This document shows positions 1-64,000 of a stretch of DNA of 64,000 bases, in pieces. How positions within the stretch are numbered: position 1 is the stretch's first letter; the number at the start of each line of letters is the position of its first letter. The notes under the pieces were generated by a model. It made no database searches and was not told the DNA's origin. It was given only the letters and a program-made list of their open reading frames with translations. This DNA is from Lytechinus pictus (Eukaryota). Both the position numbers and the translations under genes were made by a program. The stretch covers positions 37,448,001-37,512,000 of the forward strand of contig NC_087252.1 of NCBI RefSeq assembly GCF_037042905.1, in the 5' to 3' direction.

Positions 1-372
1 ATTGAAAAGATCATCTTGGACATCTCACCCATGCGTACAATGCCACTAAACATGATCTAGTCATAAATAAATAAATTTCCTTTCCTTTCAATTTTTAAAA
101 CATTTTTTTGTTCAGATGGTACCGTAAGATATTTCAAGAGTTTGGGAATCCACTGGTGAGGGGATGCTGTAAAGCCTGAGGGAGTATATCACTCAATACG
201 AAGTGAATTCAGACTCTGAGTGCATGGCAATGGACTCTTGTCACAAGAGACAAGAGTGCTTTATGGCAATCGGCGGGCCACTGATGAAGAAGGTCCACGA
301 AGACATGAAGCATGCATCAGAGCTTGTCTATATGGATGCCTCGATCTTCAAATGGGGATAGGCACGGGTGAA

Positions 373-780
373 GGGTACATTGCCAATTCGTCTACTCACC
401 ACATGGTCTACTTTCATTTAGTCTAATGCCATTCCGTCCATCAACATTTCGTCTAACAACCATTTAGTCCATTTACCATTTGGTCCAATCATCACTTCGT
501 CTAATCACCATTTCGTCTATGACCACTTTGTCTCATAACCAGTTGGTCTAATATCCATTTAATTTCCATTCATTTTGCACAATTTAACACTTAGTCCAGT
601 TAGACCAATGGTATATATGGACTAAATGGCTATTGGACTAAATGGTTATTAGACGAAATGGTGAGTAGACCAATTGGCAATTAGACCATGTCGATAGTGG
701 ACAAACTGATGGTAGACCGAATGATAGTGGAAGAGTTGGCAATTGGACGAATTGGCATCAGGCGAATTGGAAATAAACCC
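373..780. mobile_element. Palindromic MITE built of ~15-bp subrepeats
   Basis: Imperfect TIRs gggtacattgccaattcg / cgaattggaaataaaccc. The left half repeats CCATTT(C/A)GTCTAA-like units and the right half their reverse complement. It splits the MULE-like frame. Confidence 0.75.
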
Positions 781-872
781 AGGTGTAGTGTCGTTTTTTG
801 AGTACTCATCCATAATGGGAGCCGTTAGGTGTGGGCATCACTACCCACAGAAGAGAGGCTGCGATAGAAGCA

Positions 873-2545
873 CATACCTGCCAACCTTTGATAATAAAAA
901 ATCAGTATCAATACTACGAGGGCACCGAGTGGGTGTCCGGCCCGTTTTAACGGTATGCCTAGGGGCTCTTTGCATTTTCAGCATGTACTTGAGTAGTGCA
1001 TTTCCCTACACTTTTTAAAGCAAATATACCCTCATAATCTACCTTTATGTAATTTAATATCATTTGTCAATTAAAAGAAGGTCTTTAAATATCACTTTTG
1101 TGACAAAAAACACCCAGTTTCATGCAGGTGTGATTTGTTTTCATTTAAATATATGAATTTTTCTTGTTCACCAGAGCTCTCAAAAACTTTAATTTTGAAT
1201 ATATTTTTGAGAGCCCTCTTTTGGTGGAAAGTGAGATTGATGCAGATCTTCATCTCCACAGATTCTCTTTTTAATTAGAAAAAAATAATTTCAATAATTC
1301 AATTGAGTTATGGGCCAAGGCATAGGCCTATTTTTATGATGAATTTAGATCTAAGTTGGGCCTAACTTACTGTATGAAAAACTGACGTGCCAGCCTATAT
1401 CAAGAGAAAATAAGCCAAACATTGACAATCATATTCATGTTATTTCACCGCACAGGGGTTACTGACTGAGGACAAAACCTAAATTGGATAAGTGCTTGTT
1501 GGTATAAGAGAGCAGATTTTCAGCCATGACAAAAACGGAGCCGAAACTAAACGGCTGCATGCGCCCGACACGCACTGCGCACTTGCGGTGCGCCGGTGAG
1601 CTAAGACGGAGAGGCTGAGGCGCAGCAACTCGGCGGGCGCCGAGAGCTTAGGCAAGCGAAGCAAGTAGATTTGGTGTTCGACTCTGAAGGCTCAACTTGA
1701 GATCAAAATTTGATAATCTCCTTTCTTCCTCAAAAATTTGACAACTGTTCAAAAAATAAAGTACAGATCATGGGATAGATCTAACTTAGAGTAGCGTCGG
1801 TGCGCGGCTGGCCGGGCGGCGCGGGGGTATGGTGTGCAGCCGTTCGGCAGCTGCAGCATGCAGCGCAGAAGCTCAGCAATATACCACTGAAATCACCAAA
1901 CACACTAGACATACACTGCACATTTACTAACTCACTCCCACACTACAAAATCTTCCGGCGACATGGGCAAAACCTCAAATAAAAGGTGAAATTTTCTTAC
2001 CTAAATCACCATATTTCGAGTAAAAAATATCACCACCGGTAATTTTTAACATCGTAGTTAGGAAACAAGGGGTCTAAAAAAGTGTATTTTTCACGGTTTT
2101 TCCGATGTTCGTGGATTATGAAAACATGTCCTCACTAAAAACTGGCACTTTCGCGAGCAGATGTCAGCCGCCATTTTTTTCCGGAAGTCAACGCTCTAAG
2201 TGCGGCCGTAGCGTGTACGCTCGTTATTTTCACATGCATTTGCAATGGAACTGCGCACTTAGCAGTGTTTGCGCGCCGTTTAACGTCGCTCTCTGTGCAA
2301 AACTAGCGCATTTGCGTAGCCGTGCGCTCCAGTCGTTTATGCGTTAGTCGCATCTTGATATGTTGTTGTTGTTTTAGCTTATACGGCGCGTGCATGCGTT
2401 AGTCGCATCATACAGCCGTTTCAATAATTTCAACACTATATTGATTAACCCAAAAATCGGAATTTTGGTTTTAAAATTCGGAATTCGGAATGGAGGTATA
2501 AAAATCGGTATAATTCCGCCAAAATCGGAATGGTTGGCAGGTATG
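873..2545. mobile_element. Non-autonomous TIR DNA transposon (hAT-like termini) with 6-bp TSD
   Basis: Perfect TIR CATACCTGCCAAC / GTTGGCAGGTATG. GAAGCA is duplicated at 867-872 and 2546-2551. Subterminal AATCGG/ATTCGG repeats. Removing it restores the MULE-like frame. Confidence 0.85.
1540..2400 (-). promoter_or_regulatory. CpG-rich promoter-like segment inside the TIR element
   Basis: Local CpG/GC enrichment. GCCGCCATTTT (YY1-like, ~2167-2177) lies next to CCGGAAGT (ETS-like, 2181-2188). Minus-strand donor-like GGTAAG at ~1996-2001. Confidence 0.35.
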
Positions 2546-2677
2546 GAAGCAGCCCTCAAGCTCTATTGCTCAAGCTCGTCTGTTCTTTTCTACCACAGAG
2601 TTGCTTTGGGGGTAGAGGGAGACAAGGTCCAAACCTGTTCATGAAAAGTGACAATGGCCCCTACTTGTACTTCTTAA

Positions 2678-3404
2678 AGGGTTACTAAATTAGAAAAATT
2701 AGTATTCATTATTCATTAGAATTGGTCTTCATCAGACAGAAAAACCAAGATACAAATTACGATTTCTTTTAACTATAATATAATCATTTCAAAAGTTCGT
2801 TGTTTTTTCTGAATTCCACCTTAATAAACCCCGCCCCTAAAAAGTCACTTCAAAGCGAGATCATGAACACGTCATCTGTGACATATGAGAAGTAAGGAGA
2901 AAGTTGCTCAGAATTACAGCAAAGTTGGAGCAGCAGCGCGTTCCGCATCGTACGGCCACGCCTAGCCCATTGCCCCGCCCGCTCCCGGCTCTGGGCGTGT
3001 TTCGCTCCGCATCACCACACTTCAAATGCTCGCTGCCTTTTGTGATCGTTCCCTCGTGCGCTTGACTCACTACAATTGATTTTGGAATCCGAAATAATAA
3101 TAATGCCGAATCGGTGTATAGTTGCTGGTTGCGGCAACACTCCCAAGGATGAGGTGAGCTTACATCGTTTTCCACTGGATGAGAATCTACGGAAATTGTG
3201 GATTTCAAAGTAAGATTCACGCAGGCAGACTGGCATGGCCCTAGTGATTGGAGCACCATCTGCAGCGACCGCTTTTCCGAAGAGGATTTTGAGGATGCTG
3301 GTTTATATTCATTTGGAATGAAAGTCAGGAGCAAGCTCAAAGACTCGGCGGTTCCAACAATCAGGCTTGGAGTAAAGCCTTCTAAGAAGGAAGATGTGCC
3401 AACT
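2678..3404 (+). pseudogene. 5' end of a Kolobok-like DNA transposon with frameshifted THAP-domain exon (ATG 3103)
   Basis: TTAA followed by AGGG terminus at 2674-2681. Translation: MPNRCIVAGCGNTPKDEVSLHRFPLDENLRKLWI (frameshift ~3200) KVRFTQADWHGPSDWSTICSDRF...LKDSAVPTI. This is a C2CH THAP with AVPT box and His replaced by Arg. Donor-like gtgagc at 3405. The second terminus was not found. Confidence 0.7.
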
Positions 3405-3552
3405 GTGAGCTATCACAATATAAATAAGCCCCTTTTTATCAAAGTGATTAGGAAGGAACCAGAAAGCATTCAATATTTCTTGCAAATAATGGATAAAATA
3501 AACGCAATAATTCTTATTTTCAAGAATATAGAACGTCTTTCGACCTTTTATT

Positions 3553-3915
3553 TGGAAGGGGGTAGGATTGCACGTGTGATTTGCCATTTGCTGTGTGTGG
3601 TGCGGGGGAGTGGTGGTGCCGTGTGCGAGCGAGTGTGCTCATAACTGCAAATCTTGATCTTGATCTATCGTTGCAATTTGCAAGACGGAAAACTACGAAA
3701 GGTAATTTATATTGGACTTTTGACGTTAAAATAGGAGTGTTTGTCATATATTTGTGATTTGCGAACATGTGGTTCGAGATTGGAAAATTCCGTTCCGGGT
3801 TTCCCATAGTGCCTTTGCACTATGCAAATTTTGACAATAAAGCTATTTGCTTTTTGATCAATTTTTTTAACTCAACTGTATCTATTTTTTTGATTTAATC
3901 CATATACATTGTACC
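3553..3915 (+). repeat. Candidate polypurine tract plus LTR-like segment upstream of gag
   Basis: GGAAGGGGGTAGGA is followed by TG(cacg) at ~3569. AATAAA at ~3836. A Staf/ZNF143-like TTCCCATAGTGCCTTTGC lies at ~3801. No second LTR copy was seen. Confidence 0.3.
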
Positions 3916-4472
3916 TTGAACTTATTTTTCCCTTTCCAATATTTGGGAATAAGAATTAGTGTTCTGTTCTCTCGTCAATTATTTTTCCCACGATGGAAAG
4001 AATGAAAGTGAACGTATATACAGAGGAGGAGTTATGTACTGTCCCTGGGGTGGGTGGCGTTTGTCTGTAGGGCATCTTATGGATATTCCCGCATTGAAGA
4101 ATCTGGACCTACATCAGGTATTTGATTTTACATCTGCGGAACGTTTGGCTAGGCTCCAAATTCAGTCCCCTATTCCATTTACCGCAGATTATTTTTCTCC
4201 TGTTACCCGTTTGGTACCTGAGTGTATGAGCCCTGAAATGCCTTTGGGTGGGGGATATTCTTAGGTAGACAATCTATGGGAAGTACTAGGCAGTATCCCA
4301 CATCCCAGGTTCGAAGTGATGCAAACCGATCTAGGGTGTACAGTGTAGGACCTAATGCTAGGAATGCCCAAACTGGGAATGCCTAAGCTGGGACTCAGGG
4401 AGGGACTAGCCGGATAGGAAATGTTGGTAGGGCAAGTGGGAGTAACTCTCATAGACCCAGTTATACCACACC

Positions 4473-5547
4473 TTGGAACACGGTGGAAGGGGGGAGACAT
4501 CATCTTCTATTGTCCCCAAGAGTATCAGTTATGATTGGAAGGGGAGTTGGATGGCATTCATTCAAAAATTCAACAAATTTGCGGATAATGCACAGTGGAC
4601 CACTGCTCAACGTCAAAATAACCTTTGTTGGTGTCTACAAGGCCGTGCTAGTGAGGCTTTTGCTGCAATAACGCAGCGCGATCCTGGGATAGATTATTTT
4701 GATCTCTTGGGAAAGTTAGATTAGAGGTTTGGTGCGCGGGAGCTCTCCGAAACTGAACAAATTGTATTTCAGTATGCACAACAAAAGTCGGATGAAGATA
4801 TTTTTGAATGGGCGGACCGTATATCCCATCTGGCCATAAGGGGTTTTCCGGAATTGCCCGATAATTTTATTGAGCAACAATGTATAATGCGCTTTTGCCA
4901 AGGGTGTAAAGATAATGATGCCGGGCAGTGGGCGTTTAACATGAAGCCAAGTTCTCTAGAAGAGGCGGTAGGAATCGTCCCAGTTAGTACATGGGAAAAC
5001 CAGTGAACAGAAACCTGCTGGTTGGCAGACCTTCGAAGAAAAGGTTTGGGGGGAGGTGTCCATTTCGAAAGTGGGTAGGGAGGAATCCAAATCCTATACT
5101 CCGACTCGTAAGTGGCCTTCGTCATCTGCGCAGGTGTCTCGAACACAATCAACTCAAGTGTCGAGAACACAATCAACCCCTAAATATCAGTCCCAGGGGA
5201 GCAAAACCAAGGAAGAACTCCAAGAAAACCGTCTGGGTTCGCTTGAACATAAAATAGACAGAATGGAGGGACACATGTCAGAGATGCGGACATCAATAAA
5301 CAAATTGACCCAGGTCGTAAGCGCCTTGTCCGCACTTGTGGAAACATCCGCTACTAAATCACCAGCCCGTACCCCCCTTAGATCTGATAAATGCTTCAGG
5401 TGCAACCAAAGTGGGCATTTTCAATCTGACTGTCCATTAAAGTCCCCTAAGAGTGTTTCCTTTGCGTCCTGTGACCCAAACTTAGAGGGGTTGGAAGCTT
5501 TGGCCGAACTCCAGCCCGACCAGAGGGAGGCCGGGAGTCCACAGTAG
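4473..5547 (+). pseudogene. Ty3/Gypsy-like gag (capsid-like domain + CCHC zinc knuckle), disrupted
   Basis: SYDWKGSWMAFIQKFNKFA...LCWCLQGRASE, in-frame stop at 4722-4724, continuing RFGARE...EWADRISHLAIRGFP...RFCQG. Then a coiled-coil and CFRCNQSGHFQSDC (CX2CX4HX4C). Confidence 0.85.
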
Positions 5548-5708
5548 ATTCAAAATCTAGCGTAGGTGGACCACAATCACCCCATGTACCAAATTCTCCC
5601 GAACCTGATTGTTCGTCACTTGGCATCAAGGGCATAGATCCATCGAATAAAACCGAGGACCCCAGACCCAATTCTGCCCGAGGACTAGCCTCAACTGTAG
5701 GGGGTAAT

Positions 5709-6210
5709 TTGGAATGTAAAGTAGAGGAATTGGAGTATGGAGGTGACAATCCAGAACCTATTGATAACACTGCTAATAATTCTAATGATATTTTGGAACC
5801 TGATACTTTGGAACCTGAACACCTGACAGAAGACTTGGGTAGAGATGAAATGGTGATTTGTCAACTCAGTTCAACCTCCACTTTTTCTATTCCCATTCAA
5901 GTCCATGGGAAATCTATCTATGCTATTGTTGACACTGCGGCAGAAGTTACTATTGTTTCTGATAGGGTAGTGGCAAAATTTCAAAATCCTCCGCCTGTTA
6001 TCAAATCTATAACATTTAATACCGCGGGTAGGGATATGGAAATGGCCGGGAAGGTGGTACATGTAGGTCCAGTGGAAATCCGTATAGGGCCCCACACCTT
6101 CAATGATATGATTTTTGTTGCCCCTATTATTGATGATATGTTATTGGGTATGGACCTTAAGGGTAAGTATGGGTTTCTGATCGATATCCCTGCCGCAGAG
6201 TTAGTTCTGA
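5709..6210 (+). pseudogene. Retropepsin-type aspartic protease of the Gypsy-like element
   Basis: AIVDTAAEVTIVS active-site motif and downstream MLLGMD motif. Similarity ends near 6205. Confidence 0.85.
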
Positions 6211-6395
6211 GAGAAGTCAGATTCCAATTGCGCGATCACAATCAGCGCCAATTGCTGTTCCATCTGTGGTACATAGTTCTGAGAGAAGTCAGATCCCAAT
6301 TGCGCAATCACAATCAGCGCCAATTGCGGTTTCCTCTGAGGTTCATGGACATCGAACCACAATCGCGCAATCAAATCCTGCGCCAATTGCAATGA
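6204..6395 (+). repeat. Three degenerate 60-72-bp tandem units at the protease/TatD junction
   Basis: gttctgagagaagtcagat(t/c)ccaattgcgc(g/a)atcacaatcagcgccaattgc at ~6204 and ~6276, with a third diverged unit. Encodes SERSQIPIAQSQSAPIA in the TatD frame. Confidence 0.75.
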
Positions 6396-7293
6396 CCATT
6401 CCTGCTAGTGCGGGTGTGGCGACCTCTATCCCACCAGCAATGCCTGCGCCAATTGCTACGACTTGTCCTGATGAGCCAGGTTTATCTGTTCTTACAGCTT
6501 TTGACGCACATTATCACCCTGACCGTTTGAGTGCGCATCTCGGGCATGTTACGCAAAAACAGCTAGTACCGCCCCGTGTTCCGGTCAGAGTTATAGGAGG
6601 CGTCATGAATTTTTGTGACCCAGGGACTTACAGTCAAATGCCGTGTTTAGTTGGGCATCCATAGCATCTTGCTATTGGAATTCATCCTTCACGCGCAGGT
6701 ACATACACTGCGGACGATTTCACATACCTCGAGCAGACTTTGTCATCTCGTCGGGTCTCAGGTATTTAATAGCGAAGTGGGTTTGGATTACAATCTTGAT
6801 TCAAATACATGGGATTCCAAGATGCGTCTTCTAAATCGCATTTTAGAACTGGGCACTTTGGGTTATGTTCTCATCATGCACATCCGGGGACCGAATAGAA
6901 ATCCGGACCTTACTCGTTTGGTATACCGCAAGGTATTCAAGCAGGTAAGGTTGTACTGTTCCGCTTATCAGCGGATACACTTTTCGGGCGATCTAGAGAC
7001 TCTGAACGAATGGGTCTCTAATTTCCCAAAATGCTATGTAAGTTTCTCTGGGCTGCTGCGTGTATTCACGTCGGATCAGCTTAGCGCACTGCCCGTCAGA
7101 ACGACTGCTGATCGAGACAGACTCACCATATCTGCCCCTCGGGACTGATGTGGGAGTGAATACACCCAACTATATTGGGGATATAGCGGCTGCAGTCGCT
7201 GAGATAAGAAATGTTCCTCTCGAGGAAATTCTGCAGAGGACCAGCAGAAATGGTAGGATGTTGTACCTAGGCGTACATGAAAACAACGCCTAG
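6266..7293 (+). pseudogene. TatD-family (amidohydrolase-fold) DNase-like ORF, intronless, frameshifted
   Basis: Ordered motifs across three ORFs: FDAHYHPD, LGIH, SEVGLDY, IMHIRG, IHFSGD, YVSFSG, ERLLIETDSPYL...NTPNYIGDIAAAVAEIRNVPLEEILQRTSRNGRMLY. Frameshifts near 6650 and 7095. Confidence 0.85.
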
Positions 7294-7901
7294 ATACATG
7301 GAAGTAATTTTGTATATACCTTTTTGTCTTTGGTTTGTTTTCCTTTTACAAGAGGGATCAGAGCTTGATCTAAATACATTTAAATTTGCAATAGGAAGTG
7401 CAGAAAGTTGACGGGTAAACTATTGTAACAAATACAGAAAAGACAAAATTATATCAACTAACTCCCTGTTTGTACTTGTTTTTAAAATATACATGAGTAC
7501 GAAGATGAGTTGCGATGTCAACATGTCAACTTCATAGCAACCGTATCTTTATCCCTTGGTTTCTTGAATAATTTGTCATACCGGAAGATTTGATGGGGTT
7601 CTTTTGGGAGGAACTTTCTTTTGATGTGGTGTTTAATTTTGATTCAAATTTATCAACAAAGCAGGAGTATATTTTTCTGCAAAATTGCTTTCACATTCTA
7701 TGTGTGTGTGTTGCATTGTCTGATGCTTTGTAGAAGTACATGTATTGTCAACGCAGCTGGATGATTTATTCCTGAAATGCGATAGTTGGACAGCTGTCAT
7801 ACATATCAGTCAGACTATATAAATAGCTACCATAATTACCTAATATGTTATGTATTTTTCCCCTTTTTTTTCCAAGACAATTTTCAGCAGCAGGTTCTGC
7901 A

Positions 7902-10900
7902 GAAAATGCAGAAACTTGAAGAGGTGCAGGCCCAGATAGTTGATAGGCTGGCAAACTTGGCCAAATCATCACCAACTTCTTGGGTAGGTCCCGCCGACCT
8001 GCAGGAGCCCTTATCGGAACCTATAAAGTCAATTCAGGAATTCGACATGCTCGAAACGAAACTTGCCGAGTCAGATTTTGAGAAGAGAATGGTAAGTTTG
8101 AAAAAATTTGCATACTAATTTGGCATTATTTAATGATCCATTAAAATGATTGTTTTTCCTTTTTATACAGAGCTCTTTGATTATCTAAACCTTGAATATC
8201 CTGAGTTTCTGATTTATGCCTTGATTGCTTTATAGCCATGTTTTAAAAAAAACAGTGAAATGCTGTAAATTTTGCAAATGATAACTGCATCAGGGTGACA
8301 CGTACAGAGAATCTGCAGCATTGTAACTGATAATGGTACTTTAATTTCAGATCAACTACCTGAGTCTAGTCGGCGGGGTCAATATTGCCCAAACAAGTCG
8401 GCGTATCATGAAAAAGCTGGGGTCAAATAATCTTTGGTCGGATTTCAACGTGTTTGGTCGGAAGGGAAAGCGCGGTCTGAAGTCGACCAGATTTTATCCA
8501 GTCATTGTCAGTAAGTGATCAGTTATTATGATAAGCCAATTTCCATTTCACTTTTATACGTTTCTGAATTCACCTGATGAGTTAAAATGATTGGTGATCA
8601 ATTGGAAAATGATGGCCTCTAGCAACCTAACTGCATTACACATTTATTCAACCTGTATGTTATTGTTATCAAAAACTAGAATTTAAGGACGTTCCACAGT
8701 TAAAGTGAAATCCATGTCATATTCTACAAACTTTGCACATAGATACTTTAGAACCTTAATATTCGAAATATGCAAAGATTAACATAGGTCCATGTGCTTG
8801 ATTTTTTGCTATAGAGCTTCAAAGTTCACCGAAATTGATGTTCTTAAGAATTGCGCATTCAAAAGAATTTAGCATTTTTAGACCGCCCAAGATTACTACA
8901 ATGAGTTTAAACCTGTATTACTCAGTCAAAATACATGAAAAAGTCATCAAATTTCGCAAGAGAGTTAATAATTGTATCGTTAGAATGTAGAAACTATTAA
9001 TAGTGCTATTTGTTTGCAATTTGAAGTTTAACAGCACTGTCATTCTTAAAAAAGGCGTAAACGATAACAAAATCCCAATCTAAAAAAATGTAACATTTCA
9101 GTAACAAACTACAAACGTACAATAAATGCTGCACTTTATTCAAAATCCATGTCATTTTCACCAAAATTTGCAGAGTTGTAGAGGAAGGTATACCTAAGAG
9201 GTACAAACATTAAAAAATAAGGGTTCATGTGCTTGTTTTAAAACTATTAGCATTTTTATTAGAGCAAATGTGCTTTTTAAAACACCAAAAATGCGCCGAA
9301 TGCTTTGTATCTATGTGAAGAAAAAATCAAAACCACTCTACCATTTATTCAAACTCGGGGTAATATTCGTGATTCTTGGTAGCACTGCAGAGTAAAGTAT
9401 TTCAAAATTGTAGAGAATTTTTTTTTTAATGGTCCATGGAATAATTCCATTTTTTAGCTTCATGAAATAACGCATCGGATCTGCAGTTAAAGTGCAGAAG
9501 ATGAAAAAAATCAGCTCATACCCGCAGCTAATTAATCACCTGTTCATCCATTGTGACGTCAGCGCGCAGTGTGTAAACTATGCGCAGATCATAATGCGCA
9601 CAAACATAACTGTGGAACGTCCTTAAGCATATTCTTTTGATAAAATATCCCCTTCTTTTAGTCTCTTTGAAAAGTACGATACACAACTATGTATTATAGA
9701 CAGCAGTGCTAAACACCATGTACTATGTCAATTTGATCCTCTATCACCATCATTCAGTCGCCATGTTGTTAATATATGTCTTGTGCTTCTTGTAGAATTC
9801 CTCAAACTGAGAAGAACAACAATTTTGAAAAATAGTTTATGCTACTAACTCAGTGTTGAATAATGTATGAAATATGAGACATGTCAATACCTTTGATATG
9901 TATACATGCACACGCACAAAAAATGCAGAAACTTGAAGAGGTGCAGGCCCAGATAGTTGATAGGCTGGCAAACTTGGCCAAATCATCACCAACTTCTTGG
10001 GTAGGTCCTGCCGACCTGCAGGAGCCCTTATCGGAACCTATAAAGTCAATTCAGGAATTCGACATGCTCGAAACGAAACTTGCCGAGTCAGATTTTAAGA
10101 AGAGAATGGTAAGTTTGAAAATATCTGCATACTAATTTGGCATTATTTAATCATCCATTAAAATGATTGTTTTTCCTTTTTATACAGAGCACTTTGATTA
10201 TCTAAACCTTGAATATCCTGAGTGTCTGATTTATGCCTTGATTGCTTTATAGCCATGTTTAAAAAAAAAGAGTGAAATGCTGTAAATTTTGCAAATGATA
10301 ACTGCATCAGGGTGACACGTACGGTGAGGTTTTAGCAAGAGAATCATTCATAGTACTGTATAGAAATGAGATGGTTTAATCCTAGTTGTGTGAGAATATG
10401 CAGCATTGTAACTGATAATGGTACTTTAATTTCAGATCAACTACCTGAGTCTAGTCGGCGGGGTCAATATGGCCCAAACAAGACGGCGTATCATGAAAAA
10501 GCGGGGGTCAAATAATCTTTGGTCGGAAGGGAAAGCGCGGTCTGAATTCGACCAGATTTCATCCAGTCATTGTCAGTAAGTGATCAGTTATTATGATAAG
10601 CCAATTTCAATTTCACTTTTATACGTTTCTGAATTCACCTGATGAGTTAAAATGATTGGTGATCAATTGGAAAATGATGGCCTCTAGCAAAATAAGTGCA
10701 TTACACATTTATTCAACCTGTATGTTATTGTTATCAAAAACTAGAATTTAAGCATATTCTTTTGATAAAATATCCCCTTCTTTTAGTCTCTTTGAAAAGT
10801 ACGATACACAACTATGTATTATAGACAGCAGTGCTAAACACCATGTACTATGTCAATTTGATCCTCTATCACCATCATTCAGTCGCCATGTTGTTAATAT

Positions 10901-13347
10901 ATGTCTTGTGCTTCTTGTAGAATTCTTCAAACTGAAAAGAACAACAATTTTGAAAAATAGTTTATGCTACTAACTCAGTGTTGAATAATGTATGAAATAT
11001 GAGACATGTCAATACCTTTGATATGATTACATGCACACGCACAAAAAATGCAGAAACTTGAAGAGGTGCAGGCCCAGATAGTTGATAGGCTGGCAAACTT
11101 GGCCAAATCATCACCAACTTCTTGGGTAGGTCCTGCTGACCTGCAGGAGCCCTTATCGGAACCTATAAAGTCAATTCAGGAATTCGACATGCTCGAAACG
11201 AAACTTGCCGAGTCAGATTTTAAGAAGAGAATGGTAAGTTTGAAAATATTTGCATACTAATTTGGCATTATTTAATCATCCCTTAAAATGATTGTTTTTT
11301 CTTTTTATACAGAGCTCTTTGATTATCGAAACCTTGAATATCCCGAGTTTCTGATTTATGCCTTGATTGCTTTATAGCCATGTTTTTAAAAAAAGAGTGA
11401 AATGCTGTAAATTTTGCAAATGATAACTGCATCAGGGTGACACGTACAGTGAGGTTTTAGCAAGAGAATCATTCATAGTACTGTATGGAAATGAGATGGT
11501 TTAATCCTAGTTGTGTGAGAATCTGCAGCATTGTAACTGATAATGGTACTTTAATTTCAGATCAACTACCTGAGTCTAGTCGGCATGGTCAATATTGCCC
11601 AAACAAGTCGGCGTATTATGAAAAAGCGGGGGTCAAATAATCTTTGGTCGGATTTCAACTTGTTTGGTCGGAAGGGAAAGCGCGGTCTGAAGTCGACCAG
11701 ATTTTATCCAGTCATTGTCAGTAAGTGATCAGTTATTATGATAAGCCAATTTCAATTTCACTTTTATACGTTTCTGAATTCACCTGATGAGTTAAAATGA
11801 TTGGTGATCAATTGGAAAATGATGCCTCTAGCAAAATAAGTGCATTACACATTTATTCAACCTGTATGTTATTGTTATCAAAAACTAGAATTTAAGCATA
11901 TTCTTTTGATAAAATATCCCCTTATTTTAGTCTCTTTGAAAAGTACCATACACAACTATGTATTACAGACAGCAGTGCTAAACACCATGTACTATGTCAA
12001 TTTGATCCTCTATCACCATCATTCAGTCGCCATGTTGTTAATATATGTCTTGTGCTTCTTGTAGATTTCCTCAAACTGAAAAAAAAAAACAATTTTGAAA
12101 AATAGTTTATGCTACTAACTCAGTGTTGAATAATGTATGAAATATGAGACATGTCAATACCTTTGATATGTATACATGCACATGCACAAAAAATGCAGAA
12201 ACTTGAAGAGGTGCAGGCCCAGATAGTTGATAGGCTGGCAAACTTGGCCAAATCATCACCAACTTCTTGGCTAGGTCCTGCCGACCTGCAGGAGCCCTTA
12301 TCGGAACCTATAAAGTCAATTCAGGAATTCAACATGCTCGAAACGAAACTTGCCGAGTCAGATTTTAAGAAGAGAACATAAGTTTGAAAATATTTGCATA
12401 CTAATATGGCATTATTTCATCATCCCTTAAAATGATTGTTTTTCCTTTTTATACAGAGCTCTTTGATTATCGAAACCTTGAATATCCTGAGTTTCTGATT
12501 TATGCCTTGATTGCTTTATAGCCATGTTTAAAAAAAAAAGTGAAATGCTGTAAATTTTACAAATGATAACTGCATCAGGGTGACACGTACAGTGAGGTTT
12601 TAGCAAGAGAATCATTCATAGTACTGTATGGAAATGAGATGGTTTAATCCTAGTTGTGTGAGAATCTGCAGCATTGTAATTGATAATGGTACTTTCATTT
12701 CAGATCAACTACCCGAGTCTAATCGGCGGGGTCAATATTGCCCAAACAAGTCGGCGTATCATGAAAAAGCGGGGGTCAAATAATCTTTGGTCGGATTTCA
12801 ACTTGTTTGGTCGGAAGGGAAACCGCGGTCTGAAGTCGACCAGATTTTATCCAGTCATTGTCAGTAAGTGATCAGTTATTATGATAAGCCAATTTCAATT
12901 TCACTTTTATACGTTTCTGAATTCACCTGATGAGTTAAAATGATTGGTGATCAATTGGAAAATGATGGCCTCTAGCAAAATAAGTGCATTACACATTTAT
13001 TCAACCTGTATGTTATTGTTATCAAAAACTAGAATTTAAGCATATTCTTTTGATAAAATATCCCCTTCTTTTTATAGTGTCTTTGAAAAGTACCATACAC
13101 AACTATGTATTATAGACAGCAGTGCTAAACACCATGTACTATGTCAATTTGATCCTCTATCACCATCATTCAGTCGCCATGTTGTTAATATATGTCTTGT
13201 GCTTCTTGTAGAATTCCTCAAACTGAAAAGAACACAAATTTTGAAAAAATAGTTTATGCTACTAACTCAGTGTTGAATAATGTATGAAATATGAGACATG
13301 TCAATACCTATATACTTTGATAGTATACATGCATACGCACAAAAAAT
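7902..13347 (+). repeat. Four tandem ~1.1-1.15-kb units containing two DUF4806-like exons
   Basis: MQKLEEVQAQ... begins at ~7906, 9923, 11048 and 12193. Intron sequences are near-identical. Confidence 0.95.
8687..9622. mobile_element. Kolobok-type non-autonomous element with TTAA TSD
   Basis: TIR GGACGTTCCACAGTT / AACTGTGGAACGTCC with TTAA on both sides. The other three tandem units show the empty site ctagaatTTAAgcatatt. Confidence 0.92.
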
Positions 13348-13778
13348 TGATTTCAGCGCAATGTGCGGATGAAAGTTGGGGACGACGGATTGTACATCAT
13401 AAAACAAGCGGTCCCTGGGTAGCTACTACTGGTCTTTAATTGCATCAATTGTTGATTTCCAAGTTAATGGTTTATTTATCCAAATGGTCATTGAAGCATG
13501 TCAACTACTGTTCACAAAAACTTGGCCTTTGAAGTCGCATACATATGCAGCATTGTTTTCTTCTTGTAAGGTAGCTGTTGAATTTGGCCTCTAAGGACTA
13601 CTTATGTTCATGCCAATCTGAACAATGAATTACTTATGTGTATCCATGTATTTATTCAGAGAAAATGCCCATTTTTGCGAAACAAAAAAGGGGTGGGCCA
13701 TAACATCGTAACCGACATACCGTTTTTCCCCTAGTACATTTGAAAAGAGTGCAATGGAATGACCCATTTGTCATTTAA

Positions 13779-14163
13779 CCCTAACTGGGCCAGGGGACAT
13801 TTCGCGCAATAAGTCTGTGTCATGAAAAGCTTTCTTCTTTCAAGTATCACGCAAGTTTTAAGACCAATTTTTTTTTTTCAGCATCCAGCCAAAAATAGCT
13901 CAAAATGGTGATTTCATGTACAAATTGGGTTTTCTGTCAAAATTTACAAATGTATAATTATTTCTGCTGTCACTGGTCAATATGAATTAAATTAGACTGT
14001 TTTAATGTCACCAACAAATTTCATTAAAATAAATAAATGTAAAGGTAAAACAACAAAGAAATACATAAGAAATTAAACAAACCAATAAAATACATAAGGA
14101 ATGTGAGGCCCCCCCCCCCTCCCCTGCCATGTGATCTCCCAAAATAGCCCGGCCTAGTTAAGG
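13779..14163. mobile_element. Degenerate piggyBac-like MITE
   Basis: TTAA+CCCTAACTGGGCC on the left and GGCCTAGTTAAGG on the right. The right TTAA is not intact. Confidence 0.45.
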
Positions 14164-14389
14164 TGTGTATTCTGTATTGTCCTTTTTTAATGTGTCGTAA
14201 AAAATAATGTTATTGTAATGATCCATGTGTTCGGCACTTTTGTCTTTCAGGAGCGTGCGTGAAGACCCACCAGGGTGTGAAAGAAACGGATATTGAGGAA
14301 GTTCTGGGGGACTTTCTAAAGAGAACCCCATATCTTCCAGGAGGGAGTAAATGGAGGGTAAATTCCTTTTACTTTTGTTTTTATTTTTT

Positions 14390-14679
14390 ATAGGTTTTCA
14401 AGACGTTTTTAAAACGTTTTTAGTGCATTTTAAGGTTTTAAAAACGTTTTAAGAACGTTCCAAACATTTTTTAAAGGTTGTCTACACGTTCTAACAACGT
14501 CCACAATAAATTTAGAACGTTTTCAAAAGGTGCTTTTTGTCTCAAGCTTTTGAAAGGTTTTTAAAGGTTTTTTGTTGTTCTTTTAACCTACCACATTTTT
14601 ACGTCTATAAAACGTTTTCACAAAAAACCAACTTCAGACGTTTTAAGAACGTTCATAAAACGTCCATTTGTTAGCTGGG
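14390..14679. mobile_element. Right terminus of CMC/EnSpm-like transposon
   Basis: Dense palindromic AAAACGTTTT subterminal repeats end in GTTAGCTGGG (reverse complement CCCAGCTAAC), directly after the last DUF4806-like exon. Confidence 0.7.
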
Positions 14680-14856
14680 CAAGAAAACAGTTGTCTTCAT
14701 TGGAGTTTGTCTGGTTACGACAGTTTTTTTCTCTTCACGAATATTTGTGTGTAAAGAATCCATTGGTTGAAACTTGCTCGTTCATATTGATAATCTTTGT
14801 ATATTTCGGATTGAATCTTCATCCATCGTTTACCCATCTTTGAGTTACTGGTTACC

Positions 14857-16238
14857 ATGCCAAAAGCAAAGTCTAAACAGCGGTCTCCAGGACAGGGGAG
14901 GGGAAGTGGCAGTCGCGGAGCGAAGACAGGGCAGAAAAGAACATCGCTTCAGGATCGTCAACGAAAGGACAGAGAAAGGCGTCTGCCACAGTGCCATCGC
15001 TATCTATGTCAGCACCTCCAGCTGAGACGGATATTCCGGCGGAAAGACCGATTCCCACCTTGGTCGGGTCGAGATCGAGTTTTCAGCTTCCGGATGAAGG
15101 CAAAACACAGGGCCAACCAGGTGAGTCTTGGCCTTTACTAACCCCCCAATCTGTGGATGCCCCTCCCTCAATGCCCAAATTTTCACAGCCAGGCCTTCCT
15201 GCCATGCGCCATAGCATAAGCGAGCAGTTGGGCTCGAATGTACCTTTAGCTATGCAGGAATGTATCTGGAAAGGGGAGTTTGTGGAGCTGGGGGATCTGC
15301 TAAAAGCAGGATCCCCTACATGTAACGATATGACCCTCACATTAGATCAGGCTAGCGGGGGATTTCAACTGCGCCCCCATCCTCGGCTGATAGCCATCCG
15401 CTCTATCGAGCAATGGACGAGTGCGATGCTCATTTATCTTTCGATATATGCAGAGCGTCAAAACGAAAGATGTCGGGAGCTACTTAAATATACGAGTGTG
15501 GTAAGGACGGCAGCGGCCTCCAACTATAACTGGCGCGACTATGATGTTCAGTTTCGGCTACGCCACACGACTCAGCCGGAATTATCATGTGTAGTCGTGG
15601 ATACAGAATTGTGGTTGCTAGCAGCAACGGCACAGCCCTTTCGAGCATACGGGGGAGGCCCATATGCTACCCAGGGCTTTCCCAGCGGAGGTCGGCAGCG
15701 ACAACTCTCATTTCGAGGGAAGAGGAACTCCAGCCAAAGCCGGGGGGCTGGCCAGTCCACTAACAAGCACGGGCCACGGCTCGGCTTGTGTTTTGCATTT
15801 ACTGCTAGCCGGTGCAACAGAGGAAAAAGCTGTCAGTACCGGCACAGCTGCAACCACTGCGGTGACCATTCCCATGGAGAGATCGCATGCCCATCTGTGG
15901 AGCAGCTTTATACTGAACGACAAGTCCTGTTGAGTTCTTCACGAGCCCAGAAAATATGCGCACATACGACATGGCCTGGTCTGCTTTCCAGACATTTAGG
16001 GGTGATTACCGTTTTGACACATTGCAAAGGCCTAATATTGAGCAAGTTGCGTTATTCGTTGCATATGTCTTGGCACAAATATTCTGCTAACACAATTGCC
16101 GCATACGTATCAGGACTCTCATTTTATCTGCGCAGTAACAACATGGAAGATATTACCCAATCATTTCCAATTAAACGATTAATTGATGGTTGTAGACGTC
16201 GTCATGTTCGAAAAGACCCTACTACTATTCAACAATGA
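14857..16238 (+). mobile_element. Internally deleted DIRS/Ngaro-like retrotransposon: gag fused to tyrosine-recombinase N-terminal domain
   Basis: IWKGEFVELGDLL, IRSIEQWTSAMLIY, WRDYDVQFR and the Cys/His finger CFAFTASRCNRGKSCQYRHSCNHCGDHSHGEIAC. Then YSANTIAAYVSGLSFYL...DITQSFPIKRLIDGCRR (integrase SAM-like). No RT/RNaseH and no catalytic YR residues. Confidence 0.8.
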
Positions 16239-16398
16239 CAGAGGCGCAAAAAGAAGAGGTCATTGACTGGTTATTAAAAGGCAATACCTCCATCTACTTT
16301 AAAGAGAATGACAGATTATAAAGACTTGCAGAACAAAAAAGCTTTGGGAGGACAAAGCTGTTGACATGGGCGTTGACGTTGCAGTCCTTAAAAGCTTT
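16236..16398 (+). pseudogene. MADF/Myb-SANT-like domain fragment
   Basis: Frameshifted translation MTEAQKEEVIDWL...KRMTDYKD...KLWEDKAVDMGVDVAVLK, resembling transposon-associated MADF domains. Confidence 0.45.
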
Positions 16399-16793
16399 TT
16401 TTCTAATGTATTTTATTTCTTTATGTATTTCTGTGTTTTTTCAACTTTATGTTTTTTGTTTTTTTTTATGGAAATCATTGGCAACACTATTTTCATTTCT
16501 GTCATAAATAACATGAAATCCATTGCTTTCAATCATTGAAATTAAAGGAAACCATAAGTCTTGAATTTATATCATATTATATTTTTAGGGGTTAAAATTT
16601 GCTCTAAGTTGATATATCAATCGCCAAATTTGACCCACGGGGTGATTCACATTGAACTTGCAAAGAATCTCAAAATCATGCATTATTCACGTCGTCTGCT
16701 GTCATGGGGGCAGCCATGTTTTCTTTCTCGAGCTCGCTTGCAACGTATTTGTGGACAACTCAATCGCGCGTGCTGTCAGTTCTCTACGTGAAG

Positions 16794-17144
16794 ATGGTGC
16801 TGTGCCAAGCTTTCGGGCGTTCGAATCGGAGCGGAATATGTCGGGAAAAAAGTTTTCACCCGATTCCCGATCCAAACAGCGATGCAGGATTGTGCAAAAA
16901 ATGGTTAGCTGCCATTCGTGTGGAGAAATTCAATCCGAATTCGTACCAGTATGACAGAAATAATGTGATCTGTAATGATCACTTCACGGCAAGCGACTTC
17001 ATGGAGGACATTCGTGCACGGCTGATGAAAACGAAACCAAGGAAAATGTTGAAAGAAGGTGCTGTTCCTTCCATATTCGCTCATCGGGCTCCTCCGAAAG
17101 TGAGAAGGTCAACAGAGATGCTGTCTCAAAGATCTGCAAAACAG
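16794..17144 (+). pseudogene. THAP-domain first exon of a DNA transposon
   Basis: MVLCQAFGRSNR...SFHPIP...KKWLAAIR...VICNDHF...LKEGAVPSIF. The second Cys is replaced by Arg. Donor gttagt at 17145. No downstream transposase is visible. Confidence 0.8.
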
Positions 17145-17898
17145 GTTAGTATAGTTTGATGCTAAAATTATAAATAACCAGTTTGAAAAAAAAATTAATG
17201 TTTGTATTATCTTTGCGTGGGTGCGCCCTTGCTTACGAATGGGGCCGGGGCCCATACACAGAGCTCTAGCTCTATCCGCCCTGCTAGCGCTCCCTGCATT
17301 CTGAACGAAAACACGGCTGTCAGCAGCTCCATGCAACTTATAAGGCGCTGATCTGGCTGCGTGATGCTGGACGTCCAGACAACAGGCCGGAAGCTCTAAT
17401 TTTTTGCGCTAGAGTCAGCTGCTGATTGAGGTTGAGTGATGATGTCGCAGGTGATATAGAAATAGAATAGATCTAAAATGAAGATGCATGTATCCTATTA
17501 TCATATTATACGTGAGATTATACACTCCAACAATAAATAAATCTAGAATTCTAGATCTTAAAGTTATAATTTGGAGATTTGGAAATTTTATTCAGATTTT
17601 CAATCTGGGCTTGAGGTAATACAGGCCATTTGTTTTCACCAACTGGGGAATAAACAGAAGGGAGAGCTAGACACCCTCATCCAGAGAATGGATTTCTGGG
17701 GGATCCGGAAATTTGCAGAGGCACATCCAGGTATTAACTCTATGTAACAAATACGTTGTGGAATTGGATGTTTTTACTGTACTGAAATCTTCATGTACTG
17801 GTATCACTTTCTTGCTTTTCAATTCTCACTCACGAACTTTTGAGTTCAACTGTATAAAATCATTCTAATATGTATTATGTGATTTGTATGGATTCGTC

Positions 17899-20800
17899 AA
17901 AATTGATCTGTCAAATATTTTTGATATGTTTTAAACAATGTGTGAATAAAATGAGTTGAATAATGTGTAAATTCATATTCTTTAATGTTTGTACAATGGT
18001 TGCTTTACATGACATTATATAAAAAAGAATGTCAAGCGGAAGAAAATAAATGATGAATTGAATCATCGACCTCTTCACATCACCTGTATGCTATACAAGC
18101 TTTATGTTCTCTACCAAACCGGACTGAACTGAGACTAAATGGCCTTGGATATGGTCACAAGAAGTTCTATTCTACATTGAAAACAAAAGCATCAACCATA
18201 CATCTGATTCTACTCGATACTCGCACCACAGTCCGACAAAACCAGACTAGACAGAGACTTAATAGAGAAGAATACCAGTAGAAGTTCTATTCTCATCTGA
18301 ATGAAATGGCATCAACCTTTAAAGGTACATCAGACTCTACTTACTACCCTCACCATGGTAAAAGTATGGAATGGCCAAGAAGAGTGCATTTCATTTTAAA
18401 CTGGAAAATATGTGGAGAACTAAAGAAATACACGGTAGACATCCATAGCTTGCCATAACGTGCGCCCAAACAAGATGCGTGCGTCCCCACGATTGCGTAT
18501 GTTCATCTATGGGTTGCGGGTATCTCATTGAAAACAGTCTTTGACATACATGTACCTTCCAAGTACAGAAACAGGTACATGTATAGTACTTGTAGTATTT
18601 TAACAAGTGGTAAACCATAAACCTTCATGTTTCTGGACAATCATGCATGAACACAAAAAGAGAGAATAGGACAGCAAGGAGTCCAAAACAGTGTAACAGT
18701 GACAGACTTACATTATATGCTCTGAAGAATTCCCTAAGGAAAGAATTACTCTACGTAAGGAATACTGGCAACTGAGTGATTATAATCATCAAAGAGATCT
18801 CTTACAGGGGCAAATATGAAAATCTGTGTCTAGCGTGAAAGAGGGCAAGAAGTCTGTTTGAGGAAGAAAAACAAAACTATCACATTCCAGGAGAATGATG
18901 TTTGAATATGAGTGTTCAAAAGTTTATTTCTCAAGAATTGTACCAGTCAAGGCAGGTGCAGGAACCCGTCGACTTGGTAGATGATGTGGAAGCAATGTTA
19001 GTCAAGGTGGTGACAGGGACACCCTTAGATTTCTCTGGTGGAAGGACGGTCACACAAGCCGTGAGCCATCAGAGTAAAGGAAGACGGTGCATCTCTTCAG
19101 TGTTACCTCATCACCAAGTATTGCTGGCCACAACCTGACGGAAAGTGGATCTAATGGATCAAATAAAGAGGAGAGAGTATACTAAATTCATAACAATGGT
19201 AATGATACCTGTTAAAAAAATTAAGTTTAAAGTGACAACCAAAGAATAAGTACAAAGAGGTATAAAGATATGCATTAAGCAGGGCCAGGACCATTGAGCT
19301 AGGAAGAGGTTCTAACGGTGCAGTTTACCTCTTCAGGCATGCGGTGACAAAAGATACCATCGCTCTGAAAAAATTGATCTGTCAAATATTTTTGATATGT
19401 TTTAAACAATGTGTGAATAAAATGAGTTGAATAATGTGTAAATTCATATTCTTTAATGTTTGTACAATGGTTGCTTTACATGACTTTATATAAAAAAGAA
19501 TGTCAAGCGGAAGAAAATAAATGATGAATTGAATCATCGACCTCTTCACATCACCTGTATGCTATACAAGCTTTATGTTCTCTACCAAACCGGACTGAAC
19601 TGAGACTAAATGGCCTTGGATATGGTCACAAGAAGTTCTATTCTACATTGAAAACAAAAGCATCATCCATACATCGGACTCTACTCGATACTCGCAACAC
19701 AGTGGCAAAACCAGACTAGACAGAGACTTAATCGAGAAGGATACCAGTAGAAGTTCTATTCCCATCTGAATGAAATGGCATCAACCTTTAAAGGTACATC
19801 AAGACTCTAATAACTACCCACACCATGGTAAAAGTATGGAATGGCCAAGAGGAGTGCATTTCATTTTAAACTGGAAAATATGTGGAGAACTAAAATACAC
19901 GGTAGACATCCATAGCTTGCCATAACGTGCGCCATCACGAGATGCATGAGTCCGCATGACTGCGTATGTTTATCTATGGGTTGCGGTTATTTCATTAAAA
20001 ACAGACGTTGACATACATGTATCTTGCAAAGAACACAAACAGGTAGAGTACCTGTAGTATTTTAACAAGTGGTAAACCATAGACCTTCATGTTTCTGGAC
20101 AATCATGCATGGACACAAAAAGAGAGCATAGGACAGCAAGGAGTCCAAAACAGTGTAACTGTGACAGACTTAGATTCATATGCTCTGAAGAATTCCCCGA
20201 GGAAAGAATGACTCTACGTAATGAATACTGGGAACGGAGTGATTATAATCATCAAAGAGATCTCTTACAGGGGCAAATATGAAAATCTGTGTCTAGCGTG
20301 AAAGAGGGCAAGAAGACTGTTTGAGGAAGAAAAACAAAACTATCACATTCCAGGAGAATGATGTTTGAATATGAGTGTGCAAAAGTTTATTTCTCAAGAA
20401 TTGTACAAGTCAAGGCAGGTGCAGGAACCCGTCGACTTGGTAGATGATGTGGAAGCAATGTTAGTCAAGGTGGTGACAGGGACACCCTTAGATTTCTCTG
20501 GTGGAAGGACGGTCACACAAGCCGTGAGCCATCAGAGTAAAGGAAGACGGTGCATCTCTTCAGTGCTACCTCATCACCAGGTATTGCTGGCCACAACCTG
20601 ATGGAAAGTGGATCTGATGGATCAAGTAAAGAGGAGAGAGTATACTAAATTCATAACAATGGTAATGATACCCGTTAAAAAAATTTAAGTTTAAAGTGAC
20701 AACCAAAGAATAAGTACAAAGAGGTATAAAGATATGCATTAAGCAGGGCCAGGACCATTGAGCTAGGAAGAGGTTCTAACGGTGTAGTTTACCTCTTCAG

Positions 20801-23800
20801 GCATGCGGTGACAAAAGATACCATCGCTCTGAAAAAATTGATCAGTCAAATATTTTTGATATGTTTTAAACAATGTGTGAATAAAATGAGTTGAATAATG
20901 TGTAAATTCATATTCTTTAATGTTTGTACAATGGTTGCTTTACATGACTTTATATAAAAAAGAATGTCAATCGGAAGAAAATAAATGATGAATTGAATCA
21001 TCGACCTCTTCACATCACCTGTATGCTATACAAGCTTTATGTTCTCTACCAAACCGGACTGAACTGAGACTAAATGGCCTTGGATATGGTCACAAGAAGT
21101 TCTATTCTACATTGAAAACAAAAGCATCAACCATACATCGGATTCTACTCGATACTCGCAACACAGTCCGACAAAACCTGACTAGACAGAGACTTAATGG
21201 AGAAGGATACCAGTAGAAGTTCTATTCTCATCTGAATGAAATGGCATCAACCTTTAAAGGTACATCAGACTCTAATTACTACCCACACCATGGTAAAAGT
21301 ATGGAATGGCCAAGAAGAGTGCATTTCATTTTAAACTGGAAAATATGTGGAGAACTAATGAAATACACGGTAGACATCCATAGCTTGCCATAACGTGCGC
21401 CCAAACAAGATGCGTGCGTCCCCACGATTGCGTATGTTCATCTATGGGTTGCGGGTATCTCATTGAAAACAGTCTTTGACATACATGTACGTTCCAAGTA
21501 TAGAAACAGGTACATGTATAGTACTTGTAGTATTTTAACAAGTGGTAAACCTAATGTTTGTACAATGGTTGCTTTACATGACTTTATATAAAAAAGAATG
21601 TCAATCGGAAGAAAATAAATGATGAATTGAATCATCGACCTCTTCACATCACCTGTATGCTATACAAGCTTTATGTTCTCTACCAAACAGGACTGAACTG
21701 AGACTAATTGGCCTTGGATATGGTCACAAGAAGTTCTATTCTACATTGAAAACAAAAGCATCATCCATACATCGGAGAAATCGGACTCTACTCGATACTC
21801 GCACCACAGTCCGACAAAACCAGACTAGACAGAGACTTAATGGAGAAGGATACCAGTAGAAGTTCTATTCTCATCTGAATGAAATGGCATCAACCTTTAA
21901 AGGTACATCAGACTCTAATTACTACCCACACCATGGTAAAAGTATGGAATGGCCAAGAAGAGTGCATTTCATTTTAAACTGGAAAATATGTGGAGAACTA
22001 AAGAAATACACGGTAGACATCCATAGCTTGCCATAACGTGCGCCCAAACAAGATGCGTGCGTCCCCACGATTGCGTATGTTCATCTATGGGTTGCGGGTA
22101 TCTCATTGAAAACAGTCTTTGACATACATGTACCTTCCAAGTACAGAAACAGGTACATGTATAGTACTTGTAGTATTTTAACAAGTGGTAAACCATAAAC
22201 CTTCATGTTTCTGTACAATCATGCTTGGACACAAAAAGAGAGCATAGGACAGCAAGGAGTCCAAAACAGTGTAACTGTGACAGATCTAGATTCAGATGCT
22301 CGGAAAAATTCCCTGAGGAAAGAATGACTCTACGTAAGGAATACTGGCAACTGAGTGATTATAATCATCAAAGAGATCTCTTACAGGGGCAAATATGAAA
22401 ATCTGTGTCTAGCGTGAAAGAGGGCAAGAAGACTGTTTGAGGAAGAAAAACAAAACTATCACATTCCAGGAGAATGATGTTTGAATATGAGTGTGCAAAA
22501 GTTTATTTCTCAAGAATTGTACAAGTCAAGGCAGGTGCAGGAACCCGTCGACTTGGTAGATGATGTGAAAGCAATGTTAGTCAAGGTGGTGACAGGGACA
22601 CCCTTAAATTTCTCTGGTGGAAAGACGGTCACACAAGCCGTGAGCCATCAGAGTAAAGGAAGACGGTGCATCTCTTCAGTGTTACCTCATCACCAAGTAT
22701 TGCTGGCCACAACCTGACGGAAAGTGGATCTAATGGATCAAGTAAAGAGGAGAGAGTATACTAAATTCATAACAATGGTAATGATACCTGTTAAAAAAAA
22801 TTTAAGTTTAAAGTGACAACCAAAGAATAAGTACAAAGAGGTATAAAGATATGCATTTAGCAGGGCCAGGACCATTGAGCTAGGAAGAGGTTCTAACGGT
22901 GCAGTTTACCTCTTCAGGCATGCGGTGACAAAAGATACCATCGCTCTGAAAAAATTGATCTGTCAAATATTTTTGATATGTTTTAAACAATGTGTGAATA
23001 AAATGAGTTGAATAATGTGTAAATTCATATTCTTTAATGTTTGTACAATGGTTGCTTTACATGACTTTATATAAAAAAGAATGTCAAGCGGAAGAAAATA
23101 AATGATGAATTGAATCATCGACCTCTTCACATCACCTGTATGCTATACAAGCTTTATGTTCTCTACCAAACCGGACTGAACTGAGACTAAATGGCCTTGG
23201 ATATGGTCACAAGAAGTTCTATTCTACATTGAAAACAAAAGCATCATCCATACATCGGACTCTACTCGATACTCGCAACACAGTGGCAAAACCAGACTAG
23301 ACAGAGACTTAATCGAGAAGGATACCAGTAGAAGTTCTATTCCCATCTGAATGAAATGGCATCAACCTTTAAAGGTACATCAAGACTCTAATAACTACCC
23401 ACACCATGGTAAAAGTATGGAATGGCCAAGAGGAGTGCATTTCATTTTAAACTGGAAAATATGTGGAGAACTAAAATACACGGTAGACATCCATAGCTTG
23501 CCATAACGTGCGCCATCACGAGATGCATGAGTCTGCATGACTGCGTATGTTTATCTATGGGTTGCGGTTATTTCATTAAAAACAGACGTTGACATACATG
23601 TATCTTGCAAAGAACACAAACAGGTAGAGTACCTGTAGTATTTTAACAAGTGGTAAACCATAGACCTTCATGTTTCTGGACAATCATGCATGGACACAAA
23701 AAGAGAGCATAGGACAGCAAGGAGTCCAAAACAGTGTAACTGTGACAGACTTAGATTCATATGCTCTGAAGAATTCCCCGAGGAAAGAATGACTCTACGT

Positions 23801-26800
23801 AATGAATACTGGGAACGGAGTGATTATAATCATCAAAGAGATCTCTTACAGGGGCAAATATGAAAATCTGTGTCTAGCGTGAAAGAGGGCAAGAAGACTG
23901 TTTGAGGAAGAAAAACAAAACTATCACATTCCAGGAGAATGATGTTTGAATATGAGTGTGCAAAAGTTTATTTCTCAAGAATTGTACAAGTCAAGGCAGG
24001 TGCAGGAACCCGTCGACTTGGTAGATGATGTGGAAGCAATGTTAGTCAAGGTGGTGACAGGGACACCCTTAGATTTCTCTGGTGGAAGGACGGTCACACA
24101 AGCCGTGAGCCATCAGAGTAAAGGAAGACGGTGCATCTCTTCAGTGCTACCTCATCACCAGGTATTGCTGGCCACAACCTGATGGAAAGTGGATCTGATG
24201 GATCAAGTAAAGAGGAGAGAGTATACTAAATTCATAACAATGGTAATGATACCCGTTAAAAAAATTTAAGTTTAAAGTGACAACCAAAGAATAAGTACAA
24301 AGAGGTATAAAGATATGCATTAAGCAGGGCCAGGACCATTGAGCTAGGAAGAGGTTCTAACGGTGTAGTTTACCTCTTCAGGCATGCGGTGACAAAAGAT
24401 ACCATCGCTCTGAAAAAATTGATCAGTCAAATATTTTTGATATGTTTTAAACAATGTGTGAATAAAATGAGTTGAATAATGTGTAAATTCATATTCTTTA
24501 ATGTTTGTACAATGGTTGCTTTACATGACTTTATATAAAAAAGAATGTCAATCGGAAGAAAATAAATGATGAATTGAATCATCGACCTCTTCACATCACC
24601 TGTATGCTATACAAGCTTTATGTTCTCTACCAAACCGGACTGAACTGAGACTAAATGGCCTTGGATATGGTCACAAGAAGTTCTATTCTACATTGAAAAC
24701 AAAAGCATCAACCATACATCGGATTCTACTCGATACTCGCAACACAGTCCGACAAAACCTGACTAGACAGAGACTTAATGGAGAAGGATACCAGTAGAAG
24801 TTCTATTCTCATCTGAATGAAATGGCATCAACCTTTAAAGGTACATCAAGACTCTAATAACTACCCACACCATGGTAAAAGTATGGAATGGCCAAGAGGA
24901 GTGCATTTCATTTTAAACTGGAAAATATGTGGAGAACTAAAATACACGGTAGACATCCATAGCTTGCCATAACGTGCGCCATCACGAGATGCATGAGTCC
25001 GCATGACTGCGTATGTTTATCTATGGGTTGCGGTTATTTCATTAAAAACAGACGTTGACATACATGTATCTTGCAAAGAACACAAACAGGTAGAGTACCT
25101 GTAGTATTTTAACAAGTGGTAAACCATAGACCTTCATGTTTCTGGACAATCATGCATGGACACAAAAAGAGAGCATAGGACAGCAAGGAGTCCAAAACAG
25201 TGTAACTGTGACAGACTTAGATTCATATGCTCTGAAGAATTCCCCGAGGAAAGAATGACTCTACGTAATGAATACTGGGAACGGAGTGATTATAATCATC
25301 AAAGAGATCTCTTACAGGGGCAAATATGAAAATCTGTGTCTAGCGTGAAAGAGGGCAAGAAGACTGTTTGAGGAAGAAAAACAAAACTATCACATTCCAG
25401 GAGAATGATGTTTGAATATGAGTGTGCAAAAGTTTATTTCTCAAGAATTGTACAAGTCAAGGCAGGTGCAGGAACCCGTCGACTTGGTAGATGATGTGGA
25501 AGCAATGTTAGTCAAGGTGGTGACAGGGACACCCTTAGATTTCTCTGGTGGAAGGACGGTCACACAAGCCGTGAGCCATCAGAGTAAAGGAAGACGGTGC
25601 ATCTCTTCAGTGCTACCTCATCACCAGGTATTGCTGGCCACAACCTGATGGAAAGTGGATCTGATGGATCAAGTAAAGAGGAGAGAGTATACTAAATTCA
25701 TAACAATGGTAATGATACCCGTTAAAAAAATTTAAGTTTAAAGTGACAACCAAAGAATAAGTACAAAGAGGTATAAAGATATGCATTAAGCAGGGCCAGG
25801 ACCATTGAGCTAGGAAGAGGTTCTAACGGTGTAGTTTACCTCTTCAGGCATGCGGTGACAAAAGATACCATCGCTCTGAAAAAATTGATCAGTCAAATAT
25901 TTTTGATATGTTTTAAACAATGTGTGAATAAAATGAGTTGAATAATGTGTAAATTCATATTCTTTAATGTTTGTACAATGGTTGCTTTACATGACTTTAT
26001 ATAAAAAAGAATGTCAATCGGAAGAAAATAAATGATGAATTGAATCATCGACCTCTTCACATCACCTGTATGCTATACAAGCTTTATGTTCTCTACCAAA
26101 CCGGACTGAACTGAGACTAAATGGCCTTGGATATGGTCACAAGAAGTTCTATTCTACATTGAAAACAAAAGCATCAACCATACATCGGATTCTACTCGAT
26201 ACTCGCAACACAGTCCGACAAAACCTGACTAGACAGAGACTTAATGGAGAAGGATACCAGTAGAAGTTCTATTCTCATCTGAATGAAATGGCATCAACCT
26301 TTAAAGGTACATCAGACTCTAATTACTACCCACACCATGGTAAAAGTATGGAATGGCCAAGAAGAGTGCATTTCATTTTAAACTGGAAAATATGTGGAGA
26401 ACTAATGAAATACACGGTAGACATCCATAGCTTGCCATAACGTGCGCCCAAACAAGATGCGTGCGTCCCCACGATTGCGTATGTTCATCTATGGGTTGCG
26501 GGTATCTCATTGAAAACAGTCTTTGACATACATGTACGTTCCAAGTATAGAAACAGGTACATGTATAGTACTTGTAGTATTTTAACAAGTGGTAAACCTA
26601 ATGTTTGTACAATGGTTGCTTTACATGACTTTATATAAAAAAGAATGTCAATCGGAAGAAAATAAATGATGAATTGAATCATCGACCTCTTCACATCACC
26701 TGTATGCTATACAAGCTTTATGTTCTCTACCAAACCGGACTGAACTGAGACTAATTGGCCTTGGATATGGTCACAAGAAGTTCTATTCTACATTGAAAAC

Positions 26801-29800
26801 AAAAGCATCATCCATACATCGGAGAAATCGGACTCTACTCGATACTCGCACCACAGTCCGACAAAACCTGACTAGACAGAGACTTAATGGAGAAGGATAC
26901 CAGTAGAAGTTCTATTCTCATCTGAATGAAATGGCATCAACCTTTAAAGGTACATCAGACTCTAATTACTACCCACACCATGGTAAAAGTATGGAATGGC
27001 CAAGAAGAGTGCATTTCATTTTAAACTGGAAAATATGTGGAGAACTAATGAAATACACGGTAGACATCCATAGCTTGCCATAACGTGCGCCCAAACAAGA
27101 TGCGTGCGTCCCCACGATTGCGTATGTTCATCTATGGGTTGCGGGTATCTCATTGAAAACAGTCTTTGACATACATGTACGTTCCAAGTATAGAAACAGG
27201 TACATGTATAGTACTTGTAGTATTTTAACAAGTGGTAAACCTAATGTTTGTACAATGGTTGCTTTACATGACTTTATATAAAAAAGAATGTCAATCGGAA
27301 GAAAATAAATGATGAATTGAATCATCGACCTCTTCACATCACCTGTATGCTATACAAGCTTTATGTTCTCTACCAAACCGGACTGAACTGAGACTAATTG
27401 GCCTTGGATATGGTCACAAGAAGTTCTATTCTACATTGAAAACAAAAGCATCATCCATACATCGGAGAAATCGGACTCTACTCGATACTCGCACCACAGT
27501 CCGACAAAACCAGACTAGACAGAGACTTAATGGAGAAGGATACCAGTAGAAGTTCTATTCTCATCTGAATGAAATGGCATCAACCTTTAAAGGTACATCA
27601 GACTCTAATTACTACCCACACCATGGTAAAAGTATGGAATGGCCAAGAAGAGTGCATTTCATTTTAAACTGGAAAATATGTGGAGAACTAAAGAAATACA
27701 CGGTAGACATCCATAGCTTGCCATAACGTGCGCCCAAACAAGATGCGTGCGTCCCCACGATTGCGTATGTTCATCTATGGGTTGCGGGTATCTCATTGAA
27801 AACAGTCTTTGACATACATGTACCTTCCAAGTACAGAAACAGGTACATGTATAGTACTTGTAGTATTTTAACAAGTGGTAAACCATAAACCTTCATGTTT
27901 CTGTACAATCATGCTTGGACACAAAAAGAGAGCATAGGACAGCAAGGAGTCCAAAACAGTGTAACTGTGACAGATCTAGATTCAGATGCTCGGAAAAATT
28001 CCCTGAGGAAAGAATGACTCTACGTAAGGAATACTGGCAACTGAGTGATTATAATCATCAAAGAGATCTCTTACAGGGGCAAATATGAAAATCTGTGTCT
28101 AGCGTGAAAGAGGGCAAGAAGACTGTTTGAGGAAGAAAAACAAAACTATCACATTCCAGGAGAATGATGTTTGAATATGAGTGTGCAAAAGTTTATTTCT
28201 CAAGAATTGTACAAGTCAAGGCAGGTGCAGGAACCCGTCGACTTGGTAGATGATGTGAAAGCAATGTTAGTCAAGGTGGTGACAGGGACACCCTTAAATT
28301 TCTCTGGTGGAAAGACGGTCACACAAGCCGTGAGCCATCAGAGTAAAGGAAGACGGTGCATCTCTTCAGTGTTACCTCATCACCAAGTATTGCTGGCCAC
28401 AACCTGACGGAAAGTGGATCTAATGGATCAAGTAAAGAGGAGAGAGTATACTAAATTCATAACAATGGTAATGATACCTGTTAAAAAAAATTTAAGTTCA
28501 AAGTGACAACCAAAGAATAAGTACAAAGAGGTATAAAGATATGCATTTAGCAGGGCCAGGACCATTGAGCTAGGAAGAGGTTCTAACGGTGCAGTTTACC
28601 TCTTCAGGCATGCGGTGACAAAAGATACCATCGCTCTGAAAAAATTGATCTGTCAAATATTTTTGATATGTTTTAAACAATGTGTGAATAAAATGAGTTG
28701 AATAATGTGTAAATTCATATTCTTTAATGTTTGTACAATGGTTGCTTTACATGACTTTATATAAAAAAGAATGTCAAGCGGAAGAAAATAAATGATGAAT
28801 TGAATCATCGACCTCTTCACATCACCTGTATGCTATACAAGCTTTATGTTCTCTACCAAACCGGACTGAACTGAGACTAAATGGCCTTGGATATGGTCAC
28901 AAGAAGTTCTATTCTACATTGAAAACAAAAGCATCATCCATACATCGGACTCTACTCGATACTCGCAACACAGTGGCAAAACCAGACTAGACAGAGACTT
29001 AATCGAGAAGGATACCAGTAGAAGTTCTATTCCCATCTGAATGAAATGGCATCAACCTTTAAAGGTACATCAAGACTCTAATAACTACCCACACCATGGT
29101 AAAAGTATGGAATGGCCAAGAGGAGTGCATTTCATTTTAAACTGGAAAATATGTGGAGAACTAAAATACACGGTAGACATCCATAGCTTGCCATAACGTG
29201 CGCCATCACGAGATGCATGAGTCCGCATGACTGCGTATGTTTATCTATGGGTTGCGGTTATTTCATTAAAAACAGACGTTGACATACATGTATCTTGCAA
29301 AGAACACAAACAGGTAGAGTACCTGTAGTATTTTAACAAGTGGTAAACCATAGACCTTCATGTTTCTGGACAATCATGCATGGACACAAAAAGAGAGCAT
29401 AGGACAGCAAGGAGTCCAAAACAGTGTAACTGTGACAGACTTAGATTCATATGCTCTGAAGAATTCCCCGAGGAAAGAATGACTCTACGTAATGAATACT
29501 GGGAACGGAGTGATTATAATCATCAAAGAGATCTCTTACAGGTGCAAATATGAAAATCTGTGTCTAGCGTGAAAGAGGGCAAGAAGACTGTTTGAGGAAG
29601 AAAAACAAAACTATCACATTCCAGGAGAATGATGTTTGAATATGAGTGTGCAAAAGTTTATTTCTCAAGAATTGTACAAGTCAAGGCAGGTGCAGGAACC
29701 CGTCGACTTGGTAGATGATGTGGAAGCAATGTTAGTCAAGGTGGTGACAGGGACACCCTTAGATTTCTCTGGTGGAAGGACGGTCACACAAGCCGTGAGC

Positions 29801-32800
29801 CATCAGAGTAAAGGAAGACGGTGCATCTCTTCAGTGCTACCTCATCACCAGGTATTGCTGGCCACAACCTGATGGAAAGTGGATCTAATGGATCAAGTAA
29901 AGAGGAGAGAGTATACTAAATTCATAACAATGGTAATGATACCTGTTAAAACAAATTTAAGTTTAAAGTGACAACCAAAGAATAAGTACAAAGAGGTATA
30001 AAGATATGCATTTAGCAGGGCCAGGACCATTGAGCTAGGAAGAGGTTCTAACGGTGCAGTTTACCTCTTCAGGCATGCGGTGACAAAAGATACCATCGCT
30101 CTGAAAAAATTGATCTGTCAAATATTTTTGATATGTTTTAAACAATGTGTGAATAAAATGAGTTGAATAATGTGTAAATTCATATTCTTTAATGTTTGTA
30201 CAATGGTTGCTTTACATGACTTTATATAAAAAAGAATGTCAAGCGGAAGAAAATAAATGATGAATTGAATCATCGACCTCTTCACATCACCTGTATGCTA
30301 TACAAGCTTTATGTTCTCTACCAAACCGGACTGACCAGAGACTAAATGGCCTTGGATATGGTCACAAGAAGTTCTATTCTACATTGAAAACAAAAGCATC
30401 ATCCATACATCGGACTCTACTCGATACTCGCACCACAGTCCGACAAAACCAGACTAGACAGAGACTTAATGGAGAAGGATACCAGTAGAAGTTCTATTCT
30501 CATCTGAATGAAATGGCATCAACCTTTAAAGGTACATCAGACTCTACTTACTACCCTCACCATGGTAAAAGTATGGAATGGCCAAGAAGAGTGCATTTCA
30601 TTTTAAACTGGAAAATATGTGGAGAACTAAAGAAATACACGGTAGACATCCATAGCTTGCCATAACGTGCGCCCAAACAAGATGCGTGCGTCCCCACGAT
30701 TGCGTATGTTCATCTATGGGTTGCGGGTATCTCATTGAAAACAGTCTTTGACATACATGTACCTTCCAAGTACAGAAACAGGTACATGTATAGTACTTGT
30801 AGTATTTCAACAAGTGGTAAACCATAAACCTTCATGTTTCTGGACAATCATGCATGGACACAAAAAGAGAGCATAGGACAGCAAGGAGTCCAAAACAGTG
30901 TAACTGTGACAGATCTAGATTCAGATGCTCGGAAGAAGTCCGAGGAAAGAATGACTCTACGTAATGAATACTGGCAACGGAGTGATTATAATCATCAAAG
31001 AGATCTCTTACAGGGGCAAATATGAAAATCTGTGTCTAGCGTGAAAGAGGGCAAGAAGACTGTTTGAGGAAGAAAAACAAAACTATCACATTCCAGGAGA
31101 ATGATGTTTGAATATGAGTGTGGAAAAGTTTATTTCTCAAGAATTGTACCAGTCAAGGCAGGTGCAGGAACCTGTCGACTTGGTAGATGATGTGGAAGCA
31201 ATGTTAGTCAAGGTGGTGACAGGGACACCCTTAGATTTCTCTGGTTGAAGGACGGTCACACAAGCCGTAGGCCATCAGAGTAAAGGAAGACGGTGCATCT
31301 CTTCAGTGCGACCTCATCACCAAGTATTGCTGGCCACAACCTGACGGAAAGTGGATCTAATGGATCAAGTAAAGAGGAGAGAGTATACTAAATTCATAAC
31401 AATGGTAATGATACCTGTTAAAAAAATAAAAGTTTAAAGTGACAACCAAAGAATAAGTACAAAGAGGTATAAAGATATGCATTAAGCAGGGCCAGGACCA
31501 TTGAGCTAGGAAGAGGTTCTAACGGTGCAGTTTACCTCTTCAGGCATGCGGTGACAAAAGATACCATCGCTCTGAAAAAATTGATCTGTCAAATATTTTT
31601 GATGTTTTAAACAATGTGTGAATAAAATGAGTTGAATAATGTGTAAATTCATATTCTTTAATGTTTGTACAATGGTTGCTTTACATGACTTTATATAAAA
31701 AAGAATGTCAAGCGGAAGAAAATAAATGATGAATTGAATCATCGACCTCTTCACATCACCTGTATGCTATACAAGCATTATGTTCTCTACCTAACCGGAC
31801 TGAACTGAGACTAAATGGCCTTGGATATGGTCACAAGAAGTTCTATTATACATTGAAAACGAAAGCATCATCCATACATCGGATTCTACTCGATACTCGC
31901 ACCACAGTCCGACAAAACCAGACTAGACAGAGACTTAATGGAGAAGGATACCAGTAGAAGTTCTATTCTAATCTGAATGAAATGGCATCAACCTTTAAAG
32001 GTACATCAGACTCTACTTACTACCCTCACCATGGTAAAAGTATGGAATGGCCAAGAAGAGTGCATTTCATTTTAAACTGGAAAATATGTGGAGAACTAAA
32101 GAAATACACGGTAGACATCCATAGCTTGCCATAACGTGCACCCACACGAGATGTATGAGTCCGCATGACTGCGTACATGTATGTTCATCTATAGGTTGTG
32201 GTTATTTCATTAAAAACAGACGTTGACATATCTTGCAACACAAACAGGTATTGTACCTGTAGTATTTTAACAAGTGGTAAACCATAGACCTTCATGTTTC
32301 TGGACAATCATGCATGGACACAAAAAGAGAGCATAGGACAGCAAGGAGTCCAAAACAGTGTAACTGTGACAGATCTAGATTCAGATGCTCTGAAGAATTC
32401 CCCGAGGAAAGAATGACTCTACGTAATGAATACTGGCAACGGAGTGATTATAATCATCAAAGAGATCTCTTACAGGGGCAAATATGAAAATCTGTGTCTA
32501 GCGTGAAAGAGGGCAAGAAGACTGTTTGAGGAAGAAAAACAAAACTATCACATTCCAGGAGAATGATGTTTGAATATGAGTGTGCAAAAGTTTATTTCTC
32601 AAGAATTGTACCAGTCAAGGCAGGTGCAGGAACCCGTCAACTTGGTAGATGATGTGGAAGCAATGTTAGTCAAGGTGGTGACAGGGACACCCTTAGATTT
32701 CTCTGGTGGAAGGACGGTCACACAAGCCGTGAGCCATCAGAGTATAGGAAGACAGTGCATCTCTTCAGTGTTACCTCATCACCAAGTATTGCTGGCCACA

Positions 32801-34480
32801 ACCTGACGGAAAGTGGATCTAATGGATCAAGTAAAGAGGAGAGAGTATACTAAATTCATAACAATGGTAATGATACCTGTTTAAAAAATTCAACTTTAAA
32901 GTGACAACCGAAGAATAAGTACAAAGAGGTATAAAGAAATGCATTAAGCAGGGCCAGGACCATTGAGCTAGGAAGAGGTTCTAACGGTGCAGTTTACCTC
33001 TTCAGGCATGCGGTGACAAAAGATACCATCGCTCTGAAAAAATTGATCTGTCAAATATTTTTGATATGTTTTAAACAATGTGTGAATAAAATGAGTTGAA
33101 TAATGTGTAAATTCATATTCTTTAATGTTTGTACAATGGTTGCTTTACATGACTTTATATAAAAAAGAATGTCAAGCGGAAGAAAATAAATGATGAATTG
33201 AATCATCGACCTCTTCACATCACCTGTATGCTATACAAGCTTTATGTTCTCTACCAAACCGGACTGAACTGAGACTAAATGGCCATGGATATGGTCACAA
33301 GAATTTCTATTCTACATTGAAAACAAAAGCATCATCCATACATCGGACTCTACTCGATACTCGCACCACAGTCCGACAAAACCAGACTAGACAGAGACTT
33401 AATGGAGAAGGATACCAGTAGAAGTTCTATTCTCATCTGAATGAAATGGCATCAACCTTTAAAGGTACATCAGACTCTACTTACTACCCTCACCATGGTA
33501 AAAGTATGGAATGGCCAAGAAGAGTGCATTTCATTTTAAACTGGAAAATATGTGGAGAACTAAAGAAATACACGGTAGACATCCATAGCTTGCCATAACG
33601 TGCGCCCAAACAAGATGCGTGCGTCCCCACGATTGCGTATGTTCATCTATGGGTTGCGGGTATCTCATTGAAAACAGTCTTTGACATACATGTACCTTCC
33701 AAGTACAGAAACAGGTACATGTATAGTACTTGTAGTATTTTAACAAGTGGTAAACCATAAACCTTCATGTTTCTGGACAATCATGCATGGACACAAAAAG
33801 AGAGCATAGGACAGCAAGGAGTCCTAAACAGTGTAACTGTGACAGATTAAGTTTCATATGCTCTGAAGAATTCCCCGAGGAAAGAATGACTCTACGTAAT
33901 GAATACTGGCAACGGAGTGATTATAATCATCAAAGAGATCTCTTACAGGGGCAAATATGAAAATCTGTGTCTAGCGTGAAAGAGGGCAAGAAGACTGTTT
34001 GAGGAAGAAAACAAAACTATCACATTCCAGGAGAATGGTGTTTGAATATGAGTGTGCAAAAGTTTATTTCTCAAGAATTGTACCAGTCAAGGCAGGTGCA
34101 GGAACCCGTCGACTTGGTAGATGATGTGGAAGCAATGTTAGTCAAGGTGGTGACAGGGACACCCTTAGATTTCTCTGGTTGAAGGACGGTCACACAAGCC
34201 GTGAGCCATCAGAGTAAAGGAAGACGGTGCATCTCTTCGGTGCTACCTCATCACCAAGTATTGCTGGCCACAACCTGACGGAAAGTGGATCTAATGGATC
34301 AAGTAAAGAGGAGAGTATACTAAATTCATAACAATGGTAATGATACCTGTTAAAAAATTAAGTTTAAAGTGACAACCAAAGAATAAGTACAAAGAGGTAT
34401 AAAGATATGCATTAAGCAGGGCCAGGACCATAGAGCTGGGAAGAGGTTCAAACGGTTGCTGTTTACCTCTTCAGGCATGC
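17899..34480 (+). repeat. Macrosatellite: ten ~1.46-1.47-kb units plus three extra 643-bp partial units
   Basis: Unit starts (gatc(t/a)gtcaaatattt) at 17905, 19376, 20840, 22957, 24421, 25887, 28647, 30112, 31583 and 33045. 643-bp re-entries at ~21552, 26599 and 27242. Units end with TIELGRGSNGAVYLFRHAVTKDTIALKK. Confidence 0.97.
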
Positions 34481-35062
34481 AAAGCCAGGAGATCCTGAAG
34501 AACTTCCATCTATCCAAAGACCCTGCCTACCGTCAACGGTAGCTTTACAACATGAGCGAAGAGGCAAGCATCCAGAAAGATCTTAGTGCATTCTGTCAAT
34601 TTCCCCAGTACTATGGGTATGTCACACTGGACCGTGATACTCTTGATCTGGCTATGGAGTTTGCGGGTGATGCCCAGCGGGGGAAGAGCTTCACTCTGAC
34701 TGACTCCCTGGATGGAAGACCATCCAGATGGAAGCAGGAGGATAATCTTTTGATCGCTCTGGACATCGTTAAAGGAATCATCATCATGCACCGCCAAGGA
34801 TTCCTCATCAATGATCTGAAATGCAACAATGTTCTAATGAAAGAGGAAGGCGGATTTAGGAACAAAGTCATCGACTTTGGACGCGCCAGGAGAAGTGCTT
34901 GCCCTTCCCGTGTGTATTGTCTCAATAAAGATACCAAGAGACGATATCACACAGAAGGACTATAATCATATGGCAGCGGAGGTTGCCCTTGATGGCCAAA
35001 TGCCTTCCATCCAGTCTGATACCTTCCAGATTGGTCGTGTCTTTGTTAGGATGAAACAATGA
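34417..35062 (+). pseudogene. Protein kinase domain pseudogene (most complete copy, subdomains I-IX)
   Basis: ELGRGSNG, LK, EEASIQ, LAMEF, HRQGFLINDLKCNNVL, KVIDFGRA, YNHMAAEV, SDTFQIG. Intronless, with frameshifts and a stop. Confidence 0.88.
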
Positions 35063-35069
35063 CTTGCTG

Positions 35070-35559
35070 CCAGGACCATTGAGCTAGGAAGAGGTTCTAA
35101 CGGTGCAGTTTACCTTTTCAGGCATGCGGTGACAAAAGATCCCATCGCTCTGAAGAAATTCCCAAAGTCCAGGGAACCTGCACACCTTCAACGCCAGTTC
35201 TACATCATAAGCGAAGAGGCAAGCATCCAGAAAGATCTTAGTGCATTCTGTCAATTTCCCGGAACTACGAGTATGTCACACTGGACTGTCATACTCTCGC
35301 TCTAGCTATGGACTTTGTGGGTGATGCCCAGCGGGGGAAGAGCGTCACTCTGGATGACTCCCTGGATGGAAGACCTTCCAGATGGAAGCAGGAGGAAAAG
35401 TCTTTGATCGCCCTGGACATCAGTGAGGGAATTAACATCATGCATCACCACGGATTCCTCATCAATGATCTGAAATGCAACAATGTTCTGCTGAACCAGG
35501 AGGGAGGCAGATTTATGACCAAAGTCATTGACTTTGGTCATGCAACCATAATGGTATAG
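35070..35559 (+). pseudogene. Truncated kinase copy (subdomains I-VII)
   Basis: ELGRGSNGAVY...IALKK...INDLKCNNVLL...KVIDFGHA, then runs into a minisatellite. Confidence 0.85.
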
Positions 35560-35905
35560 TGTAGCATATCAGTGTATAGTGTAGTATATTGGTGTAGTGT
35601 TGTATATTGGTGTATAGTGTAGTATATTGGTGTATAGTTTAGCATATTGGTGTATAATTTAGTATATTGGTATTGTTATTATGGCTACACTGGACATCGT
35701 TGAGGGAATCAACATCATGCACCACCAAGGATTCCTCTTCAATGATCTGAAATACAACAACATTCAGCTGAACTAGGAGGGAGGCAGATTTATGACCAAA
35801 GTCATTTACTTTGGTCATGCAACCATAATGGTATAGTGTAGCATATCAGGGTATAGTGTAGTATTTTGTGTATAGTGTACATGTAGTATATTGGTGTACA
35901 GTGCG
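35551..35905 (+). repeat. ~20-bp GTATAGTGTAGTATATTGGT minisatellite tracts flanking a partial kinase (VIa-VII) duplicate
   Basis: Tracts at ~35551-35672 and ~35830-35905. The same arrangement occurs at 37538-37890 and 41913-42230. Confidence 0.8.
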
Positions 35906-37056
35906 TATCAAAAAATAGAGCTAGGAAGAGGTTCTAACGGTGCAGTTTACCTCCTCAGGCAGATATCAATATCAAGATATCAATGTCTTTATGACATTGA
36001 AGGCCTATTCTTTGGTTTACAATATAAAATGCTGCAGTTTTTGTCTTCACGAAGATATATACTTATTCTTTTACTACAACGAGGAAGCTGCCCAGGTGGA
36101 ATGGTGGAGCTGGTCCAAGTTCATAACAGAAGATACGCCCACATTCGCATACCTCTAGGTAACAATTTACACCCCCCCCCCAAAAAAAAAAAAAAAAATA
36201 GAAAATAAAATGTAAAAAATGAGTCAAGCAGAGTAAAAGCAACAGTGGAAAATCTTTGATAAAGGCAAGTAGAAAAAGTAATAAAAACAGGCCTAAACAA
36301 ATAACAATTATATCTATTTTTTTAGAGCTAAATTATAAAAATAACTTCTTAGTTTAACTAACAGTTTCATTGTATTATCAGCAATTTAATCCCAGATATT
36401 CCCCCCCCCCTATCTCTCTCACGCTCTCTCATCCTCTCTGAATTTTATTTCTTCAAATAGAATGTTGAAGCCCATCGATCAAGCTTTGAATTTCTGCGTC
36501 AATCAGGGGAATTCCCTGGGTCTCTTGACAGGCTTGGGGTCGAACATGTGCCATTTGATCTCTCGCATGCGGTCTTTCCATTCAAGTTGTGGAAAATTCC
36601 ATTCATAAATAATTTAGACTAATATCCAGTCTTTTATTTTTTTCATTCGATTGATTTTCCTCACTTTACATGGCAGCGACTGTATTTCTCTTAATATTTT
36701 CAAAAAAAGGACTGTTTTTTAGACTAGACGTAAAAGTCAAGCGTCGCGCCACGCTACCGATTCATCAATATTCATGAGGAATCGTAACCACGTGATCGAA
36801 AAGATCGTCGGAAACGTGAATATTCAACAGCACTGGATGACGTCATTTTTAGTTTTTTGCCTTGGGAATCCAAAACCCTGATAGGTATTGGCATGAAACC
36901 AACAGGAATAACACTAGAATACGATTTTCTAACGACCATATAATATATAACTAAATTCATAACAATGGTAATGATGATACCTGTTAAAAAATAGAAGTTT
37001 AAAGTGACAACCAAAGAATAAGTACAAAGAGGTATAAAGATATGCATTAAGCAGGA

Positions 37057-37546
37057 CCAGGACCATAGAGCTAGGAAGAGGTTCTAACGGTGCAGTTTAC
37101 CTCCTCAGGCATGCGGAGACAAAAGATCCCATCGCTCTGAAGAAATTCCCTATGTCCAGGGAACCTGCACACCGTCAACGCCAGTTCTACATCATAAGCG
37201 AAGAGGCAAGCATCCAGAAAGATCTTAGTGCATTCTGTCAATTTCCCGGAACTACGAGTATGTCACACTGGACTGTCATACTCTCGCTCTAGCTATGGAC
37301 TTTGTGGGTGATGCCCAGCGGGGGAAGAGCGTCACTCTGGATGACTCCCTGGATGGAAGACCTTCCAGATGGAAGCAGGAGGAAAAGTCTTTGATCGCCC
37401 TGGACATCAGTGAGGGAATTAACATCATGTATCACCAAGGATTCCTCATCAATGATCTGAAATGCAACAATGTTCTGCTGAACCAGGAGGGAGGCAGATT
37501 TATGACCAAAGTCATTGACTTTGGTCATGCAACCATAATGGTATAG
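37057..37546 (+). pseudogene. Truncated kinase copy (subdomains I-VII)
   Basis: Duplicate of 35070-35559 with few substitutions. Confidence 0.85.
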
Positions 37547-38307
37547 TGTAGCATATCAGTGTATAGTGTAGTATATTGGTGTAGTGTTGTATATTGGTGT
37601 ATAGTGTAGTATACTGGTGTATAGTTTAGCATATTGGTGTATAATTTAGTATATTGGTATTGTTATTATGGCTACACTGGACATCGTTGAGGGAATCAAC
37701 ATCATGCACCACCAAGGATTCCTCTTCAATGATCTGAAATACAACAACATTCAGCTGAACTAGGAGGGAGGCAGATTTATGACCAAAGTCATTTACTTTG
37801 GTCATGCAACCATAATGGTATAGTGTAGCATATCAGGGTATAGTGTAGTATTTTGTGTATAGTGTACATGTAGTATATTGGTGTACAGTGCGTATCAAAA
37901 AATAGAGCTAGGAAGAGGTTCTAACGGTGCAGTTTACCTCCTCAGGCAGATATCAATATCAAGATATCAATGTCTTTATGACATTGAAGGCCTATTCTTT
38001 GGTTTACAATATAAAATGCTGCAGTTTTTGTCTTCACGAAGATATATACTTATTCTTTTACTACAACGAGGAAGCTGCCCAGGTGGAATGGTGGAGCTGG
38101 TCCAAGTTCATCACAGAAGATACGCCCACATTCGCATACCTCTAGGTAACAATTTACACCCCCCCAAAAAAAAAAAAAAAAAATAGAAAATAAAATATAA
38201 AAAATGAGTCAAGCAGAGTAAAAGCAACAGTGGAAAATCTTTGATAAAGGCAAGTAGAAAAAGTAATAAAAACAGGCCTAAACAAATAACAATTATATCT
38301 ATTTTTT

Positions 38308-39238
38308 TAGAGCTAAATTATAAAAATAACTTTTTAGTTTAAATAACAGTTTCATTGTATTATCAGCAATTTAATCCCAGATATTCCCCCCCCCCCTATC
38401 TCTCTCACGCTCTCTCATCCTCTCTGAATTTTATTTCTTCAAATAGAATGTTGAAGCCCATCGATCAAGCTTTGAATTTCTGCGTCAATCAGGGGAATTC
38501 CCTGGGTCTCTTGACAGGCTTGGGGTCGAACATGTGCCATTTGATCTCTCGCATGCGGTCTTTCCATTCAAGTTGTGGAAAATTCCATTCATAAATAATT
38601 TAGACTAATATCCAGTCTTTTATTTTTTTCATTCGATTGATTTTCCTCACTTTACATGGCAGCGACTGTATTTCTCTTAATATTTTCAAAAAAAGGACTG
38701 TTTTTTAGACTAGACGTAAAAGTCAAGCGTCGCGCCACGCTACCGATTCATCAATATTCATGAGGAATCGTAACCACGTGATCGAAAAGATCGTCGGAAA
38801 CGTGAATATTCAACAGCACTGGATGACGTCATTTTTAGTTTTTTGCCTTGGGAATCCAAAACCCTGATAGGTATTGGCATGAAACCAACAGGAATAACAC
38901 TAGAATACGATTTTCTAATGACCATATAATGTGCAGCTCAAAAAATGCACGGGATCATATTTCTAAAAAGTTTTTTCATCATTATTTCAGTATTGAGGGG
39001 GCGGGGCCTATGTACTTTTGACGTCAGAATCTCTATCAAAAGTTCTTTCGCTGAAGTTAGCCCACATTTTTCATAGACTTACCAGTTGCCAATCCCAAGC
39101 AATTTAATGATCAAAATGTGGAAAAAACATGGTCACTTCCGGGGGGGGGGGGGTGAGAAAAAGATCTGGGATTAAATTGCTGATAATACAGTGAAACTGT
39201 TCAACTAAAAAGTTATTTTTATTATTTATTTAGCTCTA
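38308..39238. mobile_element. Non-autonomous element with ~90-bp imperfect terminal inverted repeats
   Basis: tagagctaaat...acagtttcattgtattatcagcaatttaatcccagat (from 38308) is inverted at ~39163-39238. A truncated copy lies at 36323-36943. No clear TSD. Confidence 0.6.
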
Positions 39239-40580
39239 CCGATGTGTTCAAGTCACCCCCATTAATAAATTAACTTTCTAACTTTAATCGACAATGAAAA
39301 CAAGTTTCATGAAAACAAGTTTCAGCTTGTCCTGCCTTTTTCACCATGGATCTTCACAGATACGCTCCTCTAAACCTCGTATTTAAAAAAAAATGCATTT
39401 ATGGGACAATATTTACCACTTCTGAATTTTTTCTAAGTCTGGTAACAACATACATGTATGCTCGTCGTAATAATATTCCATTCCTAAAAGAAATATTTAT
39501 GGACGTTCATATTTTCGTGTTCTTCGGTAATTTCGAAAAAATAATCATAGAAATAGATTGGTACAGACAATGGCCGGGGTTAGTGAACATCACAGGCACA
39601 TGTGAGGTGTTTTTAGTTTAGGTGAGTACTATTATTATGTTTAAATATATATATATATTTTTTTTTTTTGTGTTTTAATTATGTTTTTAATTACAGGAAA
39701 TCACACACAATATTTACATAATTAGACATGATCGTAAACAAACAAACAAAAATAAAACAACATTTAAAAACGTAAATTATAATATATCTTGAAATTGGCA
39801 ACGGCATGTCATGACTGTGCATTGGGAAGCTAGCTAGCTGCGGCCGGTCTAGTACCGTATACGCAGTGCATCAGTACCGGGTGCGCTGGGCATGGCAAGA
39901 CCGTGACTACGTTCGGAGTTCTGACGGAGAAGAAAAGATGGAAATAACTTCCACCAAAAACATGATCTAGAAGTCGAATATGTCAAATGATCATCATTTA
40001 TAGGTATGAAATATGAATCAACGTTTATTTTTAAAGAAAATCGTAAATTTCTATTTATGGAGAGACTTTTACTTTTTAGAATGCATGTTTCGTAAATAAC
40101 GTCTCGTGCACAAGCTACCACAGACTACGAGCCGGGCTGGAGCGGCAAATTTAAAATTGAATATTAATTTGCAGGAGGTCGTTCGAAACTAGCTATTCAT
40201 CGACCATTTACGTTAACAACTAGCTTCGGGGAACTTACGGGGCTGAATCGGTTATCGCTGTCCCTTTCTTGTCTCACAAAGGCCATAGTTTGACACTTAA
40301 TATCTTCACTTTTTGGAAACCTTTGGAACTGGGAGTTGGTATGTTTGCTTTGATTTTGTTTTCTCTTTCATTTCATTGTATATAAAAATGTGAAGACGTT
40401 CAAATAAAAATTCTAGGATTTCAATTTGTCCAGCCTACCATCAGAGTAAAGGAAGACGGTGCATCTCTTCGGTGCTACCTCATCACCAAGTATTGCTGGC
40501 CACAACCTGACGGAAAGTGGATCTAATGGATCAAGTAAAGAGGAGAGAGTATACTAAATTCATAACAATGGTAATGATAC

Positions 40581-41360
40581 CAGACCTTCATTTTTGAGGA
40601 GCGCGATCGCGACGGCGCTCCTACCGCGCTCCTTAAAAAAAATAAGGAGAGCAAAAAATCGCGCTCCTAAAAAAAAAAAAAAAAAAAAAAAAAAAATGAA
40701 AAAAAAAATTGCTAAAATTTCACATTTCACATCTTTAAATCTATGAAATGGTCTTCTTTTTTCCATAATTCCTTGAAATTACTGGCATGCCAAATTACTT
40801 TGATTTAGTTGAAAACTATCAGAAAAATTAAGAATATTCATCTCTTTCCCGACTCTGATTTTAATTTAAACTCGGTAAATATTTGCAGTCCCATGTAGTC
40901 CCATATGTAGATTTTCATGGCAGCACCATGAAAGTCTACATGTGGGACTACAATATTTACCGAGGTAAGTTCAAATCAGAGTCGGGAAAGAGGTGAATAT
41001 TCTTCATTTTTCTGATAGTTTTCAACTAAATCAAAGTAATTTCAAGGTATTATGGAAAAAAGAAGGCCTTTCATGGATTTAAAGATGTTTTTTTTTTTTT
41101 TTTTTAGCAATAGCGCATACGACATCTTGTAAACGTATTGACGTGACCCAGGCCTAGTTTCACCACAGATTAATTAATAGCTAACACAGCTACTGCATAT
41201 ATACAATGTTAAGAAAAATCTACAATTTATCATACATGTATTGTAATAAATTGATTTGAGCTCCTCACGGAGAGCGATTCTGAGGAGCTCAATTGAGCTC
41301 CTCAGAAAAATAAGGAGAGCGATTTATTGAGCTCCACGAAATTATAAACGTGAAGGACTG
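40581..41360. mobile_element. Non-autonomous TIR element with 6-bp TSD and internal long hairpin
   Basis: CAGACCTTCA / TGAAGGACTG termini with TGATAC duplicated. The empty site aatggtaaTGATACctgtt is present in the array units. A diverged partial second copy lies at 42922-~43208. Confidence 0.9.
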
Positions 41361-41442
41361 TGATACCTGTTAAAAAAATAGAAGTTTAAAGTGACAACCA
41401 AAGAATAAGTACAAAGAGGTATAAAGATATGCATTAAGCAGA

Positions 41443-41912
41443 ACCAGGACCATAGAGCTAGGAAGAGGTTCTAACGGTGCAGTTTACCTCCTCAGGCATG
41501 CGGTGACAAAAGATCCCATCGCTCTGAAGAAATTCCCTATGTCCAGGGAACCTGCACACCGTCAACGCCAGTTCTACATCATAAGCGAAGAGGCAAGCAT
41601 CCAGAAAGATCTTAGTGCATTCTGTTAATTTCCCGGAACTACGAGTATGTCACACTGGATTGTCATACTCTCGCTCTAGCTATGGAGTTTGTGGGTGATG
41701 CCCAGCGGGGGAAGAGTGTCACTTTGGCTGACTCCCTGGATGGAAGACCTTCCAGATGGAAGCAGGAGGAAAAGTCTTTGATCGCCAAGGACATCAGTGA
41801 GGGAATGAACATCATGCATCACCACGGATTCCTCATCAATGATCTGAAATGCAACAATGTCCTGCTGAACCAGGAGGAAGGCAGATGTAAGACTTTGGTC
41901 ATGCAACCATAA
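41443..41912 (+). pseudogene. Truncated kinase copy (subdomains I-VII)
   Basis: ELGRGSNGAVYLL...IALKK...INDLKCNNVLL, with a small deletion just before DFG. A further VIa-VII fragment lies at ~42047-42183. Confidence 0.82.
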
Positions 41913-42426
41913 TGGTATAGTGTAGCATGTACTATATTGGTGTATAGTGTTGTATATTGGTGTATAGTGTAGTATATCGGTGTATAGTTATGCTTATATT
42001 AGTGTATAATTTAGTAGGCCTATATTCGTAATTGTAATTATGGCAACACTGGACATCGTTGAGGGAATCAATATCATTCACCGCCAAGGATTCCTCATCA
42101 ATGATCTGAAATGCCACAATGTCCTGCTGAACCAGGAGGAAGGCAGACTGAGGACCAAAATCATCGGCTTTGGTCATGCAACCAGAGTGGTATAGTGAAT
42201 TATATTCGTGTTTAGTGTAATATATTACAGCATTTTGTGTATTTGATAGTGCAGCTGACGCTAGAGGCAGATCAGGATTAACAGGCTTGCGATTGCATGG
42301 GGAGACAATGAAGATTACCGAAGTACCATGACAATTTTTAGAAATTAATCTTGAAATTCGAACAGTAATTTTTACTAAGCCAGAGTAAAGGATTTCCTTG
42401 AAATGGTGGCAAAGCCAGGAGTCCAG

Positions 42427-42598
42427 GTGGGTGTTTCATAAAGCTGTTCGTAAGATAAGAACGACTTTAAGAACGACTGGTGATCCTTTCTTTTGGTAAA
42501 TGGTATACACCTTAGGCGATGGTTTAGCGTGTAAGAAAGGATCACCAGTCGTTCTTAAAGTCGCTCTTAACTTACGAACAGCGTTATGAAACGGCCCC
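42427..42598. mobile_element. Harbinger/PIF-like palindromic MITE with CAG TSD
   Basis: Near-complete 172-bp palindrome (gtttcataaagctgttcgtaag... / ...cttacgaacagcgttatgaaac). CAG at 42424-42426 and 42599-42601. Confidence 0.8.
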
Positions 42599-43619
42599 CA
42601 GGCCCTTGTGTATTCATCAGATAATAAGAACAAAATCAGAGTTGGGGATGGAACATTAGCTGTCGACTAAAGGATAAGTATTAACCGTATCTACCCCATC
42701 AGTGATTCTCCCCAGTACCTCGACGATTTCCCCACACCGATGAATGCCCTCATGGCATCAGGGTATCTCAAGCTTCGACCAGTCATACCCTGGAACTACA
42801 CTTTAAGTTCTTGGAGAACAATTTGTGTAAGTTCACTTAACTAGGTAAAAGTTTATTCCCACATTGCCAATACAATGATTTTTGTAAAACCCACATAATG
42901 AAAAATGTGGTTTGAAAAGTTCAGACCTTCATTTTTGAGAAGCGCGATCACGCCGGTGCTCGTACCACGCTCCTAAAAAATATGAGAATAATATCACGCT
43001 CCTTATTTTTTTATTTTTAAAAGCTTCACCAAAAGTTGCTAAAATTTCACATTTTACATCTTTATATTCATGAAATAGGCATCTATTTTCCATAATTCCT
43101 TGAAATTATTTTAAATTAGTTGGAAACTATGGTAAAAATGAAGAATATTCACCTCTTTCTTGACTCTGATTTATGATGTTAAACTCGGTAAATATTGTAG
43201 TCCCATATTGGTCATTCGTAGGATGCGGACGTGATTTTTTTCTCTCTTCGCTCGTGTCACAGTGCCCCTTCGCATGCCAGGCCTTGTTGGTGGCTATGTG
43301 GCACGGGTAATTTGGACTGATTAACTCTTTTTTTACTTTAATTTCTACATACTTCCAGAGGTTTTCTTTTACGATTCTCCCCTTAACTTGTATTTTATTC
43401 CATTTATTGAACTGTCTTCAACAGGCATATCTTCATATACAATGTATTCTATGGAAAGGAAACGTCCAAGAGCGCCTAGCAGGTCATCAAACTCCAGCGT
43501 AACAATTAGGAAAACGGAAGATGTCTGGAAAGAAAATGTTGCAAGAAACTGACCTAGGAGAAAAATTAATGTCTCGACTGGAGTCAAGATTGGACAATTT
43601 TTAGACATGTATCGGAGGG

Positions 43620-44040
43620 AAGATGGAAGAAATTACGCGAAAGATCCTGGAAATTGACAAAAAACTAAACGAAGGATGTGACGCATTATTGTTCTGTTTG
43701 GAGGTGGAAAAGGCAAAAGAGCATACAAAAAGGTGAGAGTGGAATGTGTCGTTAAATGTAACAAGCTTCAAGAGGAGATTGATCGTTTAACAACCTACAT
43801 TGCTAGAGAGAATCTTGTATTCCTCGGTATTCCGGAGAGAGATAATGAACAGGTACAGGAAATGCTACAAGCCTTTTATGTTGATAATCTTAAATTATCT
43901 GCAGATTTCTCCGACATCATTTATCAACCAGTACGTCGATGCCCATCCAGCATCCAACCGGACTTATTAAAGCTCGCTTTTTGAAAAACTTGGACAAAGA
44001 ACAAGTGAGGGAGAAATTACGGGTTTTCAAAATTCAGTGA
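43620..44040 (+). pseudogene. Non-LTR retrotransposon ORF1-like fragment (coiled coil + RRM, L1/Transposase_22-like)
   Basis: LQEEIDRLTTYIARENLVFLGIPERDNE...IIYQPVRRC, then after a frameshift IKARFLKNLDKEQVR. Confidence 0.6.
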
Positions 44041-44655
44041 CTGATTATCAGAAAGCGACAGACAAGGATCATATCCTGATATCAAAAAGAAAAAAAATAC
44101 CCACAAATTTTACTGCGATCGGGCACCAGAAAACAATTTTGAAAGGGGTAAACTGACCATGCCATTCAAAAATCAGATGGCCATCTTAACCTTTTTTAGT
44201 ACATGATTGTTGATAAAGTTGCCCCCCCCCCCTTCTCCGCGGTTCCACAGCAGCTGCAATTGGTTTATAGACAAACTAGGATGAATAAGTTGGTCATAAG
44301 TAGCTACTTCATCAGACATTTTGAATCTATCCAATGTACAAGAGTATCTATTTCAGAATCTGAAGCGCATTTCAAAAAGCCTACCAAGAAGGCTGAATAA
44401 GTTATGTATAGTGACCAAATGTGCCATCATAAAAATCAAGGTAAGTAGTAAAAATGTGAATGGCAAGAAAAAAATTGAGATTTTACATATAAATAAGGAT
44501 TGGCAAATTCAGCTTCACTCTTTCTATCAACTATGTCTACCTTCTCATCCTGATGTACATGTATTGCAATTGACACCACCTCTGAATTGACTGGTTTACC
44601 ATGGTGTATGAGATGTAGGTTTCTTCTGTTGCCGTTTCCTTTGATGAACTGTCCT

Positions 44656-45410
44656 TTAGTCATATTCTTTTTTGGTAGAGTCTAAGCTTTCAATTTCCTC
44701 CACCATACTGTCATAGTCATTCAAATCGTTGCTCTGATCAAGTTCTTTGCTGTCAGTTGTGGTTGGTGTCACCAGATCCTCTTTTTCAAGACAGGACCAC
44801 TTTTTACCCACGGACAAGTGATGTATGGTACGCAAATGAAAAACAAAACAACCTTTCCTCTTAAAGTACCGCTTGCAGAACTGACATCGAAATGAGTTGG
44901 GGTCATGGGACAGCATATGCTGCTTCGTGGCTCTGGTATGCTTCCATTCCTTTCTGCAGATCTTACACCTTTGTCTCAATCCCTTGGAGTCATTTACAGC
45001 CTGTTGCAACCGCTTCTGCTTCCTCATCTCCTCCACAAGCCTGGACTATTCCTGGTCATCTTCAGACACAATGTCCCTCTCCAGAAGCTCATCTATGGTC
45101 CCCAGGAGCCATTTCCTACCCATGGTGATCTCGTGTATGGTGCGGAGATGAAAGACGAGGCAGCCTTTCCTCTTGAAGAACCAATCACAGTACTGACGTT
45201 GATAGGAGCTGGGGTCATGTGACAGCAGATGCTGCCTCAGAGACATGTTGTGCTTAGCATTACATTCCTCCCCACAAATTTCACTGATTGGTTTAGTCTT
45301 ATGGCTTTCATCTTTGTCCTGAGCATCTCGCTGTATTGGTTTAGGGTCAGTCTCCTTGCTGTGGTCTATGTCCATGTCGCGTTTGCCACCTCCACCTCTC
45401 GGCTCAGGTT
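44656..45410 (-). CDS. Candidate additional 3' exon of the PRDM-like gene: two C2H2 finger pairs, with in-frame TAG at 45046-45048
   Basis: Pyrimidine-rich acceptor at 45411-45412 (phase 1). The finger pairs resemble fingers 3-4 of the main exon. ORFs 45046-45444 and 44656-45036 share a frame. Confidence 0.55.
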
Positions 45411-45694
45411 CTGATATGGAAGAATAGGAAAATTTAGAAAACAAAAGAGATAGTTTTATACAAGACTACAATATTAGCTTCTATTCCCACATTATAGGGG
45501 TGGCCATTTACAGGTAATCAGTAAAGATTCTGTAAAATTATGATTACTGCAATTACCATGAGAACTGACGGAGCAAACTAATGCTTCATATCTTATCAAA
45601 CCATAATCCTTTCTGTTTGCATGCATTTTCATGAGTATGACAGCCTCAGGTTTGAAGTTATTTTCTTCAAGTGCCTTTATTTGGATAGGACTTC

Positions 45695-45915
45695 TGAGAC
45701 CTTTGATCTATAACCTAATGATTAGGACTCCCATACACGATATAGGGTATTTGTATATCGCTTTAATTTGCCTTGACGGTCCTATGTTAATCTGGCTAAG
45801 CTCGGCTACCGATTCCAGCGCTCACAGCTTTTTGAGGAACTACTTCCTGCCAGTATCTATTTACCTCACTGGGGTTTAGTGCAGCACTGAATCCATTTGT
45901 TGCTGAAGGACATTA
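45695..45915 (-). mobile_element. Possible SINE fragment
   Basis: The reverse complement reads gtccttcagcaa...cccagtgaggtaaatagatactggcagg, resembling the conserved post-tRNA-head region of invertebrate SINEs. No A/B boxes were seen. Confidence 0.35.
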
Positions 45916-46293
45916 TGCCATATAATATTAAATGCATGTCACATAACCAAGTTTGAAATTGCTTTGGCGAAATGGTTCTTTGGTGGCATATTCATACATA
46001 CAATGACCCCTGTGACATTTGACCAACACCCCTCCCCCTCCAAAAAAAAATCTAATCAGTGTCACTTTCATACGCATACAGATGAGCTAAATGTGAAAAT
46101 TATGTATGTATGATATGTTACAACCAGGATACACACACACAATAGGATCAACATAAACCCATTTTCAGATGCATATAAAGAGAACATTCACAGGAACACA
46201 TAGTTTCAAAACTAAAGGTCACAAAAGAACATCAGCTCGCCTTACTAATCAGGAAATCACTTGCTGATGGAAGGGCAGATATCCTAATTACTG

Positions 46294-49200
46294 CTACGAT
46301 GGGTGGAGTTGAACTTCTTGAAGTCCGGTGTTACCAGTTGAGCTGTTCTGAAGAGCAACTGTGTCCTGAACGCTGGAAATACCTTGGTCACTCAGAGCCG
46401 ACTCCTTGTCATGCCGCAGGAGATGCCTTATTAGGGTGTTGTTCAAGGCAAATTTCTGACCGCAAATATGACATGAGAACTTCTTTTCCCCTGTATGAAC
46501 ATGCAAGTGAGTCTGCAAGGAATATTTTGTACCAAACGCTTTCCCACATGTCAGACAGACATGAGGCCGGATACCCTTGTGGCGACGTTCATGGCGCTCC
46601 CTGCCAGTGTTGTCTTTGAAAGTCTTGTCACAGTATCCACATTTGAAGAGTCTAGAAGGTGCCATATGCTGCCTACGTTTGTGTTTCAGCATGTACTTTC
46701 TGGTGCGGAATGCCTTCCCACAATCATCACATTTGAAAGGTCTTTCCCCGCGATGTTCTGGTTGGTGGTTAATGAGCGCTTTCTCCGATGCAAAGGACTG
46801 AGGACACTCCGAACACTTGAAGGGGCGTTCCTTGGTATGCTTACGTTTATGCAGAGTATAGTTGTATTCCTCCATAAAAGTCTTCGGACAGAAATCACAT
46901 TTGAAGCGTCCATTGTTCATGTGCACAGTTCTTTCATGCTTGCACACCAGGTTGTGTCTTATGAATTTCTTGGGGCAGAACTGGCACTTAAAAACCCTTG
47001 GCTTCTTTGACTTGATGAGGATATGCTTACCTAACATGTCCTTGGGCAGTTCTGGATGGAATTCCTCTTCCTCATCTTCCTCGCCAGGCCCCACGTATCT
47101 CGTCATCTGCTCCTGGACGTTGCCCCTTGTCCATTTCTCACCCACAAAGGTCTGGTGAATGTGCCTCAGGTGGTACACAAGACAACCCCTCCTGCGGAAA
47201 TACCTCTTGCAGAACTCACACTGGAATGCATCAGGGTTATGGGAAAGCTGATGTTGCTTCAGTGCTTTGTTATGCTTACACTCAAGTCCACAGACCTCGC
47301 AAATTGGCTTCACGTCTTTCATTTCCTTGTGAAATGCAGCATGTTCCTTCAAGTGCCCCTCTGACGGGAACTTCTTCCTGCACCTCTTGCAAGAGAACTC
47401 GTCCTTCTCTGAAGATTTTCCAAGTGGGACGAGCTTGACCTTCAAGAATCTCTTGGACTTGTCCACTCGAGGTCTCTCCCGAGCCTTCTCTGCGTTGCGC
47501 TCTTTGTCCCTTGCCATCTTCGCTGCGACATCCTTGATGGTCATAAGGTTCGGTATCTTTGGCTTCGGGGGTGGAGTGGGCTTGGCTGGTTCAAAATCCT
47601 TGGGAGGAATCAGGTTCTTCTTGTTGTCGTGTTCAAACTTGATGTGTCTGAACAGGCTTTTGGAGTTGGTATAGCGATTGTCACAATCTCTGCACTCAAA
47701 CCTCTCAGCATCTACATGCACAAGAAAAGAATGAGAAAGAATGTTTATTTGGCGATTAGATTGCATATATATCTGAGCAATGGATAACATGAAATGATCG
47801 TAGCATGTGCAAAATATTTTAGGTGATGGAGAAATACCTCCAGAACATCAGAGATGCCACCCTACAGGATGACAACCAGAAACATCTCAAGAAATGTATG
47901 TTTTTTGTAACATGAAAAGTAATATTTTCAAGCTACCAGTATTACCACGTGCCATTATAGTTTTTCTTACACATAATACATATTGCTTTGTACAATCAAG
48001 TCGTTTCATACTTTATTCCCACTACAAGGAATATGGTTTCTGATTTAGCAGTATGAATCATTTTTCTTCTTGAAACTTCGATGTTTAATAAAAAATGGGG
48101 ATGTTAAAAAAATTGTGTCGTAGTCAGATCCTATGGTGAGTGGCGGGGAATACACACAACTTTACGCATAACTCCTGAACATTTACTAACAAAGCATCCA
48201 AATATATGTAGTATTAAATCTGCAAAGCCAAAGAACAGGGTCATTGAGGAAAATAAGTTCCACAGCATCAAGATGAAACCAAAGCATACCTTCAAAGTAC
48301 AGCAGGTTGTTGAGGTTTTCCTTGAAGCCCACATGCTTAGAGTAATCCTGGCTGTAGAACACCCTCAGTTCCGTACCAGACGTTACAGGCTTGGTGGTTC
48401 GGAAGAAGATGTCCCCATAGAACTGGAAGGCCTCTAAATTCTGTTCCTCAGAATTCTTGGCAAACTGGACATGGAGCATCCAGTTGTGAGGGTCGGTGGC
48501 TCCGTCGATGTAGTACCAGGTCTTTCCCCTCACGCATACCTATACAAGACAAGATAATAGTAATAAATTATCTGGTCATTTACAATGAGCTTAAACCTAT
48601 ATACCCAAGGCTATTTTGAAAACACATAGATCGGGAGGGGGAGGGGCTTTTTTGCGCTCCTCACATCTTGGTTGTTGATCACGCGATCGCAATGAAAATT
48701 GGCACAGACGTCACCCATGAAATAATCTCCAAATTGGATAATTGTACTGAAAATATTCAAATCTGTTTTTAATTATGATAATCAATGCATGAAATCATAA
48801 TTCAGCTGTAAATCTGTAAAACTAGAGATATCACTGAAGGTGCTTATCAAAAACCCTACTCTTTTCATCCTTTCATTTTCAGCCTTTTTCAGCTTTCTGT
48901 GCACTATGTCTGTATAACAGCTTTTGCAATTTCAGCTATTTACATTAAAAGTCATTCACATCCCTGGTTCTTTCATATATCTGTCTATACACGGGACTCA
49001 GGGTGATTTCAACCCCCAAAATGCAAGAGCCCTGGAAAATCCTCTTTTCACTGATACATTGAAGCTTATCCAAAGTAGCAGAATTGGCAAATAGTTTGTG
49101 AAAAGTAGCTCCCGAAAATTGATATTTTGCCTCCTTCCTATCCTTTACGATCTTAAGTTTAAGAACAAGTGCAGTATAATTACCTCCCATGTGTTTGGGT

Positions 49201-50746
49201 TGAAGCAACCCAAGCCTTCCTTCACAAACTCTCCAGTAAATGGTCCAAACTGCACCCCGACCTCGAGGTCTTTGGTTGCGACGACACCAGATATCTTCTT
49301 CTCTTTCTCATCCTCTGTATAACTGAGGCCATCAGGTAGTTCCTTCTCCTTGGAGAAGTGCACAGAGGCATTATAGACCTGTTGGAACAAAGGTTCCGTC
49401 TGGCAGTGTTTGCTGAAGCTGATGGTGTCCCTTGGGCGAGGTGTCTGGTCCTGGTGCAGCTGTGGCACTTGTGTCTGCTGGTAAACCTGAGGAGTCACTA
49501 TCTGCGTCACTGGTGTCCGCATGCTGGGCGCCTTACTCAGTTGCTTGGGGTTAGATCCTGGAGCGGCCCGCTTCTTAGGCGTGCGACCCGTAGAAGATAC
49601 GGCACGCGAGTTGCTCTTGGACGTGTTGGCACACACCTGGATGCTCCCAGGAGTGGTGCTCAATGGGTCACAGGATGTGGAAGTGGGAAGGCGAGTGTTG
49701 TTGGAGAGGTCCTCTATGTGGTAGGTGTTGCTACCACCAGTCTGACCTTGCTGGAGGGGTGGTGATGTTTGCTGGGTCGATGGCAACGTTGGGATCTGTT
49801 GGAGATGTATCCCATGCTGGCTGTGTGGTGGTACCTCTTGGTGGTAGTGACCTTGTACATTGCTCCCTAGACAAATAGATAACAAATGTAAAACAAAGGT
49901 AGTTGTATTGATGCTGACATGGTAAAGGGATCTTTTAATCAGGATTTTTTTAAAGTCTGTATGCACCACACTTGAAATTTCACCATTCTGTTAAACTTTT
50001 TTTTCTCCTCTCTCACACAACATTTCATGACCAAAATTGGATTCCCCTTTTAGTATCCGCATATTTGACCTCCCATTCCTTAACCTACATGTAGAATTTT
50101 TCATTCTGTATGCACCACACTTCTGCTCACCATCATCCAATATTTTGTCCGATATTGTTCAAAATTTCACCATTCTGTTTTACTTATTTTTCTCCTCTCT
50201 CACACAACATTTTATGACCAAAATTGGATTCCCCTTTTGGTATCCACATATTTGACCTCCCATCATTTAAAGAGGGTGGATAGTTTTGGTAATTCCTCGA
50301 AATTGGCCTGTCACCATTCTAATTAATTTGTATATTATATGAATGTGTATGTCCTAAAACAGTCGTGATGTGGATGATATGAAATAAAAAGGTGTTTTTC
50401 ACGATAAATTATGCTCTTATATGTGTGAATTTTACCTTCTCGGATATCCCGACAAAGTAATTTCAAAATTGTAACATACCCCCTCTATCACCCAAATCCA
50501 GTTATCCACCCCTCTGCAGACACACCACCACCGCTGCCGTGAGTGTGCTACGCAAGAACGATAATGTAGTCCGCTACATTGCCTTGTCACTCGGTGAACG
50601 GCAGAGCAGAAAAAGCCTTGATCGCGTATCGACATTAGGATCATCGATCAGTACGTTCCTCACATGCACAACACACAACACCATTCTGTTTTCCTACCTT
50701 CCTTGCTCTTGCCTTGGCTGGCGGGGGCTGGGGCTTGCGAGTACAT
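46294..50746 (-). CDS. PRDM-family PR/SET-domain C2H2 zinc-finger protein; exons 50746-50698, 49866-49184, 48539-48290, 47711-46294 (2400 nt, 799 aa)
   Basis: All introns are GT-AG with compatible phases (1,0,1). PR/SET motifs GVVATKDLEVGVQFGPFTGE, YYIDG, NWMLHVQFAKNSEEQNLEAFQFYGDIFFRTTKPVTSGTELRVFY. 11 C2H2 fingers. The specific orthologue cannot be assigned by eye, and the first exon is least certain. Confidence 0.9.
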
Positions 50747-51392
50747 CCCCTATTGTCTAAGTCTAACTTCCAATATAACACTGGAACAATTTAGAAAAGT
50801 GATTTCAGAATGAACACTACGTACAGCACAGAGTTGGGAAAAAACCATTCTTTTTCGGTCATATTCTCCGACTTCCCGCGTTTTAGTCTCGGCTCATATG
50901 TTGTTTCAGATTGATGAAAAAAGTTTTATTATGATTCTGATGAATCAAGAGAAAAAAGGGCAGTGAAACCAACAGAAAGAAACCCTTACATACAAAGGAA
51001 ATTCCAAGATTATACATCCTGTTTATGTTTTGGAAATGCACTGTACTCTCACTAAAATGTTATGTAAACCGTCTTTGGGTAAATTGTGTCTGAATTCATA
51101 GACTAGTACAGTACATTATCCACGTTGGTTGCACTGTCCTTTCTATGTATGCAGTAGGCCTGGCGGAATTGTATTTACTTGTGTGTGTGTGTGAGGCCGG
51201 AGTGTGTGTAAGCATAGAGCTATATGGTGTAAGGTCAACAGCACTGTATGACACCATGAACTGTATAGGCCTACTATATCGATATACTCGTTTGTGTCGG
51301 CATACTAGTAAAAGGCCATGAAGAGTTCAGTCCACTGGTCATGTACATGGAGATGTAATTACAACCCATTGCTCCTGACCAGTGGTTCATAA

Positions 51393-51556
51393 TACATTGG
51401 TCACATTTGTCATACGGCGGCCGTACGGCGAGTCGATCGAAAACAGTCGTTTTATTCATTTTTATTCAAACCATCTATATACATGTATATGTAGCTGGTA
51501 CAAAAAAATGTTAAAACTCGCCGTACGGCCGCCGTAGAACAAATGTGACCAAGGTA
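51393..51556. mobile_element. Harbinger-like palindromic MITE with TAA TSD
   Basis: ttggtcacatttgtcatacggcggccgtacggcgag / ctcgccgtacggccgccgtagaacaaatgtgaccaa. TAA on both sides. A second diverged copy lies at ~61422-61574. Confidence 0.8.
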
Positions 51557-52234
51557 TAAATGAGTACGTGTCCTGAGATAATTCAATCGAGCTCTAACTA
51601 AACCACGCATGGACCTATAACTAGCATGTCAGTGTCAAGTTGCGGAAAACTGGCAATCCTATGGAATTAGTAATGAACTTCATTTTTTTGTAATTAATTA
51701 TTGGATAAAGTTCTGTACATAATTCAGTTCGATCGTATACTTTTCGATAATTGGATGAAGACCATTTCGGGGTAATAACCACTATATCACTAATAAATAG
51801 ACCTACCAAAAAATAACAATGTGCAATATATAGAAGTCATGTCGGATGTAACGTCGATACTAAGGCCGCGATCATCATTTTCGCCCATATTTCAAATACC
51901 TTTCTCTTTCGAAAACTGGCAATGGGGAAACACTGACGCCATAATTTGTTTTGTGGGACGCCAAAGTGTTACTGTCATGCAGAGCTGTCTCACTAAGTCT
52001 AAGGTCTCTATTATTTAGTGATCGATGTGCAGGATTTTTCCTTCTCTATTTTAGACTGAAATAAATTTATGATTTTTATAAAGTTTTTTTTTTTTTTTTT
52101 TTTTTTGAGGGGGGAGGGGGGCAGGGGGTCATTTTCACGTGAAAAATATGGCGAAAGCTGAGTCATTTGATCTGCTACTATATAACTTCTAGTTTTGTAT
52201 CTAAATGAAACATGAATTAGGAAGCACAGCGATG

Positions 52235-52809
52235 GAACGATCAGTCCATATCCCAACAAAAAGTTTATTTGATTAAAAAGGAAAATCCAACAAGCACTGG
52301 AAATTTCATCAAAATCGGATGTAAAAAAAGAAAGTTTGCCATTTTTTATGATCAAATTTCACAGACTAGTTATATGCACATCCTGGTCTGTATGACTGCA
52401 TGATGACGTCACACACTTGATTGTATTCTTTGTCAAATATAAATAAATATTCTAATTTTCTCCTAATTGTATGTGACATTTTCATTAATATATTATCGCT
52501 GTGGATTATATTTCTATGGTTCAGTCAAGTAATTGGTCCTTATTATTTTGAAATCTCTAAAAATTGAAATATAATTCAAACAATAAAAAAAATAAAAGAA
52601 AAAGTGATCGATCGGACATCATCAACTCTCATTTTCATATGATTGAGTTGTGCATAACTATTCTGTGAAAAATGTGCGCTATGCGAAATTTTGAAATGTC
52701 ATAATTTTCTCATATTTTACATCCGATTTTGTTGAAATCTTCAAAATTATGCTTGTTGGATATTTCTATTGATTCAAATTAACATTCTTTTCTGGGGTGG
52801 ACTTGACCT
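52235..52809. mobile_element. Degenerate Kolobok-like (TTAA) MITE
   Basis: Right end ttttctggggtggacttgacct+TTAA. Left end degenerate (cagtccatatcccaacaaaa). Inverted subterminal aaatttcatcaaaatcggatgtaaaa / ttttacatccgattttgttgaaat. Confidence 0.6.
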
Positions 52810-52835
52810 TTAAACATTGAACTATGGTCGAGGTG

Positions 52836-53269
52836 CAGCGGCGTACCCAGGATTTTCCAAAAGAGGAGCAAATTTTTTGGAGGATATTTCGTGCGCGAAA
52901 AGAATTGACAAGCAAAAAAAGGAAAGGTCTTCAACCACAAATAAAGGATTTCGTACCACAAAAAATTGACAAGCCAAAAAAAAAGAAAAATAAGGTCTTT
53001 AAGTTCAAAAGAGGGTCCACACGTCTGTTTTCATTGCATTTTTACATTCCAAATTATTAATTTTGCTTCTCAAAAGGGGGGCATGTCCCCTGGATCAGTT
53101 ATGACTCGTCAGGGGGGGGGGGCACCTGTCCCCTGGATCAGTTGTGACTCGTCAGGGGGGGGGCATATCCCCTGGATCAGTTGTGACTCGTCAGGGGGAC
53201 AGGGGCATGTCCCCTGGATCAGTTGTGACTCATCAGGGGGCAGTCTGCCCCCTTAGGTATACGCTAGTG
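52836..53269. mobile_element. hAT-like MITE with 8-bp TSD and internal ~40-bp tandem repeat
   Basis: CAGCGGCGTACC / GGTATACGCTAGTG termini. Flanks tcgaggtg / gcgaggtg (7/8 match). Four copies of cccctggatcagttgtgactcgtcaggggg. A related end lies at ~60340-60418. Confidence 0.75.
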
Positions 53270-53395
53270 GCGAGGTGCAAAAAAAAAACAGGGACAATGA
53301 TTTACAAGTCATTATATAAGCACTGATTTTCAAGTCATAAGCACAAGGAGGTGAAATTGAGAACGGTGCGAAGAGAAAAAATGCAATGAAAGAAA

Positions 53396-54363
53396 AACAA
53401 GTGGAATGCCTCTGGCCGTCTCACCTGCATCACGCGATTCAATATAGCAGCAGTGCTGATTTTGAAAACTACTATAACTCGCACAAGATGTTCAGTACGT
53501 GATACTTGGTTACTCTTATTTCCACGTTTTATGAACTAGACCAATACACTTATAGAGATATGATGGCAATTCAACAAATACCCCCAACGTGGCCAAAGTT
53601 CTTTGACCTTACATGACCTTTGACCTTGATCATGTGACCTGATACTTGCACAGGATGTTCAGTGATACTTGATTACTATTATGTCCAAGTTTTATGAACT
53701 AGACCAACACACTTTCAAATTTATGGCTGTAATTCAACAAATACCCCAATTTGGCCAAAGTTCATTGACCCTAAATGACCTTTGACCTTGATCATGTGAC
53801 CTGAAACTTGCACAGGATGTTCAGTAATACTTTATTACTATTATGTCCAAGTTTCATGAATCAGATCCATAAACTTTCAAAGTTATGATGGTAATTCAAC
53901 AGATACCCCCAATTCGGCCAAAGTTCATTGACCCTAAATGACCTTTGACCTTGGTCATGTGATGTGAAACTCATGCAGGATGTTCAGTGATACTTGATTA
54001 ACCTTATGTATAAGTTTCATGAACTAGGTCCATATATTTTCTAAGTTATGATGACATTTCAAAAACTTAACCTTAGGTTAAGATTTTGATGTTGATTCCC
54101 CCAACATGGTCTAAGTTCATTGACCCTAAATGACCTTTGACCTTGGTCATGTGACATGAAACTCAGGCAGGATGTTCAGTAATACTTGATTAACCTTATG
54201 GCCAAGTTTCATGAACTAGGTCCATATACTTTCTAAGTTATGCTGTCATTTCAAAAACTTAACCTCAGGTTAAGATTTGGTGTTGACGCCGCCGCCGCCG
54301 TCGCCGCCGCCGTCGGAAAAGCGGCGCCTATAGTCTCACTCTGCTATGCAGGTGAGACAAAAA
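53396..54363 (-). mobile_element. Helentron-associated non-autonomous element (HINE/DINE-1/pearl-like), copy 1
   Basis: Subterminal inverted repeat GTCTCACCTGCAT/ATGCAGGTGAGAC, terminal hairpin, GCC microsatellite, four ~162-192-bp core repeats, A/T-run flanks and no TSD. Confidence 0.85.
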
Positions 54364-55419
54364 TGGAGAAGGGATGGGGGCTGCATGGGATTGCGTCGTT
54401 GGGAATTCCTTTAGTCTGACAAACTTTATTGCATTTTTTTTTCGTTTCTAACTTGACAAACAAGCCATGTACACGCCCCTCATTATAAAAGGGAGAAATA
54501 TCCGGATATTGTCAATCGGACAGTTATGAGAGAAGAGCAAAAAAAAAAAAATGTTGTGATATTGGCATCATAATTGATAGTGCATTGAAATAATGTTATT
54601 TCTTCATTAAAAAAATAACACACTTTCTTGTGAATAGGAACACGGCTTACCGCTCCCCCAACCTCACCTTCGCAGAGGGTGGACAAAATTATACTGAGCA
54701 AGTAGTTGACCTTCCTGTAAAATATCCTATATCCTATATTAAACGTGTAATTTTTGTTTGTCAACGAAACATAGCACGAATCTCTTGTAATGAAAAAATC
54801 TCTGAGCTGACTTTATAATTTTATAAATTTCAACATATTTTATTAATTGAGAAAGAGCAGAGGTCAAAATTACAGTATATACATGTAATTGAGGGATCCA
54901 GGCTGGGGGCACCCCAGGAATATTTTGAAATTTGCTCATGGACTTACATTTTTTATTTATTTACTTTAATGCATTTTTTAATCTATTAATTAATTCATTC
55001 ATTTATCATGTATTCTGTTTCATTTACCCAAGGTAAGAGAGTCTTGCACAAGAGAGCTAAATGTTCGAAAATGGCCATTATGGGCCCGTCTGTTTGCTAT
55101 TTCCACCACTTTTTATTTCTTTCTTCACAACGTTAATTTTGTATAAGAATCTTCTACTATAATTGGCGTGCTTGCCTGACACACTTTCATTCCAATTTGA
55201 TATTGACCGAACATTGCCATAAACATTACCGATAAATCGTTCTTGTACCATGATTGTTAAGAAAAAAAAGAAGATGTTCACCTATACCCTGGCAAAATGG
55301 CATTTAATGCATGCTTAGTTTCAAGTTTCCAATTTGCACCTTTCTAATGAGTCTAAGTAGAAACACAAGTAAAGAACTATATAGCTCTTGAGGCCTGTTC
55401 AGAAATAATATGTTGGATA

Positions 55420-58400
55420 CAGGGGCAGCCTTCGCTGATGGGGGGGGGGGGCGAATTTTGTCAGCCCAAAATTTTCCCTGATCGGCCTCTCGTAGTTGAT
55501 TTGTTTATGTTTATTTGAAGGGGTAGTCCTAACAGTGCATCTCTTAGCTTTATTTTAATAAATCATCATAATCATAATCTCATAAGCCTTAGTTCGTGCG
55601 CAAAGTGCGAACCATTTTTTTTTTTTTTTTATGTATTTTGTCCTAAAACTTGAACATTCTGGGCAATGTTTGTGAGCCTGAACGTCATGTAACTGATTAA
55701 TATTACTGCGTATAGCGTGAACAGAAATTATAATACGTTTTGATCTGATCGAAAAGGGACCACCTGTCAAAAACTATACTTGCAGTTGGCCATGAATGCG
55801 TTGCATATTTCCAACAATCAAATAGTGCATGCAAGCGCGAGCTGATTTTTTTTTACATTTCTACCTAAAGAAGGGAAAATCTAAGCTCTTTTTGTCAATT
55901 TGTGAACATGATAGGTATATCACTGAACAATTGATGCGTGAGAAAAGCGTGAGCGTAAAAAATCGAGATTTAGCCTAAAACGGGACACATTTTTCATGTT
56001 TTGTAAATCATGAAAAGGATGAATAATTGGGAATCTTTCTACATGAATAATGCGAGCGCGCCAAACGCGAGCAGAAAACTTTTGGAAATCTGAAATGAAA
56101 ATAAGGGTCCATCTAAGCTCTGTGTTTCAAGTACTTTGGTGGAAAATTGCTAGGTGGATATTGATCGCACTTAATAAAAAGCTGATATTTTGTTTTATTT
56201 TCAAAGTCGTCCACTCATCTTATTTTATTCTTTCGCCTCCTTTTATTTCTTTTTCTTCTCTCTTTTCCCCCTTATTTTTCAACTTTCTTTCTTTCAACCT
56301 TTTTCTTCAGTTTTTTTTTGCTCCGCCAAGGGGGGCAAGCACCTCGCCCCCCTTCCTGGATCCGCCTATGTAAATATTCAAAGTAAAAATGTTCTGTAAT
56401 GAAGACAGGATCATTCAGAATTGTGCTAAAAGATGTACATGCATAGGCAAGGCATGCAGATCCATGGGGTCGAAGCGGCCGCGGGCAACCCCCTACCTCT
56501 GTTGGCGGCGAAAAAGGAGGTAAAAGAGAAAAGAACGAGGAATGAAAAAAGGAGTAAGGGAAGAAAATGATAAAAGAAGGAAGAAAGTGTAATAAAACTG
56601 GGGAGGGGATGATAAGAAAATAAAGAAGGAAATCAGGCCATAATGTAAAAAAAAAAACGTTTAAAAACGTTGCTTACACTTTGCGCTCGCATTGACTTGA
56701 GCGGGATAATAATATGTTCAACATGTTCAAGAGGATATCAACTGCCCTAAAATATTAATTTTCGTGTCTAGTCAATATGCACAAATTATTCTCGCCACTC
56801 GAATATTAATTATCTTCTTTTTATTCAGCGATACACATTCTCTTCATGATTACAAGAAAAGTTCTAAATTCATATTGCAAAAATATTAGCTCGCGCTTTG
56901 CGTTCACAAATTTAGTAAGTACTGTAAGTGCGATCAATATCCGCTTCACATTATTTTTCTAAAGTGGTTGAAGTTAGCTGAAGGTTGAAAGGTAATCTGA
57001 AAAATAAAAATATTGCACTAACTTTTTTTGTGAGAATGAAATTAAGCAAGCGAAGCGAGAATGCAGATGGTACTGAATAAAAATATACATGTAGCACCGC
57101 AGAATAGAAAAAAGGAGCTCGAGTTAGAATCTGTTATAACAATGGCAATATATACAAAACATACACAACACAATATATTTAAATTTCATTTTTCATAATA
57201 ACATATTTTATGAATTTCCATATACATCTGTTCAAACTAAAATTACACTACTGTACGAAAAAAACAACACCTAGAACAAACTATGAATAACCCATTTCCC
57301 CCCCTTTCAAATAAATTGAGATCCTTTTACGCGCATGCACACGCCTTACTCCCCCTTTCCCCATTTTCTTTCTCCTGCTCCTTCAATACCCTCCAGGAAT
57401 TGCTCAGGGTTCGGGGAGGGGGGGGGGGGGTGTCGATCTCCCTTTGATCATCATACTTTTTAATGAATCATAATGGCAATCTAATGGTAGCATCTAAACT
57501 CGCTCGTCGCGCTTGCATAAACTTATGCAGTCCTTGTGAGCATAGCTCACCCCCCCCCCTCCTGGTGACTTGGAACCCCCTCCCCATTGAAGAGAAAAGA
57601 ATGATAAAGAGATATGTATCACGTCAAAATCTATGACAAAGTTAGATTTTTGTATTGAAGGGTGATAAAAAAATTGCTCGCCTGCAGCTTTTCTAGTAAT
57701 AATTTTATCCTTTATGCAATTCTGTCCCCCCTTGAAATTTTAGACTGGTAGTGCTACTGACCACCCCCTCAAAAAAAGTAATGATAATAATAATAATAAA
57801 TTACAAGTAAAAATAGGCCTAAATGTAACAAACAAGTGGAATGCCTCTGGCCGTCTCACCTGCATCACGCGATTCAATATAGCAGCAGTGCTGATTTTGA
57901 AAACTACTAAGTTTTATGAACTAGACCAATACACTTATAGAGATATGATGGCAATTCAACAAATACCCCCAAAGTGGCCAAAGTTCTTTGACCTTACATG
58001 ACCTTTGACCTTGATCATGTGACCTGAAACTCACACAGGATGTTCAGTGATACTTGATTACTATTATGTCCAAGTTTTATGAACTAGACCAACACACTTT
58101 CAAATTTATGGCTGTAATTCAACAAATACCCCAATTTGGCCAAAGTTCATTGACCCTAAATGACCTTTGACCTTGATCATGTGACCTGAAACTTGCACAG
58201 GATGTTCAGTAATACTTGATTACTATTATGTCCAAGTTTCATGAATCAGATCCATAAACTTTCAAAGTTATGATGGTAATTCAACAGATACCCCCAATTC
58301 GGCCAAAGTTCATTGACCCTAAATGACCTTTGACCTTGGTCATGTGACGTGAAACTCATGCAGGATGTTCAGTGATACTTGATTAACCTTATGTATAAGT

Positions 58401-60420
58401 TTCATGAACTAGGTCCATATATTTTCTAAGTTATGATGACATTTCAAAAACTTAACCTTAGGTTAATATTTTGATGTTGATTCCCCCAACATGGTCTAAG
58501 TTCATTGACCCTAAATGACCTTTGAAAGGCTTTGACCTTGGTCATGTGACATGAAACTCAGGCAGGATGTTCAGTAATACTTGATTAACCTTATGGCCAA
58601 GTTTCATGAACTAGGTCCATATACTTTCTAAGTTATGCTGTCATTTCAAAAACTTAACCTCAGGTTAAGATTTGGTGTTGACGCCGCCGCCGCCGTCGCC
58701 GTCGGAAAAGCGGCGCCTATAGTCTCACTCTGCTATGCAGGTGAGACAAAAAAACTTTCAGGGACCAAACTTAATTGTGTCAGTTATCCAATCTCCTCCA
58801 ACCCCGTAAAGACCGACACTGGACACCCATGTTATTTTACATACACCGCGATGAAAGCGAAAATTGGGGGGGGGGGCGTGCCCCCAAATTCTTTGGCTAG
58901 GATTTAACATTATCTAGGATATGTTAATGCTTGTATGGTATCTCCGCGAAACCTCTTCAAAATTCAGCAGGGTTTTACGATCGTTATTACATTAAAAATT
59001 AGCAAGCTGATTTAGACTTCGTGGCACATACATGTACGGCATCACATTTTTTCCTCCCGTTGGTTTTTTTTTGTAATCCTCGATCGTCAACCTGGACGTG
59101 TACTTATATGCCTAATTCCACTTTTCCTTAATCCCTTCTCTTCCTTTTTTTAAATTCAGCTTTATCGCTATCTCATAGGCGGATCCAGGGGGCGAAGTTC
59201 CCGGGTCCCCGTAGTGGCGGAGCAAAAAAAAAGGAAAGTAAAAAAAAAAGGAAAAGGGAAAAGAGAGGAGAAAAGGGGGAAGAAGACAAGTGAATAAAAC
59301 AAGGCGAGCTGTCATTATTGTTTGATTTATAAATTGATTTTTATTATGTGCAGCCATAGTCCGTTTTATGGTCCAAGTATCAATGCAGCTCCCGCTACGC
59401 GCTCGCATTATTTGTCAAGTACCCTAGTCTTCGTATATTCAATGAATTCTCAAAAATATTCATATTCAGGTCTGATTGTCAAAACCTATCACATGATTGT
59501 CAAAAGACAATTAAAATAAAATCGGTTCGTGATTTGCGCTCGCATTAATTGTTAAAGATTATATCAACCAATGTCTTCTATTCATAAATACAATGCTTAC
59601 AATATCCAGTTGTCAGAACTTGATATTAACAAATTTCTCGCTTTCATCGGGCGTATTAGTTATTAGAGTAACAAATAAGATAAGAACATTTTCATGAATT
59701 GCTAATTACTATATTGTATTTTTTTCAGAATAGAATGTCGACAAGTTTCATCTCGCGCTTTAATAGGTAGATAATTACCATTTTCATTATGATGACAAAA
59801 TGTCCTTAGAATATCCCCGTCCTAGGTCAAAATAATTTTACAAAAATATCAGCTCACGCTCACAGGCTCGAATCATTTTATTAAATGCAATTCACATCCA
59901 ATTTTCATTTTTAGTGATTGAAATAGTGCTTATATTAATTGAGATTATAATATAAACAATATTCTGCTCGCACTTCGCGCTCGCATTATAAATGTGAAAG
60001 ATGCCTAATTACCCATCTTCACGAATTACAAAACATGAATAGTGTCCAGTCCCGTTTTTAGCTCTAAATCTCAAAATTTTCCCCATCTCGCTTCGCGCTC
60101 GTATTTTTTTAGTGTTTAGTAGTTCAGGATTACAAAAATTGCTTAGAATATCAATTTTCTTGGTTGGAATTTCAAAAGCTCAGCTCGCACTTCGTGCTCA
60201 CATTATTCGATTGTTGAAATAGGCCAACAAGAATGTATCGTCTTCATGGAAACTACAAGCAGGTCCCTTGTTTATCAGGCCAGGGGCCCGTTGCAGAAAG
60301 AGTTGCAATCAATCGGAGGAGGATACGTTCCTTGCATGGGTTGTGACTCGTCAGGGGGGGGGGGCAGTCTGCCCCCCTCTTGGCCTCTGCCCCGGCCCCC
60401 CGTAGGTATACGCTAATGGG
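55420..60420. repeat. Patchwork of decayed hAT-like MITEs with dispersed (C)TTCGCGCTCGCATT motifs
   Basis: CATAGGCGGATCCAGG-type termini at 59175 (+) and 56355-56370 (-). Recurrent gcgctcgcatt motifs. Boundaries are unresolved. Confidence 0.5.
57831..58754 (-). mobile_element. Helentron-associated non-autonomous element, copy 2
   Basis: Near-identical to 53396-54363, with a short deletion near 57910 and a small insertion near 58525. Confidence 0.85.
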
Positions 60421-60559
60421 CCAAACATATATTTAAAAAATCCTACTCGTGCTTCGCATTTGCAGTAGCAATTAGATATACGAATCTTGCCCATGATCAA
60501 AACATTACTCTTTTTCTTTATCTTTCACTCTCTTTCTTTTCTCCCTTTTCCCCATTTCC

Positions 60560-61200
60560 AAATTTCCCTTCCCCAATGCATGCGCTGAAATATGACGTGA
60601 AAGACATGAACACAATCGTTGTACACGCAAAAAATGTGTATGATGGGAATGTCAGGAGGCCGAGCTGAGCGAGCGTGGCCACTGTCCATCACATCGCGCA
60701 GTGCATGCAGCATGCAGTAGTTGTATACCGTAATTTCAATCAATCCTCTCCATAGTTCAGCCAATGAACTAATCTTGTCGCACGTGGAAATTTGTAGCCA
60801 AAATTTTGACAGAAACATCTCCAGTACGTTTTCGTGAACCTAAAAAAAAACTAGAGTAACATGTGAACTACAGGTTAGAGGGACAGCATAAGGGTAAGTC
60901 AGTCCCCATGTTTTTTTTTAAATTCTCTAACCAATCTAACGCAACGTTATGGTCGCCTGCGCTCCTCGCAGAACTCGCCGCCGGGGGAGAAACTCGACGG
61001 AAGTCATGCTATAACAATAACCGACGAGCATATATACGGAATTAGCAGACTACGCTCGCAGGGATATTTCGGTTTGCTAAAAGTGGAACGGAATAACGAT
61101 CGACGAACAGGGGGAAAAATCAGTCGTGGACGAAAGTGGGCCCTATATCGGTGCGCATAAATTCAGCTAATTGTCAGTGAATTCAGCCGAGGAAATTGAT
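60560..61200. promoter_or_regulatory. CpG-rich promoter-like segment
   Basis: CpG enrichment, TGACGTGA (60593), CCAAT, CACGTG (60781), and a strong plus-strand donor G|GTAAGT at ~60894. Confidence 0.3.
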
Positions 61201-61752
61201 TTTATTTCTCAGAGTTTATTTAAAATTTTGATATTTCCAAGATGAAATTTTGTCACTTTCACATTGATTTATTATCAGCAATTGTTATTCAACAAAAAAG
61301 ATTCATTCAACTGGAATTTTTGTATCCTTTACCAACACTATCCACGAGCTTTAAGCCTACATGTAGAATCCTGTAAAATTTCAAAAGTGACCAGAGATGA
61401 TGTGAATGTATGCATGCATTAAACCTCAGTCACATTTGCTCTATGGCGGCCGTACGGCGAGTCGAAAACAGCAGTTTCATTTATTTTTATTCAAATCATC
61501 TATATGTATAGCTGGTACAAAAATGTTAAAACAGCAGTTTTCGACCCACCGTAGAGCAAATTTGACCTTGGTATTAGCAGCAAGAAATCTGAGCTAAGAA
61601 ATAGGATTATAGCAAAGCGATTCCCAATAGCAAATCCCAATTCTTTGTTTGTTAACAATTTACAGGTAGCCCATGAGATTGCAATTTGAAATTACAATCA
61701 ATAGAAAGATGGAACAACAAAAGAGTTTTCTTCTGGCTTTGTACAGAGGTAC

Positions 61753-62106
61753 CGGGGTTGGCCGGATTGGGAAATATTGGTGGTAAATACCAGGAAATAT
61801 TGCCTCATAAATATTTGAGAGAAAATGGGAAATAATTGAAAATGCAGGGGAATACTACCATTATTTTCAGGTATTTCTGGCATTTCTCTGTACCATACTG
61901 TACATTCCTAGCACTTACTAGCAGGCGTGGTTCCAACCAGATTAGACAAAAGTTTACAAAACAGCCTTGAGAGGCCACACTATTGTGCAAAGACGATATG
62001 ACACCTAAAATGGTATTGTGTCTGATCCACGCCCGTTTCCTACTCTCCTCACTATTTCCCAACTGGCCGGAAAAGACCAACATTTCCTGGAAAATTGCCA
62101 ACCCTG
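61753..62106. mobile_element. hAT-like MITE (CAGGGTTGGC termini)
   Basis: cggggttggc / gccaaccctg. Flanks agaggtac / atgggtac (6/8 match). A partial second copy starts at 62359. Confidence 0.55.
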
Positions 62107-62121
62107 ATGGGTACCACCTAC

Positions 62122-62948
62122 CTTGCATGACAGTACTAAGAACGTTCTCAAATTCATGACTATTCTGACTGGAATCCCGGCTGCTTGCTGTAGAACCCGA
62201 GGTAGGAATCCTTGGGGGTTGGACCAGACCCCCTTCTTGACCAAGACCAAGTCCTGCTGGTGTCCCCCCACCCTGCACCGGTAGCGGGTTCATGTACGGG
62301 GCAAGTCTACGGATGCAAAGATAGCAAATGGACGTGTTTTTTAAGTTTTATTCCTACACAGGGTTGGCCAGAGTGGGGTATACTGGTGGTTAATACTGGT
62401 AAATGGTGCCTCAATAATTTTTTTAGGAAAATGGGAAATAGTTTGAAATGCAGGGAAATACATGTACTACATGTATACTTCAGATATTTCCCAAGTGTTT
62501 TTCAAGCATATTCTAATACGTACATGTAAGCAAGGCATGTTTACATAATATCTTGATTTGAAATCTGCCCTTCATAATGAAAGAAATGAAAGGTCATTTG
62601 ACCAAAATTGTCCATGAAGTAACTCCGAACTGGTCTATTGCAAGAGTGTTTGCAAGAATATACGGGCCCCGTTTCATGTGGTAACAGTTTTTATACAAAA
62701 TCACCATCAGCCAATCAGATTAAAAGATTTCAGTAGCTTTTAACTATTATTTTCAAATTTGTTACCATAATAAACAGGCCCCTGATGTTTACTAACCTGA
62801 GTCCAGGGTACCCTGTCTGTATCGGGTGGTGCGGTGGTGGGTACTGTTGGTGCTGGTAATGCAAAAGATGCTGGTTCTGAGGGTGCCCCTGGCCTGGCTC
62901 TGGGTTAGCCCGCGCCTCCTGTCTGTCATGGGCATAGCTATACTCCAT
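62122..62948 (-). CDS. Two candidate N-terminal coding exons (62948-62797, 62306-62122), low-complexity Q/P/H/G-rich
   Basis: Acceptor at 63010-63011, upstream in-frame stop, then aacaagATGG. GT-AG intron with matching phase 2. Translation: MEYSYAHDRQEARANPEPGQGHPQNQHLLHYQHQQYPPPHHPIQTGYPGLR|LAPYMNPLPVQGGG...ENVLSTVMQ. Ends in a phase-1 donor. Confidence 0.6.
62664..62781. mobile_element. Short Harbinger-like MITE remnant
   Basis: gggccccgtttcatgtggtaaca / tgttaccataataaacaggccc inverted ends. Confidence 0.45.
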
Positions 62949-64000
62949 CTTGTTCGTCGTGGAACCTCAAAGAACGAACCCTCCTCTGAGATTACACGTA
63001 CATGGGGGTCTGTAAATACAATGAAGAAAACCAACATCAGGGTTTTAAAGGTACAGGTAAAAGAAAGTAGTTGCAGCAAACGATTAATTCATGAGGAAGT
63101 CTCTGAAATTAAGTTTAATTGTCACCATATTACCGTACAAGCTGTTATTTTCGCGTACAGAATTTTTCGCAAATCGCGGGGGTCCCGGCATTTTCATGAT
63201 CGGAAGATGTACGAAACACTTCCACAGCATTTCAAAGAAGCAAAACTACTGCAAATAAATGATTTTATGAAAAGTCGTCATTCCAAAATAAAGGTTCAGG
63301 TGACGATGAAGACAAAAGTTTTTTGGATACTATCGATATCAAGCACTGTCGCGGACTTGGAAGACAAAATTGCCTTCATGAAACGGAAAGCGCTGATTTG
63401 TCGCCAATCTTCCCATCTCGGATGGTCCTAGGACGTTCCTACCTATCGATCATCTCGTCATGAAACAGGCCCCTGGACTCCAGGAATCACCAAAGAAGTA
63501 AAAAAACTTTGTGTATGGTTATCTGGTGTCGTACACTCTGGAGGATGGGGTGCTGGTTTGGCGCTTTGGGTGCTTGTGGAGTACATGGCTGCCCTTTTGG
63601 AGAGCTATTTGTTTTTTTTGGTTTTTTTGTGAAATTTTAACTTGAATCAAGGTACCATCATTACTGTTTAGGTTCCTAGAGTGTTGAATTGTCACTTTGT
63701 CATCAGAGTGTGGATACTGCTGTTTTAAATATTTATATGTATTTTGCATCATGATATTGTAACTTTATGTTTTTTAACCTTGTTAAATCAGGACATTGAT
63801 GTAAAACAGCAATTCAGCTGATCTTTGGACTGTATAAATATTTTCTAATATGACCAATGGCGATCGAAGAAGAACCTTGCTGATCCCGATCTGTTTGTCA
63901 TCAAAATTCACTATTTTCCTGCATATTTTTCACTTTCAGAAAGGTGGAACCATATTAAAGCTAATTGTATATTTGATAGAGTCTAGATCTAGACCTAGAT

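What the first reader, a model, noticed from the sequence alone, without database searches (positions are those of the whole stretch)
3553..7293. Gypsy-like gag-protease cassette carrying a TatD nuclease where pol enzymes should be
Seen: on one strand, with no introns, the order is gag, CCHC knuckle, retropepsin (DTAA), a short repeat linker and a full-length set of TatD motifs (DxHxH, GIH, EVGLDY, HxR, ETDSPYL). No YxDD RT, RNaseH or DDE integrase is present. Established: TatD is a cellular metal-dependent exonuclease/AP-endonuclease and is not a canonical Ty3/Gypsy domain. Inference: a Gypsy lineage captured TatD as an accessory ORF, perhaps for cDNA/R-loop processing or competition with other elements. 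This copy is either a deletion derivative or a non-autonomous capsid+nuclease element. This is the best candidate for an undescribed system in the window.
Basis: partly seen in the sequence, partly recalled or inferred. Interest (0 to 1): 0.85.

Follow-up and report, generated by a model that had tools for sequence, protein, structure and literature searches.

The report
Broken retrotransposon copy carrying TatD nuclease
This stretch is a dead, internally deleted copy of a sea-urchin Gypsy-type retrotransposon whose intact relatives carry, after gag and pol, a conserved third gene for a zinc-finger-plus-TatD nuclease, an accessory gene I could not find described in the literature.

Summary
On the + strand lie gag (about 3985-5547, CCHC knuckle), a retropepsin (5709-6200, DTAA), an APIA-repeat linker (6203-6469) and a TatD domain (6470-7293). 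No RT, RNase H or integrase occurs anywhere in the window. The copy is decayed: stops, frameshifts, no LTRs.

The TatD part is 85-90% identical to intronless Lytechinus ORFs. Their homologues sit directly behind a full PR-RT-RH-IN-PHD pol and a gag-CCHC ORF in Diadema setosum (complete element with LTRs and TSD) and in unassigned ENA and JGI contigs. The window's gag and protease are homologous to those elements' gag and pol.

Intact elements are therefore gag-pol-ORF3. ORF3 is a C2H2-finger/helical domain of unknown fold, a variable linker and a YcfH/TATDN2-like TatD. The window copy has lost about 4 kb, from the protease end into the ORF3 linker.

ORF3 is under purifying selection (dN/dS 0.07-0.09 in both domains), keeps its catalytic residues, and also occurs in molluscs.

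What ORF3 does is inferred, not shown; most likely it processes RNA:DNA intermediates. I found no paper describing it.

The parts
3553..3984 (+). Possible 5' untranslated leader. TGGAAGGGGGTAGGATT at 3553 loosely resembles the tRNA-complementary primer-binding site of relative L002.
   Evidence: Sequence read compared with L002. The resemblance is weak and not statistically supported. No LTR is detectable upstream.
3985..5547 (+). gag pseudogene: helix-hairpin-helix-like N-terminus (about 3985-4140), capsid-like core (4488-5003) and coiled coil plus CCHC knuckle (5056-5547).
   Evidence: tblastn of L004 gag residues 186-341 and 396-467 hits 4512-4979 and 5224-5436 (E 4e-40). zf-CCHC E 2.4e-6. 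In-frame stop at 4722-4724 and frameshifts in the N-terminus and near 5006-5056.
5709..6200 (+). Retropepsin domain of pol (active site VDTAAE). This is the only part of pol that is left.
   Evidence: PF13975 E 1.5e-9. 40% identity to L004 pol residues 74-235. The frame is -1 relative to gag, as in L004 and L005.
6196..6206 (+). Deletion junction. Protease homology ends here and ORF3-linker homology begins. RT, RNase H, integrase, PHD and the first ~220-260 residues of ORF3 (counted on P0001) are missing, about 4 kb in all.
   Evidence: tblastn of P0001 starts at residue 262, weakly from 219, at window 6203/6167. blastn to L001 and L002 starts at 6203-6236. Pol homology ends at 6209.
6203..6469 (+). 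Variable ORF3 linker with APIA-type repeats. It includes a 72-bp unit repeated twice at 6202-6346.
   Evidence: Homologous to the SAPIAMTIPAGAGVATS repeats of P0001.
6470..7293 (+). TatD (PF01026) domain of ORF3, as a pseudogene: stop at 6662-6664, frameshifts near 6768 and 7085, and a 3-residue gap in the QRIHLHSFSG segment.
   Evidence: Pfam E 2.6e-12 for the C-terminal piece. 90% identity of residues encoded by 6771-7091 to P0001. Translations.
7294..7505 (+). 3' untranslated region of the element. It is cut about 470 bp before the point where the 3' LTR starts in relative L002.
   Evidence: 85% identity to L002 12005-12215, after which homology stops. The L002 LTR has no match in the window.

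Best explanation
Window 3985-7505 is a decayed, LTR-less, internally deleted copy of a Ty3/Gypsy-type LTR retrotransposon family found in sea urchins.

Intact members have this layout: LTR, tRNA-type primer site, gag (HhH N-terminus, capsid, CCHC), pol in the -1 frame (PR-RT-RNase H-IN-PHD), a separate ORF3, polypurine tract, LTR. ORF3 encodes three parts:

- a C2H2-type zinc finger fused to a helical domain of unknown fold;
- a variable repeat linker;
- a TatD metal-dependent nuclease of the YcfH/TATDN2 branch.

In the window copy about 4 kb is missing, from just after the protease to inside the ORF3 linker. That deletion put TatD next to gag-protease. The copy then accumulated stops and frameshifts and is non-functional. 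All of this is shown.

The following is inferred. In live elements ORF3 is an active nuclease made by the element itself, in the position where errantiviruses carry env. By analogy with human TATDN2, which degrades the RNA strand of R-loops, it most likely trims or removes RNA or 3' ends in RNA:DNA replication or integration intermediates. The zinc-finger domain probably tethers it to nucleic acid or chromatin.
For: **Family membership**
- The window's TatD piece is 90% identical to P0001, an intronless ORF of L. variegatus. Only 131 cluster representatives out of 1.84 billion match it.
- Nucleotide identity is 85.6% to L001 and 88.5% to L002 over 6378-7505.

**ORF3 belongs to the element**
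- Diadema setosum L005 has 222-bp LTRs (96% identical, TG..CA ends, TSD GGGG). Its ORFs are intact: gag 3919-5754, pol 5865-9914 (PR, RT, RH, IN, PHD) and ORF3 9947-12544.
- The same gene order occurs in L004, L007 and the ENA contigs of P0133 and P0134.
- L. pictus L002 reads LTR, tRNA-like primer site, IN-PHD, ORF3, LTR. Its LTRs are 99.8% identical and the TSD is CTGC.
- The window's gag and protease are homologous to the gag and pol of these elements.

**ORF3 is functional in live copies**
- dN/dS between L001 and L002 is 0.16 overall, 0.07 in the N-domain, 0.09 in TatD and 0.49 in the linker.
- The metal-binding residues H397, H399, E484, H519, H554 and D605 (P0001 numbering) are at least 95% conserved in 99 sequences.
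- The N-domain has an invariant C-x4-C-x11-H-x4-H motif and gives an AlphaFold model at pLDDT 93.
- The closest solved structures by sequence are YcfH-type TatDs.
- The biochemistry of human TATDN2 is taken from PMC10711561.
Against: - No full-length element of the window's own subfamily was recovered. The nearest relatives (L001, L002) are themselves partial.
- The window copy has no LTR, TSD or convincing primer site, so its mode and time of insertion cannot be read.
- All related loci were found through their TatD, so the retention of ORF3 in them is by ascertainment.
- The source organisms of the ENA (ERZ26222911) and JGI (3300025895) contigs are unknown.
- No experiment or expression data bear on what ORF3 does.
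- The analogy to TATDN2 rests on about 30% identity to canonical TATDN2-like proteins.
Confidence: 0.85

Rival explanations
1. Non-autonomous 'capsid plus nuclease' element. On this view the gag-protease-ORF3 layout without RT/RH/IN is a selected, trans-mobilised derivative that has been copied as such, not a one-off deletion in a dead copy.
For: - Three RT-less gag-PR-ORF3 copies were found in three subfamilies or species: the window, L. pictus L003 (gag 872-2360, PR 2701-3126, ORF3 in the same frame from about 3190) and Elysia crispata L008.
- L008 has 98.9% identical LTRs and a GACT TSD.
- A different derivative, L002 (LTR-IN-ORF3-LTR), has 99.8% identical LTRs. This is compatible with mobilisation after the deletion.
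Against: - The three junctions lie at different positions in both pol and ORF3, so they are independent events.
- Other Elysia paralogues (P0161, P0163, P0171) carry the normal ORF3 N-terminus, not the L008 junction.
- No second copy with the window's junction was seen.
- The window copy has no LTRs.
- In the window the protease and ORF3 are in different frames.
Confidence: 0.12
2. Chance juxtaposition: an unrelated gag-protease fragment happens to lie next to a 5'-truncated copy of a cellular TatD-family gene.
For: - The closest intact relative, P0001 (L001), has no pol next to it. NCBI annotates it as an ordinary uncharacterised gene.
- The window junction is abrupt and the two parts are in different frames.
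Against: - The window's gag and protease are homologous to the gag and pol of exactly those elements that carry ORF3 (E 4e-40 and 1e-28).
- The order gag, PR, ORF3 on one strand recurs in L003 and L008.
- ORF3 directly follows pol in at least six contexts.
Confidence: 0.02
3. Processed pseudogene of the host TATDN2 gene, inserted into or beside a retrotransposon fragment.
For: The TatD part is intronless and 5'-truncated, as LINE-mediated retrocopies often are. Lytechinus has genes labelled 'putative deoxyribonuclease TATDN2'.
Against: - The window piece is 36% identical to that gene (P0019), against 90% to the ORF3 family. P0001 and P0138 share 35% over the TatD domain and nothing outside it.
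- The repeat linker and 212 bp of 3' UTR are shared with element copies L001 and L002.
- There is no poly(A) where homology ends at 7505.
Confidence: 0.01

Closest known systems
Ty3/Gypsy (Metaviridae) LTR retrotransposons with a third ORF in the env position (errantiviruses such as gypsy and ZAM; own knowledge)
   Same: Intact relatives share LTRs with TG..CA ends, a 4-bp TSD, a tRNA-type primer site, gag with a CCHC knuckle, and pol in PR-RT-RH-IN order. They also have a separate ORF3 between pol and the 3' LTR.
   Different: ORF3 is not an envelope glycoprotein. Pfam finds only TatD_DNase in it. It is a zinc-finger/helical domain plus a nuclease. The window copy itself lacks RT, RH, IN and LTRs.
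Retrotransposons that have taken up host domains: chromodomain chromoviruses, PHD-finger elements and CopiaMBD (PMC6673714)
   Same: A host-type module sits in a retroelement and is kept under selection. This lineage also has the known PHD finger at the integrase C-terminus.
   Different: Those modules are chromatin readers fused to integrase or pol. Here the acquisition is an enzyme (a nuclease) in its own ORF with its own DNA-binding-like domain.
Human TATDN2 and bacterial YcfH-type TatD nucleases
   Same: Same Pfam family (PF01026; intact ORF3 E about 1e-34). The same metal-binding His, Glu and Asp residues are conserved. YcfH-type chains are the best PDB sequence matches. Canonical TATDN2-like animal proteins are the nearest outgroup.
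   Different: ORF3 TatDs form their own strongly supported clade (SH-aLRT 100). They carry an N-terminal domain absent from TATDN2-labelled proteins, are intronless and multi-copy, and sit inside LTR elements. Their substrate is untested.
Internally deleted, non-autonomous LTR elements such as LARDs or gag-only BARE-2 in plants (own knowledge)
   Same: Loss of the RT-IN region with retention of gag and terminal parts. Relatives L002 and L008 keep near-identical LTRs and TSDs.
   Different: No evidence that the window's deletion form was ever copied. The window copy has no LTRs and is riddled with stops and frameshifts.

Membership tests
Ty3/Gypsy LTR retrotransposon | gag with CCHC zinc knuckle | tested here: met
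   PF00098 E 2.4e-6 in 5056-5547. The gag core is homologous to L004 gag (E 4e-40).
Ty3/Gypsy LTR retrotransposon | Retropepsin with a D-T/S-G/A active site, downstream of gag | tested here: met
   PF13975 E 1.5e-9, VDTAAE at about 5930-5947. The -1 frame relative to gag matches L004 and L005.
Ty3/Gypsy LTR retrotransposon | RT, RNase H and integrase in the order PR-RT-RH-IN | tested here: not met
   Absent from the whole window: pol tblastn hits only 5742-6209. Met in relatives L005 and L007, L004 and the ENA contigs. The window copy is therefore a remnant of such an element, not a complete member.
Ty3/Gypsy LTR retrotransposon | Flanking LTRs with target-site duplication | tested here: not met
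   No direct repeats flank the region, and the LTRs of L002, L005 and L008 have no match in the window. Met in relatives: L005 (222 bp, 96%, TSD GGGG), L002 (about 456 bp, 99.8%, TSD CTGC) and L008 (264 bp, 98.9%, TSD GACT).
Ty3/Gypsy LTR retrotransposon | tRNA-complementary primer-binding site and polypurine tract | tested here: inconclusive
   The window has only a loose resemblance at 3553. L002 has about 30 nt with the complement of a tRNA T-arm and acceptor end right after its 5' LTR, and G-rich tracts precede the 3' LTRs of L002 and L005. No tRNA gene was available to name the primer.
TatD metal-dependent nuclease (PF01026) | Profile match over the whole domain | tested here: met
   The window pieces match individually (E 2.6e-12 and 0.036). 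Intact relatives match positions 1-252 of the 253-position profile at E about 1e-34.
TatD metal-dependent nuclease (PF01026) | Conserved metal ligands: HxH, Glu of EvGLD, two further His, Asp of ETD | tested here: met
   At least 95% conserved in 99 family members. In the window the motifs are readable, but the frame is broken and the second-His segment has a 3-residue gap.
TatD metal-dependent nuclease (PF01026) | Nuclease activity | not testable with these tools
   Needs purified protein.
Processed pseudogene of host TATDN2 | The host gene is the closest relative; poly(A) tail at the 3' end | tested here: not met
   36% identity to P0019 against 90% to ORF3-family P0001. No poly(A) at 7505.
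Errantivirus-type env ORF3 | Envelope glycoprotein domains in ORF3 | tested here: not met
   Pfam finds only TatD_DNase in 20 or more ORF3 proteins. The N-domain model has no match in PDB or BFVD.

The most novel reading that the evidence does not exclude
The ORF3-TatD Gypsy lineage may be an old clade spanning echinoderms and molluscs that exchanges genes with its hosts. Specifically, the multi-exon Lytechinus genes annotated 'putative deoxyribonuclease TATDN2' (P0019, P0138, P0145, P0146) would be domesticated copies of the element's ORF3 nuclease rather than the ancestral TATDN2.

On the outgroup-rooted tree these genes sit deep inside the ORF3 clade. The AU test does not reject the opposite topology (p 0.119).
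Probability: 0.25. Interest if true: 0.8.

Novelty: new variant of a known kind. Interest (0 to 1): 0.62.

Why it matters
LTR retrotransposons are known to pick up envelope genes, chromatin readers and dUTPases. A conserved, separately encoded TatD nuclease with its own zinc-finger domain would be a new class of accessory gene.

It would link the poorly understood TATDN2 branch, whose human member degrades the RNA strand of R-loops, to retroelement replication. That gives a natural system for asking what TatD nucleases do with RNA:DNA hybrids.

There is a practical side too. Genome pipelines label these ORFs 'uncharacterized protein', 'mucin-17-like' or 'putative TATDN2'. TATDN2 gene counts and orthology in echinoderms and molluscs are therefore probably contaminated by transposon copies.

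The window copy itself is inert.

Tried and rejected
- **Protease ORF search.** A search with the 228-aa protease ORF found one 181-aa fragment only. The length filter excludes polyproteins, so the Gypsy clade of the element could not be named.
- **Pfam on gag.** The gag core pieces gave no hit.
- **LTR search in the window.** I tried direct repeats, low-stringency blastn between the flanks, and the LTRs of L002, L005 and L008 as queries. Nothing was found.
- **Fold search of the ORF3 N-domain.** Against PDB and BFVD there were no matches below E = 1, only weak C2H2-finger similarity.
- **tRNA scan.** I scanned the window and six loci to name the primer tRNA and found none.
- **Literature.** Five searches combined TatD with retrotransposon, gag, LTR, Gypsy, Repbase or reverse transcriptase. 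None returned a paper describing TatD in a retroelement. The giant-squid genome paper lists a 'TATDN2' among transposon-like genes inside the Hox cluster, without comment.
- **Shared deletion junction in Elysia.** I considered that the Elysia deletion form had been amplified. The paralogues do not share the junction.
- **Lytechinus 'TATDN2' as the host source gene.** I first treated it that way. The tree makes this uncertain.
- **Consensus or repaired sequence.** None was built. Window pieces were always analysed separately.
Full report
**What is in the window**

All features lie on the + strand.

- **gag N-terminus:** about 3985-4140, helix-hairpin-helix-like (VNVYTEEELCTVPGVGG).
- **gag core:** 4488-5003.
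- **Coiled coil and CCHC knuckle:** 5056-5547 (PF00098, E 2.4e-6).
- **Retropepsin:** 5709-6200, with VDTAAE (PF13975, E 1.5e-9).
- **Repeat linker:** from 6203, with a 72-bp unit repeated twice at 6202-6346.
- **TatD domain:** 6470-7293, with FDAHYH, AIGIHP, SEVGLDY, MHIRG and ETDSPYL. Its C-terminal piece matches PF01026 at E 2.6e-12.

The region is not an open frame. It has an in-frame stop at 4722-4724, frameshifts in the gag N-terminus and near 5006-5056, a stop at 6662-6664, and frameshifts near 6768 and 7085. A 3-residue gap sits in the conserved QRIHLHSFSG segment.

The frame change between the knuckle ORF and the protease is -1. Intact relatives L004 and L005 have the same offset, so it is native rather than a lesion.

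No direct repeats flank the region. No other copy of any part exists in the window.

**The TatD part belongs to a distinct, multi-copy family**

I ran a full HMMER search of 1.84 billion representatives with the 107-residue piece encoded by 6771-7091. It gave only 131 hits at E of 0.001 or better. Many were 600-1100 residues long with TatD at the C-terminus.

The best hit, P0001, is 90% identical. It is 'uncharacterized protein LOC121426781' of Lytechinus variegatus, and P0132 is its L. pictus counterpart. Both are single-exon. The window is therefore from a Lytechinus-like sea urchin.

At the DNA level the window matches these loci at 85.6% and 88.5% from about 6203 to 7505. That is 212 bp past the stop, and nowhere else.

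P0001 has an N-terminal domain (CPFRGC...H...H, then PPNSPAVLIHWRPLLFL) that is absent from the window. Protein homology starts at P0001 residue 262, weakly from 219, exactly where protease homology ends. The linker therefore belongs to the TatD gene, and the window holds only the 3' two-thirds of that gene.

**The TatD gene is ORF3 of a Gypsy-type LTR retrotransposon**

Genomic contexts of relatives are as follows.

| Locus or contig | Source | Arrangement |
|---|---|---|
| Contigs of P0133 and P0134 | ENA sample ERZ26222911 | TatD ORF starts 40-45 bp after a 1410-1414-aa ORF with protease, RVT_1, RT_RNaseH, Integrase_H2C2, rve and PHD; a zf-CCHC ORF precedes it |
| L004 | JGI contig | gag 294-1754, pol to 6106, ORF3 6361-9591; shared 63-bp repeats at both contig ends |
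| L007 | JGI contig | pol, then ORF3 overlapping its end |
| L005 | Diadema setosum chromosome | Complete element (details below) |
| L002 | L. pictus, locus of P0132 | ~456-bp LTR copies 99.8% identical, TSD CTGC, ~30-nt tRNA-like primer site after the 5' LTR, then IN-PHD (7970-9904) and ORF3 |
| L001, L006 | L. variegatus | ORF3 alone |

The Diadema element L005 has 222-bp LTRs at 1336-1557 and 13416-13637. They are 96% identical, with TG..CA ends, a G-rich tract before the 3' LTR and the TSD GGGG. Its ORFs are intact: gag 3919-5754 (CCHC), pol 5865-9914 (PR 59-149, RT 387-544, RNase H 609-737, IN 928-1098, PHD 1299-1343) and ORF3 9947-12544.

The window's gag and protease are homologous to the gag and pol of these same elements. 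L004 gag residues 186-341 match at E 4e-40. Pol residues 74-235 match at 40% identity. Nothing beyond pol residue 235 matches anywhere in the 64 kb.

**What happened to the window copy**

Compared with intact elements, the window lacks pol from about residue 236 to its end. It also lacks the pol-ORF3 spacer and the first ~220-260 residues of ORF3 (P0001 numbering). That is roughly 4 kb, removed at a sharp junction near 6200.

The copy also lacks both LTRs. Homology to the L001 and L002 3' UTR stops at 7505, about 470 bp before the L002 3' LTR. The L002, L005 and L008 LTRs have no match in the window. The sequence TGGAAGGGGGTAGGATT at 3553 faintly recalls the L002 primer site, but this is not significant.

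dN/dS of the window's TatD pieces, each analysed separately, is 0.18 against L002 and 0.13 against L001. Most of the divergence therefore arose while the lineage was still coding, and the inactivating lesions came later.

**ORF3 is a functional gene in live elements**

- **Selection.** Between L001 and L002, dN/dS is 0.16 overall, 0.07 in the N-domain, 0.09 in TatD and 0.49 in the linker.
- **Catalytic residues.** Across 99 near-complete TatD domains of the family, the canonical metal ligands are at least 95% conserved. These are H397 and H399, E484, H519, H554 and D605 in P0001 numbering.
- **N-domain distribution.** An HMM of it recognises 55 of the first 140 proteins, and also mollusc proteins. 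It does not recognise the TATDN2-labelled proteins.
- **N-domain structure.** It has an invariant C-x4-C-x11-H-x4-H motif plus the NSPAxLxHWRxL motif. AlphaFold gives a confident model (pLDDT 93, pTM 0.87): a zinc-finger hairpin and helix packed on a helical bundle. Foldseek finds nothing below E = 1 in PDB or BFVD, and Pfam has no model for it.
- **Nearest solved structures.** By sequence the TatD domain is nearest to YcfH-type chains (E 5e-15). It is far from TATDN1 (E 3e-5).

**Distribution, and relation to host TATDN2**

ORF3-type proteins with the N-domain occur in these taxa:

- echinoids: Lytechinus, Strongylocentrotus and Diadema;
- molluscs: Ruditapes philippinarum, Elysia crispata (a cluster of 28 sequences), and a contig binned with a clam symbiont.

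In Elysia L008 the ORF lies inside an element with 264-bp LTRs (98.9% identical) and the TSD GACT. That element has gag and a protease fragment fused in frame to ORF3, with no RT, RH or IN.

On a TatD-domain tree rooted with canonical TATDN2-like proteins of two shrimps, a bryozoan and P0158, the ORF3 TatDs form one clade (SH-aLRT 100). The Lytechinus genes labelled 'putative TATDN2' fall inside that clade. An AU test does not reject placing them with the outgroup (p 0.119, ΔlnL 35.9).

The direction is therefore open: either the element captured a host gene, or the host domesticated the element's ORF3. Either way the window's TatD is not a retrocopy of that gene (36% against 90% identity).

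**Recurrent RT-less derivatives**

Besides the window, two other copies have gag-protease-ORF3 with no RT, RH or IN. They are L003 in L. pictus, from a subfamily about 45-50% identical in protein, and L008 in Elysia.

The junctions differ. L003 keeps the whole protease and the whole ORF3 in one frame. L008 keeps only about 35 protease residues. Other Elysia paralogues lack the L008 junction.

These look like independent deletions. All loci were found through TatD, which biases the sample. The recurrence is nevertheless noted as unexplained.

**Mechanism**

Shown: the element architecture, the selection on ORF3, and an intact catalytic set.

Inferred: ORF3 is an element-encoded, metal-dependent nuclease tethered by a zinc-finger domain. 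Human TATDN2 degrades the RNA strand of R-loops and cleaves structured RNA in a Mg-dependent way (PMC10711561). By analogy, ORF3 most likely acts on RNA:DNA intermediates of reverse transcription or integration. I put this at about 0.45.

Alternatives are damping of nucleic-acid sensing, action against competing elements, and target-site processing. The integrase-linked PHD finger is a module already known in retrotransposons (PMC6673714).

**Verdict**

The window feature itself is an inert relic. It nevertheless points to a family-level feature that five literature searches did not find described. Repbase annotations could not be checked.

I rate the novelty as a new variant of a known kind and the interest at 0.62.

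Noticed in passing
window 7786-13440: Four to five tandem units of about 1.13 kb (97-99% identical between some units). Each carries a 70-110-aa ORF beginning MQKLEEVQAQIVDRLANLAKSS. It has no Pfam match and starts about 280 bp after the element remnant ends.
   Followed up: partly
window 14991-16238 (+): A 415-aa ORF with a Cys/His-rich cluster and no significant Pfam hit. It looks like another transposon-derived protein.
   Followed up: partly
window 16704-17159 (+) and 3198-3644 (+): THAP-domain ORFs (E 1.5e-13 and a weak 4e-3). The weak one abuts the 5' side of the retrotransposon remnant.
   Followed up: partly
window 18001-34000: A 16-kb plateau of strong positive AT skew (+0.14 to +0.18) and GC skew. 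No tandem repeat scores 200 or more.
   Followed up: partly
window 34552-34965 (+); 44656-49969 (-): A protein-kinase fragment (PF00069, E 2.9e-9). On the minus strand there is a run of long ORFs, including a 498-aa multi-C2H2 zinc-finger ORF that I did not scan.
   Followed up: no
P0019, P0138 (L. variegatus); P0145, P0146 (L. pictus): Genes annotated 'putative deoxyribonuclease TATDN2' lack the ORF3 N-domain yet fall inside the retrotransposon ORF3 TatD clade. L. pictus has two copies on different chromosomes. The AU test is inconclusive (p 0.119).
   Followed up: partly
L003 1-14200 (L. pictus CM073243.1): A gag-PR-ORF3 copy without RT/RH/IN, with protease and ORF3 in one frame. A 2.5-kb segmental duplicate of its ORF3 region lies at 9841-12400 (97.5% identical), followed by further duplicated blocks.
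   Followed up: partly
P0187 (S. purpuratus, 1337 aa) and P0158 (ENA, 490 aa): P0187 is an old gene model that joins a complete gag (HhH plus capsid) to ORF3 with no protease or RT. P0158 is a canonical TatD preceded by two CCHC knuckles, from an unknown organism.
   Followed up: partly
ENA contig of P0015; P0015 residues 148-289 and 387-530: Two TatD ORFs (822 and 833 aa) lie in tandem 3.4 kb apart with no pol. P0015 itself has two copies of the N-domain.
   Followed up: no
window 441-713: Inverted repeat of 47-64 nt arms (73-87% complementary) built from 16-nt tandem units, with a 130-nt spacer.
   Followed up: no
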